64,000 nucleotides of DNA from Pristiophorus japonicus. Taxonomy: Eukaryota. Positions 1 through 64,000 of this stretch are shown in pieces. The notes below the pieces were generated by a model. That model did no database searches, was not told the DNA's origin, and saw only the letters and a list, made by a program, of their open reading frames with translations. Within the stretch, counting starts at the first letter, position 1, and every line of letters begins with the position of its first letter. The stretch lies in the NCBI RefSeq assembly GCF_044704955.1, contig NC_091995.1, positions 26,474,001 to 26,538,000 on the forward strand, read 5' to 3'. Made by a program: the position numbers and the translations under genes.

Positions 1-2986
1 CACTTGGTCCCAGAGGCACGACGCATTCACCACAAGGCGCGAGCGGTAGCTCACATGATGAGGAAGAGAGTGGAAATCGAGCTGGACAGACTGCAATGCG
101 AGGGCATCATCTCCCCAGTGGAATTCAGCGAGTGGGCCAGCCCGATTGTTCCAGTACTCAAAAGTGATGGCACGGTCAGGATTTGCGGCGATTATAAAGT
201 TACTATTAATCATTTCTCGCTACAGGACCAATACCCGCTACCTAAGGCAGACGACCTATTTGCGATGCTGCCAGGAGGCAAGACATTCACCAAGCTAGAC
301 CTGACTTTGGCCTACATGACGCAGGAGCTGGAGGAATCTTCGAAGGGCCTCACCTGCATCAACACGCACAAGGGACTGTTCATCTATAACAGAGGCCCAT
401 TTGTAATTCAGTCGGCTGCAGCGATCTTCCAGAGAAACATGGAGGGCCTACTCAAGTTGGTACCACTTTTTCAGGACGATATATTGGTCACGAGTCGGGA
501 CACTGTTGAGCACCTACAAAACCTGGAGGAGGTCCTCCAGCAACTGGATCGTGTAGGGCTGCAGCTGAATAGGTCAAAATGCATCTTCATGGCAACAGAA
601 GTGGAGTTTTTGGGGAGAAAGATCGCGGCGGACGGCATTCGGCCCACAGACACCAAGACAGAGGCTATTAGGAATTCGCCCAGGCCACAGAACACCACGG
701 AGCTGCGGTCATTCCTGGGACTCCTCAAATATTTTGGTAACTTCCTACCGGGGTTAAGTACCCTTTCAGAGCCCCTACATGTGTTATTGCGCAAAGGTGA
801 GAACTGGGTATGGGGAAAAAAACAAGTAATTGCTTTTGAGAAGGCCAGAAACAACAAGCTGCTTGTATTGTGTAACCCGTGTAAAAGACTTGTGCTAGCA
901 TGTGACGCATCGTGACATGGAGTCGGATGTGTATTATAACAAGCTAACATTGCGGTGAAGTTGCAACCTGTCGCTTATGCTTCCAGGAATTTGTCTAAGG
1001 CCGAGAGGGCCTACAGCATGATTGAGAAAGAGGCATTAGCGTGTGTGTTCGAGGTAAAGAAAATGCATCAGTACCTGTTTGGCCTCAAATTTGAGCTGGA
1101 AACCGATCACAAGCCCCTCACATCCCTGTTCGCTGAAAACAAGGGGATAAATACGAATGCCTCAGCCCGCATACAAAGGTGGGCCCTCGCGCTATCAGCG
1201 TATAACTATACCATCCGCCACAGGCCAGGCACCGAGAACTGTGCGGATGCTCTCAGTCGGCTACCATTGCACACCACGGGGATGGAAATGGCGCAGCCTG
1301 CAAACTTGTTGATGGTGGCGCAGCCCGCAGACTTGTTGATGGTCATGGAAGCATTTGAAAATGATAAATCAGCTGTCACGGCCCACCAGATTAGGACTTG
1401 GACCAGCCAAGATCCTCTGCTGTACCTAGTAAAAAAACTGTGTACTGCATGGGAGCTGGGCCAGCATCCCCGTTGAAATGCAAGAGCCAATCAAGCCGTT
1501 CCAGCGGCAAAAGGATGAGCTGTCCATTCAGGCAGACTGCCTGTTGTGGGGTAACCGCGTAGTGCTACCCAAAAAGGGCAGGGACATGTTCATCTCGGAT
1601 TTCCACAGCACACACCCGGGTATAGTAATGATGAAAGCGATAGCCAGATCCCACGTGTGATGGCCCGGTATCGACTCTGACTTAGATTCCTGTGTACGGC
1701 AGTACAGCGTATGTGCTCAGTTGAGCAATGCGCCCAGAGAGGCACCACTAAGTTTGTGGTCCTGGCCCTCCAGACCATGGTCGAGGATCCATGTCGACTC
1801 TGCGAGTTCGTTTCTCGGTAAAATGTTCCTGGTGGTGGTGGATGCTTTTTCAAAATGGATTGAATGTGAATTAATGTTGGGAAGCAGTGCCACTGCCACC
1901 ATTGAAAGCCTGAGGGCCATGTTTGCCACCCATGGCCTGCCTGACATACTGGTCAGTGACAACGGGCCATGTTTCACCAGTGCCGAATTTAAAGAATTCA
2001 TGACCCGCAATGGGATCAAACATGTCACCTCGGCCCCATTTAAAGCAGCCTCCAATGGGCAGGCAGAGCCGGCAGTACAAACCATCAAACAGCGCCTTAA
2101 ACGAGCCACAGAAGGCTCACTCCAAACCCGCCTGTCCCGAATACTGCTCAGCTACCGCACGAGACCCCACTCGCTCACAGGGGTGCCCCCGGCTGAGCTA
2201 CTCATGAAAAGAACACTTAAAACCAGACTCTCGCTGGTTCGCCCCAACCTGCATGATCAGGTAGAGAGCAGGCAGCAGCAACAAAAAGTAAACGATGGTC
2301 GCACCACTGTGTCACGGGAAATTGATCTGAATGACCCTGTGTATGTGCTAAACTATGGACATGGTCCCAAGTGGATCACGGGCACGGTGATAGCTAAAGA
2401 AGGGAGTAGGGTGTTTGTAGTTAAACTAGACAATGGAAAAATTTGCAGAAAGCACCTGGACCAAACGAGGCTGCGGTTCACAGACTGCCCTGAACAACCC
2501 ACAGCAGACACCACCTGTTTCGAGCCCACAACACACACCCAAAGGATCAATGACACCACGCCGCACCAGGAAATCGAACCCATCACGCCCAACAGCCCAG
2601 CAAGGCCAGGCTCACCCAGCAGCCCTGCAGGGCCAATAACACACCAGCCCAGCGAGGGCACAGCCAACACACCAGAACAGACATTTGTACCGAGGCGGTC
2701 CACCAGGAAAAGAAAGATTCCCGACCGCCTCACCTTGTAAATAGTTTTCACTTTGACTTTGGTGGGGGGGAGTGATGTTGTGTATCTGTAAAGCATGCAC
2801 TCCCATGTTCCGCCACCAGGGAGCACATCCCCTGAAGTCCCAAAGGAACCCAGCTTCCCTTGGGAGCACTGTATATAAGCCGGTCCCAAAGGCCTGTTCC
2901 TCACTCTGGAGTGTCTTATTAAAGACTGAGGTCACTGTTACTTTAACCTCCCTGTGTGCAGCCTCATCTGTGTTAGGAACACAATA
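1..2986 (+). mobile_element. Ty3/Gypsy LTR retrotransposon, 3' half (degenerate pol: RT-RNase H-integrase, PPT, 3' LTR)
   Basis: ORFs 4-915 (WASPIVPV, RICGDYK, KLDL, FQDD), 955-1476 (RNase H: PVAYASR, EKEALA, ETDHKPL) and 1478-2740 (integrase: HSTHPG zinc-finger remnant, WSRIHVD, LVSDNGPCF, SNGQAE, GPKW). RT-RH-IN order is the Gypsy order. Stops and frameshifts lie between the ORFs. Confidence 0.95.
2776..2986 (+). repeat. 3' LTR (~211 bp) of the Gypsy element
   Basis: Preceded by a purine tract GGTGGGGGGGAGTGA. Begins TGTTGTGT and ends ACACAATA (one mismatch from the perfect inverted ACACAACA). Contains TATATAA (~2872) and ATTAAA (~2918). Confidence 0.85.
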
Positions 2987-3768
2987 TCTATAATTACCTG
3001 TTTTCACTCTCCCTCCTTTCTTTAAAAGTGGTGATACATTAGCTACCCTCCAGTACATAGGAACTGATCCGGAGTCTATAGACTGTTGGAAAATGATCAC
3101 CAATGCATCTATTATTTCTAGAGCCACTTCTTTAAGTATGCTGGGATGCAGACTATCAGGCCCCAGGGATTTAGTAGCCTTCAGTCCCATTAATTTCCCT
3201 AACACAATGTCCGCCTAATAAGGATTTCCTTCAGTTCCTCCTTCTCACGCGACCCTCGGTCCCCTAGTATTCCCGGAAGGTTATTTGTGTCTTCCTTCGT
3301 GAAGACAGAACCAAAGTATTTGTTCAACTGGTCTGCCATTTCCTTGTTCCCCATTATAAATTCACCTGAATCTGACTAGAAGGGACCTACGTTTGTCTTC
3401 ACTAATCTTTTCATCTTCACATAACTATAGAAGCTTTTGCAGTCAGTTTTTATGTTCCCAGCAAGCTTCCTCTCATACTCTATTTTCCACCTCCTAATTA
3501 AACCCTTTGTCCTCCTCTGCTGAATTATAAAATTCTCCCAGTCCTCAGGTTTGCTGCTTTTTCTGGCCAATTTATATGCCTCTTCCTTGGATTTAACATA
3601 ATCCTTAATTTCCCTTGTTAGCCATGGTTGAGCCACTTTCCCCGTTTTATTTTTACTCCAGTCAGGGATGTACAATTGTTGAAGTTCATCCATGTGATCT
3701 TTAAATGTTTGCCCCTATCCACCGTCAACCCTAAGTATCATTCACCAGTCTATTCTAGCCAATTCACC
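2987..3768 (-). mobile_element. CR1 LINE ORF2 fragment, interrupted by the Gypsy element
   Basis: Minus-strand peptides GPDSLHPSILKE, WRVANVSPLLKKGGRVKTGNYR and QPWLTREIK. The sequence stops at GNYR exactly where the LTR ends. Confidence 0.9.
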
Positions 3769-4176
3769 CAGGTGTGATAGGATGAATGGTCTCCTTCTGT
3801 GCTGTAAGATTCCATGATTTGGGGAGTTGGATTAATCTCTGTCCTGTCGTTGCTCGCTGCGAATGGTTCCAGTGTGGACCGAGCAAATGTTGTAGCTGTG
3901 ATGTTTAAACAGATAAACTGACGGGAACGGGACAAGAAGATGTTCACCACTGAAGGAATTGCGAGTATATCTGGGCATCTCAACACATGCTCTTCCATTC
4001 AACTGAGCCTCATCAGTTCATTCGGCACTGTCACAATCATCTCTCTCTTTCCATGATCTCTCTCTTCCTTCTGTGCTTTCTTTTTCTCTTTCTCCATCCC
4101 CTTTTCACAATACACCCTCTCTATTTATTTTTATTTTTCGTTTCATACACTCTCTCCCCTTTCTGTTCTCTCTTCT

Positions 4177-4410
4177 TTACCCAGAGAGTGGTGAGAATGT
4201 GGAACTCGCTACCATAGGGAATGGTTGAAGAGAATAGTATCGATACATTTATGGGGAGGCTAGACAAGCAAATGAGGGAGAAGGGAATAGAGGGGTGTGC
4301 TGATAGATTTGGATGAGGAAAGACGGGAGGAGGCTCGAGTGGAGCATAAACACCAGCATGGACTGGTTGGGCCGAATGGCCTGTTTCTATGTCGTATTTC
4401 CTGTGTAATG
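4177..4410 (+). mobile_element. CR1 LINE 3' end fragment
   Basis: FFTQRVVRMWNSLP motif followed by the CR1-type 3' UTR (GGCCGAATGGCCT). Confidence 0.8.
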
Positions 4411-4699
4411 CAATGCCAAGTAATCATCTCTCTCTCTCCATTTATGTGCTCTCCCTCTTTTCTGTTCTGTCTCCCTCTTCCGTACGTTCTCCCGTTCTCT
4501 TCGTTCTCCTTTTTCTGTGCCCTCTCCACATTCGTTTCATCTCCCTTCTCCATGCTCTGCCTCCCTTTACCATTCTTTCACCCATTCGGTCCTCTCTCCC
4601 TTTTCTGTTCTCACTCCCTCTTCCATTCTCTTCCCCTCTTCCGTGCTCGTTCCCATTCTCTCTGGCCCTTTCAGCGCTCTTTCTCCCCTGTCTGTTTCT

Positions 4700-4757
4700 A
4701 TTCTCTCGCTCTCGCTCTCTCTCTCTTGCTCTCTCTCTCTCTCTCTCTCTCTCTGTC
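4700..4757. repeat. (CT)n microsatellite within a pyrimidine-rich tract
   Basis: Direct reading. Confidence 0.9.
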
Positions 4758-5259
4758 ATACAGACACAAATAGAGACAGAAAGCAATCGCTGGGCCCACC
4801 ACAGAATAATTGATTTTACAGCCATCTGGTGGCAGGAAGGTGTTCGGAGACCTCAGGGCCCAGGGAGAGGAGGCAGCACTCACTGCAAACAAAGATTCAT
4901 TTTAACCCATTAAGTAGAGGGTCAGCTGCAAGTGAAGCTGGGCTCAACCAACTTGATGGCTTGGTGGGTGAATATGCTGCCCAGTAGGGTAATGAAACCA
5001 TTCAGATCAACAAGGTTTGATCTCTGGTCAGTGGAGAGTGAGCTGATCATAGCCAGGGCAACGAGGGATCTTACAGCTGTTCCCAGTACTGGGAAAGCTG
5101 CTACAGGCCTCTGTCAAAGCTGCTCGATTAATGACAAACCAGACGGGAAGAGAGAGCAGCCTGTGGTGACTAGTTTCCCAGTATTCTTCCCTCCGATCTA
5201 CACATCACACCGTGCTGCGGCCAAGACACCAAAGAAACCTTGGAACGGACACTCTGACC

Positions 5260-5580
5260 TCTCACTCCACTGCAGAGACTTGAGTACAAAAATCCAGGCT
5301 GACACTCGAGTGCAGTGCTGAGGGAGCGCCGCACTTTCAGAGGTTCCATCATTCGGATGAGACATTAAATGGTTGTGGGCCGCCATGTTTCTTTGTCTCC
5401 CGACTCGAACGTCTGCCCCCTCAGGTAGACGTGAAAGATCCCATGTCACTAGTTTGAAGAAGAGCAGGGGAGTTATCCCCAGTCTCCTGGTCAATATTTA
5501 TCCCTCAATCAACATAACAAAAACAGATTATCTGATCATTATCACATTGCTGTTTGTGGGAGCTTGCAATGCGCAAATTG
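5260..5580 (+). mobile_element. DeuSINE-type SINE (SacSINE1/AmnSINE1-like central domain), partial
   Basis: GCTGACACT..GTGCAGTGCTGAGGGAG..GGATGAGACATTAAA..AAAGATCCCATG..GAAGAAGAGCAGGGGAG core, shared with the copies at 5640-6078, 42760-43065 and 49665-50110. Confidence 0.75.
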
Positions 5581-5639
5581 TAGAGTTGTTCAAAATTATG
5601 AAAGTTTAGATAGAGGAAACAAAGAGAAAGAATGGAAAA

Positions 5640-6078
5640 AAGAGTTGCATTTATATAGCGCTTTTCTCAACCACTGGACATCTTAAGGCGCATTGCAGAC
5701 ACTAAAGTTCTTTTGGAGTGTAGTCACTGTTGTAATGTGGGAAACGCGGCAGCCAATTTGTGCACAACAAGCTCCCACAAACAGCAATGTGATAATGACC
5801 AGATAATCTGTTTTTGTTATGTTGATTAAGGAATAAATATTGGCCAGGACACTGGGATAACTTCACTGCTCAATCAAAATAGTGCCATGGGATCTTTTAC
5901 TTCCACCAGAGAGCAGATGGGGCCTCGGTTTAACATCTCATCCGAAACATGGTAATTCTGACAGTGCAGCACTCCCTCAGCACTGCACTGGGAGTGTTAG
6001 CCTAGATATTTGTGCTCAGGTACCTGGAGTGGGACTTGAACCCACAACCTTCTGACTCAGAGGTGAGGGTGCTACCCC
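5640..6078 (-). mobile_element. DeuSINE-type tRNA-headed SINE, near full length
   Basis: Reverse complement of the same core, with B-box (GGTTCAAGTCCC on minus, ~6031-6042) and L2-type tail GCGCTATATAAATGCAA. Confidence 0.8.
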
Positions 6079-6139
6079 TCACTGCATAACACACACTGAC
6101 ACTCACTCCATGACACACGCTGCCCCTCATTACATATCA

Positions 6140-7595
6140 TTGAAAGTAATTAATATAGATGTACCCATGCTTAAACGCAATAAATACATTTTCACCCATC
6201 CCTTCAAATCAATAAATACATTTGTCCCCTTCCCTTTAAATCAATAAATAAATTTGCACCCATCACTTTCAATCAATAAATACACGTGCAACCTTCCCTT
6301 TAAATCAATCAATAAATTTGCACCCATTCCCTTTAACTCAATAAATAAATTTGCACACAAAATTAATTAATACATTTGTACCCATCCCTTTGAATCAATC
6401 AATATGTTTGCAACCTTCCCTTTAAATCAATAAATAAAGTTGTGTCCTTCCCTTTAAATCAATAAATACATTTGTACCCACATCCTTTAAATCAATAAAT
6501 ATGTTTGCTGCCTTCCCTTTCAATCAATAAATAAAAGTTCACCCATCCCTTTAACTCAATAAATACATTTTCACACAAAATTAATTAATACATTCATACC
6601 CATCCCTTTAAATCAATCAATATGTTTGCAACCTTCCCTTTTAAACAATAAATAAATGCACACCCATCTCTTTAATCAATAAAAAAATGTGCATCCATCT
6701 CTTTAAATGTATAAAAACATTTGCAACCTTCTCTTTAAATCAATAAATAAATGTACGCCCATCCCTTTAATCAATAAATAAATTTGCAATCTTCCCTTAA
6801 AGTCAATAAATACATTTACAACCTTCCCTATAAATCAATCAATGAGTGTGCACCTATCCCTTTAAATCATCAATATATTTGCACCATACCTTTAAATCAA
6901 TACATATTTTTGCACTGACCCTTTAAGTCAATAAATAAATGTGCAACCATCCCTTTAAGTCAATAGATAATGAGCACCCATCTGGTTCAATCAATAAATA
7001 AATGTCCACCCATTCCCTTTAAATCAATAAATAAGTTTGAAACTTTCCCTTTAAATGAATACATAAATTTGCAACCTTCCCTTTAAATCAATCATTAAAT
7101 GTACATACATCCCTTTAATCAATAAATAAATGTGCACCAGCCCTTTAAATAATATACTTGCATTCTTCCCTTTAAATCAATAAATATATTTGTACTATCC
7201 ATTTAAATCAATTAATATTTTACACTCTTCCCGTTAAATTAATAAGTAAATGTGCACCCATCCATTTAAATTAATAAATGAATGTGCAACCTTCCCTTTA
7301 AATCAATTAATATTTTTGCACTCTTCCCTTTAAATCAATGAATAAATGTGCACCCATCCCTTTAAGTCAAGGAATAGAATTGTGCCCTTCCCTTTAAATA
7401 TGTAAATAAATGTGCACCCATCCCTTTAAATCAATAAATTAATGTGCAACATTCCCATTAAATCAATAAGTAAATATGCACCCATCCCTTTAAATTAATA
7501 AATAAATTTGCAACCTTCCCTTTAAATCAATAAATAAGTTTGAAATCTTCCCTTTATAACAATAAGTAAAATTGCACCCTTCCCTTTAAATCAAT
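6140..7595. repeat. AT-rich minisatellite, ~32-bp unit (CCCTTTAAATCAATAAATAAATTTGCACCCAT), about 45 degenerate copies
   Basis: Direct reading of the recurring CCCTTTAAATCAATAAAT motif at ~32-bp spacing. Confidence 0.9.
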
Positions 7596-7930
7596 GTGCC
7601 TGTGAGAAAGTTCTTCAGAAAGAATTGCTCTTGCTCGCCATCTAATGGCAGGATGTATTCACATGTTTGCAGCTGCTAGAATATGGACAATAGAATAGAG
7701 AGCAGGAATAAACAACAGTGACGGCACTTCAGAAGGACTTCATTGGAAACAAAGCGCTTGGGACGTCCTGAGGTCATGAAAGGTAAGTCTCTCTTTCCTA
7801 TTCTTGACAAGGACAACAACTGGGATCGATTGAAACTCGAAATGGAGAAGTGAGGAGAAGTCTTGATGAACAGTTGCTATTGATCACGAGATGGTCTCTT
7901 CTGGTTCCTGTCAACTGTCAAAACAAGGTT

Positions 7931-8536
7931 TGCCCAACATTGCCCCTTTAATTTACACCACTGATTTTTTACCTGGTTATTCCGCCGGGAGCGATGAGGC
8001 AGCCTTCAGATCGATTTTCGGCACTTCAAAGTTTTTTTGATGTTGGACCGGTGGGGGCAGAAGTGCGGCGGTAAGTCCTGCTGAGGGGCTGAAGTTGGGG
8101 CGGGATCGAGTCTCCACCACTGTCACTCAGCGGCGGAGCAGTGATGATGTCACTGTGCGTGTGTGTCACCACACTCTCTCCGCTCCGGTAAAGGGGAGAC
8201 AATCGGGGATTTTTGAGCTTCGGCCACTGGGCCATCAGAGACGGTTTCGCCCGGGGCAGTGGCCTGGCACCCAAGAGGGGATGCCAGGCTGCCTGTTGGC
8301 AGTTGAGATTGGGTCTGAGTGTCCTGGAGGTGAGGGATAGCAGCAGTACGTGTTTTGATGACAAGCCCGTGGCGGTCAGCAGCAGCGTGGCAGCAGTGAG
8401 CACAGGCTGAAAAGTTCCCCGAGGTGAATTTTGACGGGGCGGCCCATGGACTGGATGGCAGCGGCCACTCGATTCCGCTACATGGCCGCCGCAAAACAGC
8501 GGTAATGGGCCTTATAGGGACCCTGTATTTCGGCCC
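7931..8536. mobile_element. Possible non-autonomous Harbinger-like (MITE-type) element
   Basis: Left end ATTGCCCCTTT (7939-7949) is the reverse complement of 40849-40859. Right end ATTTCGGCC (8527-8535) equals 40858-40866, the presumed terminus of the Harbinger element. Interior is GC-rich and non-coding. Confidence 0.4.
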
Positions 8537-8974
8537 TGGTGTATATTGTGCCAGCATAGCTGCCCTCACATCAGTTTGTAAGGCTGTGGCTGATTGTACT
8601 CACCTGGGCTGCGAGTGGGGAGTCTTGTTTGCCGGGATCGCCTATTGGTAGGTCGTGGGGAAGTGCCCATGATTTCCCAATCTGTGTTCTAGGCGGGTGA
8701 GGGTTGATAAAAGTCACAACCGTGACTTGATAAACCCGACCCTGTTATAATAATACATGCGCGCACACACACACACACACTACCTACATTGCGCCAGGCG
8801 CAAGGAACCAATCATGATAACTGCAGCACTGGAAGCTCTTAAGGCAGGGAAAAGCCCCAAGCTCATTTTGGCATCCTGGCAGATTGGAGAAAGGGGCAAA
8901 CAGGAGCAGGAGGCGCCCTTGAGCCCTTCATCCAAGCGGCGCACCAAATAAAATAGCAGAGACCAGGCATGAAA

Positions 8975-10037
8975 TGGGTGATTTTCAGGTTGGCAAACTG
9001 TAACTAGTGGGGTGCCACAGGGATCAGTGCTGGGGCCTCAACTACTTACAATCTATATTAATCACTTGGATGAAGGGACCGAGTGTAATTTAGCCAAATT
9101 TTCTGATGATACAAAGATAGGTGGGAAAGCTAGTTGTGAGGAGGGCACAAATAATCTGCAAAGAGATATAGATTGGCTCAGTGAGTGGGCAATATTTGGC
9201 AGATGGAATATAATGTGGGAAAATGTGAGGTTAAGAAAAGGTGACGGTAGGAAAAATAATAAAACAAATGATTAATTAAATGGAGAGAGATTACAAAATG
9301 CGGCAGTACAGAGGGATCTGGAGGTCCTTGTACATGAAACACAAAAAGTTAGCATGCAGGTACAGCAAGTAATCAGGAAGGCAAATGGAATGTTGGCCTT
9401 TATTGCAAGGGGGATAGAGTATAAATGTAAGGAAGTCTTGCTACAACTGCACACGATGTAGGTAAGACCACACCTGGAGTACTGCGTCCAGCTTTGGTCT
9501 CCTTATTTAAGGAAGGATATACTTGCACTGGAGGCAGTTCAGAGAAGGTTCACGAGGTTGATTGCTGAGATTGAGGGGTTGTCATATAAAGAAAGGCTGA
9601 GCAGGTTGGGCCTGTACTAATTGGAGTTTAGAAGACTGAGAGGTGATCTTCTTGAAAAATATAAGATTCTGAGGGGGCTTAACAGGGTAGATGCAGAGAG
9701 GTTGTTTCCCCTCATGGGGGAATCTAGAACTAGGAGGCATAGTTTCAGAATAAAGGGGTCACCCATTTAAAAAGGAAATGAGGAGGAATTTCTTCTCTCA
9801 GAGGGTCCTGAATCTTTGGAATTCTCTACCTCAGAGAGCTGTGGAGGCTGGGTCATTGAATGTATTTGAGGTGGAGATAGACAGAATTTTGAAAGATAAG
9901 GGAGTCAAGGGTTATGGGGAGCGGGTGGGGAAGTGGATTTGAGGCCAGGATTAGATCAGCCATGATCTCATTGAATGGTGGAGCAGGCTCGAGAGGCCGA
10001 ATGGCCTACTCCTGCTCCTATTTCTTAAGTTCTTATG
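8975..10037 (+). mobile_element. CR1 LINE, 5'-truncated (RT C-terminus and 3' UTR)
   Basis: [26 protein letters not shown], and tail CCTACTCCTGCTCCTATTTCTT. Confidence 0.92.
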
Positions 10038-10221
10038 GAGGTGGCACAGCGAATCAACACTGCCTCCTTGAGTCATAGGAGCAGATTAGCAGAGTATCCT
10101 CCCCCAATCTCGCTACTCTATGGATATAAGATGCATGGCTCAAGGTGTTTACTAACCACTTAGTGCAGTTTCACTGAGACAGTAATCAGCACTTTAACAT
10201 ATTCACTTGCCTGTTTTACTT

Positions 10222-10545
10222 AATTCATTCTTGGGATGTGGGCATCGCTGGTAAGGCCAGTATTTATTGCCCATCCCAAATTACACTTGAGAAGGGGTGG
10301 TGAGCAGCCTTCTTGAACTGCTGCAGTCCATGTTGTGAAGATACTCCCACAGTACTATTAAGGAGGGAGTTCCAGGATTTTGACCCAGCGACAATGAAGG
10401 AACGGCTGATATATTTCCAAGTCGATATTGTGTGTGACTTAGAAGGGACTCGGAGGTGATGGTGTTCCCATGCGCCTGCTGCCCTTGTCCTTCTCGGTCG
10501 CGGGTTTGAGAGGTGCTGCAGTGCATCTTGTAGCCAGTACACACT
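10222..10545 (-). mobile_element. 3' fragment of a second non-LTR retrotransposon family (CR1/L2 group)
   Basis: Minus peptide SFIVAGSKSWNSLLNS..QQFKKAAHH. The same 3' end occurs at 46740-46945 (+). Confidence 0.7.
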
Positions 10546-11947
10546 GCATGTCCATGAAGGAGAGCAAGTGGAGTTGACAGTCAAGGAGCAGAAAGCTCAA
10601 GTCCGCATTCAACTGCTGAGCTCAGAGATTGGGAGCTCAATGCATACAAATGAAACTTACTGAGTGTCAGTGATTCACACAATCATTTGAGTGTCTGCCA
10701 ATCACTCTGCAAGGCCTGGAGTGACTGTGGAGGTATTCACCAGCACCATGTGTACAATAATGCATGACCATTCAACTAAATTGTAAACACAAAGTCATTT
10801 AAATAGGAGCCTTCATGGATGGGATCTAACTTGTCAATGGGATGGATATGTTGGAATTGAAGGACAACTAATGTGTTACTTGATTTGGCATTCATTATGT
10901 CTAACAGTGTGAGGCAAAGACAAAGTGAAAAGGATGGGTTATAATGTCAAGCCAGGACAGTGCCAATGCCCAGAGGTCACAGGTCAGAGGTCACAAGTCA
11001 ATACTCCTCACCTTGCAATCAGATTTGGTCACTGTGACATATGGGGACATTCCAGGTTGGTATAGAGGATGGAGACGATTGGTCCTCGGCTATAGTGGAA
11101 AGATCGGAGAGGAATGCCCTGTTAAGCTGTGGCTCTTCAGCCTGATGAACCTCCCAGATGGAAACCTAAGGAGGTAGATAACATACTTAGAAAGATCGAG
11201 AAAACATTCCAGCAACCAAAATTTCAAACACTCCGAGGCAGCGGAACAGAGAGGGACAGGGTCAGGGAACAGCGGGAACAGAAATGTGGAGGTATTTCTT
11301 TACACAGAACAGTTGGAGTGAGGTACAAGGGAGGGTGGGTGAGGGCAGGACTTTGGGTTTATTGAAGGGACAGTAATTGCAATGAGGAGATGGTAGGGTC
11401 AGTATGTCGAAAGATTGCATCAATGGGGAAAAGGATTTCCATCCAAAGGGATCATGTGACCTTGTGGCCCTGACTCACTGGTATGGCAGGGTACGGTGGT
11501 GTGGCTCCCTAATGTAAGACAACTCCTCAATACAATCAATATAAAGTCATCATTCACTGCAGTTATACGTCATTTCACCAGGTAGTGTGGGGCCATGGGG
11601 GCCGCAAGAGTAGCATTTCCATTTTGCTGTTAATTCCTACCTCATGCCTGCTCGCAAAACCGCACATATCATGGAGTATTTCCAGCACTGAGTACAATTG
11701 TGAGGCTAACATTTAAAAATAGTTTGGAACATTTTCCTCTGGAATTAGATTTGGAAAGCATCATAACACTGGGGGGGTTTTGGAAGGAAGCTGGATCAAC
11801 ATAATTATAGATAATCAATAACGCAGCTTCCTAGCCTGGAGAGTTACTTATCCCACCGGTGTGAGGGAACATAAGAAAAAAGAGCATAAGAACATAAGAA
11901 ATAGAAGCAGGAGTAGGCCATATGCCCCTTAAACCTGTTCAGCCATT

Positions 11948-13754
11948 AAAAGAGTGGCTAAAGTAAATGTTGGTCCGTTAGGGGACGAGACCGGGGAATT
12001 AGTAATGGGGAACATGGAGATGGCAGAAACTCTGAAAAAATATTTTGTATCAGTCTTTACAGTAGAGGACACTAACAATATACCAACAATGGATAGACAA
12101 GGGGCTATAAGCGGGGTGGAACTTAACACAATCACAATCACGAAGGAGGTGGTACTCAGTAAGATAATGCAACTAAAGGCAGATAAATCCCTGGACCTGA
12201 AGGCTTGCATCCTAAGGGTAGCAGGTAGGGTAGTGAATGCACTGGTTATAATTTACCAAAATTCCCGAGATTCTGGGAAGGTCCCAGCAGATTGGACAAT
12301 TGCAACTATAACGTCCCTATTTAAAAAAGGAGGCAGACAAAAAGCAGGAAACTAAAGACCAGTTAACCTAACACCTGTGGTTGGGAAAATGTTGGAGTCC
12401 ATAATTAAAGAAACAGTAGCAGGACATTTGGAAAAGCATAATTCGTTCAGGCAGAGTCAGCATGGATTTATGACGTGGAAGTAATGTTTGACAAATTTTG
12501 CTAGAATTCTTTGAGGATGTAACAAGCAGAGTGGATAAAGGAGAACCAGTGGATGTAGTGTATTGGGACTTCCAGAAGGCACTTGACAAGGTGTCACATA
12601 GAAGGTTACTGCATAAGTTAAAAGTTCACAGGGTTGGAGGTAATATATTAGCATGGATAGAGGATTGGCTAACGAATAGGAAACAGAGAGTCAGGATAAA
12701 TGGTTCATTCTCGGGTTGGCAATCAGTAACTAGTGGGATGCCACAGGGATCAGTGCTGGGACTCCAACTATTTACAATCTATATTAACGACTTGAAGAAG
12801 GGACTGAGTGTAACGTAGCCAAGTTTTCTGGTTATACAATGATGGGAGGAAAAGCAATGTGTGAGGAGGACACAGAAAATCTGCAAAAGGTCATAGACAG
12901 GCTAAGAAAGTGGGCAAAAATTTGGAAGATGGAGTATAATATTGGAAAGTGTGAGGTCATGCACTTTGGCAGAAAAAAAATCAAAGAGCAAATTATTATT
13001 TAATTGGAGAAAGATTGCAGTGGGACCTGGGGGTACTTGTGCATGAAACACAAAATGTTAGTATGTAGGTACGCAAAGTAACCAAGAAGGCCAAAATAGA
13101 ATCTTGGCCTTCATTGTTAAAGGGATGGAGTATAAAAGCAGGGAAGTCTTGCTTCAGTTATATAAGGTGTTGCTTAGGCCACACCTGGAATACTGCGGCA
13201 GTTTTGGTTTCCATATTTATGAAAGGATATACTTGCTTTGGAAGCAGTTCAGAGAAGGTTCACTAGGTTGATTCCGGGAATGAGGGGGTTGACTTCTGAG
13301 GAAAGGTTGAGTAGGTTAGGCCTCTACTCATTGGAATTCAGAAGTTTGAGAGATGATCTTATTGAAACGTATAAGATTATGAGGGGGCTTGACAAGGTGG
13401 ATGCAGAGAAAATGTTTCCACTGATGGGGGAGACTAGAACTAGGGGGCATAATCTTAGAATAAGGGACCGCCCATTTAAAACTGAGACAAGGAGAAATTT
13501 ATTTTCTCAGAGGGCTATAAATCTGTGGAATTTGCTGCCTCAGAGAGCTGTGGAAGCTGGGACATTGAATAAATTTAAGACAGAGATAGATAGTTTCTTA
13601 ACTGATGAGGCAATAAGGGGTTATGGGGAGTGGGCAGGGACATGGACCTGAGTCCATGATCGGATCATCCAAGATCGTATAAAATGGTGGCGCAGGCTCG
13701 AGGGGCCGTATGGCCTACTCCTGCTCCTATTTCTTCTGTTCTTATGTTCTTATG
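11948..13754 (+). mobile_element. CR1 LINE ORF2 (degenerate) with 3' tail; a minus-strand CR1 tail at ~11869-11947 abuts it
   Basis: KKGGRQKAGN, DVVYWDFQKALDKV, PQGSVLG, RRFTRLIPGM, and (TTCTTATG)n tail. Confidence 0.93.
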
Positions 13755-14390
13755 AAATCGAGGAAGACTTGCTTCCACTCTAAAAGTTCTCAGGTGACTG
13801 TACATAACAATGCTGGAATTACAGTCTCTATCACAGGTGGGGCAAACAGTGGTTGAAGGAAAGGGTGGATGGGGAGCCTGGTTTGCCACACGCTCCTTCC
13901 GCTGTCTGTGCGTGATTTCCGCATGCCGTTAAGGACGAGACTCAAGGTGCTCAGCACCCTCCCGGATGCTCTTCCTCCACTTTGGGCAGTCTTGGGCCAG
14001 GGATTCCCAGGTTCCGGGGGAGATATTGCACTTTATCAAGGAGGCTTTGAGGGTGTCCTTGAAATGTTTCCTCTGCCCACCTGGGACTCGCTTGCCGTGT
14101 CAGAGCTCCGAGTAGAGTGCTTGCTTAGGGAGTCTCGTGTCAGGCATGCAGACGATGTGGCCCACCCAACGCAGCTAATTGAGTGTGGTCAGTGCTTCAA
14201 TACTGGGGATGTTGGCCTGAGCAAGAACACTGATGTTGGTGTGGCTAACATCCCTGTAGATTTGCAGGATCTTGCAGAGGCAGCGCTGGTGGTACTTCTC
14301 CAGTGTTTTGAGATGTCTGCTGTATATAGTCCATGTCTCTGAGACATATAGGAGGGCGGGTATCATTACTGGCCTATAAACCATAAGCTT
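13755..14390 (-). mobile_element. RTE-clade LINE, 3' part
   Basis: KLMVYRPVMIPALLYVSETWTIYSRHLKTLEKYHQRCL and C-terminal CPTCDRDC..SH zinc finger, typical of RTE/BovB-like ORFs. Confidence 0.88.
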
Positions 14391-14726
14391 GCGTTTGCGC
14401 ACATTCAGAGGCCAAACTCCAAGCCATCATCAGCACGTTCACCGAAGTGTACGAAAGCACGGGTCTTACACTAAACATCTGTAAAACAAAGGTCCTCCAC
14501 CAACCTGATCCCGCCACGCAGCACTGCCCCCTGATTATTAAAATCTACGATGAGGCCTTGGATGACGTGAACCATTTTCCATACCTCGGGAGCCTACTAT
14601 CAACAAGGGCAGACATCAGTGATGAGGTGCAACACTGCCTTCGGCTTGTCAGCACAGCCTTCAGCCACCTTCGGAAGAGAGCGTTTGAGGACCAGGACCT
14701 CAAATCTGGCACCAAGCTTATGGTCC
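14391..14726 (+). mobile_element. RTE-clade LINE segment, inverted relative to the adjacent 3' part
   Basis: GLTLNICKTKVL..VNHFPYLGSLLS..AFSHLRKRAFEDQDLKSGTKLMV, which is the region immediately upstream of KLMVYR. Confidence 0.85.
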
Positions 14727-14729
14727 AAT

Positions 14730-14940
14730 TGACAATGCGAGGGAGCTGGATTATCATCAGTAGAGATACAGTTAATCACACAGGGTGCTGGGGGAGAGGT
14801 TACAGAGTGACAGTGTGAAGGAGCTAGATTAACATCAGTGAGATTCGGTCAGTGATACAGGGTGCTGGGGGTGGCGGGGAGAGGGGTTTTGAGTGACAGT
14901 GACAGGGAGCTGGATTATCATCAGTGCAGATTCAGTAAGT
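14730..14940. repeat. Short tandem repeat, ~80-bp unit, ~2.5 copies
   Basis: GGAGCTGGATTATCATCAGT..CAGGGTGCTGGGGG recurs. Confidence 0.7.
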
Positions 14941-15109
14941 GCTCTGAGAAATTACAATTGTTCTTCATACTGCCCCCCAGTAGTGTGACTGGGACAGACT
15001 CCTAAACCATGGAAGAGCTGGTTGTACACTAGACTAGATTCAGCAAAGCAGTCTCTGCTTTCAGTCCATTTATACTGAAATATTAATATTGGGAAGGAGC
15101 TGAGAAGTT

Positions 15110-17326
15110 TAGGAATCCTCTAGGAATGAGTGACCATAATATGGTTGAATTTCAAATTCAGTTGGAGGGTGAGAAAGTTGGTTCTTAAACCAGGGTCCTA
15201 AGCTTAAATAAAGGAGACTACAAGGGTATAAGGACAGGGTTGGCTAAAGTGGACTGGGAAAATAGACTAAAGAATGGGATGGTTGATGAGCAGTGACAAG
15301 ACACTGAAGGAGGTATTTCATAACTCCTAACAAAAGTATATCCCAATGAGAAGGAAAGACTGTAAGAGAAGGGATAACCATCCGTGGCTAACTAAGGAAA
15401 TAAGGGAGGGTATCAAATTGAAAACAAAGGCATACAATGTGGCCAAACTAGTAGGAGGCCAGAGGATTGGGAAATTTTTAAAAGCCAGCAGAGAACGACT
15501 ATAAAAATGATTCACAGAGAGAAGATAGATTATGAAAGTAAACTATCACGAAATATAAAATCAGATAGTAAGAGTTTCTACAGTACATAAAAAGGAAAAG
15601 AGTGGCTAAAGTAAATGCAGGATGAGACTGGGGAATTAATAATGGAGAACAGGAAAATGGCAGAGACTTTGTACAAATATTTTGTATCACGGTAGAAGAC
15701 ACTAAAAACATCCCAATAGTGGATAATCAAGGGGCTATAGGTTGGGAGGCATGTAATACAATCACTATCACTAATGAAGTAGTAATAGGTAAAATTTAGG
15801 ACTAAAGGCGGACAAGTCCACTCGACCTGATGCCGCACATTCTCGGGTCTTAAGAGAAGTGACAGCAGAGATAGTGGATACATTGGGTGTAATCTACTAA
15901 AATTCTGTGTAGATTGGAAAACCGCAACTGTAGCACCCTTATTTAAAAAGGAAGCAGACAAAAAGCAGACAAAAAGCAGGAAACTTTAGACCAGTTAGCC
16001 TAACACCTGTCATTGGGAAAATGCTGGAGTCCATTATTAAGGAAGCAGTAGCAGGACATTTGGAAAAGCATGATTCAATCAAGCAGAGTCAGCAAGCTTT
16101 TGTGAAAGGGAAATCATGTTTGACAAATTTTCTGGAGTTCTTTGAGGATGTAACAAGTGGGGTGGATAAGGGGGAACCAGTGGATATGGTGTATTTGGAT
16201 TTCCGGAAGGCATTCGATAAGGTGCCAGAGAAAAGGTTACTGCACAAGATAAAAGCTCACGTGTTTGGGGGTAATATATTAGCATGGATAGAGGATTGGC
16301 TAACAAACAGAAAACAGAGAGTCTGGATAAATGAGTCATTTTCCGGTTGGCAAACAGTGACTAGTAGGGTGCTGCAGGGATTGGTGCTGGGTCCTCAACT
16401 ATTTTCAATCTATATTAATGATTTGGGTGTAATGTAACCAAGTTTGCTGATAATACAAAGATGGGAGCGAAAGCAAATTGTGAGAAGGACACAAAACATC
16501 TGCAAAAGGATATAGACAGGCTAAGTGAGTAGGCAAAAATTTGGCAGATGTAGTATAATGTAGGAAAATGTGAGGTTATCCACTTTTGCAGAAATAATAG
16601 AAAATCAAATTATAATTTAAATGGAGAAAAATTTCAAAGTGCTGCAGTAAAGAGGGACCTGGGGGATCCTTGTGCATGAAACACAAAAAGTTGGTATGCA
16701 GGTACAGCAAATAATTTGGAAGGTAAATGGAATGTTGGCCTTTATTGTAAGGGGGATAGAATATAAAAGCAGAGAAGTCCTGTACAGGGTATTGGTGAGG
16801 CCACACCTGGAATGATGCATACAGTTTTGGTCTCCGTATTTAAGGAAGGATAACTTTCATTGGAGGCTGTTCAGAAAAGATTCACTAGGTTGATTTCGGA
16901 GATAAGGGGGTTGACTTATGAAGATAGGTTGCATAGGTTAGGCCTATACTCATTGGAGTTCAGAAGAATGAGGGTGATCTTATCGAAACTTATAAGATAA
17001 TGAGGGGGCTCGACAAGGTGGATGCAGACAGGACTAAAACTAGAGGTTGTCCATTTAAAATAGATATGAGGAAAAATTTCTTCTCTCAGAGGGTTGTAAA
17101 TCTGTGGAATTCTCTGTCCCAGAGAGCTGTGGAGGCTGGGTCATTGAATATATTTAAGGTAGAGATAGACAGAGTTTTGAGTAATAAAGGAATAAGGGGT
17201 TATGGGGAGCGGGTGGGGAAGTGGAGCTGAGTCCATGGTCAGATCAGCCATGATCTCATTAAATGGCGGAACAGGCTCGAGGGGCCAAATGGTCTACTTC
17301 TGCTCCTATTCTTATGTTATGTTCTT
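15110..17326 (+). mobile_element. CR1 LINE ORF2 (degenerate) with 3' tail
   Basis: KSCLTNFLEFFEDVT..YLDFRKAFDKV, FFSQRVVNLWNSL, and TTATGTTATG tail. Confidence 0.93.
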
Positions 17327-17769
17327 AACTTTAAAATCTGGATGACCCAAGGAGACCGGCAACTACTTGAAGCAGCCTAGGCATTAAAACATTTCATGTC
17401 ATCGCTGTTTCTTGTAATAGTTTTGAAGTCAGCGCTGCTGTTGAAATATAACACTGTTGCATTGCTGATACCTTCAGAAAGCAATGGTCACTGATAGTAA
17501 ACCGAGAATGATTCAGCAGTGAAATGGTTAAGGATCTACCAACTCAGCTGGAGAACCAGCTCAGCCTGTGGCCTGAGTTTAGGGGGGGAGGTGTGTGATG
17601 GTAGATTAATCCGTACAACTATACCTTTAACAGACATTGTATTATTTTGTGAAAAATCTGTCATTTCGGTTCAATCCATTTTAAGCAGATGTATTGCGAA
17701 ATAGAAATTATGGAACCGGTCTATAAAATGTTATGAATTAGATGCAATGCTCAAAATTCACTTTTGCCA

Positions 17770-17830
17770 TTGGTCACTTCCGCTGTTGCCTGCAAAGAAC
17801 CACGGGCTGCGAGACTGAATCACATGTAAT
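17770..17830 (+). promoter_or_regulatory. Putative promoter of the Ig receptor gene: ETS site (CACTTCCG) plus E-box (TCACATG)
   Basis: CACTTCCG at 17775-17782 and TCACATG at 17820-17826, 80-135 bp upstream of the ATG. The ETS core is retained at 21328, 24882 (CACTTCCA), 32653 and 47316. Confidence 0.5.
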
Positions 17831-17908
17831 AATGCCACTCCGCCCCAATCGGCACTGCTGGGTGTCCCGTTACTGTGATATCGGGGCGGCGGGTACCCGG
17901 ATCTCACT

Positions 17909-17981
17909 ATGTGCCAGAAAATAAACCTCCTTAAATTCACCAACGTTTTCCCTTTCATCAGTTATTTTATTTCCCTCTCCG
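17909..17981 (+). CDS. Ig-superfamily receptor copy A, exon 1 (leader MCQKINLLKFTNVFPFISYFISLS)
   Basis: ATG, 73 nt, strong phase-1 donor G|GTAAGT. Same 73-nt exon in copies B, C and E. Frame-compatible with exon 2. Confidence 0.8.
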
Positions 17982-18830
17982 GTAAGTTTTTTTCTCACTT
18001 CTAATATCAATGTGATCCTGTTTCTGAGTTTCCCCTTCACTCTGTGACTGTTTTACTGACTGTGTTTAATCGGGGCTGGGGTTCAATCGCTCACTGATCT
18101 AAAGTGAATGAAGCTCAACTCATTCCCTGAGATCTTCAGTCTCATTCAGTCGGGCTCCTGTGAACAGGTAGATCCCCCCTCACCACCTGCCCTCCAGTTA
18201 CTGTTCCACACTGGGAGTTCCCTCAACCTCTAACTGGATGTATTAATGAATTAACTGATCTCTGACAAGTCTTTAATTATTATTTATATACTAATGTATC
18301 AGATGTTCCCGTGTGTATCTTTTATCAAATGTGTAACATTGGCAGATGGGATCAATTGTTCTCTACCATGTCTATATTCTCACAACCCTCTGCATAAAAA
18401 TGTTTCTCCTGAATTACTTTAATCGATTCAATAGTTAAATCTGAATGGGCGGTGGAAGCAGATTCAACAATAAGATTCAAAGGGGAATTGAATATATAGT
18501 TGAAAAGGAAACATTTGCAGGGCTCCGGGGAGAGAGCGGGGGGAGTGGGATTAATTGGATACCACTTTCAAACAGCCGGCACAGACACGATGGGCCGAAT
18601 GGCCTCCCTCTGTGCGGTATGGATCTATGATTCTATAATTTCATGTTTCTCTGACTGGTCGTTATGTTCATTCGAGCCAATGTATTCTTTGCTGGTGCTG
18701 CAGGTATTTTGTGATTTCGAACTCATGGGATGCTTTATAACCAGACTCCTGATTTAAAACCTTCATAAGTAATTCTAAGCGGTTTTTTTTTCCTTTCTGA
18801 AGCTGATCTATTGTTTTGAATGTATTGCAG

Positions 18831-19220
18831 CATCTGGAAGCTGTGTTACTGTGAGCGTCGGTCAGAGAGAAGTGAGCGGGATTGTGAACCAGTCTGTCCT
18901 TCTCCCCGTCTCCTACTCCACACTTACTCCCTACTCCACTGTAAAGATAAAGTGGGTTTTATTCCCCGGAGACAGTCCATTAGTGACACTGACTCGATCA
19001 AACTGCTCTACCGACCCTGACAAACCCGGTTATACCAGTTCAGATTACCAGCGGGTCGCTCCTTCCCACAGGGAGAGAGTCGACATCTACCCGGAGAATG
19101 GATCCTTGTTGTTGTGGAATCTGCAGCCCAGTGACAGCGGCGTGTATGTGATATCTGTTTACAGTGGTGGGAACACAGCCAGTGAAGGGAATGTGACGTT
19201 AACAGTCTATCCCGGGACAG
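18831..19220 (+). CDS. Ig-superfamily receptor copy A, exon 2: single V-set domain (VSTM5/HEPACAM/CEACAM/CD2-like, no B-F disulfide)
   Basis: TTGCAG acceptor, 390 nt phase 1-1, CAG|GTAGG donor. VSGIVNQSVLLPVSY, C-strand W (KIKW), SHRERVDIYPENGSLLLWNLQPSDSGVYVISV, GNVTLTVY. Four N-x-S/T sequons. Confidence 0.9.
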
Positions 19221-19412
19221 GTAGGAATTCAGTCTGATTATTGAACCCATTTAATCCTCAGTATCCTTTGCTGATAGAGTAACATTATGTAGCTATACTC
19301 TACTTCTCGCTTTGAAACAAGGTGAATATTGCCAACAAATCGATAAAGAATAATTAAAGTCTGCCTTTTGAACCTAGTCAGGTTGCTGTAAATTATCAAA
19401 TTCTTGTTGCAG

Positions 19413-19720
19413 GCACTGAGCATCCGACCCGGAGCTGCACAGAGCAAGCGGAGACCACCGAACAACTCCCCGACCACCCACCCGCTCTCCTGCTCCGTGT
19501 GTTCATCTTTGGCGCTGTCACTGTGCTCGGGGCCTGCCTATACTTGTGTGTGAGCCGGAGATACAGAGCGACTGACAGCGGGAGAACTGCACCCATACCC
19601 GGGATCGCGCTGTTCAGGGGAGGGCAGCGGTTGGAGAATTCAATCCATTGGCAGTCCTGCTGGAACCGCAATAACTTCCTCAAAATGTTTCAACAACTTG
19701 TATTAATATACCGCCTTTAA
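19413..19720 (+). CDS. Ig-superfamily receptor copy A, exon 3: stalk, transmembrane helix with Arg, short cytoplasmic tail
   Basis: TTCTTGTTGCAG acceptor, in frame: GTEHPTRSCTEQAETTEQLPDHPP-ALLLRVFIFGAVTVLGACLYLCV-SRRYR..LIYRL*. The spliced CDS is 771 nt (256 aa). The 3' end is less certain (possible donor at 19550). Confidence 0.8.
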
Positions 19721-19955
19721 GGTAATAAACTGTCCCAAGGTGTTTCACGGGAGTATTATACAACAACATTTGACAAGCAACCAAGAAGGAGAAATCAGGG
19801 TAAATGAACAAAAGCTTGGCCGAAGTATTATGTTCAAAGGAGACATAAAGGAGGAAAGAGAGGTAGAGAGGCGGAGAGTTTTGAGGAGGAAGTTCCTGAG
19901 TTTCGGGTCTAGACGGCTGAAGGCAGGGCCACCAATAGTGGAGCGATTACAATCG
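19692..19955 (-). mobile_element. L2 LINE 3' fragment embedded in the duplicated unit (paralogues ~23660-23890, ~26105-26365, ~31020-31290)
   Basis: Minus-strand peptide of the 23.7-kb paralogue TIGGAAFSRLDPKLWN..SLASFKSLLKT matches the L2 ORF2 C-terminus. Confidence 0.7.
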
Positions 19956-20494
19956 GGGAGTAAAACCCTTGTTCTGAATTGTAAACTGGAACTAATGCGG
20001 TCCTGACCCCAGCGTAACTCTGGCGAAAGCGCCTATTGGAATCCCCCCGCTGTGAATTCCCGCCCTGCCCTATGCTCACTGCGGTTGTGAATCGCCCTAC
20101 CGACCCTTTTGTCTTTTGCCCACAAGCTTTTCACTGTGATTTCCCGGCCTGTTCTGTGAAGCGGGTTTTGCCGAGCCTCGCTCCCGGCCATCAGTTGCTC
20201 CAGTTTGTACAGCTCACGGCTCATTGACCACACCCAGTGTTATTGGAAGCACTGACCTGTCTATTATAGCGGTTACTGGTACCTGCCGACATGTGGACTT
20301 CAAGTAAAGAAAGAACACATGATCTCTCATTTAATGCTCAGTGTGCTGAGCACCTTAAACCCGAGAGCATTGGATTCAGATTCAGTCCTTTCACTGCCAC
20401 AGGATCATTGTGACACAAACAGCGGGCAAAGTGAGGGGGACAGAAATAATCTCTGGGTGTGGATCAATGTGGGAAGAAACAACTCGGATTTTCA

Positions 20495-20670
20495 CCTTTC
20501 ACAACCTCAGGACGGCACAAAGTCTCTCACAGACAATGAAGTAATTTACAGTGTAGTCACCGTTTAATGTCAGAAGATGCAGCAGCCAATGTGTGCTCAG
20601 CAATGTTCAAGATATTGCAAGGAGATAAATGTCTACATTGTTTTTAGTGATGTTAATTGAGGGGTATTGT
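20495..20670 (-). mobile_element. DeuSINE-type SINE 3' fragment within the duplicated unit (paralogues ~24050, ~26900, ~31825)
   Basis: CCTTTCACAACCTCAGGACG..CAATGAAGTA..AGTGTAGTCAC..GCAGCCAAT matches the reverse complement of the SINE tail at ~49990-50095. Confidence 0.7.
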
Positions 20671-21437
20671 AGAGAATGTAGGTTTGATTTACGGAAATAT
20701 TATTTAAAAAAAAATATTGTTCATGGTTAAAAGGCTTATACTTTTCTTATAGAAAGGATTTGAAACCTTTTTTTGAAAATCTGTTTGTGAGCTGAATTCA
20801 GAAGGACATTAACCCTGATGAAAATGCGCGTCTGTCTAATGCAGTCCTTGCCCTCAGCCTGTCTTCTGTATTTTTGGTCTCTCCCAATAATCATCTTTGG
20901 GGAATGTGATCTTAAAATAAAATGTTGAAATGTAAAATGTATCTGTTCGATGTTATTATATGAACGAGATGAGGCGCTTATTAAAAGCGGTGAAATGGTC
21001 AATGGGACAGCAGGCCCGGGCCCTGATCAGGAAGCACAGGATCATTGTACCTGGGGCGGTGGGATCTCTCCGGGACACATGGAGCTGGGGCTGGAGATAG
21101 AGAGAGATGGAGCTGAACCCGGGCCCAGGTCTCTGTCGGTCTGCACACTCTGCCCGTTATTTTACTGATACTTCAAACACACCCACTTGACTTGTTTTAG
21201 AATAAATTATATTGACTGAAGGCTATATATTTTTCTTAATGTGAAATGTTTAGATTTCTATGTTAACGATCTGATAATTTTCTGAATTCGAATAATTTTT
21301 GAAACAATTTCGCCACTTGTTTCTGGTCACTTCCGCTGCAAACCCAAACCCCGGATCACAAGAGAAACTTCCCTCCATTTCATTCACTTCAACTCGATGT
21401 CCCTTTATTGTGATATTGGAGCGACCCGGAGCTCACT

Positions 21438-23676
21438 ATGTGCAGAGAAATAAACCTCCTTCAATTCACCAAACATTTCATTTTCATCGGTTATTTTATT
21501 TCCCTCTCCGGTAAGTTTTTTTTCTCACTTCCAGTATCAATGTAATTCTGTTTCTGCGTTTCCCCTTGACTCTGTGTGACTGTTTTGCTGACTGTCTTTA
21601 ACCGGGACTGGGGTTCAGTCGCTCACTGATTTAAAGTGAATGAAGCTCAACTCATTCCCTGAGATCTTCAGTCTCATTCAGTCGGGCTCCTGTGAACAGG
21701 TAGATTCCCCCCTTACCAACTGGCCTCCAGTTACTGTTCCACACTGGGAGTTACCTCAACCTATAACTGTAGCTGGGATTTATTACTGAATTAACTGGTT
21801 TCTGACAAGTCTTTAATTATTATGTATTTACTAATGTATCAGATGTTCCCGTGTGTACCTTTTATCAAATGTGTAACATTGGCCGATTGGATCAATTGTT
21901 CTCTACCAAGTCTTTATTTAATGATTATAACATAGAATTGCATAGAATTTTCAGCACAGAATAGGCTATTTCGACAAACTGGTATAAGCCGTGGTTTACG
22001 CTCCTCATGCGCCTCCCCATAAAAAAGTCCTTCTATTCCTTTCTCCCTCATGTGTTTATCCAACTTCCCTTTAAATGCATCTATGCTGTTCAACTCAACA
22101 ATTCGCTGTGTTTGCGAGTTCCACATGCTCACCGCCCTCTGGGTAAAAATGTTTCTTCTGAATTCTATCGATTCAATCGTGACGATTTAATTATTGACGT
22201 CTCAAATGCTGTTGTTATCATCTGGGACGCTTTGCCTGAAAGGGAGTGGAAGCAGGTTCAACAATAAGCTTCAGCAAGGAATTGAATATATACTTGAAAA
22301 GGAAAAACATTGACGGTCTCTGGGGAAAGAGCCGGGTTGGGGGAGGTCGGGGGGCGGAGTGGTGTAAATTGCCTCGCTCTTTCAAAGAGCCAGGACCGGC
22401 ACGGTGGGCCGAATGGCCTCCTCCTGTGCCGCATGAATCTATCATTCTATAATTCCATACTTTCACTGGTCGTTATGTTCATTCTATCCAATGTATTCTT
22501 TGTTGGTGCTGCAGGTATTTTGTGATTTCAAACTCATGGGATGCTTTATAATCAGACTTCTGAGATAAACTCTTTGTAAGGAATTCTAAGCTGTTTTATT
22601 TCCCTTTCTGAAGCTGATTTATTGTTTTGAATGTGTTGCCGCCTCTGGAAGCCGTGTTACTCTGAACGTCGGTCAGAGAGAATTGAGCGGGACGATGAAC
22701 TAGTCTGTCCTTCTTCCCGTCTCCTACTCCACACTCACTCCCTGCTCCTCTTTAAGTGTCGAATGGGTTTTATTCCCCGGAGACACTCCATTTGCGATAC
22801 TAACCCGATCAAACTGCTTTGCCGACCCTGACAGACCCGGGTATACCTGTTCAGATTACCAGCGGGTCGCTCGTTCCTACAGGGAGAGAATCCACATCTA
22901 CCCGGAGAATGGATCCTTGTTACTGTGGGATCTGCAGCCCAGTGACAGTGGTGTGTATGTGATATCTGTTTTCAGTGGTGGGGACACAGACATTGAAGAC
23001 AATGTGACGTTAACAGTCTATCCTGGGGCAGGTAGGAATTCACAGTCTGATTATTGAACCAATTTAATCCTCAGTGCCCTTTGCTGATAGAGGAACATTA
23101 TTTAACTGTGTGCGCACTAGGTCCGTGCAGCAGAGCTTGGTCTCCAGTCGTCTTGATTAATCCTTGCCACTGGACCAAGACCTAGCTCTGTCAAGCCCGT
23201 GTGGTGGCTGGTGTGCAACGGCCAACCCACGTTAAAAAAATCCACGCACAGGCATCTTCCACCCGTCAACATCGGGATCTGGGAGCAAGGTGAAAATTGC
23301 CAGCAAATTGATAAAGAATGATTAAAGTCTGCCTTTTGAACCAAGTCGGGTTGCTGTAAATGATCACATTCTTGTTGCAGACACTGAGCATCCGACCCAG
23401 AGCTGCACAGAGCAAGCGGAGACCACCGGACAACTCCCCGCCCACCCACCCGCTCTCCTGCTCCGTGTGCTCATCTTTGGCGCTGTCACTGTGCTCGGGG
23501 CCTGCCTGTACTTGTGTGTGAGCCGGAGATACAGAGCGACTGACAGCGGGAGAACACCACCCATACCCGGGGATCGCGCTGTTCTGGGGTGGGCAACGGC
23601 TGGAGAATTCAATCCATTGGAAGTCCTGCTGGATCCGCAATACTTTCCTCACAATGTTTCAACAACTTGTATTTAG
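21438..23676 (+). pseudogene. Ig receptor copy B (exons 21438-21510, 22642-23031, 23381-23676)
   Basis: All three exons present. The exon-2 acceptor is CCG instead of CAG (22639-22641), and there is an in-frame TAG at 22701-22703. TM ALLLRVLIFGAVTVLGACLYLCV is retained. Confidence 0.88.
23110..23282. mobile_element. Unclassified ~170-bp insertion specific to intron 2 of copy B
   Basis: Absent from the equivalent intron of copies A (~19290-19320) and D (~30625-30650). Confidence 0.55.
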
Positions 23677-24983
23677 ATAGCGCCTTTAATACAGTAAAAC
23701 GTCACAAGGGGCTTCACAGGAGCGTCATAAACCACAATTTGACACCGTGCCAAAGCGGTAGGTTTTAAGAAGCGACTTAAAGGAGGCGAGCGAGTTAGAG
23801 AGGCGGAGAAGTTTAGGGATGTAATTCCAGAGTTTCGGGTCTAGACGGCTGAAGGCAGCGCCACCAATGGTGGAGCGATTACAATCGGGGATGAAAACCC
23901 TTGTTTTGAATTGTAAACTGGAACTCATGCGGTCCTGACCCTAGCGTAACTCTGGCGAAAACGCCACTTGGAATCCCTCCGATGTGAACTCCTGCCCTGC
24001 CCTCTGCCCGTTGCGGTTGTGAGTCGCCCTTCCGACCCTTTTTATACCTTCCACACCTTGAGGACGGCACAAAGTCTCGCACCGCCAATGAAGTACCTTA
24101 AAATATAGTCACCGTTCAATGTAAGGAAATGCAACAGCCAATGTGTGCCCAACAATATTCCAGAAATTGCAATGATATAAAAAGCCACATTGTTTTTAAT
24201 TATGTTAATTGAGGGGCAATGTCGAGATTGCAGATTAGATGTACAGAAATATTATCAAAATATCAATTTTTGTCATTGTTAAAGGGGCAGTATTTTTATA
24301 TATAAAGGATCTCAAACATTAAAAAAATCAGTTTGCAAATTAAAGTCAAAAGGACATCAACCCTGATGAAAGCTGCGTCTGTGTAATGTAAACCCGCCCT
24401 CAGCATGTCTTTTGTACTTTTGATCTCTTGCAATAACCAAGCTTAGGGCGTGAGATCTTAAAATAAACGAATGAAATCAAAAAAGATTTCTGTTCGATGT
24501 TATTATATGAACGAGATAAGGCCGCTTATTGAAAGCGGTGAAATGGTTAATGGGACAGCAGGCCCGGGATTTGCTCAGGAAGCACAGGATCATTGTACCT
24601 GGGGCGGTGGGATCTCTCCAGGACACATGGAGCTGGGGCTGGAGATAGAGAGAGATGGAGATGGACCCGGGCCCAGGCCTCTGTCGGTCTGCACACTCTA
24701 CCCGTTATTTTACTGATACCTCAAACATACCCACTTGAGTTGCTTTTGAAGAAACGATATTGACTGAAGGCTGAATTTATCATTTTAAATGTGAGATTTT
24801 TACTTGTCTCTGTTAACAATCTGATGATATTTTTTTCAATTTTGAATTGTTTTTGAAATAATTTCGCCACTTGATTCTGGTCACTTCCACTGTAAACCGA
24901 AATCACATGAGACGCACTCCTCCATTTAATTCAGTTCAAATCGGTGCCGCTTTATTGTGATATCGGGCGACCTGGAGCTCAAT

Positions 24984-26141
24984 TTGTGCAGGGAAAGAAA
25001 TCTCCTTAAATTCACCAACATGTTCCCTTTCAACAGTTATTTTATTTCCCTCTCCGGTAAATGTTTTTTCTTTCACGTCTAGTATCAATGTAATTCTGTC
25101 TCTGAGTTCCCCTTGACTCTGTGTGACTGTTTTGCTGACTGTCTTTAATCGGGGCTGGGGTTCAATCGCTCACTGATCTAAAGTGAATGAAGCACAACTC
25201 ATTCCCTGAGATCTTCAGTCTCATTCAGTCGGGCTCCTGTGAACAGGTAGATCCCCCCTCACCAACTGCCCTCCAGTTACTGTTCCACACTGGGAGTTCC
25301 CGCAACCTATAATTGTAGCTCGCATTTATTAATGAATTAACCGATCTCCCACAAAAAAAATAATTATTATTTATTTATTACTGTGTCTGATGTGCCCGTG
25401 TGTGTGTTTTATCAAGTGTGTAAAATTGGCAGATTGGATAAATTGAAATCTCCCAAGTCTTTATTTAATTATTATAATATAGAATTTACAGCACAGAATA
25501 GGCCATTTGGACAAACTGGTATTATGCTCCTCACGAGCCTCCCCATCAACATGTCCGTCTATTCCTTTCTCCCTCATGTGTTTATCCAACTTCCCTTTAA
25601 ATGCATCTATGCTGTTCAACTCAACAATTCGCTGTGAACGCGAATTCCACATACTCACCACCCTCTGGGTAAAAATGTTTCTCCTGAATTATATCGATTC
25701 AATAGTGACGATTTAATTATTAACCTCTCAAATGCTGTTGTTATGATCTGGGACGCATTGCCTGAAAGGGAGATGGAAGCAGGTTCAACAGTAAGCTTCA
25801 ATAAGGAATGGAGTATATAATTGAAAAGGAAAAACATTGAAGGTTTCTGGGGAAAGAGCGGGGGGAGTGGTGTAAATTGGATAGCTCTTTCAAAGAGTCA
25901 GGATCGGCACGGTGTGCCGAATGACCTCCTCCTGTGCCGCATTCTATCATTTCATGTTCTTTCACTGGTCGTTATGTCGACAGCGAGAGAACTCCACGCA
26001 CACCCGGGGATCGCACTGTTCAGGGGTGGGCAACGGCTGGAGAATTCAATCCATTGGAAGTCCTGCTGGAACCGCAATAACTTCCTCACAATGTTTCAAC
26101 AACCAACAACAACTTGCATTAATATAGCGCCGTTAAGTTAA
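24984..26141 (+). pseudogene. Ig receptor copy C (start codon lost; V and TM exons deleted)
   Basis: Exon 1 24984-25056 begins TTG. At ~25977 intron 1 is joined directly to the cytoplasmic part of exon 3 (GACAGCGAGAGAAC). Confidence 0.85.
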
Positions 26142-27574
26142 TAAAACATCACAAGATGTTTCACGGGAGTATTATACAACAACATTTGACGCCAAGCCAC
26201 ATAAGGATTAGGGCAGATGACCAATGGCTCGGTCAAAGAGGTAGGTTTTAAAGAGCGACTTAAAAGAGGAAAGAGAGGTGGAGAGGTTTTGGGAGAGAAT
26301 TCCAGAGTTTCGGGTCTAGACGGCTGAAGGCAGGGCCACCAATGGTGGAGCGATTACAATTGGGCAGTAAAACCCTTGTTCTGAATTGTAAACGAGAACT
26401 AATGCGGTCCTGACCCCAGCGTAACTCTGGCGAAAGCGCCTATTGGAATCCCTCCGCTGTGAATTCCTGCCCTGCCCTCTGCTCACTGCGGTTGTGAGTC
26501 GCCCTTCCGACACTTTTGTGTTTTGCCCACAAGTCTTTTACTGTGATTTCCCGGCCTGTTCTGTGAAGTGGCTTTTTCAAGGCCTCACTCCCGACCATCA
26601 GTTGCTCCAGTTTGTATAGCTCACGGCTCATTGACCACACCCAGTGTTATTGGAAGCACGGTCCTGTCTATTATAGCGGTTACTGGTACTTGCCGACATG
26701 TGGACTTCAAGTAAAGAAATAACAAATGATTCTCATTTAATGTTCAGTGTGCTGAGCACCTTAAACCTTAGAGCATTGAATTCAGATTTAGTCCCTTCAC
26801 TGCCACAGGATCATTGAGACACAAACAGCGGGCAAAATGAGGGGGACAGAAATAATCTCTGGGTGTGGATCAATATGGGAAGAAACAACTCGGATTTACA
26901 CCTTTCACAACCTCAGGACGGCACAAAGTCTGTCACAGACAATGAAGTAATTTACAGTGTAGTCACCGTTTAATGTCAGGAAATGCAGAGCCAATGTGTG
27001 CTCAGCAATGTTCCAGATATAGCAAGGAGATAAATTACACTTTTGTTTGTGATCTTAATTGAGGGGTAGTGTGCAGAATGTATTTTGATGTACGGAAATA
27101 TGATAAAAATAGCAATAATTGGTCATGGTCAAAGGGGCAATTCATTTCTCATAGAAAGTACTTACAATAGTCTGTTTGCAAACCCAAGTCGGAAAGACAT
27201 CAACTCTGTCTGTCTAATATAATCGCCGCCCTCAGCATGTCCTCTGTATGTTTGCTCTCTCCCAATAACCAAGCTTGGGGATGGGATCGTAAATAAACTG
27301 TTGAAATGAAAAAAAAATGTTCTTTCGATGTTATTATAGGAACGAGATGAGGCCGCTTATTGAAAGCGGTGAAATGGTTAATGGGACAGCAGGCCCGGGA
27401 TTTGCTCAGGAAGCACAGGATCATTGTACCTGGGGAGGTGGGATCTCTCCGGGGCACATGGAGCTGGGGCTGGAGATAGAGAGAGATGGAGATGGACCCG
27501 GGCCCAGGCCTCTGTCGGTCTGCACACTCTGCCAGTTATTTTACTGATACCTCAAACACACCCACTTGAGTGGT

Positions 27575-28455
27575 TTATTTATTATTTAAATGGAAAAAAA
27601 TTGCAACGTGCAGTAGTAAAGCGGGACCTGGTGCATGGAACGCAAAAGGTTAGTTTGCAGGTACAGCGAATGATCAGGAAGGCCAATGGAATCTTGGCTT
27701 TTATTGCAAAGGGGATGGAGTATAAAAGCAAGGAAGTCTTGCTACAGTTATGCAGGGTATTGGTGAGGCCACACCTGGAATACTGCGTACAGTTTTGGTT
27801 TCCATATTTAAGAAAGGATATACTTGCTTTGGAGGTGGTTCGGAGAAAGTTAACAAGGTTGATTCCGGGGATGAGGGGTTGACTTATGAGGAAAGGTTGA
27901 GCAGTGTGGACGTCTACACATTGGAATTCAGAAGAATGAGAGGTGATCTTATCGAAACGTATAAGATTATGAGGGGGCTTGACAAGGTGGATGCAGAGAG
28001 GATGTTTCCACTGATGGGGGAGACTAGAACTAGAGGGCACGATCTTAGAATAAGGGGCTGCCCATTTAAAACAGAGATGAGGAGAAATTTCTTCTCTCAG
28101 AGGGTTGTAAATCTATGGAATTCGCTGCCTCAGAGAGCTGTGGAGGCTGGGTCATTGAATAAATTTAAGACAGAAATAGACAGTTGAGTCTATGATCGGA
28201 TCAGCCATGATCGTATTTGCCAGTGTACCCTAGTCAATTCATGTCTCATACCATCGAAGTTACCTTTCTTTAAGTTCAGGACCCTAGTCTCTGAATTAAC
28301 ACTGTCACTCTCCATCTTAATTAAGAATGTTACCATATTATGGTCACTTTTCCGCAGGGGGCCTCGCACAACAAGATTGCTATTTAGTCCTCTCTCATTA
28401 CACAACACCCAGTCTAGGATGGCCAGCTTTCTAGTTGTCCTCGACATATTGGTCT
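27575..28455 (+). mobile_element. CR1 3' fragment (+, 27575-28213) fused to a minus-strand CR1 fragment (28215-28455), replacing the promoter/exon 1 of copy D
   Basis: [11 protein letters not shown] and FFSQRVVNLWNSLP on plus; AILDWVLCNE..SDHNMV on minus. Confidence 0.85.
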
Positions 28456-29185
28456 AAGCCAGTGTATAAGCTCCTTACCACGCTCCCCACAATCTATTTA
28501 CATCATCTAACCATCAACATATCCTTTTATTACCTTCTCCCTCGTGCTTATCTAGATTCCCCTTAAATGCATCTATGCTACTCACCTCAACCACTCCCTG
28601 TGGTAGCGAGTTTCCCATTCTCACCACTCTGGGTAAATTTATTTATCCTGAGTTCTTTGTTTTTCTTTAATAGTGAATATTTAATTATTAAAGTCTCACG
28701 TTCTGTTGTTATGGTCTGTAATGCTTTACAGATGGTGGTGCAGGCTCAAAGGGGCGAATGGCCTACTCCTGCAACTATTTCTATGTTTTCTATTCCATGA
28801 AAGGGTGGTGGAAGCAGATTCAGCAGTAAGCTTCAAAGGGGAATTGAGTATATAGTTGAAAATGAAACAGTTGGAGGGCTCCGGGGAGTGAGTTGGGGGA
28901 GTGGGACTAATTGGATAGCACTTTCAAAGAGCCGGCACAGGCACAATGGACCAAATGGCCTCCCTTTGTGCGGTATGAATCTATGATTCTATAATTTCAT
29001 CTTCTCTGATTGATCGTTATGTTCATTCTATCAAATGTATTCTTTGTTGGTGCTGCAGGTATTTTGTGATTTCAAACTCATGGGATGCTTTATAACCAGA
29101 CTCCTGATTTAAAACCTTCATAAGGAATTCTAAGCTGTTTTATTTCCCATTCTGAAGCTGATTTATTGTTTTGAATGTGTTGCAG

Positions 29186-31050
29186 CCTCTGGAAGCCGTG
29201 TTACTGTGAGCGCCGGTCAGAGAGAAGTGAGCGGGATTGTGAACAATATACATAGATGACCTGGAAGAGGGGACAGAGTGTAGTGTAACAAAATTTGTAG
29301 ATGACACAAAGATTAGTGGGAAAGCGGGTTGTGTAGAGGACACAGAGAGGCTGCAAAGAGATTTAGATAGGTTAAGCGAATGGGCTAAGGTTTGGCAGAT
29401 GGAATACAATGTCGCAAAATGTGAGGTCATCCACCTTGGAAAAAAAAACAGGAAAAGGGAATATTATTTGAATGGGGAGAAATTACAACATGCTGAGGTG
29501 CAGAGGGACCTGGGGGTCCTTGTGCATGAATCACAAAAAGTTAGTTTGCAGGTGCAGCAGGTAATCAGGAAGGCGAATGGAATGTTGGCCTTCATTGCGA
29601 GAGGGATGGAGTACAAAAGCAGGGAGGTCCTGCTGCAACTGTACAGGGTATTGGTGAGGCCACACCCGGAGTACTGCGTGCGGTTTTGGTCACCTTACTT
29701 AAGGAAGGATATACTAGCTTTGGAGGAGGTACAGAGACGATTCACTAGGCTGATTCCGAAGATGAGGGGGTTACCTTATGAAGATAGATTGAGTAGACTG
29801 GGTTTTTACTCGTTGGAGTTCAGAAGGATGAGGGGTGATCTTATAGAAACATTTAAAATAATGAAAGGGATAGATAAGATAGAGGCAGAGCGGTTGTTTC
29901 CACTGGTCGGGGAGACTAGAACTAGGGGACACAGCCTCAAAATATGGGGGAGCCAATTTAAAACCGAGTTGAGAAGGAATTTCTTCTCCCAGAGGGTTGT
30001 GAATCTGTGGAATTCTCTGCCCAGGGAAGCAGTTGAGGCTACCTCATTGAATGTATTCAAATCACAGATAGATAGATTTTTAACCAATAAGGGAATTAAG
30101 GATTATGGGGAGCGGGCGGATAAGTGGAGCTGAGTCCACGGCCAGATCAGCCATGATCTTGTTGAGTGGTGGAGCAGGCTCGAGGGGCTAGATGGCCTAC
30201 ACCTGTTCCTAATTCTTATGTATGTCCTTCTCCCCGTCTCCTATTCCACAATCACTCCCTACTCCACTGTAAAGATAAAGTGGGTTTTATTCCCCGGAGA
30301 CACTCCATTAGTGACAGTGACCTGATCAAACTGCTCTGCCGACCTTGACAGACCCGGGTATACCTGTTCAGATTACCATCGGGTCGCTCCTTCCCACCAG
30401 GAGAGAGTCCACATCTACCTGGAGAATGGATCCTTGTAACTGTGGGATCTGCAGCCCAGTGACAGCGGCGTCTATGTGATATCTGTTTACAGTGGTGGGA
30501 ACATAGCCAGTGAAGGCAATGTGACGTTAACAGTCTATCCAGGGACAGGTAGGAATTCACAGTCTGATTATTGAACCCATTTAATCCTCAGTGTCCATTG
30601 CTGATAGAGGAACATTATTTAACTGTACTGCACTTGTCACTTGGAAACAAGCTGAATATTGCCAGCAAATTGATAAAGAATAATTAAAGTCTGCCTTTTG
30701 AACCTAGTCGGGTTGCTGTAAATGATCACATTCTTGTTGCAGGCACTGAGCATCCGACCCGGAGCTGCACAGAACAAGTGGAGACCACCGAACAACTCCC
30801 CGACCACACAACCGCTCTCCTGCTCCGTGTGCTCATCTTTGGCGCTGTCACTGTGCTCGGGGCCTGCCTGTACTTGTGAGTGAGCCGGAGATACAGAGCG
30901 ACTGAAGCGGGAGAACTCCACCCACACCCGGGATCGCGCTGTTCAGTGGTGGGCAACGGCTGGAGAATTCAATCCATTGGCAGTCCTGCTGGAACCGCAA
31001 TAACTTCCTCACAATGTTTCAACAACTTGTATTAATATAGCCCCTTTAAT
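29186..31050 (+). pseudogene. Ig receptor copy D (V exon split by CR1; multiple stops; no exon 1)
   Basis: V exon 29186-29244 and 30223-30548. Stops at 30323 (TGA) and 30437 (TAA). Exon 3 from 30743 has TGA at 30877. Confidence 0.88.
29245..30222 (+). mobile_element. Young 5'-truncated CR1 inserted into the V exon of copy D
   Basis: Uninterrupted 244-aa ORF 29399-30133, complete 3' UTR and TTCTTATGTATG tail. Confidence 0.93.
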
Positions 31051-32762
31051 GTAATAAAACGTCCCAAAGTGTTTCACGGGATTAATGTGCAACAATATTT
31101 GACGCCGAGCCACATAAGGAATAATTCGGGCAGGTAACCAATAGCTCGGTCAAAGAGGTAGGTTTTAAGGAGCGTCTTAAAGGCGGGAGAGAGGTAGAGA
31201 GGTGGAGTGGTTTGGGGAGATAATTCCAGAGTTTTGGGTCTAGACGGCTGAAGGCAGGGCCACCAATGGTGGAGCGATTAGAATCGGGGAGTAAAACCCT
31301 TGTTCTGAATTGTAAACTAAAACTAATGCGGTCCTGACCCCAGCGTAACTCTGGCGAAAGCGCCTATTGGAATCTCTCCGCTGTGAATTCCTGCCCTGCC
31401 CTCTGCTCACTGCGGTTGTGAGTCGCCCTTCCGACCCTTTTGTCTGTTGCCCACAAGCCTTTCACTGTGATTTCCAGGCCTGTTCTGTGAAGTGGCTTTT
31501 TCAGGGCCTCACTCCCGACCATCAGTTGCTCCAGTTTGTACAGCTCCCGGCTCATTGACCACACCCAGTATTATTGGGAGCACTGACCTGTCTATTATAG
31601 CGGTTACTGGTACCTGCCGACATGTGGACTTCAAGTAAAAAAAGAACACATGATCTCTCATTTAATGCTCAGTGTGCTGAGCACCTTAAACCCGAGAGCA
31701 TTGAATTCAGATTCAGTCCCTTCACTGCCACAGGATCATTGAAACACAAACAGCGGGCAAAGTGAGGGGGACAGAAATAATCTCTAGGTGTGGATCAATG
31801 TGGGAAGAAACAACTCGGATTTACACCTTTCACAACCTCAGGACGGCACAAAGTCTCTCACAGACAATGAAATAATTTACAGTGTAGTCACCGTTTAATG
31901 TCAGGAAATACAGCAGCCAATGTGTGCTCAGCATTGTTCCAGATATAGCAAGGAGATAAAGGACTATATTGTTTTATTGATGTTAATTGAGGGCTAAGTG
32001 TACAGAATGTAGATTTGATGTAGGGAAATATTATTTAAAAATAGGAATTATTGGTCATTGTTAAAGAGGCAATAATTTTCTCGTAGAAAGGACTTGAAAT
32101 CTTAAAAAAATGTTTGCTTAACCTAGTCAGAAGGACATCAACTCGCATGATGAAATTCCGCGTCTGTCTAATGCAATCCCCACCCTCAGCATGTCTTCTG
32201 TATTTTTGGTCTCTCCCAATAACCGAGCTTGGGGCATGGGATCGTAAATAAACTATTGAAATGAAAAAAGTCCTGTGGATTTTATTTTATGAACGAGATG
32301 AGGCGCTTATTGAAAGCGGTGAAATGGTTAATGGGACAGCAGACCCGGGCCCTGCCCCGAAAGCACAAGATCATTGTATCTAGGACAGTGGGATCTCTCC
32401 GGGGCACATGGGGCTGGAGACAGAGAGAAATGGAGACGGACCCGGACCCAGGCCTCTGTCAGTCTGCACACTCTGCCACTTATTTTACTGATACCTCAAA
32501 CACACCCACTTGAGTTGTTTTTGAAGAAACTATATTGACTAAAGGCTGAATTCATAATTTTAAATGTGAGATGTGTACATTTCTATGTTAACGATCTGAT
32601 AAGGTATTGATTTCGAAATGATTTTAAAACAATTTCGCCACTTGGTTCTGGTCACTTCCGCTGCAAACCCAAACCCCTGATCACATGAGAGACACTCCTC
32701 TATTTCATTCAGTCCTGCTCGGTGTCCCGTTACTGTGATATCGGGGCGACTCAGAGCTCACT

Positions 32763-33260
32763 GTGTGCAGGGAAATGAATCTCTTTCAATTCACCAACAT
32801 TTTCACTTTCATCAGTTATTTTACTTCCCTCTCCGGTATTCTGTTTCTAAGTTCCGCTTGACTCTGTGTGAATGTTTTGCTGACTGTCTTTAATCGGGGC
32901 TCGAGTTCAATCGCTCACTGATCTAAAATGAATGAAGCTCAACTCTTTCCATGAGATCTTCAGTCTCATTCAGTCAGGCTCCTGTGAACAGGTAGATTCC
33001 CCCTCACCACCTGCCCTCCGGTTACTGTCAGTTCCCGCAACCTATAACTGTAGCTGGGAATTATCAATGAATTAACTGATCTCGCACAAGTCTTTAATTA
33101 TTATTCTTTACGATCGTGTCAGATATCCTCGTGTGTATGTTTTACTGGTACCTGCCCAGAGATAGACTTCAAATAAAGAATGAACAAATGAACTCTCATT
33201 TAATGCTGAGCAAATTAAACCCGAGAGGGTTGCATTCAGTTTTAATTCCTTCATTGTCAA
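32763..33260 (+). pseudogene. Ig receptor copy E (exon 1 with GTG start; V and TM exons deleted)
   Basis: Exon 1 homologue 32763-32835. At ~33140 intron 1 joins sequence homologous to ~20275-20400 (TTACTGGTACCTGCC..), including AATAAA at ~33172. Confidence 0.8.
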
Positions 33261-33774
33261 AGGTTCATTTACCTGTCTATGAAACGTTTGTCCTGTTGTC
33301 ACAATCGTTCTCCCACCTTTAAGTCAAATTTCCTTTATAAACTTTTATGCCCATGCTTATAATGGAAACTCCAAAGTGAACGTGTCACATTGCACTTACA
33401 CCCTCTTTCCAAGAGATGGTGGCTTAGTCCCACTCCCTGAGCCTGCTCTGCATAAACTCCGATTCTCCTCCCAATTCTCATTTTATTGGCTCCCAAATTG
33501 CCCTCAGTTTTACTATTGAGCTACAAATAATAACATCATATCAAAGTAGTATGCAATAATACAGACAGAGTGTGTTGATGCTGAAGATGCAGCTGCTCAC
33601 TGGCCTTGATAAAGGGCAGGTTTTGCAGCTGTGTCTTGACTTCGGCCTGACGTGATTGAAAAGAAATGGCTGCAAGGGGATGTTTCAGGAGGGCGAGCTG
33701 TTTCAGCGACGCCAAGCTGGAAACTCTCCTGGAATCTGTGGAGGGAAGGAAGCGGCTACTCTTCCCTCAAAATA

Positions 33775-33980
33775 GTGGGAACTGAATATTCAGGTTATTT
33801 GACACTGGGAATTGAATATTCAGGACATTTGACACTGGGAACTGAATATTCAGGCCATTGACACAGGGAACTGAATATTTAGGGTATTAGACACTGGGAA
33901 CTGAATATTCAGGCTATTGACACAGGGAACTGAATATTCATGATAATTGACACTGGGAACTGAATATTCAGGAATTGACA
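33775..33980 (+). repeat. 29-30-bp tandem repeat (CTGGGAACTGAATATTCAGG..TTGACA) x7 at the 5' end of a CR1
   Basis: Direct reading. The last unit runs into CR1 endonuclease sequence (AGGAAGGATAGACAGGAAGGTAAAGGAGG). Confidence 0.88.
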
Positions 33981-35938
33981 ATTAGGAAGGATAGACAGGA
34001 AGGTAAAGGAGGCTCTGTTAATAAAGGATGAAATCAGTGCAGTCGTGAGAAATTATATTGGCTCAGAAGATCAAGAAGTTTGGGTGGAGATAAGAAATAA
34101 TAAGGGGAGCAGTCACTGGTGAGCAGAGTTTATAGGCCCCCGAACAACATCTATACTGCTGGATGGAGTATAAATCAGCAAATAATGGAGGATTGTAAGA
34201 AAGGTACGGCAATAATCATAGGCAATTTTAATCTTCATATTGATCGGACAAATCAAATTGGCAAAGGTAGCCTTCAGGAAGGGTTCATAGAGTATATCGT
34301 GGATGGTTTCCTTGAACAATACGTTGTGGAACCAACCAGGGAGCAGCAGGCTATCTTGGATCTGGTACTATGTAATGGGACAAGATTCATAAATTACCTC
34401 ATAGTAAAGGATCCTCTCGGAAAGATTGATGGTTGAATTTAAATTAAGTTGGAGGGTGAGAAAGTTGCATCTCAAACCAGTGTCCTGAGCTTAAATAAAG
34501 ACAACTATAAAGTTATGAAAGCAGAGTTGGCTAAAGTGGACTGTGAAAATAGATTAAAGTGTAAAACAGTTGGTAAGATAAGGCAGACATTTAAGGAGAT
34601 ATTTCATAACTCTCAACAAAAATATTTTCCAGTGAGAAGGAAAGACTTTAAAGAAGGGAGAACCATCCATGGCTAACTCAGAAAGTAAAGGATGGTCTCA
34701 AATTGAAAACAATGGCGTACAAAGTTGCCAAGATTAGTGGGAGGCCAGAGAATTAGCACATTTTTAAAAACCAGAAAAGTACGACTAAAACAATAAAGAG
34801 AGGGAGACAAGATTATGAGAGTAAACGAGCAATAAATATAAAAACAGATAGTAAGAGCGTCTACACATATATAAAAAGGAAGAGAGTAGCTAAAGTAAAT
34901 GTTAGTCTCTTAAAGGATGAGACTGGGATATTAATTAATAATGGAGAACAGGGAAATGACAGAAACTTTGAACAAATATTTTGTCCAGGCCTTCAAGATA
35001 GAAGATACTAAAACTCCCAATAATAGTTACCAAGGGGCTATAGGGAAGAAGGAACTTAAAACAATCACTATCACTAAAGAAAAAGTACCTGGTAAAATAA
35101 TGGGACTAAAGGTGAACTTGATGACCTGCATGCTAGGGTCTTAAAAGAAGTGGCGACAGAGATAATGGATGCATTGGTTATAATCTACCAAAATTCCCTG
35201 GATTCTGGAGAGGTCCCAGCGGATTGAAAAAATGCCAATGTAATGCCACTATTTAACAAAGGAGGGAGGCAGAAAGCAGGAAACTATAGACCAGTCGGCC
35301 TAACATCTGCCGTTGGGAAAATGCTGGAGTCCATTATTAAGGAAGCATTAGCAGGACATTTGGAAAAGCATAATACAGTCAAGCAGAGTCAGCATGGTTT
35401 TAGGAAAGGGAAATCATATTTGACAAATTTGCTGGAGTTCATTGAGGATGTAATGAGTAGGGTGGATAAGGGGGAACTAGTGGATGTGGTGTATTTGGAT
35501 TTCCAGAAGGCATTCGATAAGGTGCCACATAAGGGTTTACTGCACAAGATAAATGCTCACGTGTTTGGGGGTAATATATTAGCGTGTATAGTGGATTAGC
35601 TAACTAACTGAAAACAGAAAGTGGGAATAAATGGGTCGTTTTACGGTTGGCAAACGATAACTAGTGGGTGCCGCAGGGATCAGTGCTGGGGCCTCAACTA
35701 GTTACAATCTATATTAATGACTTGGATAAAGGTACAGAGTCTAATGTAGTCAGGTTTGCTGATAATATAAAGATGGGTGGGCATGTCGACTAGCTGCTGT
35801 ACCCCCTCCTCCATGTCAGTCAGCTGCACATTTTGGCAGTTGCCCCCATCAGTGGCTTGTTGGTCGGCATGGTTGTGTGCTACCGTGGCTTGAGGGGCCA
35901 AATGGCCTACTCCTGCTCCTATTTCTTATATTCTTATG
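33950..35938 (+). mobile_element. CR1 LINE ORF2 (endonuclease to RT), with an internal deletion before the 3' tail
   Basis: VYRPPN, IIIGNFN, EPTREQ.AILDLVL, GNYRPVGLTS, YLDFQKAFDKV. Tail at 35892-35938. Confidence 0.9.
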
Positions 35939-38014
35939 GGAGACCAACTAGGACCATCTTTACTAATTCCTGGAGAAAGAGTGCAGAGGAGGTTTCAGGT
36001 ACCTTGATTCACAATCGCCCCTCACCCAATGCAGGAAAAGGCTAACAGACCTTATTGGAGTGATGAAAGTGAGTTCATGCTCTCCTAACACCTCACATTA
36101 CATCTGCCACACTTTCTTTCACCTTAACTTCTTTCTCACTAACACTACATAATACCTGAAGTAGCTGTTGATTGCAAAGATCTGTATGTGCGCTCACTCA
36201 CAATGGGATGCCTTGCATCTGAGATTCACAGCTGCATGTAATCGACCCAGACTTGCACTCATTACCGAAGCCCCTGGAAACTCCCACTTATCAGTCCTTC
36301 AATGCTTTGCAGGCCAAGGTGGCACACAATCGTGTCGACCAACAAGCAACTGATGGGGGCAACTCCCAAAATGTCCAGCTGACTGACATGGAGGAGAGGG
36401 TGCAGCGGCTAGTTGACATGCATGTAGTGATCCCTGTGGCTGTTGGTGGCTCCGATGGCACTGGGGGTAGCATGGTTAAGTGAAGGCCTTTGTACAGTGC
36501 CATCTCTTCCTGACAGTGCAATGGCCTACCTGGCTATTGCTTATGGCTGTGTGCAAGCTGCTTGCTGCATGGTGCAATGAAGCACCTCACCCTTACGGCA
36601 ACCCTTCTCCCATTTATGATAGCAGATGACACCCCGAGTCTCAGCCTGAGCGACACAGAGACCCTTGACGTGACTGGCAGCCACAGTCAGGAGCAGAGAC
36701 TCGACGCCCTGGATGATCTTGGTGGCATGTCAGATGAGGGAGATGGAGAAGGGGAGAGTTCTGCCAGCAACATCGCATCACTGCTTCATACAGTCCCACG
36801 CACCAGCTCAGAAACTGGGAGTCCGCGGTCAGGTACCTTAGATTTAGCAGAGGGATCTGCACTGGGTGAAGCACTGGGGCCTAGAGGGCTGCAGCATGGT
36901 GAAGTACCAAGGGAACCTCGGGTGCCATCTCTCCTGGGAGCAAGTCTTGCTGAGGAGGACTCAGACGAGCAGATCGATTTTGGGGCTTACGGAGAAAGGG
37001 TGAAGGCCATGCAATCGGAGCTCTTGGTGATAATGCAAGGGGTCGCCGAGAAGCTGTCGCAAGTGGTGAGGAGCGTGGAGGAATCTGCCTCCTGCATTGA
37101 GGACAGCTCTGTGCACACCATGGGGACCTTCATTGCCAGTGTGCAGATGTTGGTAGAATCGCAGAGTGACTGTGCGGATCCTGCTGCGATGATGCATCTC
37201 TTGGCTGAGGTGACAGCTGCCATTACACAGGCGTGAGGGAACAATCATGGCTGTGCTTCTTTGACCAGGATGGCTGCTGCCCTGGAAGCTCAGAATGCTC
37301 TCATGCATTCTGGGCAAAAGGACATGGAGCGTCTGACTGCTGTTGTCTCTGGCGGCTTCCAGAGTGTGGCTGCTCTCATGCAGTCTCAACTGGAGTCTAC
37401 ATGCGATCCGACTGCTGCCATTGCGGCTGGGTCCACCACGGTTGACCGAGGGCCTAACGGTGCCATCACACCCCACCGACATGTGCTCCAGCAGTTTGGT
37501 GGAGGAGGTAGGGTGCTGCCCCGGGGGAGTGGCGCTGGCTCCTCAGACCACGATACTGATGTGGGCTCCCCGGTTCACAGCAGCGCTGAGCCGAGACCTG
37601 CCATTCCGCAATTGCTGCCATCCATGGCATCACCCCAGCCACTTCCGACTGAAGCCGCAGGAGGAGGATGTGGCCCAGTCTGCAGCCAGCCCTTCCAAGG
37701 CCAGAGCTGTTTGAGTCAAACAGCTTCCTCTCCTGACCCACAGGAGTCTTCCCAAAGGCATGCGGCAGCCACAGGGGAGGCACTGTGGCGTAGTATAAGG
37801 ACAGGTCTGCGTTAGAGTAATGAGGAGTTGCATAAAGGTGAAAATTAATTATGTTAATGCTTTTGAAACCAATTGTTTGTGTGCTAATAAATCTTTACTT
37901 TTTGTTTAGAAATTCTGATGATGTCTCTCATTTTACTGTGTGGGAATAATGTGTGAGAGGGCTCACAGGTTGGCCCATGGGCATGGACAGATACAGGCTC
38001 AACAGGCCATTCAG

Positions 38015-38950
38015 TTAAGTGAACCGCGCAGCTATTAGACGGATTTGTGCCTCTCTTCCAGGGTCACGATGGCGACACCACCTCCTGCGTGGTTGGGCAC
38101 CCGCTTCGTGCTCCTCCCCCTGTGCCTCCTCGTCCTCCTCCACCACAAGTGCCATTGCTGCCTCCTCCTCCAATGTGCCCTCATGATTGACAGTTTGTGG
38201 AGCATGCAGCACACCAGCACGAATATGGAGACACACTCAGGCGAGCACTGCAGCGAACCCCCTGAGCAGTCCAGGCAAAGGAACCTCTGTTTGAGAATCC
38301 CAATAGTGTGTTCAATGATGGTTCTGGTGGCCATCAGACTCTCATTGTACGCCAGCTACGCAGCATTTCTAGGGTTGCTCAGAGGAGTCATGAGCCAAGT
38401 GCTCAGTGCGTAGCTCTTGTCACCCAGGAGCCAGCCGCAATCTTGATTGGGACCAGTGAGGAGGCGTGGCACACTGCTCTGCCACAGTATGAAAGAATCA
38501 AGGCTGCTGCAAGGAAACCAGGCATCCACTTCCAGAATCTTGCAGTTGTCGTCGCAAACCAGTTGAACATTGAGGGTTTTGGAATTGCTCGGGAGCATGT
38601 TAGCGTGCTCTGAGAGTGACGTGGGTGCAGATAATGACCCTCTGGACCCTGGGGAAGCCCACAATGTGCAGGAATGCTGTCTGCCGTTCCAACTGCTTGT
38701 CCCTGGTCATAGGGAAGGAGATGTAATCTGCCCGCCTCTTATACAGAGCATCCATGACCTCCTGTATCGATGTATGGGCTGCAAACTGAGAGATGTTGCA
38801 GATGCCCGCAGTCGTAGCTTAAAAGTGACCGTGGCATAAAAGTTCAGGGCTATAGTGACCTAGGAGGCCACACTCAGGGCTGTCCTCATCTGTGTTTGTG
38901 GCTCCAAGTCCTGCCTGGAGCAGATTACAGAGCTCCGTCACTACGTCCTT
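38015..38950 (-). pseudogene. Harbinger (HARBI1-like, DDE) transposase remnant
   Basis: LNVQLVCD..FPCSSLDSFIL..GWLLGDKSYALSTWLMTP and TRTIIEHTIGILKQRFLCLD.SGG.LQ..P..V...VCCMLH, frameshifted. Confidence 0.88.
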
Positions 38951-39261
38951 GTGGAATCTTAGTCTGCTCAGGCACTGATCATAATTCCGATCCCTGCATG
39001 AGAATTGGTGGTGGAAGACCCTTTTTCAATATGGCCCTGCGCCCCCACGTCTGTGCAGCCGTCTTGCTCTGTGTTGTTCCTCATTGGCTTCTCTGCTGCT
39101 CTGCTGCCTCCTCCACCTCTGCAGGCTGCTGCTGCCCAGCATCTGCCTCCGCTGCAGGTTGCCTCCTGTCCTGCTGGCCCAGTATCTGGTGCGGGAGATC
39201 CGCGTACCTCACTCTCCTCCTTAGGGCATGCCTTTGTTGAGGGCCTTCCTGTGGCAGCTCC

Positions 39262-40245
39262 CTGGTCTCCCCTCTGTAACCATCTCCCTGGCCTCCCCTC
39301 TGTCACCATCTCCCTAGTCTCCCCTCTGTCACCATCTCCCTGGCCCTCCCTCTGTCACCATCTCCCTGGCCTCCCCTCTGTCACCATCTCCCTAGTCTCC
39401 CCTCTGTCACCATCTCCCTGGCCCTCCCTCTGTCACCATCTCCCTGGCCTCCCCTCTGTAACCATCTCCCTAGTCTCCCCTCTGTTACCATCTCCCTGGC
39501 CCTCCCTCTGTCACCATCTCCCTGGTCTCCCCTCTGTCACCATCTCCCTGGCCCTCCCTCTGTCACCATCTCCCTGGCCTCACCTCTGTCACCATCTCCC
39601 TGACCCTCCCCTCTGTCACCATCTCCCTGGCCCTCCCTCTGTCACCATCTCCCTGGCCTCACCTCTGTCACCATCTCCCTGGTCGCCCCTCTGTCACCAT
39701 CTCCCTGACCCTCCCCTCTGTCACCATCTCCCTGCCCTCCCCTCTGTCGCCATCTCACTGACCCTCCCCTCTGTCACAATTTCCCTGACCTTCCCTCTGT
39801 CACCATCTCCCTGACCTTCCCTCTGTCACCATCTCCCTGGTCTCCCCTCTGTCACCATCTCCCTGGCCCTCCTCTCTGTCACCATCCCCCTGACCCTCCC
39901 TCTGTCACCATCTCCCTGACCCTCCCCTCTGTCACCATCTCCCTGACCCTCCCCTCTGTCACCATCTCCCTGACCTTCCCTCTGTCACCATCTCCCTGAC
40001 CCTCCCCTCTGTCACCATCTCCCTGACCCTCCCTCTGTCACCATGTCCCTGGCCCTCCTCTCTGTCACCATCCCCCTGACCCTCTCTCTGCCACCATCTT
40101 CCTGACCCTCCCCTCTGTCACCATCTCCCTGACCCTCCCCTCTGTCACCATCTCCCTGACCCTCCCCTCTGTCACCATCCCCTGACCCTCCCCTCTGTCA
40201 CCATCTCCCTGACCCTCCCCTCTGTCACCATCTCCTGGACCTCTC
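39262..40245. repeat. Pyrimidine-rich minisatellite, 26-27-bp unit (CTGTCACCATCTCCCTGRCCCTCCCCT), about 37 copies, inside the Harbinger element
   Basis: Direct reading. Confidence 0.93.
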
Positions 40246-42359
40246 CATGCTGGGCCGCCATGATAGCTGCCGCCCTTGCCTGCTGCCCCTACAGTCGTTG
40301 CCCCCCAACACCATCGTCTCCTCTGAGCCTCGGTGGCACACACAATGTGCAGGAATCGTTGGCCTGCCAGCACTGCCCCCATTTTTACCCCTTCACAGGC
40401 CCAGCCTCCTCGACGTGTCCTCCCTGTTCTGGTTCTGCAGGTGCAGGGGGCCTCCAACAGTCGGCAACACTTCCGCACTGTATCCTCACGCTGCTTCTCA
40501 AACAACGGGAAAAAGTCACCAACACAAAAACAACACAAAGCAACACACCTTAAAGGCACTCTGACGGTGTGCATCAGGGACTGTGCACCACCCAATAAAA
40601 CCAACTCTGGGCACTGCCGAGCGGTGGGATGATTGTTATAGCGGAATGTATCTTCCGGCCCGGGACCTCGGCGATGCGCGCAGTACCGCCAGCACCACCG
40701 CTGAACAGGGGGGAAGTGGTGCTGTGATGGTGACCGCTGGAAAACCGCGCAAGGGCAGTTGGGCGAGCGGCGACTATTACACAAAAAGTCGGCGGCCACT
40801 GCACTCTGCAGTGTGGCTGCCACTTTCTGGTGTTAAGAGGCCTGAAGGAAAGGGGCAATTTCGGCCTCTATGACTTTAAAATTGGGGCTGCATGACATCT
40901 GCAGGTCCTGGTCCTATTATCCCTCACCCTCTTAACCCCACTCACCTAAAGACTTCATTTGCTTTTGACACCCCGTGTTCAATGCCACGAGAAATCAAAT
41001 CATTGCGTTGTTTTCTCAAAAAACTTGGAAGTCCCTGGTTTTGAATTGACTGCAGACTGATAGCAAATTCCTGCAACCTGATTCTATCAGGTCCCCATGT
41101 GAAAGTTGGCCATGACAATAGTTGTCACTTGTGCCCAAATTCAAGGGCACTGGATTATGGTGACAACTTAATTCACATTGAGTTTTATATTGGGGATGTT
41201 TTGTCGGTGTTACGAACCATTCCACGATTCCGTCTATTTTTCCATCAAAATGTAAAGCCTTGATTACAATAAAGTAAAGGGACTGCTCTCCCTAAAATCA
41301 GGGTCACTAGCTGATGGTGACTGACTGAGTCAACCTCTGTTTCAGTTACATGTTTTTTGGGAGGTTTTAGGCAATGCATTCTGTGATTCCATCCCTTTTT
41401 CTGGGAGAACAGACATTTTGCCCATTTCACACTCCAGCAGTAAAGGTGCACAGCTCCAAAGGCAGGTTTGCAGATTTTGCCCAGACATACTCATCATTTG
41501 TCAATTCCAGAGTAATGTGCGGAGGCAGCTCGATATCGCCGAAATCATCGTGCACCCTGACGTCCCAGTGCCAGGGGGGTAATTTAATGTTAATGGTGGA
41601 AAGAAATGGCCGCTGTAGAATTGGCCGCCTGTTATATATCTCGCCTGATTTTCCTTTCCATTAACTTAATTGGCTTGATATATCAATATCATCCATTTTA
41701 CACCATTGCCCAAGTAAAAATGACCCACCTGATGTGTATCAATAGTGTGGGGTATATTAACCTCCTGGATTCAATTAACTGACACATAGGTAGAATGTGA
41801 GAGAAGCAGATTATACTGGCTGCTGATAACTAACTGGACACTCTATTTCACTCCTGAGGGAGTGCTGCAATGCCGGAGGTGCTGTCTGCCGACTGAGACT
41901 TTAAACTGATGTAAAAGATCCCCATGGTACTATTTTGAGAAAGAGAAGTGGAGTTAGAATCGATGGCCTACAAATGCATATCAGGTGGAGGCTCAAAACG
42001 GACAGTCAATGCAACTGAATATCAGGCGCTGTGCGTAACGGATGGCCGATATGACACTGCCCGTTTTGGGCCACCGCCCATGAAAAATTTCCAGCCCATA
42101 GAATCTTACAGCACAGAAGGAGACCATCGTGCCTGTGCCAGCATTTTGAAAGAGAGATCTAATTACTCCCACTCCCTGCTCTTTCCCCATAACCCTGCAA
42201 TGTTCTCCCCTTTAACACTTTATTCAATTCCCTGTTAAAAGTTGCTATTGAATCTGCTTCCACCACCCTTCAGTCAGTGCATTGACTTTTCCCCAGTGCC
42301 CTGCAAAATATTTTTCTCTCAACCAACATCATTAAGCAGATAAACTGGCTATTATATCA

Positions 42360-42722
42360 ATGCTGTTTGCTCCAACCTGCAATACAGCCTTTGTCCAAAC
42401 ATGGACAAAAGAGATGACCTCCAGAGGTGAGGTGAGAGTGACTGCCCTTGACATCAAGGCACATTTGACCGAGTGTGGCATCAAGGAGCCCCAGTAAAAC
42501 TGAAGTTAATGGGAATCGGGGAACTCTCCAATGTCTTGGCTTGATATCTTGAGTCATACCTAGCACTAAGGAAGATGATAGTGGTGATTGGAGGTCAATC
42601 ATCACAGCCCCAGCACATCGCTGCAGGAGTTGCTCAGGGCAGTGTCCTTGGTCCAACCATCTTCAGCTGCTTCATCAATGACCTTTTCTCCATCATAAGG
42701 TCAGAAGTGGGGATGTTTGCTA
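42360..42722 (+). mobile_element. RT fragment of the second non-LTR family (CR1/L2 group)
   Basis: GGQSSQPQHIAAGVAQGSVLGPTIFSCFINDLFSIIRSEVGMFA. Confidence 0.8.
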
Positions 42723-42759
42723 CAGTGCAGATTCACCAGAATGGTTCTGGGGCTCACAA

Positions 42760-43065
42760 CTTCAGGACATCCCAAAACATTTTACAGCCAGTAAAATATT
42801 TTTTGAAGTGCAGTCACTATTCTAATGTCGGAAACACGGCTACCAATTTGGGCACATCAAGCTCACATGTTTTAATGCTATTGGTTGAGGGAGAAATAAT
42901 GACCAGGACTCCTGGGAGAACTCCCCTGCTCATCTGAGAGGGCAGACGGAGCCTCAGTTTAACGTCTTATCCGAAATACAGCATCTCCGACAGTGCAGCG
43001 CTCCCTGACTACTGCACTGAAGTGTTCGCCCAGATTATGTGCTCAAGTACCTGGAGTGGGAGCCC
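42760..43065 (-). mobile_element. DeuSINE-type SINE, partial
   Basis: Reverse complement of the shared SINE core (TTTAACGTCTTATCCGAAA..CAGTGCAGCGCTCCCT). Confidence 0.7.
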
Positions 43066-43454
43066 ACCCGTGCCCAGGGGCCCGCTCATGTGCCAGTTTC
43101 AGGATTCTCGAGCAAGGCAGGCCATCCTAGCTGTGTCCCAGGGGCATCTGCTAGTGGCATTGAGATAAAGGGACTTCCCTCTGATCCCGTGAACTCTGGC
43201 GGGATCAGCGATGGGGAGCCAAGATTTTCACATCCCGATACTTCTGCTGGGGATATGCTGACTATGGAGTTATGGCCCCGTCGCGTGGTCCCATACAGCA
43301 CAGCATCAGCACCAACACTTCTTAATGTATTTCTATCCCAATAGTGTCTCCTGATCGGCATTTTGGAAACCTCTGCCGCAGACAAGATGCCAAAGTTCAG
43401 GACAGAAAATTCCACAGATTTACAACCCTCTGAGAGAAGAAATTTCTCATATGA

Positions 43455-43818
43455 ACATAGGCCAGACCGGGTAATGACAGCAGGTTTCCGACCTAAAGGA
43501 CATTCGTGAACCAGTTGGGATTTTACAACAATGGTCACTTTTACTGATATAAACAGAAAATGCTGAAAATTTCAGTGGGTCAGCCAGCACCAGTGGGTCA
43601 GGCACAGATGCTGCCTGACCCGCTGAGATTTCCAGCATTTTCTGTTTTTATTCCAGATTTCAGTATCCGCAGTATTTTGCTTTTGTGTCACTTTTACTGA
43701 TAGCAGCTTTTCACTTTGAGATTTTTAAAACTAAATTTAAATTCTTGAACTGCAATGGTGGGATTGGAACTTGCATTCTCTGGAATACTAGTCAAGTAAC
43801 ATGGCCACTGCACCACCC
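43455..43818 (-). mobile_element. tRNA-derived SINE of another family, interrupted by a foldback insertion
   Basis: Minus-strand A-box-like GTGGTGCAGTGG and B-box-like GTTCCAATCCC near 43760-43816. Confidence 0.6.
43550..43686. mobile_element. Foldback insertion flanked by a 16-bp target-site duplication
   Basis: GTCACTTTTACTGATA at 43534-43549 and 43687-43702. Internal inverted repeat AAACAGAAAATGCTG..CAGCATTTTCTGTTT. Confidence 0.8.
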
Positions 43819-43919
43819 TACCCTGGTAACTCATCAGCTCTTTCAATGATATATATCTTCTCCATGCTTGAGATTTCCTGGCTGCATCGTATTTCTGGTG
43901 TAGATTGACAGAAGTTTAT

Positions 43920-44470
43920 ATAAGAATATAGCAACAGCAGTAGGTCATTTAGTCCCTCGAGCCTGTTCTGCCATTTAATGAGATCATGGCTGGTCTGTGA
44001 CCTAACTCCATAGACCCAGCCGCCTTTGCCCCTTAATACCTTTGGTTAACAAAAATCTATCAGTATCAGCTTTAAAATTAACAATTGATCTGGCATCAAT
44101 TGCCATCCCGGAAGAGAATTCTAAATTTCAGTCACCTTTTGCCTGTAGAAATATTTCCTAATTTCACTCCTGAAAGATCTGCCTCTAATTTTCAGGCTAT
44201 GTCCCTAGTCCTTGACTCCACAACCAACGGGAATAGTTTCTCACTACCTACCCTCTCAGTTCCCCTCGTTTGTATAATCTCGCCTTGTAATTTAACCCTT
44301 GAGTCTAGGCATCATTCTGGACACCTACGCTGCACCCTCTCCAAGGCCAATATATCCTTCCTAAGGTATGGTACCCAGAACTGAACACAATACTCCAGGT
44401 GTGGTCCTATTGGGCTTTGTACAGCTGCAGCATAACTTCTACCCCTTTGTATTCTAGTCCTCTAGATATA
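43920..44470 (-). mobile_element. CR1 3' fragment(s)
   Basis: Reverse complement of the [11 protein letters not shown] region and of the 3' UTR. Confidence 0.75.
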
Positions 44471-44769
44471 AAGCCCAGTTGGCCTATCGAGCCTGTGCCA
44501 GCTCACCGAGAGAACGATTCAATCAGTCCTAATCCCCTGACCTCTCCCCGTACCCTTTCAAATGTTCCTTCTTCAAATATTTATCCACTTCCCTTTTAAG
44601 GCATGATCTCATTGAATGGCAGAATGTGCTGGAGGGGCTGATTGGCCTATTCCTGGTCCTTCCACCACTGTTTCTGACAGGGGACTGCATGTTCTAACAA
44701 TGCTCTGTATTAAATATTTCTCCCAAGCTTTCTCGTTGTTGTTTGGATGAGTTTTCTAAGTGTTTTCTA

Positions 44770-46245
44770 AGAGTTCCTATGGACTGGAGGGTGGCTAATG
44801 TAACACCACTTTTTAAAAAAGGAGGGAGAGAGAAATCAGGGAATTATAGACCAGTTAGCTTGACATCAGTAGTGGAGAAAATGTTGGAATCAATTATTAA
44901 AGATGAAATAGCAGTGCATTTGGAAAGCAGTGACAGGATCGATCCAAATCAGCATGGATTTATGAAAGAGAAATCATGCTTGACAAATATTCTAGAATTT
45001 TTTGAGGGTGTAATTAATAGAGCAGACAAGGGAGAACCAGTGGATGTGGTGCATTTGGACTTTCAAAAGGCTTTTGACAAGGTCCCACACAAGAGATTAG
45101 TGTGCAAAATTAAAGCACATGGTATTGGGGGTAATGTATTGACATGGATAGAGAACTGGTTGGCAGATAGGAAGCAGAGAGTCAGGATGAATGGCCCCTT
45201 TTCAGAATGGCAGCCAGTGACTAGTGGAGTAGTGCAGGGTTCAGAGCTGGGACCCCAGCTATTTACAATATACATTAATGATTTAGATGAAGGAATTGAG
45301 TGTAATATCTCCAAGTTTACAGATGACATTAAGCTGGATGGTGGTGTGAGCTGTGAGGAGGATGCTAAGGGGCGCAGGGTGACTTGGACAGGTTAGGTGA
45401 ATGGACAAATGCATGGCAGATGCAGTATAATGTGGATAAATGTGAGGTTTGGTGGCAAAAACAGGAAGGCAGAATATTATCCGAATGGCGACAGATTAGG
45501 AAAAAGGGGAGGTGCAATGAGACCTGTGTGTCATGGTACATCAGTCATTGAAGTTTGGCATACAGGCACAGCAGGCGGTGAAGAAGGTAAATGGCACGTT
45601 GGCCTCCATAGCTATGGGATTTGAGTATAGGAGCAGGGAGGTTTTACTGCAGTTGTACAGAGCCTTGGTGAGGCCTCACCTGGGATATTGTGTTCAGTTT
45701 TGGTCTCCTAATCTGAGGAAGGACATTCTTGCTATTGAGGGAGTGCAACGAAGGTTCACCAGACTGATTCCCGGGATGGCAGGACTGACACATGAGGAGA
45801 GAGTGGATCGACTGGGCGTGTATTCACTGGAGTTCAGAAAAATGAGAAGGGATTTTATAGAAACATATAAAATTCTGACGGGTTTAGACAGGTTAGATGC
45901 AGGAAGAATGTTCCCAATGTTGGGAAAGTCCAGAACCAGGGGTCACAGTCTAAGGATAAGGGGTAAGACATTTAGGACCGAGATGAGAAGAAACATCTTC
46001 ACCCAGAGAGTGGTTAACCTGTGGAATTCTCTACTGCAGAAAGTTATTGAGGCCAGTTCGTTAGATATAGACGAGGGAGTTAGATATGGCTCTTACGGCT
46101 AAAGGGATCAAAGGGTATGTTGAGAAAGCAGGAAAGGGATACTGAGATGAATGATCAGCCATGATCTTATTGAATGGTGGTGTAGGTTCGAAGGGCCAAA
46201 TGGCCAACTCCTACACCTATTTTCTATGTTTCTATGTTTCTATGT
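44770..46245 (+). mobile_element. CR1 LINE RT region with (TTTCTATG)3 tail
   Basis: ORFs 44743-45396 and 45533-46102 carry canonical CR1 RT motifs. Confidence 0.93.
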
Positions 46246-46544
46246 AAGTCCTCTAGTTATTGATTCACAGACCAGTGGAAAAATTATTTCTGTTTTATCA
46301 TAAGATTTGCATTAAACTGTTGTAATGAAATTGTTTCTTCTGTATGGTTCGACTGCCTTTAGTCAGTTGTCAGTTTGTAATTAGGCTCAGAAATTTGCCT
46401 ATTATCTGGGAGAGGTCGGAACACTCACTATGTTGAGGAGATATTTGCCTATTATTTGTAATGGCCGAGGTCATCATCTGGTACATTCCTCAGGTCTTGT
46501 GGTGCCGAGTAATTTAATGAACAACCAGCACTCCTTTCCCTCCA

Positions 46545-46740
46545 AGTGTGTGGGTCTGTGTGTATGTATGCATGTGTCCCTGTAGCTGTGCATGCGTATG
46601 TCTGTGTGTTTTGTGTGTGTGTGTGTTGGTGTGTGTCTGTGTGGGTGTCCATGTGAGTATGTTTTCTGTGTGTGTCTCAGTGTGTGTTTGTTGGTGTGTG
46701 TCAGTGTGTGTGTGTGTGTCTCAATGTGTCTGTCTGTGTA
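46545..46740. repeat. Degenerate (TG)n microsatellite
   Basis: Direct reading. Confidence 0.85.
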
Positions 46741-46945
46741 TTGGACTTGGATATATATCGTTGTTGCTTTATCATCAGTGGATCAAAATCCTAGCACTCC
46801 CTATCCAACAGCACTGTAGGAGCACGTTCACCGTATTGACCACAGCAGTTCAAAAGGACGGCTCACCACCACCTTCTCAAGCACAATTAGGGATCTGCAA
46901 TAAGTGCTGACCTTGCCAGCGACACCCACATTCAGTGAATGATCA
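46740..46945 (+). mobile_element. 3' end of the second non-LTR family
   Basis: Homologous to 10222-10440 in opposite orientation. Confidence 0.7.
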
Positions 46946-46956
46946 AAAATTAAAAT

Positions 46957-48350
46957 ATGAACGAGACGAGGCCGCTTATTGAAAGCGGTGAAATGGTTAA
47001 TGGGACAGCAGGCCCGGGCCCTGCTCAGGTAGCACAGGATCATTGTACCTGGGGCAGTGGGATCTCTCCAGAGCACATGGAGCTGGGGCTGGAGATAGCG
47101 AGAGACGGAGATGGACCCGGGCCCAGGCCTCTGTCGGTCTGCACACTCTGCCCATTATTTTACTGATACCTGACTCGATGTGTTTTTGAAGAAACCATAT
47201 TGACTGAATGCTGAATTTATCATTTTAAATGTGAAATCATTACTTTTATTTGTTAACCATCTGATAATCTTTATTTTGAAATGTCTTTGAAATAATTTCG
47301 CCACTTGGTTCTGGTCACTTCCGCTGCAAACCCAAACCCCGGATCACATGAGAAGCTTCCCTCCGTTTCATTTGGTCCTGCTCCGTGTCGCTTTATTGTG
47401 ATACTGGGGCCACCCGGAGCTCACTTTGTGCAGAGAAATAAATCTTTTTCAATTCACCAACTTTTTATCTTTCATCAGTTATTTCCGTTGCGCGATTTTC
47501 TCTGCATTTCTAGAACAACAACTTGCATTTATATATTTATATATTTATTCACATAGTAAAATGTTCCAATGCGCTTCACAGGAACGTTATCAAACATTTT
47601 ACACCCACCCACATATGGAGATATTAGGGAAGACTTGGTCAAAGAGCGTCTTAAAGGAGTAAAGAGAAGTAATGATACATAGAGGTTTCGGGAGGGAATT
47701 CTAGAGCTTAGGGCCTTGGCAGCTGAAGCACAGCCGCCAATGGTTGAGGAAATTTAAAATGGAGGGATTTGAATACAAGGATGAGAATTTTAAAATTGAG
47801 ACATTGCATAACTAGGAGCCAATGTAGATCAGCGAGCACAGAGGTGATGGGAGAATGGGACGTGGTGCGAGTTTGGACATGGGGAGCCAAAGATTGGATG
47901 GCCTCAAATTTACGGAGGCCGGCAGGAGTGCATTGGAACAGTCAAGTCCAGAGGTAATAAGGGCATGAATGAGAGTTTTAGTAGCAGATGAGCTGAGACA
48001 GGGGCCGAGTCGAGCGATGTTCCAGAGGTGGAAATAGGTGGTCTTAGTGATGGCGTGGATAAAAGTAACTCTACTTCTTAGTTCCCGTGAGACCTTGTGA
48101 ATGTTTTGCTGACTGTGTTAAATCGGGGCTGAGATCTTCAGTCCATTCAGTCGGGCTCCAGTGAACAGGTAGATTCCCCCTCACCACCTGCCCTCCAGTT
48201 ACTGTTCCACACTGGGAGTTACCTCAACCTCGAACTGTAGCTGGGATTTATTAATGAATTAACCAATCTCCCACAAGTCTTTATTTAATGATAGATGTTC
48301 ACGTCTTGTCACGTGGAGCTGTGGCTGGAGGTAGACATAGAGATGGAGAA
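46957..48350 (+). pseudogene. Ig receptor copy F remnant (upstream block, promoter, truncated exon 1 with TTG at 47426, intron-1 block 48075-48295)
   Basis: Homology to 20960-21830. Interrupted by an L2 fragment. Confidence 0.8.
47512..48060 (-). mobile_element. L2 LINE 3' fragment
   Basis: SPITSVLADLHWLLV.QCLNFKILILVFKSLH, the typical L2 ORF2 C-terminal motif. Confidence 0.85.
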
Positions 48351-49356
48351 GGTGCAGATTCTATCTTCCACTCAAGTGTGCCAAGCTGAAGGGAATGTTG
48401 TTCCGTTTAGTTTTCCCGACACTTTCGATAGTCACGGCCCAATACTCTGGAAACTTCGGCAATTTGTTGGTGAAACACAGCATTCCGTGAGTTACTTTTA
48501 TTCCCCAGTTATCCAGCTTTAGATATCGGGCTTAGTTCCCAAGGCTCCGTGACCAGGCAGTGGTTGTAGCATGACAATTATTTAGAGTTCGGGGGGGGGG
48601 CCGCGGGAGAATCAGACCTCCAGTGACCCCTCCCTCTGGGAGAAGAAGCTCTGTTCCTACCCCAGGGAGTGGCCGGGAGATCGGTATTCATGGGCAGAAG
48701 CCGTGTTCCTGGGGCACTGTGTCAGTGAACAAACCCACTGCCTCAGCACACACCTGCCCGATTGTAGCAACTGTATTTTTACATTCCCGACCTCAAATCG
48801 AGATTTATCCAGCTCAGATCATTTCAATGACAATTTATTTTACTTCCACTTCTGTCAAATGGCAAACAGCACAACACATACAGATCCGTCTGACTCAGAG
48901 GGAAGGGTGCTTTCCAATGAAGCACAGCTGACAAGTGTGATACTGAGCTATACAGATTAGGGAAATCTCAGGTGGGGACCCTGATCTGTGTAAATAAGCT
49001 GCTAAATTGTGGGGCCACGGGAAAATGGGTCTCGGTGTCTAACAGCTTAGGGAGGGTAACTATTGAGCCAGGGTGCGTAGCACAGATTGCAATCCAGTCA
49101 CTGCTGATGGCCAGCCCATGTGTGGACATGGAGTCAGGGCAGGATCGGGTGTAGGTGTGAGGCCCTCATGGTCAATCAGCCCACCAGCACTCACTGTCCA
49201 GGCTCAGACACGTACAGCCTCACTTGGGTGAGGGACTGTGGACAGCTGCTCTGAGAGGAAGCAGATCTCAGAGAGAGTCGGTGATTTCAGCAGAGCAACA
49301 AGAAAACCAGAGCAAATAATGATTCACTAGGGGCAAAATCTCCTGCTTCCAATTCC

Positions 49357-49468
49357 TTCCCGTCAGTGCCCACCCTCCCCGGACCCTCCCAGTCAGTGCC
49401 CAGCCTCCCAGGACCCTCCCCGTCAGTACCCACCCTCCCTGGACCCTCCCAGTCAGTGCCCACCCTCT
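49357..49468. repeat. 30-bp tandem repeat (CCCGTCAGTGCCCACCCTCCCCGGACCCT), ~3.5 copies
   Basis: Direct reading. Confidence 0.85.
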
Positions 49469-49664
49469 AATAACTCCTCACAGCACGGGTTAGAAACAGA
49501 GTTAGGTTCCTTCTACATTGTCCCCAAAACATGCCTACTCCCAGGTAGCACCATCCTTCTGCCTTTTTACAAGTAACCTGTGCATGTGAGAACCCTACTG
49601 GCGGCAGGCCGAGGACACTCAACCGATCAGCCTGAGGTTAGATCCTAGAGGTCAAAGTGTCAGT

Positions 49665-50110
49665 CAGTGGCCCAGTGGGTAACACTCTCCCCTCAGTTCG
49701 ATGGTTGTAGGTTCAAATCCCACTATCGAGACTTGAGCGCAAATATCTTGGCCGACACTCCCAGCGCCAGTACTGAGGGAGCACTGCACTGTCAGAGCGC
49801 CGAATTTAGATGAGATGTTAAACCAAGGCCCCGTCTGCCCTCTCTGGTGGACGTAAAAGCCCCCATGGCACTACTTCAAAGAAGAGTAGGGGAATTATCC
49901 CCGGTGTCCTAGTCAATATTTATCCTTCAACCAACATCACTAAAAATGATTATCTGGTCGTTATCATATAGCTGTTTGTGGGAGCTTTGCTATGCGCAAA
50001 TTGGCTGCCGTGTTTCTTATATTACAACAGTGACTACACTCCAAATGTACTTCATTGGCTGTAAAATGCTACGGGACATCCTGAGGTCATGAGAGGCACA
50101 AGTCTTTCTT
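49665..50110 (+). mobile_element. DeuSINE-type tRNA-headed SINE, full length
   Basis: A-box-like GTGGCCCAGTGG (49667), B-box GGTTCAAATCCC (49710-49721), central core and L2-type tail. Confidence 0.85.
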
Positions 50111-50944
50111 TCTAAAGGCAAACATTTGCGAGTCGTGGCTCTCATCTACACTAGTTACTGTGCCACCTAACTTAGTGTCGTCAGCAAACCTGGATATACA
50201 GCTCTTTTGGGATGGAAGTTCAGTCTGTCGCCGCCCTGTTCGCGCCCCGGAGGAGCAGTAATGGTGGTGGATATCATTTTCGGGTGGGCGGCCAACTTGC
50301 AGCGCCCCACCGGGACATTCGCTGCTGGTTTTGCGGGGGTGCGGTGTATTACCGTCCGGGAGAGGTGAGCCGGTGTGCAAAGCCCCCGGTTGCTACACCG
50401 GTCTTCGATTTGTTTTCTGGGGGACCCTAGTGGGACGGCCTGGGACAGCGGACAGTCTGAGCTGTACTAGCGGCAGTAAGGGAAGGAATGTCTACCTGAG
50501 GTAAGTGCGCTGGTCTTTAATTTTTTTAATTTGGTGATTTATGTTTATGCGGTGTCAGTCAGGTATTGGGAATATATTTGGTGTTACTTTGCTGATTATT
50601 TCCCCCCCAGGGAAGCCTCTCTTAGGACACTCCAAGGCTGGCTCTTTCGGTTAGTCCACGATGATGACACATTATTTAAAATTATATTTAAATAGTACAA
50701 TTCAACCATGTTCCCGCTTGTTAAAGGGGCTCAAACACTGGGACCTGCAAGTTAACCAAACACGTTTCAGAAAACCGAACAAAGCAAATCACACACAGTA
50801 TTACAGGTGGGTTTTAATCATTACACAAACAGTGGCAGCTGTGTAAATGAATCCGCTTCCCCCCATAGCAACAGATGCTGCTAACTTTGACCCTTCTCAG
50901 AGCCTTTGATAATAATCTTCAAATGTTCACCAGCTGTTGCCCAA

Positions 50945-51249
50945 TCTCGGCCTTTTGGCTAAGATCTGCATAACTAACCTGACCAGCCACCATGACTTCC
51001 GGGTGGTTTCTCCCTGGTCAGGAAGGTATATGCTTACATTTTTGTAAACAGGAGGTGGGTGGGATGGCCCATCCACCTCCATGGCACGAACCTGGTATTG
51101 CAGTACTTCCAGGAACGGTGCAGTGGCTCTAGGCCTTTTGGCTAAGAGCATTGGCGCAGAGTGATCCTTGACTGGTGCAGGGTGACCTCTGGCGTTTGTG
51201 ACTTGACAAAGAATTGGAAACGATTGGCTACGAATTTATAAAAAAAAAA
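50945..51249 (+). mobile_element. U2(/U1) snRNA-derived poly(A)-tailed retroposed element (SINEU-like, or a retrocopy of a variant snRNA)
   Basis: TCTCGGCCTTTTGGCTAAGATC matches U2 nt 7-28. Sm site ATTTTTG at 51038. ACCTGGTATTGCAGTACTTCCAGGAACGGTGCA matches the U2 3' stem-loop IV. Second U2 stem-loop I at 51126-51149. A-tail at 51240-51249. Absent from the paralogous site at ~58805. Confidence 0.85.
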
Positions 51250-51584
51250 TAAACACAATATAATTAACAATAAAAGTATGTAACTTAAAGTAACTATAAT
51301 CTGCTGTGCTTTTTGGACAGACAGCTGTCCGTCCAGCCCCGAAGCGCCCCCGCCGTCCTTCACTTTTTGACTGACAGGCGACAAGACCCGCCCCTGTCAA
51401 GCTCCACACCCCCCCCGGCCCCGAATCATTGCCCACCTGGTGCCGAGATGTAGGACCTGAGCCCCATACTCCGCTGATTCCCTCGGTGACTCGCTCCCCC
51501 CAGGACTCGCTAGGCCGACCGGGCCTCCCGCTGAGCTACGAGCCCTGAGCGGCGGGCAGTCAGGAGTCGGAGGGCTTTGGTGCC

Positions 51585-52968
51585 GAGAGAGAGAGAGGTA
51601 GGGGGTAGGGAGGGAGAGAGAGAGAGAGAGAGAGAGGCGTGGGAGTGGGGATGGAGAGAGAGAGAGAGAGAGGGTGGGGAGGGAGAGAGAGAGAGGGTGG
51701 GTAGGGAGGGAGAGAGAGAGAGGGTGGGTAGGGAGGGGGAGAGATAGGCGAGGGGTGGGGAGGGAGAGAGAGAGGCGTTGGGGTTGGAGGAAGAGGAGAG
51801 AGGCGTGGGGTGGGTAGGGAGAGAGAGAGGCAGTGGGTGGGGAGGGAGAGGAGCGAGGCAGGGGGTGGGGAGAGAGAGGCTGGGGGTGGATGAAAGAGAG
51901 GTTGGGGAGGGGGAGGGAGAGAGAGGCAGTGGGTGGGGGGAGGGAGAGGAGAGAGGCAGTGGTTGGGGAGGGAGAGGCAGTGGTTGGGGAGGGAGAGGCA
52001 GTGGGTGGGGGGAGAGAGAGGCAGTGGGTGGGGAGGGAGAGAGAGAGGCAGTGGGTGGGGAGGGAGAGAGAGAGGCAGTGGGTGGGGAGGGAGAGGGGAG
52101 AGGCTGGGGGTGGATGAGAGGGAGAGGCGGGGGGTGGGGAGAGAGAGGCAGTGGGTGGGGGGAGAGAGAGGCAGTGGGTGGGGAGGGAGAGAGAGAGGCA
52201 GTGGGTGGGGAGGGAGAGGGGAGAGGCTGGGGGTGGATGAGAGGGAGAGGCGGGGGGTGGGGAGAGAGAGCGGGGCAGTGGGTGGGGGGAGGGAGAGGAG
52301 AGAGGCAGTGGGTGGGGGGAGGGAGAGGAGAGAGGCAGTGGGTGGGGGGAGGGAGAGGCAGTGGGTGGGGAGGGAGAGAAAGAGGCAGTGGGTGGAGAGG
52401 GGAGAGGCTGGGGGTGGATGAAAGAGAGAGGCAGTGGGTGGGGAGGGAGAGAAAGAGGCAGTGGGTGGAGAGGGGAGAGGCTGGGGGTGGATGAGAGGGA
52501 GAGGCGGGGGGTGGGGAGAGAGAGAGGCAGTGGGTGGGGGGAGGGAGAGAGGCAGTAGGTGGGGGGAGGGAGAGGAGAGAGGCAGTGGGTGGGGGGAGGG
52601 AGAGGCAGTGGGTGGGGGGAGGGAGAGGAGAGAGGCAGTGGGTGGGGGGAGGGAGAGGCAGTGGGTGGGGAGGGAGAGAAAGAGGCAGTGGGTGGAGAGG
52701 GGAGAGGCTGGGGGTGGATGAAAGAGAGAGGCGGGGGGTGGGGAGGGAGAGAGAGAGAGTCAGTGGGTGGGGAGGGAGAGGAGAGAGGCAGTGGGTGGGG
52801 AGGGAGAGGGGAGAGGCTGGGGGTGGATGAGAGAGAGAGGCGGGGGGTGGGGAGGGAGAGAGAGAGGCAGTGGGTGGGGAGAGAGAGGCGGGGGGTGGAA
52901 GAGAGAGAGAGACTGTGGGGTGAGGGGGAGAGAGCGAGAGACTGTGGGGTGAGGGGGAGAGAGCGAGA
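51585..52968. repeat. G/A-rich minisatellite (GAGAGGCAGTGGGTGGGGAGG-type units)
   Basis: Direct reading. Confidence 0.92.
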
Positions 52969-54947
52969 GGTTGGAGGGGTGGCCGGGAGTTGGTAGCGGG
53001 GAGGGTGTGGTACCCCAATCGTCATCCCTGACGTTGAAGCCGGGGGACTTGGAGCTGTTTTTCGGCCCGGTCTCGCCATGCCTCCCGGTGCCTGGGGCAG
53101 AGGTGGACGCCCGTCCTCTGCCGCTTCCCGACCCGGCATCCCAGGAGGAGCTTAGGAGGGACTCCTCTGCCGACGATCCTGGGGGTGGGATCGGGGTGGA
53201 GGTAGGGCCGGATGGTGTGGCCGGGCCGTTTGCCGTATCCCATGGGTCGACGGAGCGGCTGCTGGCGGCGACCTCCCGGAGGGGGACGGGGACTCATTGG
53301 GGAGTGCGGGAGAAGATTTGGAGTCCATCGCCAGTGAGGTGGTGGATCTCCTTGTGCCCGCCGCCGAGTCCCCCCTCACTCCTGCCAAGGAACTCCAGGA
53401 CTTTTTGGCGCAATGCCAGGGTCGCCGCAACAGAGCCCATCTGGCCCTGGACAAATGGCCCGAGCCGGCGCTGCTCATCAGGTCCATCCGCGCCGCCGTT
53501 AAAACCATGGCCGCGGTCGGGCTCTTATCAAAACCGGAAAGCCTTGAGCTGCCCCAGCTCACAACGTTCCTTGTTGGGTTGCTTAAGGAGTAGAGGTCAT
53601 CAAACAACTTCACTCCCCCCCCCCCCTCCTATCCCCACCATAGTTTAAGGTAGAGATTGCACTATGCTCTTGTCATGAAGATAACCATAGCCAGCCTCAA
53701 CATCAATAGCGGCAGAGAGGCAGGTCGTAGATTTAACAATTTTTCGCACATTTGCGGTGTGCTTCCTGCAAGAAACCCACACCGTTCCGGGAGACAAGAC
53801 CACGTGGCTCCTGGAATGGCAACGAGAGGTCCGCATGAGCCACCTCACTGCCACTTCTTGTGAGGTGGCTATCTTGCTGGCCCCACATTTTCAGCCAAAG
53901 ATCTTGGGAGTCGAGGAGCCTGTGCCAGGCCCTTGCTCCATGTCATGGTTCGCCTGGGGGACGTGCCGCACCATTTAGTGAACGTGTACAGCCCCCAGCC
54001 CGGCCCGCAGCAAGTGCACTTCTTCGAAGAAGTGTCCATTCTTCTAGGTTCCGTCGACGTCGGCGACTACATTGTCCTCGGGGGGGATTTTAACTGCACC
54101 CTTGAGGCGAGGAACCGCTCCAGTGCCCCGCAGAGCATGACTGCGATAGAGAAGTTGAGCGACCTGTTCGGGTCCTTCGACTTGGTGGACGTCTGGCGAA
54201 ATCTCCATCCCGACTCCAGCGCCTTTACTTGGGTGAGGCCTGGAAGAGGATGGTCCAGAATCGACCGCCTTTACGTGTCTCGGGCGTACGTCTCCTGCGT
54301 TCTGGCGGCCTCCATGTGGCCAGCGGCGTGTTCGGACCACCACCTGGTGCGGGCGGAGCTCGCTCCGCTCTGCGCGAGGACGGGGTCCGCGTACTGGCAC
54401 TTTAACAACCAGCTGCTGGAGGATGAGCGGTTCCAGGATTCGTTCCGTCGCTTCTGGGCCAACTGGAGAAGGAAGCAGGGGGGGGGCTTCCCCTCCTTGA
54501 GGTTAAGGTGGGACATCTCTTCTGTCAAAAGTATGCGAAAGGGTTGCCCGTGAGGCGGGTGGCCAGGGTGGGGTGCCTGGTGAAGGAGGTGCTCGACCAG
54601 GAAGCCCGTCTGGGTCAAGTCGTCGAGGACCCGGCCCTGCGGACGGTGTAGGAAGCGAAGAAGGCCGTGCTAAAGGACCTGCAGCTCGTCGGGTTCGGAG
54701 GCTCATTCGTGAGGTTGCGGATCTGGTTCCTTCGGGACCAAGACTGCGGCTCCCCCTTCTTCTATTCGCTAGAAAAAAGATAGGGGGTCCGTAAGCAGCT
54801 CTTGACGCTGTTGGCCGACGATGGATCCCTGGTCTCGGATCCGGAGGGCATCAGTATCAGGGCCCGAGAATATTACGGGGCTCTGTTCTCTCCGGATCCG
54901 TCCAGCGAGGAAGCGCGTAGTGTTTTGTGGGAGGACCTGCTGAAGGT

Positions 54948-56080
54948 CATAGAAACATAGAAAATAGGTGCAGGACTAGGCCATTCGGCCCTTCTAGCCT
55001 GCACCGCCATTCAATGAGTTCATGGCTGAACATTCAACTTCAGTACCCCATTCCTGCTTTCTCGCCATACCCCTTGATCCCCCTAGTAGTAAGGACCTCA
55101 TCTAACTCCTTTTTGAATATATTTAGTGAATTGGCCTCAACAACTTTCTGTGGTAGAGAATTCCACAGGTTCACCACTCTCTGGGTGAAGAAGTTCCTCC
55201 GCATCTCGGTCCTAAATGGCTTACCCCTTATCCTTAGACTGTGACCTCTGGTTCTGGACTTCCCCAACATTGAGAATATTCTTCCTGCATCTAACCTGTC
55301 TAACCCCGTCAGAATTTTAAATGTTTCTATGAGGTCCCCTCTCATTCTTCTGAACTCCAGTGAATACAAGCCCAGTTGATCCAGTCTTTCTTGATAGGTC
55401 AGTCCAGCCATCCCGGGAATCAGTCTGGTGAACCTTCGCTGCACTCCCTCAATAGCAAGAATGTCCTTCCTCAGGTTAGGAGACCAAAACTGTACACAAT
55501 ACTCCAGGTGTGGCCTCACCAATGCCCTGTACAACTGTAGCAACACCTCCCTGCCCCTGTACGCAAATCCCCTTGCTATGAAGGCCAACATGCCATTTGC
55601 TTTCTTAACCGCCTGCTGCACCTGCATGCCAACCTTCAATGACTGATGTACCATGACACCCAGGTCTCTTTGCACCTCCCCTTTTCCTAATCTGTCACCA
55701 TTCAGATAATAGTCTGTCTCTCTGTTTTTACCACCAAAGTGGATAACCTCACATTTATCCACATTATACTTCATCTGCCATGCATTTGCCCACTCACCTA
55801 ACCTATCCAAGTCGCTCTGCAGCCTCACAGCATCCTCCTCGCAGCTCACACTGCCACCCAATTTAGTGTCATCCGCAAATTTGGAGATACTACATTTAAT
55901 CCCCTCATCTAAATCATTAATGTACAGTGTAAACAGCTGGGGCCCCAGCACAGAACCTTGCGGTACCCCACTAGTCACTGCCTGCCATTCTGAAAAGTAC
56001 CCATTTACTCCTACTCTTTGCTTCCTGTCTGACAACCAGTTCTCAATCCACATCAGTACACTACCCCTAATCCCATGTGC
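54948..56080 (-). mobile_element. Young CR1 inserted into Tx1 ORF2
   Basis: Uninterrupted 337-aa ORF 55040-56053 (FADD) and CATAGAAACATAGAAA tail. The Tx1 sequence resumes on both sides (..GAAGGTCA | GCCCGGAG..). Confidence 0.95.
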
Positions 56081-58900
56081 CCGGAGGGAGCCGAAAATCT
56101 GGACACTCCGCTAAGCCTGGCGGAGCTGACCAGTGCCCTCGACCGGCTCTCGAGGGGAAAGTTCCCGGGGTTGGACGGGCTGACCGTGGAGTTCCACAGA
56201 TGTTCTGGGACATCTCGGGGGCGACTACGTGTGGGTCTGTGGGAAAGTCTGGCAACCAGGGAGATGCCCCTCTCTTGGCGCAGGGCAGTCATCGTCCTAA
56301 GAAGGTCGATCGCCGCCTACTTAAGAACTGGCGCCCGGCCTCCCTCCTCAGCACGGATTACAACATTTTTGCCAGGGTGATGTCTGCTCGCCTTGGCGCC
56401 GTGCTGGACCACATGATCCACCCCGACCAGACCTACACGGTCCCGGGCCGGACAATCCACGACAACATCCATCTGGTCCGGGACCATTCCCAGGAGGCTA
56501 GTCTGCCGGTTGCTTTCCTTTCCCTAGACCAGGAGAAGGCGTTCGATAGGGTGGTCACAAATATCTGTTCGGTACTCTGCGCGCTTTCGGATTCGGGACG
56601 CATTTTGTCGGCCGGATTCGACTTTTGTACGCCGCCGCGGAGTGTCTGATTAACGTTAATGGGTCCTTGATGGCGCCCCTTCGCTTTAGGAGAGGGGTGC
56701 ACCAGGGATGCCCCATGTCCGGCCAGTTATATGCCTTATGCGTGGAGCCTTTCCTGCGCCTCTTGCGGACGAGGTTGACGGGACTGGCTCTGCAAGGGCC
56801 GGGCGTGGAGGTCGTCCTCTCGGCTTACGCCGATGACGTGCTCCTCATGGTCGAGGATCCCGTTGAACTGCGGAGGAGTGAGTGCCAGGAGATTTACTCA
56901 GCCGCATCCTCCGCCAGGATCAATTCGGAGAACTGTTCCAGACTCCTGGTGGGTCAGTGGCCGGGTGGACTCCCTGCCGGAGGAGCTCAGGCCTTTTGCC
57001 TGGAGCACGACCCATCTCCTCTATCTGGGAGTCTACCTTAGCCCCGACGAGGGAGCCTGGCCGGCGAACTGGCAAGAGCTGGAGGCCAAGGTCGCCGCTC
57101 GCCTAGGGCGCTGGACAGGACTGCTCTGAGTGCTGTCCTACAGGGGTCGAGCGCAAGTCATAAATCAGCTGGTGGCCGCTATGCTGTGGTACCGGCTGGT
57201 CACTTTGACCCCTCCCCCTGCGTTTGTCGCCAAGATACAGAAGAAGCTGGTGGACTTCTTCTGGAACAACAAGAAGCACTGGGTCTCTGCCGCGGTTGTG
57301 AGTCTCCTGTTAGGGAGGGCGGTCAGGCGTTGGTGTGCGTCAGCGCCCAGCTAGCGACTTTCCGTCTTCAGACCCTGCAGAGACAACTCTACGTCGAGCC
57401 CCCTCCTAGGTGGCGTGCGCTGGCGACGTATTTCTTCCGCCAGCAGCACAGCCTCAACTACGACACGCAGCTCCTGTTTGTGAGCTCGGGGGGCATCAGG
57501 ACCGCCATCCAGGGGCTGCTGTCTTTTACCAGGAACTCATCAGGGTCTGGAACAGAGTCGCCACCAAGTGCAGCTCTCCCACTTCTGGAGTGGTGGCTGT
57601 CCCACAGGAGACATACCTCCACGACCGAGGTTTTAGGTGGCAGGCAGACGAGAGGGCTGTGGCTGGCGAGGTGACCAGGGTCAGGGACCTGCTCGATGGC
57701 GGAGGAGCGAGCTGGATGGCACCAGACGTGCTGGTACAGCGCCTAAACTGGGCTGATGTCCGGCACGCGGCCAATGCCATCGAGTCGCTAAAAACAGCTC
57801 TCGGCTCTGACTCCGTTAGGTACATCGAGGAGGCTCAAGCACGTGGGGCGATCCCATCCGAACTGACCCCACCTGGACGGAATTCCTTATCGGCGCCAAG
57901 CCCCGAAACCTCCCTTGGGAGCCGGCGCCTTAAAATCCCCTCCGTGCCTTTCAGTTCGGCGCAGAGGGGTTTCCTGTATGGGCTGCTCTTGCACACTCTC
58001 CACTTTGCACCACCTTGCCGTCCGGAGGAGGCGGGTGTCCCCGATAGAGTACACTCTACGCGGGAGTCCTCCCACGATTTATCGGGGACTTGGCCTGGAG
58101 CGTGGTGCACGGAGCATTCCCATGCAACAAATTTTCAAGCCGGTTCACGGGCTCCCAGGCCGCCTGCAATTTCTGCGGTCTGGAAGTGTCCGTGTTCCAC
58201 GTTTTTACTGAATGTGCGAGGTTGCAGCCCCTGTTCCATTATTTGAATGGGCTGCTCCTCAAATTCTGTTTGCACTTCAGTCCCACACTCCTGATTTTTG
58301 GGCACCCTGTGCGGAGGGGAGCGGGTAGGTCCGAGGACCTCCTCGTAGGACTGCTCCTGGGCACGGCCAAGGAGGCCATCAGCCGGACCAGACAGCAGGC
58401 GGTCGAGGGGGACGTTCAGCCCAACTGCCTGCCTCTCTTCCGCGTGTACATCCGAGCCAGGGTGTCCCTGGAGATGGAGCACGCGGTGTCCACCAGTACG
58501 CTCACGGCCTTCCGTGAGAGGTGGGCGCCAGAGGGACTGGAGTGCATCATCACCCCCGGCAACCAAATTTTAATTTGATCATTTAAGTTTAATTTGTTTA
58601 ATTTGCCGGTTTTAGTGCCCTCCCCATCACCGGCCCCCGCCTTTTAGTCAGGGGGCACTTGTATAATTTGTGTTTTTAGTGCCTTAAACTGCACCCCCTC
58701 CCCCATGGCAACAGATGCTGCTGACATTGACCCCTCTCGCTTTCACTATTTAAAGTGTGTCAGCGTCTTTGATGCTAATCTCCAGCTGTTCACCAACTAT
58801 CCCAATCAGCCAATGTAAACACAATATAATTAACAACAACATTATATAACTTAAAGTAACTATTTGTGCTGCACTTTTTGGACCGACAGCTGTCCATCCA

Positions 58901-61900
58901 GAGGCTGGGGGCGGGGGCGGGGGCGGGGCGGGTAAAGAGATGGAGAGAGAGGCTGGTGGGGGGGTGGCGGTGGGAGAGAGAGAGAGGCTGGGGGGGTGGG
59001 GGAGAGAGAGAGAGGGTGGGGGCGGGGGCGGGGCGGGTAAAGAGATGGAGAGAGAGGCTGGTGGGGGGTGGGGGAGAGAGAGAGAGGCTGGGGGGGTGGG
59101 GGAGAGAGAGAGGCTGGGGGGGTGGGGGAGAGAGAGAGAGGCTGGGGGGGTGGGGGAGAGAGAGAGAGGCTGGGGGGGTGGGGGAGAGAGAGAGGCTGGG
59201 GGGGTGGGGGAGAGAGAGAGGCTGGGGGGGTGGGGGAGAGAGAGAGAGGCTGGGGGGGTGGGGGAGAGAGAGAGAGGCTGGGGGGGTGGGGGAGAGAGAG
59301 AGGCTGGGGGGGTGGGGGAGAGAGNNNNNNNNNNNNNNNNNNNNNNNNNNNNNNNNNNNNNNNNNNNNNNNNNNNNNNNNNNNNNNNNNNNNNNNNNNNN
59401 NNNNNNNNNNNNNNNNNNNNNNNNNNNNNNNNNNNNNNNNNNNNNNNNNNNNNNNNNNNNNNNNNGGGGAGAGAGAGAGGCTGGGGGGTGGTGGGGGAGA
59501 GAGAGAGGATGGGGGGGGTGGGGGAGAGAGAGGATGGGGGGGGTGGGGGAGAGAGAGAGAGGCTGGGGGGGGTGGGGGAGAGAGAGAGAGGCTGGGGGGG
59601 GTGGGGGAGAGAGAGAGAGGCTGGGGGGGGTGGGGGAGAGAGAGAGGCTGGGGGGGGTGGTGGGGGAGAGAGAGAGGATGGGGGGAGAGAGAGAGGCTGG
59701 GGGGGTGGTGGGGGAGAGAGAGAGGATGGGGGGGGGGGGAGAGAGAGAGGATGGGGGGGTGGGGAGAGAGAGAGGATGGGGGGGGGGGGGAGAGAGAGAG
59801 GATGGGGGGGGTGGGGGAGAGAGGATGGGGGGGTGGGGGAGAGAGGCTGGGGGGGTGGGGGAGAGAGAGAGAGGCTGGGGGGGGTGGGGGAGAGAGAGAG
59901 AGGCTGGGGGGGGGGTGGGGGAGAGAGAGAGAGGCTGGGGGGGGGTGGGGGAGAGAGAGAGAGAGGCGGGGGGGGTGGGGAGAGAGAGAGAGGCTGGGGG
60001 GGTGGGGGAGAGAGAGAGGCTGAGGGGGGGGTGGGGGAGAGACAGAGGCTGGGGGGGGTGGGGTGGGGTGAGAGAGGGGCTGGGGGGTGGGGGAGAGAGA
60101 GAGGCTGGGGGGGTGGGGTGGGGGTGGGGGAGAGAGAGAGAGGCTGGGGGGGTGGGGGAGAGAGAGAGGCTGAGGGGGGGTGGGGAGAGACAGAGGCTGG
60201 GGGGGGGGTGGGGGGTAGAGAGGCTGGGGGGGGCGGGGGAAAAGAGAGAGGCTGGGGGGCGGGGGGGAGAGAGAGGCTGGGGGGGCTGGGGGGGAGAGAG
60301 AGGCTGAGGGTGGGGGGAGAGAGGGGCTGAGGGGGGGGAGAGAGGGGCTGGGGGGGAGAGAGAGGCTGAGGGGGGGAGAGAGAGGCTGGGGGGGTGGCGG
60401 GGGAGAGAGAAGCTGGGGGGGCGGGGGGGAGAGAGAAGCTGGGGGGCCGGGGGGGAGAGAGAAGCTTGGGGGGTGGGGAGGAGAGAGAGGCTGAGGGGGG
60501 GAGAGAGGCTGGGGGGCTAGGGGGGAGAGAGAGGCTGAGGGGGGGGAGAAAGAGGCTGAGGGGGGGAGAGAGAGGCTGGGGGGTTGGCGGGGGAGAGAGA
60601 GGCTAGGGGGGGCCGGGGGGGAGAGAGAGGCTGGGGGGGGCGGGGGGGAGAGAGAAGCTGGGGGGGTGGGGGGAGAGAAAAGCTGGGGGGGGTGGGGGGA
60701 AGAGAGAGGCTGAGGGGGGGGGAGAGAGAGAGACTGAGGGGGGGGGAGAGAGAGGCTGGGGGGGAGAGAGAGGCTGAGGGGGGGAGAGAGAGGCTGGGGG
60801 GTGGTGGGGGAGAGAGAGGCTGGGGGGGTGGCGGGGAGAGAGAAGCTGGGGGGCACAGGGGGAGAGAGAAGCTGGGGGGCGCGGGGGGAGAGAGAAGCTG
60901 GGGGGCGCGGGGGGAGAGAGGCGGGGGGCGGGGGAGAGAGGCGGGGGGGCGGGGTGAGAGAGGCAGGGGGGGCGGGGGTAGAGAGGCAGGGGGGAGAGAG
61001 GCTGGGGGGGCGGGGGAGAGAGAGGCTGGGGGGGCGGGGGGTAGAGAGGCGGGGGGGGCGGGGGAGAGAGAGAGGCGGGGGGGGCGGGGGAGAGAGAGAG
61101 GCGGGGGGGGCGGGGGAGAGAGAGAGGCGGGGGGGGCGGGGGAGAGAGAGAGGCGGGGGGCAGAGAGAGAGAGAGAGAGGCTGGGGCGGGGGGGGGGGGG
61201 GAGAGAGAGGCTGGGGCGGGGGGGGGGGAGAGAGAGGCTGGGGCGGGGGGGGAGAGAGAGGCTGGGGCGGGGGGGGGGGAGAGAGAGGCTGGGGCGGCGG
61301 GGGGGGGAAGAGAGAGAGAGAGAGGCTGGGGTGAGGGGGAGAGAGAGAGGCTGGGGGGAGAGAGAGAGAGGCTGGGGCGGGGGGAGAGAGAGAAAGGCTG
61401 GGGTGGGGGGGAGAGAGAGAGGCTGGGGGGGGCGGGAGAGAGAGAGGCTGGGGGGGGCGGGGGAGAGAGAGAGGCTGGGGGGGCGGGGGAGAGAGAGAGG
61501 CTGGGGGGGGCGGGGGAGAGAGAGAGGCTGGGGGGAGAGAGAGAGGCTGGGGGGGGAGAGAGAGAGAGGCTGGGGCGGGGGAGAGAGAGAGGCTGGGGCG
61601 GGGGGGGGGGAGAGAGAGAGAGAGAGAGAGGCTGGGGCGGGGGGGAGAGAGAGAGAGGCTGTGGGGGGGAGAGAGAGAGGCTGGGGGGGGAGAGAGAGAG
61701 GCTGGGGGGGGAGAGAGAGAGGCTGGGGCGGGGGGGATAGAGAGAGAGGCTGGGGCGGGGGAGGGAGAGAGAGAGGCTGGGGCGGGGGGGAGGGAGAGAG
61801 AGAGGCTGGGGGATGGAGAGAGAGATGCTGGGGGATGCAGAGAGAGAAGCTGGGGGGGATGGAGAGAAAGAGAGGCTGGGGGGGTGGAGAGAGAGAGAGG

Positions 61901-63313
61901 CTGGGGGGTGAAGGGAGAGAAACTGGGGGGGGGGGAGAGAGGCTGTCGGGGTGAACGAGAGGCGGGGGGAACGAGAGGAGGGGGGGAACGAGAGGCGGGG
62001 GGGAGGAAAGAGGCGCTGGAGAGGTGGGGGGGGGTAGTATAGAGAGCTGTGTGGTGGGGGGGTGGAGGAGAGAGAGAGTCTGGGGCGGAGGGGGGAGAGA
62101 GGCTGGGGGGGAGAGAGAGCGAGGCGGGGGGGAGAGAGAGAGGCTGGGGCGGGGGGGGAGAGAGAGAGGCTGGGGCGGGGGGGGAGAGAGAGAGGCTGGG
62201 GCGGGGGGGAGAGAGAGAGGCTGGGGCGGGGGGGAGAGAGAGAGAGGCTGGTGGGGGAGAGAGAGAGGCTGCGGGGGGGAGAGAGAGAGGCTGCGGGGAT
62301 GGAGAGAGAGAGGCTGGGGGGATGGAGAGAGAGAGGCTGCGGGGGGGAGAGAGAGAGGCTGGGGGGATGGAGAGAGAGAGGCTGGGGGGATGGAGAGAGA
62401 GAGGCTGGGGGGATGGAGAGAGAGAGGCTGGGGGGTGGAGAGAGAGAGGCTGGGGGGTGGAGAGAGAGAGGCTGGGGGGGAAGGGGCTGGGGAGGGGGGG
62501 GAGAGAGGCTGTAGGGGGGAACGAGAGGCGGGGGGGGAACGAGAGGCGAGGGGGAACGAGAGGCGGGGGTGAGGAAAGAGAGGCTGGGGGGGGAGGAGAA
62601 GAGAGTGGCCGGGGGGGGGGGGAGAGAAGAGTGTGGCTGGAGAGGTGGGGGGGGTAGTATAGAGAGCTGTGTGGTGGGGGGGTTGGAGGAGAGAGAGGCT
62701 GGGGTTGCGGGGATGAGGGAAGTAGAGAGAGGTTGGGTATGGGGGAAGAGAGAGAGAGAGAGAGTCTGGGGGTGAGAGAGGCTGGGGGGGTTGAAGAGAG
62801 GGGGGTTGGAGAGGGTGCCTGGTGGGGGGAGGTAGGCTGGGGGGAGGGGGATAGGAGGGCGAGGCTGGGGGAGGTGTAGGAGAGAGAGAGGCTGCGGGTT
62901 GAGAGAAAGTGGCTGGGGTGCGGGGAGAGGGAGGCTGGCTGGGGTGGGGGGGATGAGAGGGAGGCTGGCGGGGAGAGAGAAAAAGTGACAGGGGTGGGGG
63001 AGAGGGAAGAGGGGTCGCGGGTCCGAGGTGGGGGGGCACAGGAAGAGTGAGGCCGGTGGAGGGGTAGGGGGCTGGAAGAGAAAGAGAGAGATAGAGAGAG
63101 AGTGTGAGGTGTTGGGGTGGGGGCTGATGGCGGTGGAGAGTGAGGCTGGGGGTGGGGATGATAATGGGGCTGGGGGGGGAAAGAGAGAGGTTGGGGTGGA
63201 ATAGAGAGAGGCTGGGGATGTGGGGTGAGGGGCTGGGTGGCAGGAGACTGAGTCTGGGGGTGGGGGAGAGGGAGAGAGAGGTTGGGGAGGAGGGGGAGGA
63301 GAGAGAGGCGGGG

Positions 63314-63360
<47 letters not shown>

Positions 63361-64000
63361 TGGGGGTGGGGGAGAGGGGCTGTGGGGGGGGGTGGGGAGA
63401 GAGGCTGTGCGGGGGGGTGGAGAGAGGGGCTGGGGGGGAGAAGAGAGGGGCTGGGGGGGAGAAGAGAGGGGCTGGGGGGGAGAAGAGGGGGCTGCGGGGG
63501 GGAGGAAAGAGAGGCTGGGGGGCAGGAAAGAGTGGCTGGGGGTGCTGGGGGGAGGAGAGAGGCTGGGGGGGAAGAGAGGGGCTTGGGGGGGAGAAGAGAG
63601 GGGCTGGGGGGAAGAAGAGGGGGCTGCGAGGGGGGGAGGAAAGAGAGGCTGGGGTGGGAGGAAAGAGTGGCTGGGGGTGCTGGGGGGGAGGAGAGAGGCT
63701 GGGGGGCTGAGGGAGGCTGGGGGGTTGGTTGGAGAGCGCGTCTGGTGGGGGCAGTAGGCTGGGAGGAGTCGGGTAGGAGTGCGAGGCTCGGGGGGTGTGG
63801 TAGGAGAGAGAGAGGCTGCAGGGGAGAGAGAAAGTTGCTGGGGTGGTGGGAGAGGGAAGAGGGGCCGCCGGTGTGAGGGGGTCACAGGAAGAGTGAGGCC
63901 AGTGGAGGGGTGGGGTAGGGTGGTGAGGGAGGGAAGAGTGAGAGTGAGAGTGAGAGTGAGAGACTGAGGTGTTGGGGGGAGGGAAGGAGGATGGGGGAGA
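58901..64000. repeat. Large strand-asymmetric G/A-rich tandem tract (unit ~GAGAGAGAGGCTGGGGGGGTGGGG)
   Basis: Direct reading; continues to the window end. Confidence 0.95.
59325..59464. other. Assembly gap (~140 N)
   Basis: Run of N. Confidence 0.99.

What the first reader, a model, noticed from the sequence alone, without database searches (positions are those of the whole stretch)
17909..19720. Intact single-V-domain Ig receptor with a transmembrane arginine: candidate activating immune receptor of an uncharacterised family
Seen: three phase-compatible exons give a 256-aa type I membrane protein that the ORF track shows only in pieces. The V domain lacks the B-F cysteines and has the R-V..NGSL.L..L..DSG.Y.I pattern of VSTM5/HEPACAM/CEACAM/CD2-type domains. 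The stalk has a cysteine (possible homodimer). The TM begins LLLR, retained in copies A, B and D. Known: an arginine near the outer end of the TM is the signature of receptors that pair with the ITAM adaptors FcR-gamma/CD3-zeta (NKp46, GPVI, OSCAR, LILRA, FcalphaRI). Inference: a chondrichthyan activating receptor combining a CD2/CEACAM-like ectodomain with this TM signature.
Basis: partly seen in the sequence, partly recalled or inferred. Interest (0 to 1): 0.8.

Follow-up and report, generated by a model that had tools for sequence, protein, structure and literature searches.

The report
Shark activating-type single-V immune receptor gene
This is an intact but unconfirmed shark gene for a small cell-surface receptor with one antibody-like domain and a membrane arginine. 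It looks like the activating partner of an unstudied inhibitory receptor family found from sharks to birds and platypus.

Summary
The three-exon, 256-codon model is real. It has a leader, a V-set Ig domain without the canonical cysteine pair, and a stalk, membrane segment and tail, with consensus splice sites.

The same exon layout occurs in annotated "uncharacterized" genes of other sharks and a skate. Most of those carry an uncharged membrane segment and an ITIM tail. A minority (small-spotted catshark, epaulette shark, bamboo shark, little skate) carry the window's type of membrane exon, with the arginine invariant.

Within a species the two types share 91-98% of the V domain. Between species the arginine types share only 62-84%. 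That is the paired activating/inhibitory receptor pattern, so "candidate activating receptor of an uncharacterised family" is reasonable.

Caveats:
- No RNA run was listed, and no protein from this genome appeared in the searches.
- The copy has lost one cysteine of a family-specific pair.
- It heads a tandem array of five decayed copies.
- Its long tail and stalk cysteine are not conserved.
- The family is not shark-only, and it resembles CEACAM and JAML only weakly.
- Adaptor pairing is inferred, not shown.

The scan has noted analogous paired arrays of other families in this genome, but not this family.

The parts
17909..17981 (+). Exon 1: start codon and leader peptide (MCQKINLLKFTNVFPFISYFISLS + first base of Ala), phase-1 donor G|GTAAGT
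   Evidence: The leader is homologous to those of annotated Heterodontus, Heptranchias and Carcharodon proteins.
18831..19220 (+). Exon 2: V-set Ig domain, 129 full codons, no canonical B-F disulfide, four N-X-S/T sequons
   Evidence: Pfam PF07686 E 3.6e-11. AF2 pLDDT 88. 58-74% identity to shark orthologues.
19413..19720 (+). Exon 3: stalk, membrane segment, 56-residue tail and stop codon
   Evidence: Orthologous to the membrane exon of S. canicula LOC119976513 (E 2e-13) and C. punctatum P0002 (E 6e-5).
19484..19552 (+). Predicted membrane segment ALLLRVFIFGAVTVLGACLYLCV, flanked by PP outside and SRRYR inside
   Evidence: Best Kyte-Doolittle windows of 19, 21 and 23 residues.
19496..19498 (+). 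Arginine codon (CGT), residue 5 of the 23-residue hydrophobic segment
   Evidence: Invariant in copies A, B and D and in the S. canicula, H. ocellatum, C. punctatum and L. erinacea arginine-type proteins.
19436..19438 (+). Stalk cysteine codon
   Evidence: Present in copies A, B and D and in C. punctatum. Absent in H. ocellatum, S. canicula and L. erinacea.
19037..19039 (+). Ser codon (AGT) where the family has the second cysteine of its C58-C69 pair. Copies B and D have TGT here.
21438..23686 (+). Copy B: pseudogene. It has an ATG leader, a V exon with an in-frame TAG, an intact arginine membrane segment, and a 1-base insertion in the tail.
24984..26102 (+). Copy C: remnant. The leader exon has CTG instead of ATG, only the tail part of exon 3 remains, and there is no V exon.
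29188..31037 (+). Copy D: pseudogene. A roughly 1-kb insertion encoding a reverse-transcriptase-like ORF splits the V exon. There are two stops in the V exon, one stop in the membrane segment, and a 1-base deletion.
32763..32834 (+). Copy E: leader exon only (GTG instead of ATG)
47426..47485 (+). Copy F: leader-exon remnant (CTG instead of ATG)

Best explanation
Copy A (17909-19720) is the one intact member of a roughly 3.5-kb tandem array of arginine-type genes. These genes belong to an old, unnamed single-V-domain receptor family.

The conserved core member of that family in sharks and rays is an inhibitory receptor. It has an uncharged membrane segment and a tail with LTYSxL (an ITIM) plus a second IYAF tyrosine motif.

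The window's type keeps nearly the same ligand-binding V domain. Its membrane exon places an arginine about one helical turn below the outer membrane face, and it has no tyrosine signalling motif.

Most likely mechanism (inferred):
- The arginine bonds to the paired aspartates of a dimeric ITAM adaptor of the CD3-zeta / FcR-gamma type inside the membrane.
- Binding of the same ligand, or of a pathogen mimic of it, then activates the cell instead of inhibiting it.

Shown here: the gene structure, the homology, the conservation of the arginine, and the species-wise homogenised V domains.

Inferred: expression, membrane placement of the arginine, adaptor pairing, and immune-cell function.
For: - The ORF is intact with consensus splice sites.
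- Both exon junctions reproduce the junctions of annotated orthologues...YFISLSA|SGS... and ...TVY..T|(D/G)TE....
- The V-set domain folds confidently.
- It retains all 16 invariant family positions and 7 of the 8 near-invariant ones.
- The membrane exon is orthologous to those of S. canicula, H. ocellatum, C. punctatum and L. erinacea short-form proteins. R, G, TV, G and L are conserved in register.
- V-domain identity between arginine-type and ITIM-type is 91-98% within a species. Between species, arginine-type to arginine-type is 62-84%.
- Paralogues B and D, at comparable divergence, each carry 2-5 disabling lesions; copy A carries none.
- An arginine near the top of the membrane segment is how CD89, NKp46, NKp30 and TCR-alpha bind gamma or zeta dimers (PMC13107469).
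Against: - No RNA run was listed for this stretch.
- No protein from this genome appeared in three word searches that did find the family in 15 or more other species. The gene may be unannotated or silent.
- Copy A alone among the 14 close relatives has lost Cys69 of the family-specific Cys58-Cys69 pair, and it has gained an odd cysteine at exon-2 residue 4.
- dN/dS among the window copies is 0.6-1.0, so it is uninformative.
- The 56-residue tail is not conserved. Carpet sharks stop after 12 residues, and the catshark model diverges after LYLC.
- The arginine lies near the boundary. It could snorkel to the surface, leaving an 18-residue hydrophobic core.
- One 2014 survey found no FcR-gamma in sharks (PMC4016189).
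- No ITIM partner lies in the window.
Confidence: 0.55

Rival explanations
1. Copy A is a pseudogene in waiting. It would be the last member of a decaying array to keep an open frame, not expressed or not functional, with the Cys69-to-Ser change as its first lesion.
For: - Five of the six copies are dead or fragmentary.
- Cys69 is lost.
- No RNA run was listed and no annotated protein was found.
- dN/dS is near 1.
- The tail runs 45 codons beyond where orthologues stop.
Against: - There are no stops or frameshifts in 256 codons, while B and D have 2-5 each.
- All splice sites and the ATG are intact, whereas copies C, E and F have lost the ATG.
- All other conserved V-domain positions are kept.
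- An AATAAA follows the stop codon.
Confidence: 0.3
2. The gene is expressed but the arginine is not an adaptor contact. It would sit at the membrane surface, and the protein would act as a tail-less decoy or adhesion molecule that competes with the ITIM partner for ligand without signalling.
For: - The arginine is only 4 residues from the PP boundary. The core after it is 18 hydrophobic residues, which is enough to span a membrane.
- CEACAM-like families elsewhere make activating members with their own ITAM tails, not membrane arginines (PMC5112662).
- No FcR-gamma was reported in sharks in 2014.
Against: - The arginine and its register relative to G..TV.G..L are invariant between sharks and a skate, while the neighbouring residues vary.
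- Many more distant family members (stingray, lungfish, frog, gecko) also combine xxR at the start of the membrane segment with short tails.
- The placement matches CD89 and NKp46.
Confidence: 0.1
3. The real transcript uses the internal GT after LYLC (19550) and splices to downstream exons. This would give a different tail, possibly the VIYSVV-ending ORF at 20403-20567, and so a receptor with both a membrane arginine and an ITIM.
For: - TGT|GTGAGC is a good phase-0 donor and is conserved in copies A and B.
- The S. canicula model diverges from the window exactly after LYLC.
- The ORF at 20403-20567 follows a cag acceptor in phase 0 and ends in an ITIM-like motif.
Against: - All substitutions in that ORF between copies A, C and D are nonsynonymous or nonsense.
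- Its high conservation belongs to a 700-bp block, not to the ORF.
- Copy B has deleted the acceptor.
- The ORF has no similarity to the family's real ITIM exons or to the catshark tail.
- Carpet-shark models read through as the window model does.
Confidence: 0.05

Closest known systems
Scyliorhinus canicula LOC119976513 (P0024), with Hemiscyllium ocellatum LOC132832679 X2 (P0001), a Chiloscyllium punctatum protein (P0002) and Leucoraja erinacea LOC129716097 (P0031)
   Same: Same three-part layout: leader, cysteine-pair-less V domain, and a membrane exon with LL(L/V)R...G..TV.G..L. The V domain is 52-69% identical. The membrane exon scores E 2e-13 against the catshark.
   Different: All are database predictions without any study. 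Their tails differ in length and sequence. They keep Cys69, which the window copy has lost. Only one of them has the stalk cysteine.
CEACAM family (CEACAM1/CEACAM3 paired receptors; Xenopus Ceacam paired receptors, PMC5112662)
   Same: - The N-terminal V-like domain lacks the B-F disulfide.
- The motif R..(I/L)YPNGSLL(I/L)..(V/L)...D.G.Y..(V/I) is shared. The family profile hits CEACAM6, 1, 5, 8 and 7 at E 4e-8 to 1e-4.
- Exons are phase 1.
- The inhibitory partner has an ITIM plus a second tyrosine motif about 20 residues later.
- V exons are homogenised between the inhibitory and activating genes.
- NCBI auto-names some relatives CEACAM3-, CEACAM4- or CEACAM5-like.
   Different: - The match covers only the C''-to-G half of the domain, and JAML scores better.
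- The structure search does not single out CEACAM.
- There are no IgC2 domains.
- Activating CEACAMs carry their own ITAM or ITAM-like tail, not a membrane arginine.
- Synteny was not testable.
NKp46, NKp30, Fc-alpha-RI (CD89), GPVI, OSCAR, LILRA
   Same: Type I Ig receptors with an arginine in the top third of the membrane segment and no signalling tail. The sequence context LLR(M/V) resembles NKp46 and CD89 (for the principle; the sequences are from my own knowledge).
   Different: There is no sequence relationship in the ectodomain: those receptors have C2-type or other V domains. Adaptor binding is proven for them and untested here.
HEPACAM / JAML / CD48 (CD2 family)
   Same: They have V domains with the NGSL...L...D.G.Y motif. 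JAML is the best solved-structure sequence match (E 3e-10), and CD48 scores 7e-6. One shark relative is auto-named HEPACAM-like.
   Different: These are two-domain proteins. JAML and HEPACAM keep the canonical disulfide. There is no orthology evidence, and identity is 25% or less.

Membership tests
Paired activating/inhibitory Ig-like receptors (functional class) | Two gene types with closely similar ectodomains but opposite signalling halves | tested here: met
   In three other sharks the arginine-type and ITIM-type share 91-98% of the V domain, while arginine types of different species share 62-84%. The ITIM partner of the window's own species was not seen.
Paired activating/inhibitory Ig-like receptors (functional class) | The activating member has a basic residue in the membrane segment and lacks tyrosine signalling motifs | tested here: met
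   Arg is residue 5 of the 23-residue hydrophobic segment. The tail has no ITIM, ITSM or ITAM.
Paired activating/inhibitory Ig-like receptors (functional class) | Physical association with an Asp-bearing ITAM adaptor, and an activating signal | not testable with these tools
   This needs co-expression and co-precipitation. The genome could not be searched for adaptors.
Paired activating/inhibitory Ig-like receptors (functional class) | Expressed, correctly spliced mRNA in leukocytes | tested here: inconclusive
CEACAM family | N-terminal IgV-like domain without the intradomain disulfide | tested here: met
   Val26 and Ile107 occupy the cysteine sites. No cysteine occurs at either site in 107 relatives.
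CEACAM family | Specific sequence relationship of the N domain to CEACAM N domains above other V-set families | tested here: inconclusive
   The profile hits CEACAM6 at 4e-8, but only over half the domain, and JAML scores 3e-10. Foldseek and VIA rank generic V-set domains first.
CEACAM family | Location in the conserved CEACAM gene neighbourhood | not testable with these tools
   The window holds only transposon debris besides the array. No wider genome access was available.
CEACAM family | The activating paired member signals through its own ITAM or ITAM-like tail | tested here: not met
   The tail has no YxxL/I pair. It relies on a membrane arginine instead (PMC5112662).
Unnamed elasmobranch single-V receptor family (LOC119975690 / LOC119976513 type) | V domain with SVLLPVSY, the NCS...(Y)NCSD cysteine pair, YPENGSLLL and DSGVYVISVY motifs, and the same exon phases | tested here: met
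   V-domain identity is 58-74%, and all motifs are present except the second cysteine.

The most novel reading that the evidence does not exclude
This would be a working activating receptor of a gnathostome-wide, never-studied paired receptor family that is distantly CEACAM-like. The arginine-type membrane exon would date back at least to the shark-skate ancestor. That would show that arginine-to-aspartate coupling of innate Ig receptors to zeta/gamma-type adaptors was already in use in cartilaginous fish. It would run against the view that the FcR-gamma module arose with bony fish.
Probability: 0.3. Interest if true: 0.6.

Novelty: new member of a known kind. Interest (0 to 1): 0.45.

Why it matters
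Paired activating and inhibitory receptors are a main way in which vertebrate innate immunity keeps pace with pathogens. Very few have been described in cartilaginous fish.

This locus, together with its annotated but unstudied relatives, defines a compact one-domain family. The family has a conserved ITIM gene and a conserved arginine-type partner in sharks and skates, and it has relatives up to birds and platypus.

It gives a simple test system for two questions. Did membrane arginine-adaptor coupling exist in the earliest jawed vertebrates? Which adaptor served it?

For this particular copy the value is limited until expression is shown.

Tried and rejected
- **RNA evidence.** The look-up of sequencing runs listed no RNA run, so read laying could not be used.
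- **Joined product.** Every search used single exons or database proteins. An exact look-up of the full protein was therefore not possible.
- **One-to-one orthology with a characterised gene** (HEPACAM, VSTM5, CD2, CEACAM): rejected. The best solved-structure sequence hits are partial and weak, and all close relatives are unnamed.
- **ITIM-type membrane or tail exons in the window:** none by tblastn at E below 50 with seven family tails, and none by motif scan.
- **A transposable-element origin for the end of the ORF:** I suspected it, but blastn finds that stretch only in the paralogous copies within the window, so I make no such claim.
- **The ITIM-like ORF at 20403-20567 as a conserved exon:** rejected as coding-constrained.
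- **Hydrophobicity figures.** They are not used as evidence.

Full report
**1. Observation**

Reading 17500-20200 confirms the three exons.
- Exon 1 is 17909-17981: ATG, 24 codons plus one base, donor G|GTAAGT.
- Exon 2 is 18831-19220: it follows a long pyrimidine tract and cag, and has donor AG|GTAGGA.
- Exon 3 is 19413-19720: it follows ttgcag and ends with stop TAA at 19718-19720. An AATAAA follows at 19724-19729.

All junctions are phase 1. The pieces add up to 24+1+129+1+101 = 256 codons. The mechanical ORF list shows only fragments of this.

Everything below rests on single exons or on database proteins.

**2. The domain**

Exon 2 matches Pfam V-set at E 3.6e-11. AlphaFold2, run on exon 2 with a 14-sequence family alignment, gives a nine-strand V fold (pLDDT 88, pTM 0.82).

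The canonical cysteine sites are Val26 and Ile107 (exon-2 numbering, Trp41 as landmark). None of 107 aligned relatives has a cysteine at either site.

The family instead has its own pair, Cys58 and Cys69 (SNCS...YNCSD). Both are present in 73 of 107 relatives and in all 13 close relatives. Copy A has Ser69 (AGT, where copies B and D have TGT) and a new Cys at residue 4 (TGT, where B and D have CGT).

Structure searches return generic V-set domains:
- VCBP3 V1 at Z 16.6.
- Then a plateau at Z 13-14.6: B7-H3, VSIG4, TCR-delta, MPZ, Siglec-15, nectins, TIGIT, CD48.

A family profile against solved-structure sequences hits JAML (3e-10), CEACAM6, 1, 5, 8 and 7 (4e-8 to 1e-4) and CD48 (7e-6). All these matches cover only the C''-to-G half of the domain.

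**3. Membrane exon**

Exon 3 encodes TEHPTRSCTEQAETTEQLPDHPP-ALLLRVFIFGAVTVLGACLYLCV-SRRYR..., followed by 51 further residues without any ITIM, ITSM or ITAM.

The best Kyte-Doolittle windows of 19, 21 and 23 residues all include the arginine. The 23-residue window starts at ALLL, which makes Arg its residue 5. Excluding the arginine leaves 18 hydrophobic residues, so a surface-snorkelling arginine cannot be ruled out from sequence alone.

**4. Copies in the window**

The gene heads a tandem array with a unit of about 3.5 kb.

| Copy | Coordinates | State |
|---|---|---|
| B | 21438-23686 | TAG in the V exon; one-base insertion in the tail |
| C | 24984-26102 | CTG for ATG; no V exon |
| D | 29188-31037 | V exon split by an insertion with a reverse-transcriptase-like ORF; three stops; one-base deletion |
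| E | 32763-32834 | Leader remnant without ATG |
| F | 47426-47485 | Leader remnant without ATG |

- LLLR is kept in copies A, B and D.
- dN/dS among copies is 0.6-1.0 in the V exon. This is uninformative because the partners are dead.
- Similarity along the unit is mosaic: about 88-92% in the V exon, 96-97% in the membrane part of exon 3, and 90-97% in a 700-bp downstream block. That suggests gene conversion among copies.

**5. Relatives**

Word searches were run with exon 2, with a bamboo-shark protein and with a catshark protein. A full HMMER search used a family profile and found 1731 representatives at E 1e-3 or better and 373 at 1e-10 or better.

Together they show a large family: sharks, skates and rays, chimaera, gar, lungfish, frogs, newt, turtle, gecko, birds and platypus. 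Every member I looked up is "uncharacterized protein" or carries an automatic CEACAM3/4/5-like, HEPACAM-like or CD276-like name.

In sharks the common form has an uncharged membrane segment and a tail with LTYSxLxW (an ITIM) and IYAF. It occurs in white shark, basking shark, two catsharks, Mustelus, Heterodontus, Heptranchias and three carpet sharks.

A second form has the window's kind of membrane exon:
- S. canicula LOC119976513: AALLLRGSIVGGVTVLGACLYLC.
- H. ocellatum LOC132832679 X2 and a C. punctatum protein: ILL(L/V)RVSTL.FVAV.GASLYWYVSRRCRE, stopping 12 residues after the membrane.
- L. erinacea LOC129716097: FGLRAVVLGSLTVFGICL.

The arginine and the G, TV, G and L positions are in register in all of them. 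The window exon matches the catshark exon at E 2e-13.

More distant members in stingray, lungfish, frog and gecko also combine an arginine at the start of the membrane segment with short tails.

**6. Paired-receptor signature**

V-domain identity between the arginine form and the ITIM form of the same species is 92% (H. ocellatum), 98% (C. punctatum) and 91% (S. canicula). Arginine forms of different species share only 62-84%.

The membrane exons, by contrast, group by type across species. This is what gene conversion of the ligand-binding exon between an inhibitory gene and its activating partner produces.

No ITIM-type exon lies in this window, so the partner, if it exists in this species, is elsewhere.

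**7. Mechanism**

From established knowledge, an arginine near the top of the membrane segment binds the aspartate pair of zeta-zeta, gamma-gamma or zeta-gamma dimers in TCR-alpha, CD89, NKp46 and NKp30 (PMC13107469).

By analogy the window protein would need such an adaptor for surface expression and would deliver an ITAM signal. This step is inferred.

A 2014 survey reported no FcR-gamma in shark data of that time (PMC4016189). CD3-zeta or an unrecognised relative is therefore the more cautious candidate.

**8. Doubts about this copy**

- No RNA run was listed.
- No protein from this genome turned up in searches that found the family in many other species.
- Cys69 is lost.
- The stalk cysteine is not conserved. 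It is absent in the catshark, the epaulette shark and the skate.
- The long tail is unconserved.
- A good internal donor (TGT|GTGAGC at 19549/19550) coincides with the point where the catshark model diverges, so the 3' end is uncertain.

Against decay: zero disabling lesions in copy A versus 2-5 in B and D, an intact ATG and splice sites, and retention of every other conserved V-domain position.

**9. Literature**

CEACAM relatives in cartilaginous fish are mentioned only as a skate EST (PMC4079198) and in passing (PMC5112662). Xenopus Ceacam paired receptors use ITAM tails.

I found no paper on this family or its LOC identifiers.

**10. Earlier notes of this scan**

These notes are unchecked.
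- They call the genome the Japanese sawshark.
- They describe analogous paired arrays of Siglec-like, SIRP-like and CD4/LAG-3-like families on other pieces.
- None concerns this family.
- A first-reader note on a possible ITIM exon at 20403-20567 was checked in part and not supported as a constrained coding exon.

**11. Verdict**

This is a plausible activating-type member of a real, old, unstudied paired receptor family, but this copy's expression and function are open.

It is a new member of a known kind. Interest is moderate.

Noticed in passing
window 19909-20608: A roughly 700-bp block downstream of exon 3 is 90-97% identical between units A, C and D, while its flanks are 55-88% identical. 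This looks like a gene-conversion tract or some other constraint.
   Followed up: partly
window 20403-20567: This ORF follows a cag acceptor and ends NEVIYSVVTV-stop. It is phase-compatible with the internal donor at 19550. However, all differences from copies C and D are nonsynonymous or nonsense, copy B has deleted the acceptor region, and the ORF has no similarity to the family's true ITIM exons.
   Followed up: partly
window 19547-19555: An internal phase-0 donor-like site TGT|GTGAGC sits right after LYLC of the membrane segment. It is conserved in copies A and B (TGA|GTGAGT-like in D). The S. canicula gene model diverges from the window sequence exactly here.
   Followed up: partly
window 29245-30208: An insertion carrying a reverse-transcriptase-like ORF (29399-30133, 244 aa) splits the V exon of copy D.
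   Followed up: no
window 4-2740: Retrotransposon pol remnants: reverse-transcriptase-, RNase H- and integrase-like ORFs on the + strand. Many further LINE-type reverse-transcriptase fragments are scattered through the window.
   Followed up: no
window 51400-63900: Very long low-complexity ORFs on both strands (Pro/Ser/Leu-rich on one strand, Gly/Glu/Arg-rich on the other) come from a simple repeat. An N run at 59325-59465 lies inside it and was left untouched.
   Followed up: no
P0007, P0011, P0013 (database proteins): Several sharks have annotated isoforms of the ITIM gene that skip the membrane exon and join the V domain directly to the ITIM tail. These would be soluble or cytosolic forms.
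   Followed up: no

Follow-up and report, generated by a model that had tools for sequence, protein, structure and literature searches.

A poly(A)-tailed insertion built from U2 spliceosomal RNA pieces, likely a SINEU-type retroposon outside crocodilians

Introduction

The stretch of DNA analysed here (64 kb in full, referred to as the window) carries on its forward strand a poly(A)-tailed insertion of 303 bases, which lies within 50945-51249 and is a mosaic of U2 spliceosomal RNA pieces and other sequence. This raises the question of whether the locus holds a copy of a retroposon that bears small nuclear RNA (snRNA) sequence at its head, the product of a single chimeric event, a working snRNA gene, or a decayed U2 pseudogene. 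The initial annotation, made from the letters of the DNA, had described a chimeric U2/U1 element that would be either SINEU-like or a copy of an undescribed structured RNA of the Sm class. Among vertebrates, formal descriptions of SINEs headed by snRNA sequence have so far come from a single order, the crocodilians. The crocodilian SINEU elements show recurrent addition of snRNA pieces at the 5′ end, for which template switching is the proposed cause, and a 2015 survey did not find SINEU outside crocodilians (PMC4494074).

Results

A U2-like module with a replaced middle

Read from 5′ to 3′, the insertion begins with U2 stem-loop I and a foreign hairpin. These are followed by the 3′ half of U2, which carries the Sm site together with stem-loops III and IV, then by another U2 5′ piece, and finally by a body of ~90 bases and an A10 tail (Table 1). 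All six features described in the initial annotation were recovered where it had placed them, in the letters, the RF00004 alignment or the folding.

Table 1. Features of the insertion, its flanks and the corresponding empty site (window coordinates).
Feature	Position	Strand	Basis
Left target flank	50844-50946	+	Local alignment: homologous to insert-free 58685-58807; homology stops at CCCAATC in both
U2 positions 7-28 (stem-loop I)	50945-50966	+	Rfam RF00004 alignment; hairpin fold z = -3.0
Foreign stretch in place of U2 positions ~29-84	50967-51027	+	Treated as insertion by the U2 model; fold z = -2.9
U2 single-stranded region with Sm site ATTTTTG (51038-51044)	51028-51050	+	Letters and RF00004 alignment
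Shortened U2 stem-loop III, unbroken 13-bp helix	51051-51080	+	Model alignment; -28 kcal/mol, z = -4.95
U2 stem-loop IV and 3′ end	51084-51124	+	Model alignment
Second U2 5′ piece, positions ~1-28, head-to-tail on the preceding U2 3′ end	51125-51149	+	RF00004 positions 7-26 at 15 bits; fold z = -3.6; 20-base self-match
Body, ~90 bases	51150-51239	+	Unlike any Rfam family or other window DNA; fold z = -0.67
A10 tail	51240-51249	+	Letters
Right target flank	51250-51335	+	Homologous to 58816-58900, ~87% identity
AGCCAATG (eight bases) at the empty paralogous site, missing from the filled one	58808-58815	+	Local alignment

The U2 identity of the pieces was established with the Rfam covariance model RF00004, using its curated gathering score of 46 bits as the criterion. 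Running this model, as the initial annotation had proposed, returned a match at 50938-51128 (+) covering model positions 1-192, and because this match scored 53 bits against the required 46, with E = 1e-7 for the window, it is not a chance resemblance. U2 was moreover the sole Rfam family to reach its gathering score in the whole 64-kb window. Together with the A10 tail and the paralogous site that lacks the insert (see below), the match bears out a U2-derived, A-tailed insertion of composite, SINEU-like architecture.

The first piece is identical to the RF00004 consensus at positions 7-28, so that the element starts at U2 position 7 and some 6 bases are absent from the U2 5′ end. Further downstream, the ATTTTTG motif aligns with the Sm site of the model, and the hairpin in the position of stem-loop III consists of 12 Watson-Crick pairs and one G-U pair closed by an AUGG loop, a three-base deletion with respect to the model making its helix uninterrupted. 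Stem-loop IV and the U2 3′ end are aligned by RF00004 through 51128. Between these parts, U2 positions ~29-84, which comprise the branch-site recognition sequence and stem-loops IIa and IIb, are gone and are replaced by ~61 bases, 56 of which the model draws as unaligned insert. The module as a whole nevertheless measures 191 bases against 192 model positions, and the U2-like spacing of stem-loop I, Sm site and stem-loop IV noted initially thus holds. With regard to the properties of a functional U2 gene, the locus reaches the model score, while the branch-site sequence and stem-loops IIa/IIb are absent; where such a gene has its own snRNA promoter and a 3′ box without poly(A), the locus has an upstream flank common to the empty site and an A10 end.

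The complete element folded far better than its shuffled versions (z = -4.86), as did each snRNA-derived hairpin alone. The initial annotation had taken the retained pairing as an argument against simple decay of a U2 copy. A single copy cannot bear this argument out, because a young retrocopy keeps its pairs without selection and because the Rfam consensus of stem-loop III is itself degenerate. Runs of four or five T residues were found at 50953, 51039 and 51136. No reading frame extends through the element on the sense strand, and one antisense frame is open for ~100 codons; searched against two protein collections, the latter gave no match in one and three low-complexity matches in the other, and thus no real relatives. 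The CpG observed/expected ratio of the element (0.43) equals that of the window and is therefore uninformative on its age.

The middle piece and the question of U1

The stretch that replaces the U2 middle folds into one hairpin of 9 bp plus 5 bp. Its letters look similar to the 5′ end and both stem-loop I arms of human U1. Searches with the Rfam U1 model, applied to stretches of 601, 91 and 61 bases and accepting E values up to 10, gave no match, which leaves the "U1" label of the initial annotation unsupported by that model. Alignment of the middle piece to the U1-derived 26-mer quoted in PMC4494074 was weak (p ~0.01 from shuffles), with 44 of the 1821 tiles of the window scoring equally. We regard a U1 origin of the middle piece as likely but unproven.

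A second U2 5′ end joined to the first U2 3′ end

Downstream of the module, 51128-51147 alone matches U2 positions 7-26, and a 20-base self-match links this second U2 piece to 50945-50964. The bases ahead of 51128 agree with the consensus of U2 positions 1-6 at 10 of 14 positions. In this second copy, stem-loop I is lengthened by two G-C pairs, to 5+4 bp, and both U2 5′ pieces stop at U2 position 28. The junction at 51122-51128 joins the U2 3′ end, two or three bases short, straight to a U2 5′ end.

The body that follows is not significantly structured. It gave no Rfam match, nothing similar to it was seen in the rest of the 64-kb window, and neither an open reading frame nor an RNA family accounts for its ~90 bases. 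As for the tail of the element, no LINE in the window has the same tail, and no tail fragment was found elsewhere in the window.

The target site and its empty paralogue

The flanks of the insertion belong to a repeat whose two copies in this region are ~85-87% identical. The second copy, at 58.8 kb, is without the entire 303 bases, and the boundaries are sharp: left homology ends at 50946/58807 and right homology starts at 51250/58816. The empty paralogous site reported initially is therefore real, the flank alignments bracketing 58807/58816 with the whole insert missing. The TC at 50945-50946 fits the target flank as well as the U2 piece; one to three bases of microhomology to the target are possible at the 5′ junction.

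No target-site duplication was found at the insertion. The AGCCAATG gap reflects either the loss of eight target bases at insertion or later divergence of the paralogues; such a loss is seen in part of the crocodilian SINEU-2 insertions (PMC4494074). At the 3′ side, the A10 tail adjoins TAAACAC and the downstream target is A-rich. A tail abutting TAAACAC points to T-rich DNA at the bottom-strand nick, which is what a LINE endonuclease of the apurinic type would leave for priming on poly(A).

Some further observations concern this surrounding. The 7-mer ATTGGCT (51224-51230), whose end lies 10 bases ahead of the A-run, reads in reverse complement as 58808-58814 and in this form covers seven of the eight bases that are present at the empty and absent at the filled site, a coincidence with a chance of a few percent. 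G-rich satellite arrays with a unit of ~26-27 bases (consensus like GGGGAGAGAGAGAGGCTGGGGGGGGTG) occupy 51585-53000 and 58900-64000, and each array is preceded by a ~190-base unit common to both, the U2 mosaic sitting inside one copy of that unit. An assembly gap (59325-59465) lies within the region of the second array.

Copies of the element

No second copy of the element was present in the 64-kb window. To look beyond it, 32 sampled 31-mers of the element were looked up in sequencing runs. Four runs of one sample each held 56-66% of the 32 31-mers, three runs from another study (109-165 million letters) held 66%, 28% and 19%, and a run of a second organism held 19%. Because a single-copy locus of a large genome should be near-absent from runs so small, these shares favour a multi-copy element, provided that the runs are not RNA or enriched libraries, in which case they would reflect expression or sampling bias instead. 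An even share of ~60% of the 31-mers would be expected if abundant relatives of this copy existed and it differed from them at a few positions. The insertion probably belongs to a young multi-copy family. In metagenome contigs, the 18-base junction pattern gave three chance matches, which had no further similarity.

Other repeats in the window

The window is rich in other repeats. The 3′ parts of two CR1-like LINEs, comprising the reverse transcriptase domain, were found at 44743-46247 (+) and 54948-56080 (-); they are 86% identical and inverted with respect to each other, and their ends (46236 on the forward and 54948 on the reverse strand) share a conserved 3′ motif with (TTTCTATG)n behind it. 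CR1 tails of the (TTTCTATG)n type are typical of shark and ray genomes, in keeping with the shark-type host suggested initially. More diverged CR1-like copies lie near 9.0-10.0, 12.3-13.8, 16.0-17.3, 27.6-28.2, 29.2-30.2 and 35.2-35.8 kb. A second LINE at 53933-57041 (+) comprises an endonuclease domain (53933-54553) and reverse transcriptase pieces (56077-57041), split by the inverted CR1 fragment. Its reverse transcriptase fragment at 56077-56649 matches only unnamed sea-turtle proteins (~42-68% identical over the aligned parts), and its 3′ end may extend to the ~190-base unit at 58.7 kb.

Part of the pol region of an LTR retrotransposon, with reverse transcriptase, RNase H and integrase core domains, was located at 4-2740 (+). 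In addition, the segment 46955-47484 is repeated with ~84% identity at 20958, 24505 and 32288, and part of it with 94% identity at 27336; the segment 48129-48287 recurs beside these copies (17.8-33.1 kb) with a spacing of ~3.5 kb that suggests a large tandem unit. Further tandem arrays were seen at 6178-7595, 33776-33980 and 39258-40243, with units of 32, 30 and 26 bases, respectively.

Discussion

A probable inert retrocopy of a composite retroposon

Our preferred reading, which we hold with fairly good confidence, is that the insertion is an inert retrocopy of a composite, short, non-autonomous, snRNA-derived retroposon of SINEU-like kind, which grew by 5′ additions and was inserted by a LINE. 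Features of SINEU that were found here are a U2-derived head (positions 7-28 at the 5′ end), a length below 500 bp, the absence of coding capacity and a 3′ poly(A).

The strongest competing explanation would have the insertion arise as a one-off chimeric retropseudogene, in a single event with several template switches among a polyadenylated RNA, U2 and another small RNA. The element does occur as a single copy in the 64-kb window and combines a poly(A) tail with 5′ truncation and the absence of a promoter, and chimeras of this sort, made by L1 from U6, U1 and U2, are documented in mammals (PMC4494074). Four junctions in one event are improbable, however, and two further observations speak against a single event: both U2 5′ pieces stop at the same U2 position, and 31-mers from the composite were recovered from very small runs as well as from a second organism. 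We consequently judge a one-off origin unlikely.

Considerably less probable is that the locus holds a functional gene for an undescribed Sm-class RNA, or a recent retrocopy of such an RNA, which would be a U2-length chimera with a different middle but with stem-loops I, III and IV and the Sm site kept. The preserved length and spacing of U2 (191 bases against 192 model positions) would suit such an RNA, and so would the clean and strongly stable hairpins and the z of -4.86 for the whole element; clean hairpins are, however, equally expected of a young copy. The module lies in a poly(A)-tailed insertion, it has lost the branch-site recognition sequence, its T4/T5 runs would stop polymerase III, and no RNA run on record was found with its 31-mers. 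Furthermore, the upstream flank is common to the empty paralogous site, which means that the insert brought no promoter with it. The poly(A) tail, the missing promoter and the shared flank together make a gene for an undescribed structured Sm-class RNA at this locus improbable.

Finally, U2 retropseudogenes are common in vertebrates (PMC4494074), but an ordinary decayed U2 pseudogene with a later unrelated insertion in its middle and a second U2 fragment adjacent by chance is hardly credible, given that all 303 bases are missing as a single block at the paralogous site, that the U2 parts have barely decayed (stem-loop I being identical to the consensus) and that the second U2 piece abuts the 3′ end of the first one exactly.

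Comparison with known snRNA-derived elements

Returning to the composite retroposon, its closest counterparts by described anatomy are crocodilian. In SINEU-1C/H (Kojima 2015), a U2 piece is followed by U1, a short U2, a unique body and poly(A) (PMC4494074). Like it, the present element is short, non-coding and poly(A)-tailed, follows the order U2, possibly U1, short U2 and body, and contains T runs that speak against polymerase III. It differs in its elasmobranch-type host and in that the 3′ half of U2, from the Sm site to stem-loop IV, is part of it, the comparison being one of described anatomy rather than of 3′ body sequence. SINEU-3 corresponds to U2 minus ~50 bases after position 32, with the 5′ 32 and the later 83 bases kept (PMC4494074). 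Nearly the same internal U2 segment was lost here, where positions 1-28 and ~85-188 are kept, but the gap in SINEU-3 is a plain deletion, whereas here it is filled by ~61 foreign bases. Particular to SINEU-3 are also a 40-base unrelated 3′ end and a strong preference for one Mariner family (PMC4494074). More generally, SINEU copies carry poly(A), T runs and a tail common to no known LINE, and Tx1 LINEs are thought to move them (PMC4494074).

The element also shares properties with the chimeras made by L1 in mammals and with A-tailed U1/U2 retropseudogenes, in which snRNA joined by template switching, a poly(A) and LINE-mediated insertion are likewise found (Buzdin 2002 and Garcia-Perez 2007, as related in PMC4494074). 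Each of the mammalian chimeras described there goes back to a single event, and as a rule they show one junction and target-site duplications, whereas four junctions were found in the present insertion, duplication is absent, and there are indirect signs that near-identical copies are numerous. Keno (of the Tx1 group) and Utopia tie U2 sequence to Tx1-type retrotransposition and could supply transcripts from a U2 promoter (PMC4640811). However, they insert at U2 position 38/39 (PMC4640811), and the U2 pieces end here at position 28, so that Keno and Utopia do not directly explain the junction; no LINE of the Keno/Utopia type was seen in the window.

In the full-text literature, to which the search was directed (Repbase and Dfam lying outside it), no snRNA-headed SINE was found described in cartilaginous fish. 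Judged by analogy with the crocodilian elements, the insertion likely represents a new SINEU-type family outside crocodilians.

Proposed origin and insertion

A possible history of the element starts from an inner part, consisting of U2 positions 1-28, the body and the A-tail, which would be an older retroposon whose transcript began at the U2 start site. The outer module may later have been gained at the 5′ end of this inner element, through jumps onto snRNAs by a LINE reverse transcriptase that had copied its template up to the 5′ end. The junction between U2 3′ end and U2 5′ end at 51122-51128 is the mark expected of such an end-to-end template jump, and we know of no genomic U2 genes arranged with a 3′ end directly followed by a 5′ end. 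Counting against simple end-to-end jumps, two of the four junctions are internal to snRNAs.

Insertion of the copy at this locus would then have proceeded by target-primed reverse transcription, starting at a nick in T-rich DNA (TTTA/C on the bottom strand), and the 5′ joining may have cost ~6 bases of the element and perhaps 8 of the target. Most likely, the enzyme was supplied by an endonuclease-type LINE of the L1/Tx1 group, able to use poly(A) templates. As internal T runs would stop polymerase III, we propose that source copies depend on RNA polymerase II and on a promoter external to the element, possibly that of a U2 gene.

Implications

For genome annotation, elements of this type have a practical consequence, as pipelines based on Rfam will miscall such copies as U2 genes, the present copy exceeding the gathering score of the U2 model.

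The promoters of U1 and U2 genes lie outside their transcribed part. Given such external promoters, the transcription of snRNA-headed SINEs is a puzzle, and a second, apparently young family in a lineage far from the crocodilians would permit a search for master copies and their promoters. It would also allow the partnership with Tx1 to be tested, and could be used to examine whether losing the U2 segment with the branch-site sequence and stem-loop II is a rule, and whether retention of the Sm site and of the protein-binding hairpins brings the RNA into contact with the LINE machinery more readily.

More tentatively, with a chance that we place somewhat short of even, the insertion may stand for a young family of snRNA-mosaic retroposons that arose independently in elasmobranchs and is possibly still active. 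Mobilised by Tx1-type LINEs and transcribed from promoters of the U2 type, this family would have converged with crocodilian SINEU on the U2-U1-U2 order and on the loss of U2 positions ~29-84. If so, this convergence would point to a mechanistic rule in the copying of snRNAs by reverse transcriptases, or to selection acting against those copies in which the branch-site sequence is retained.
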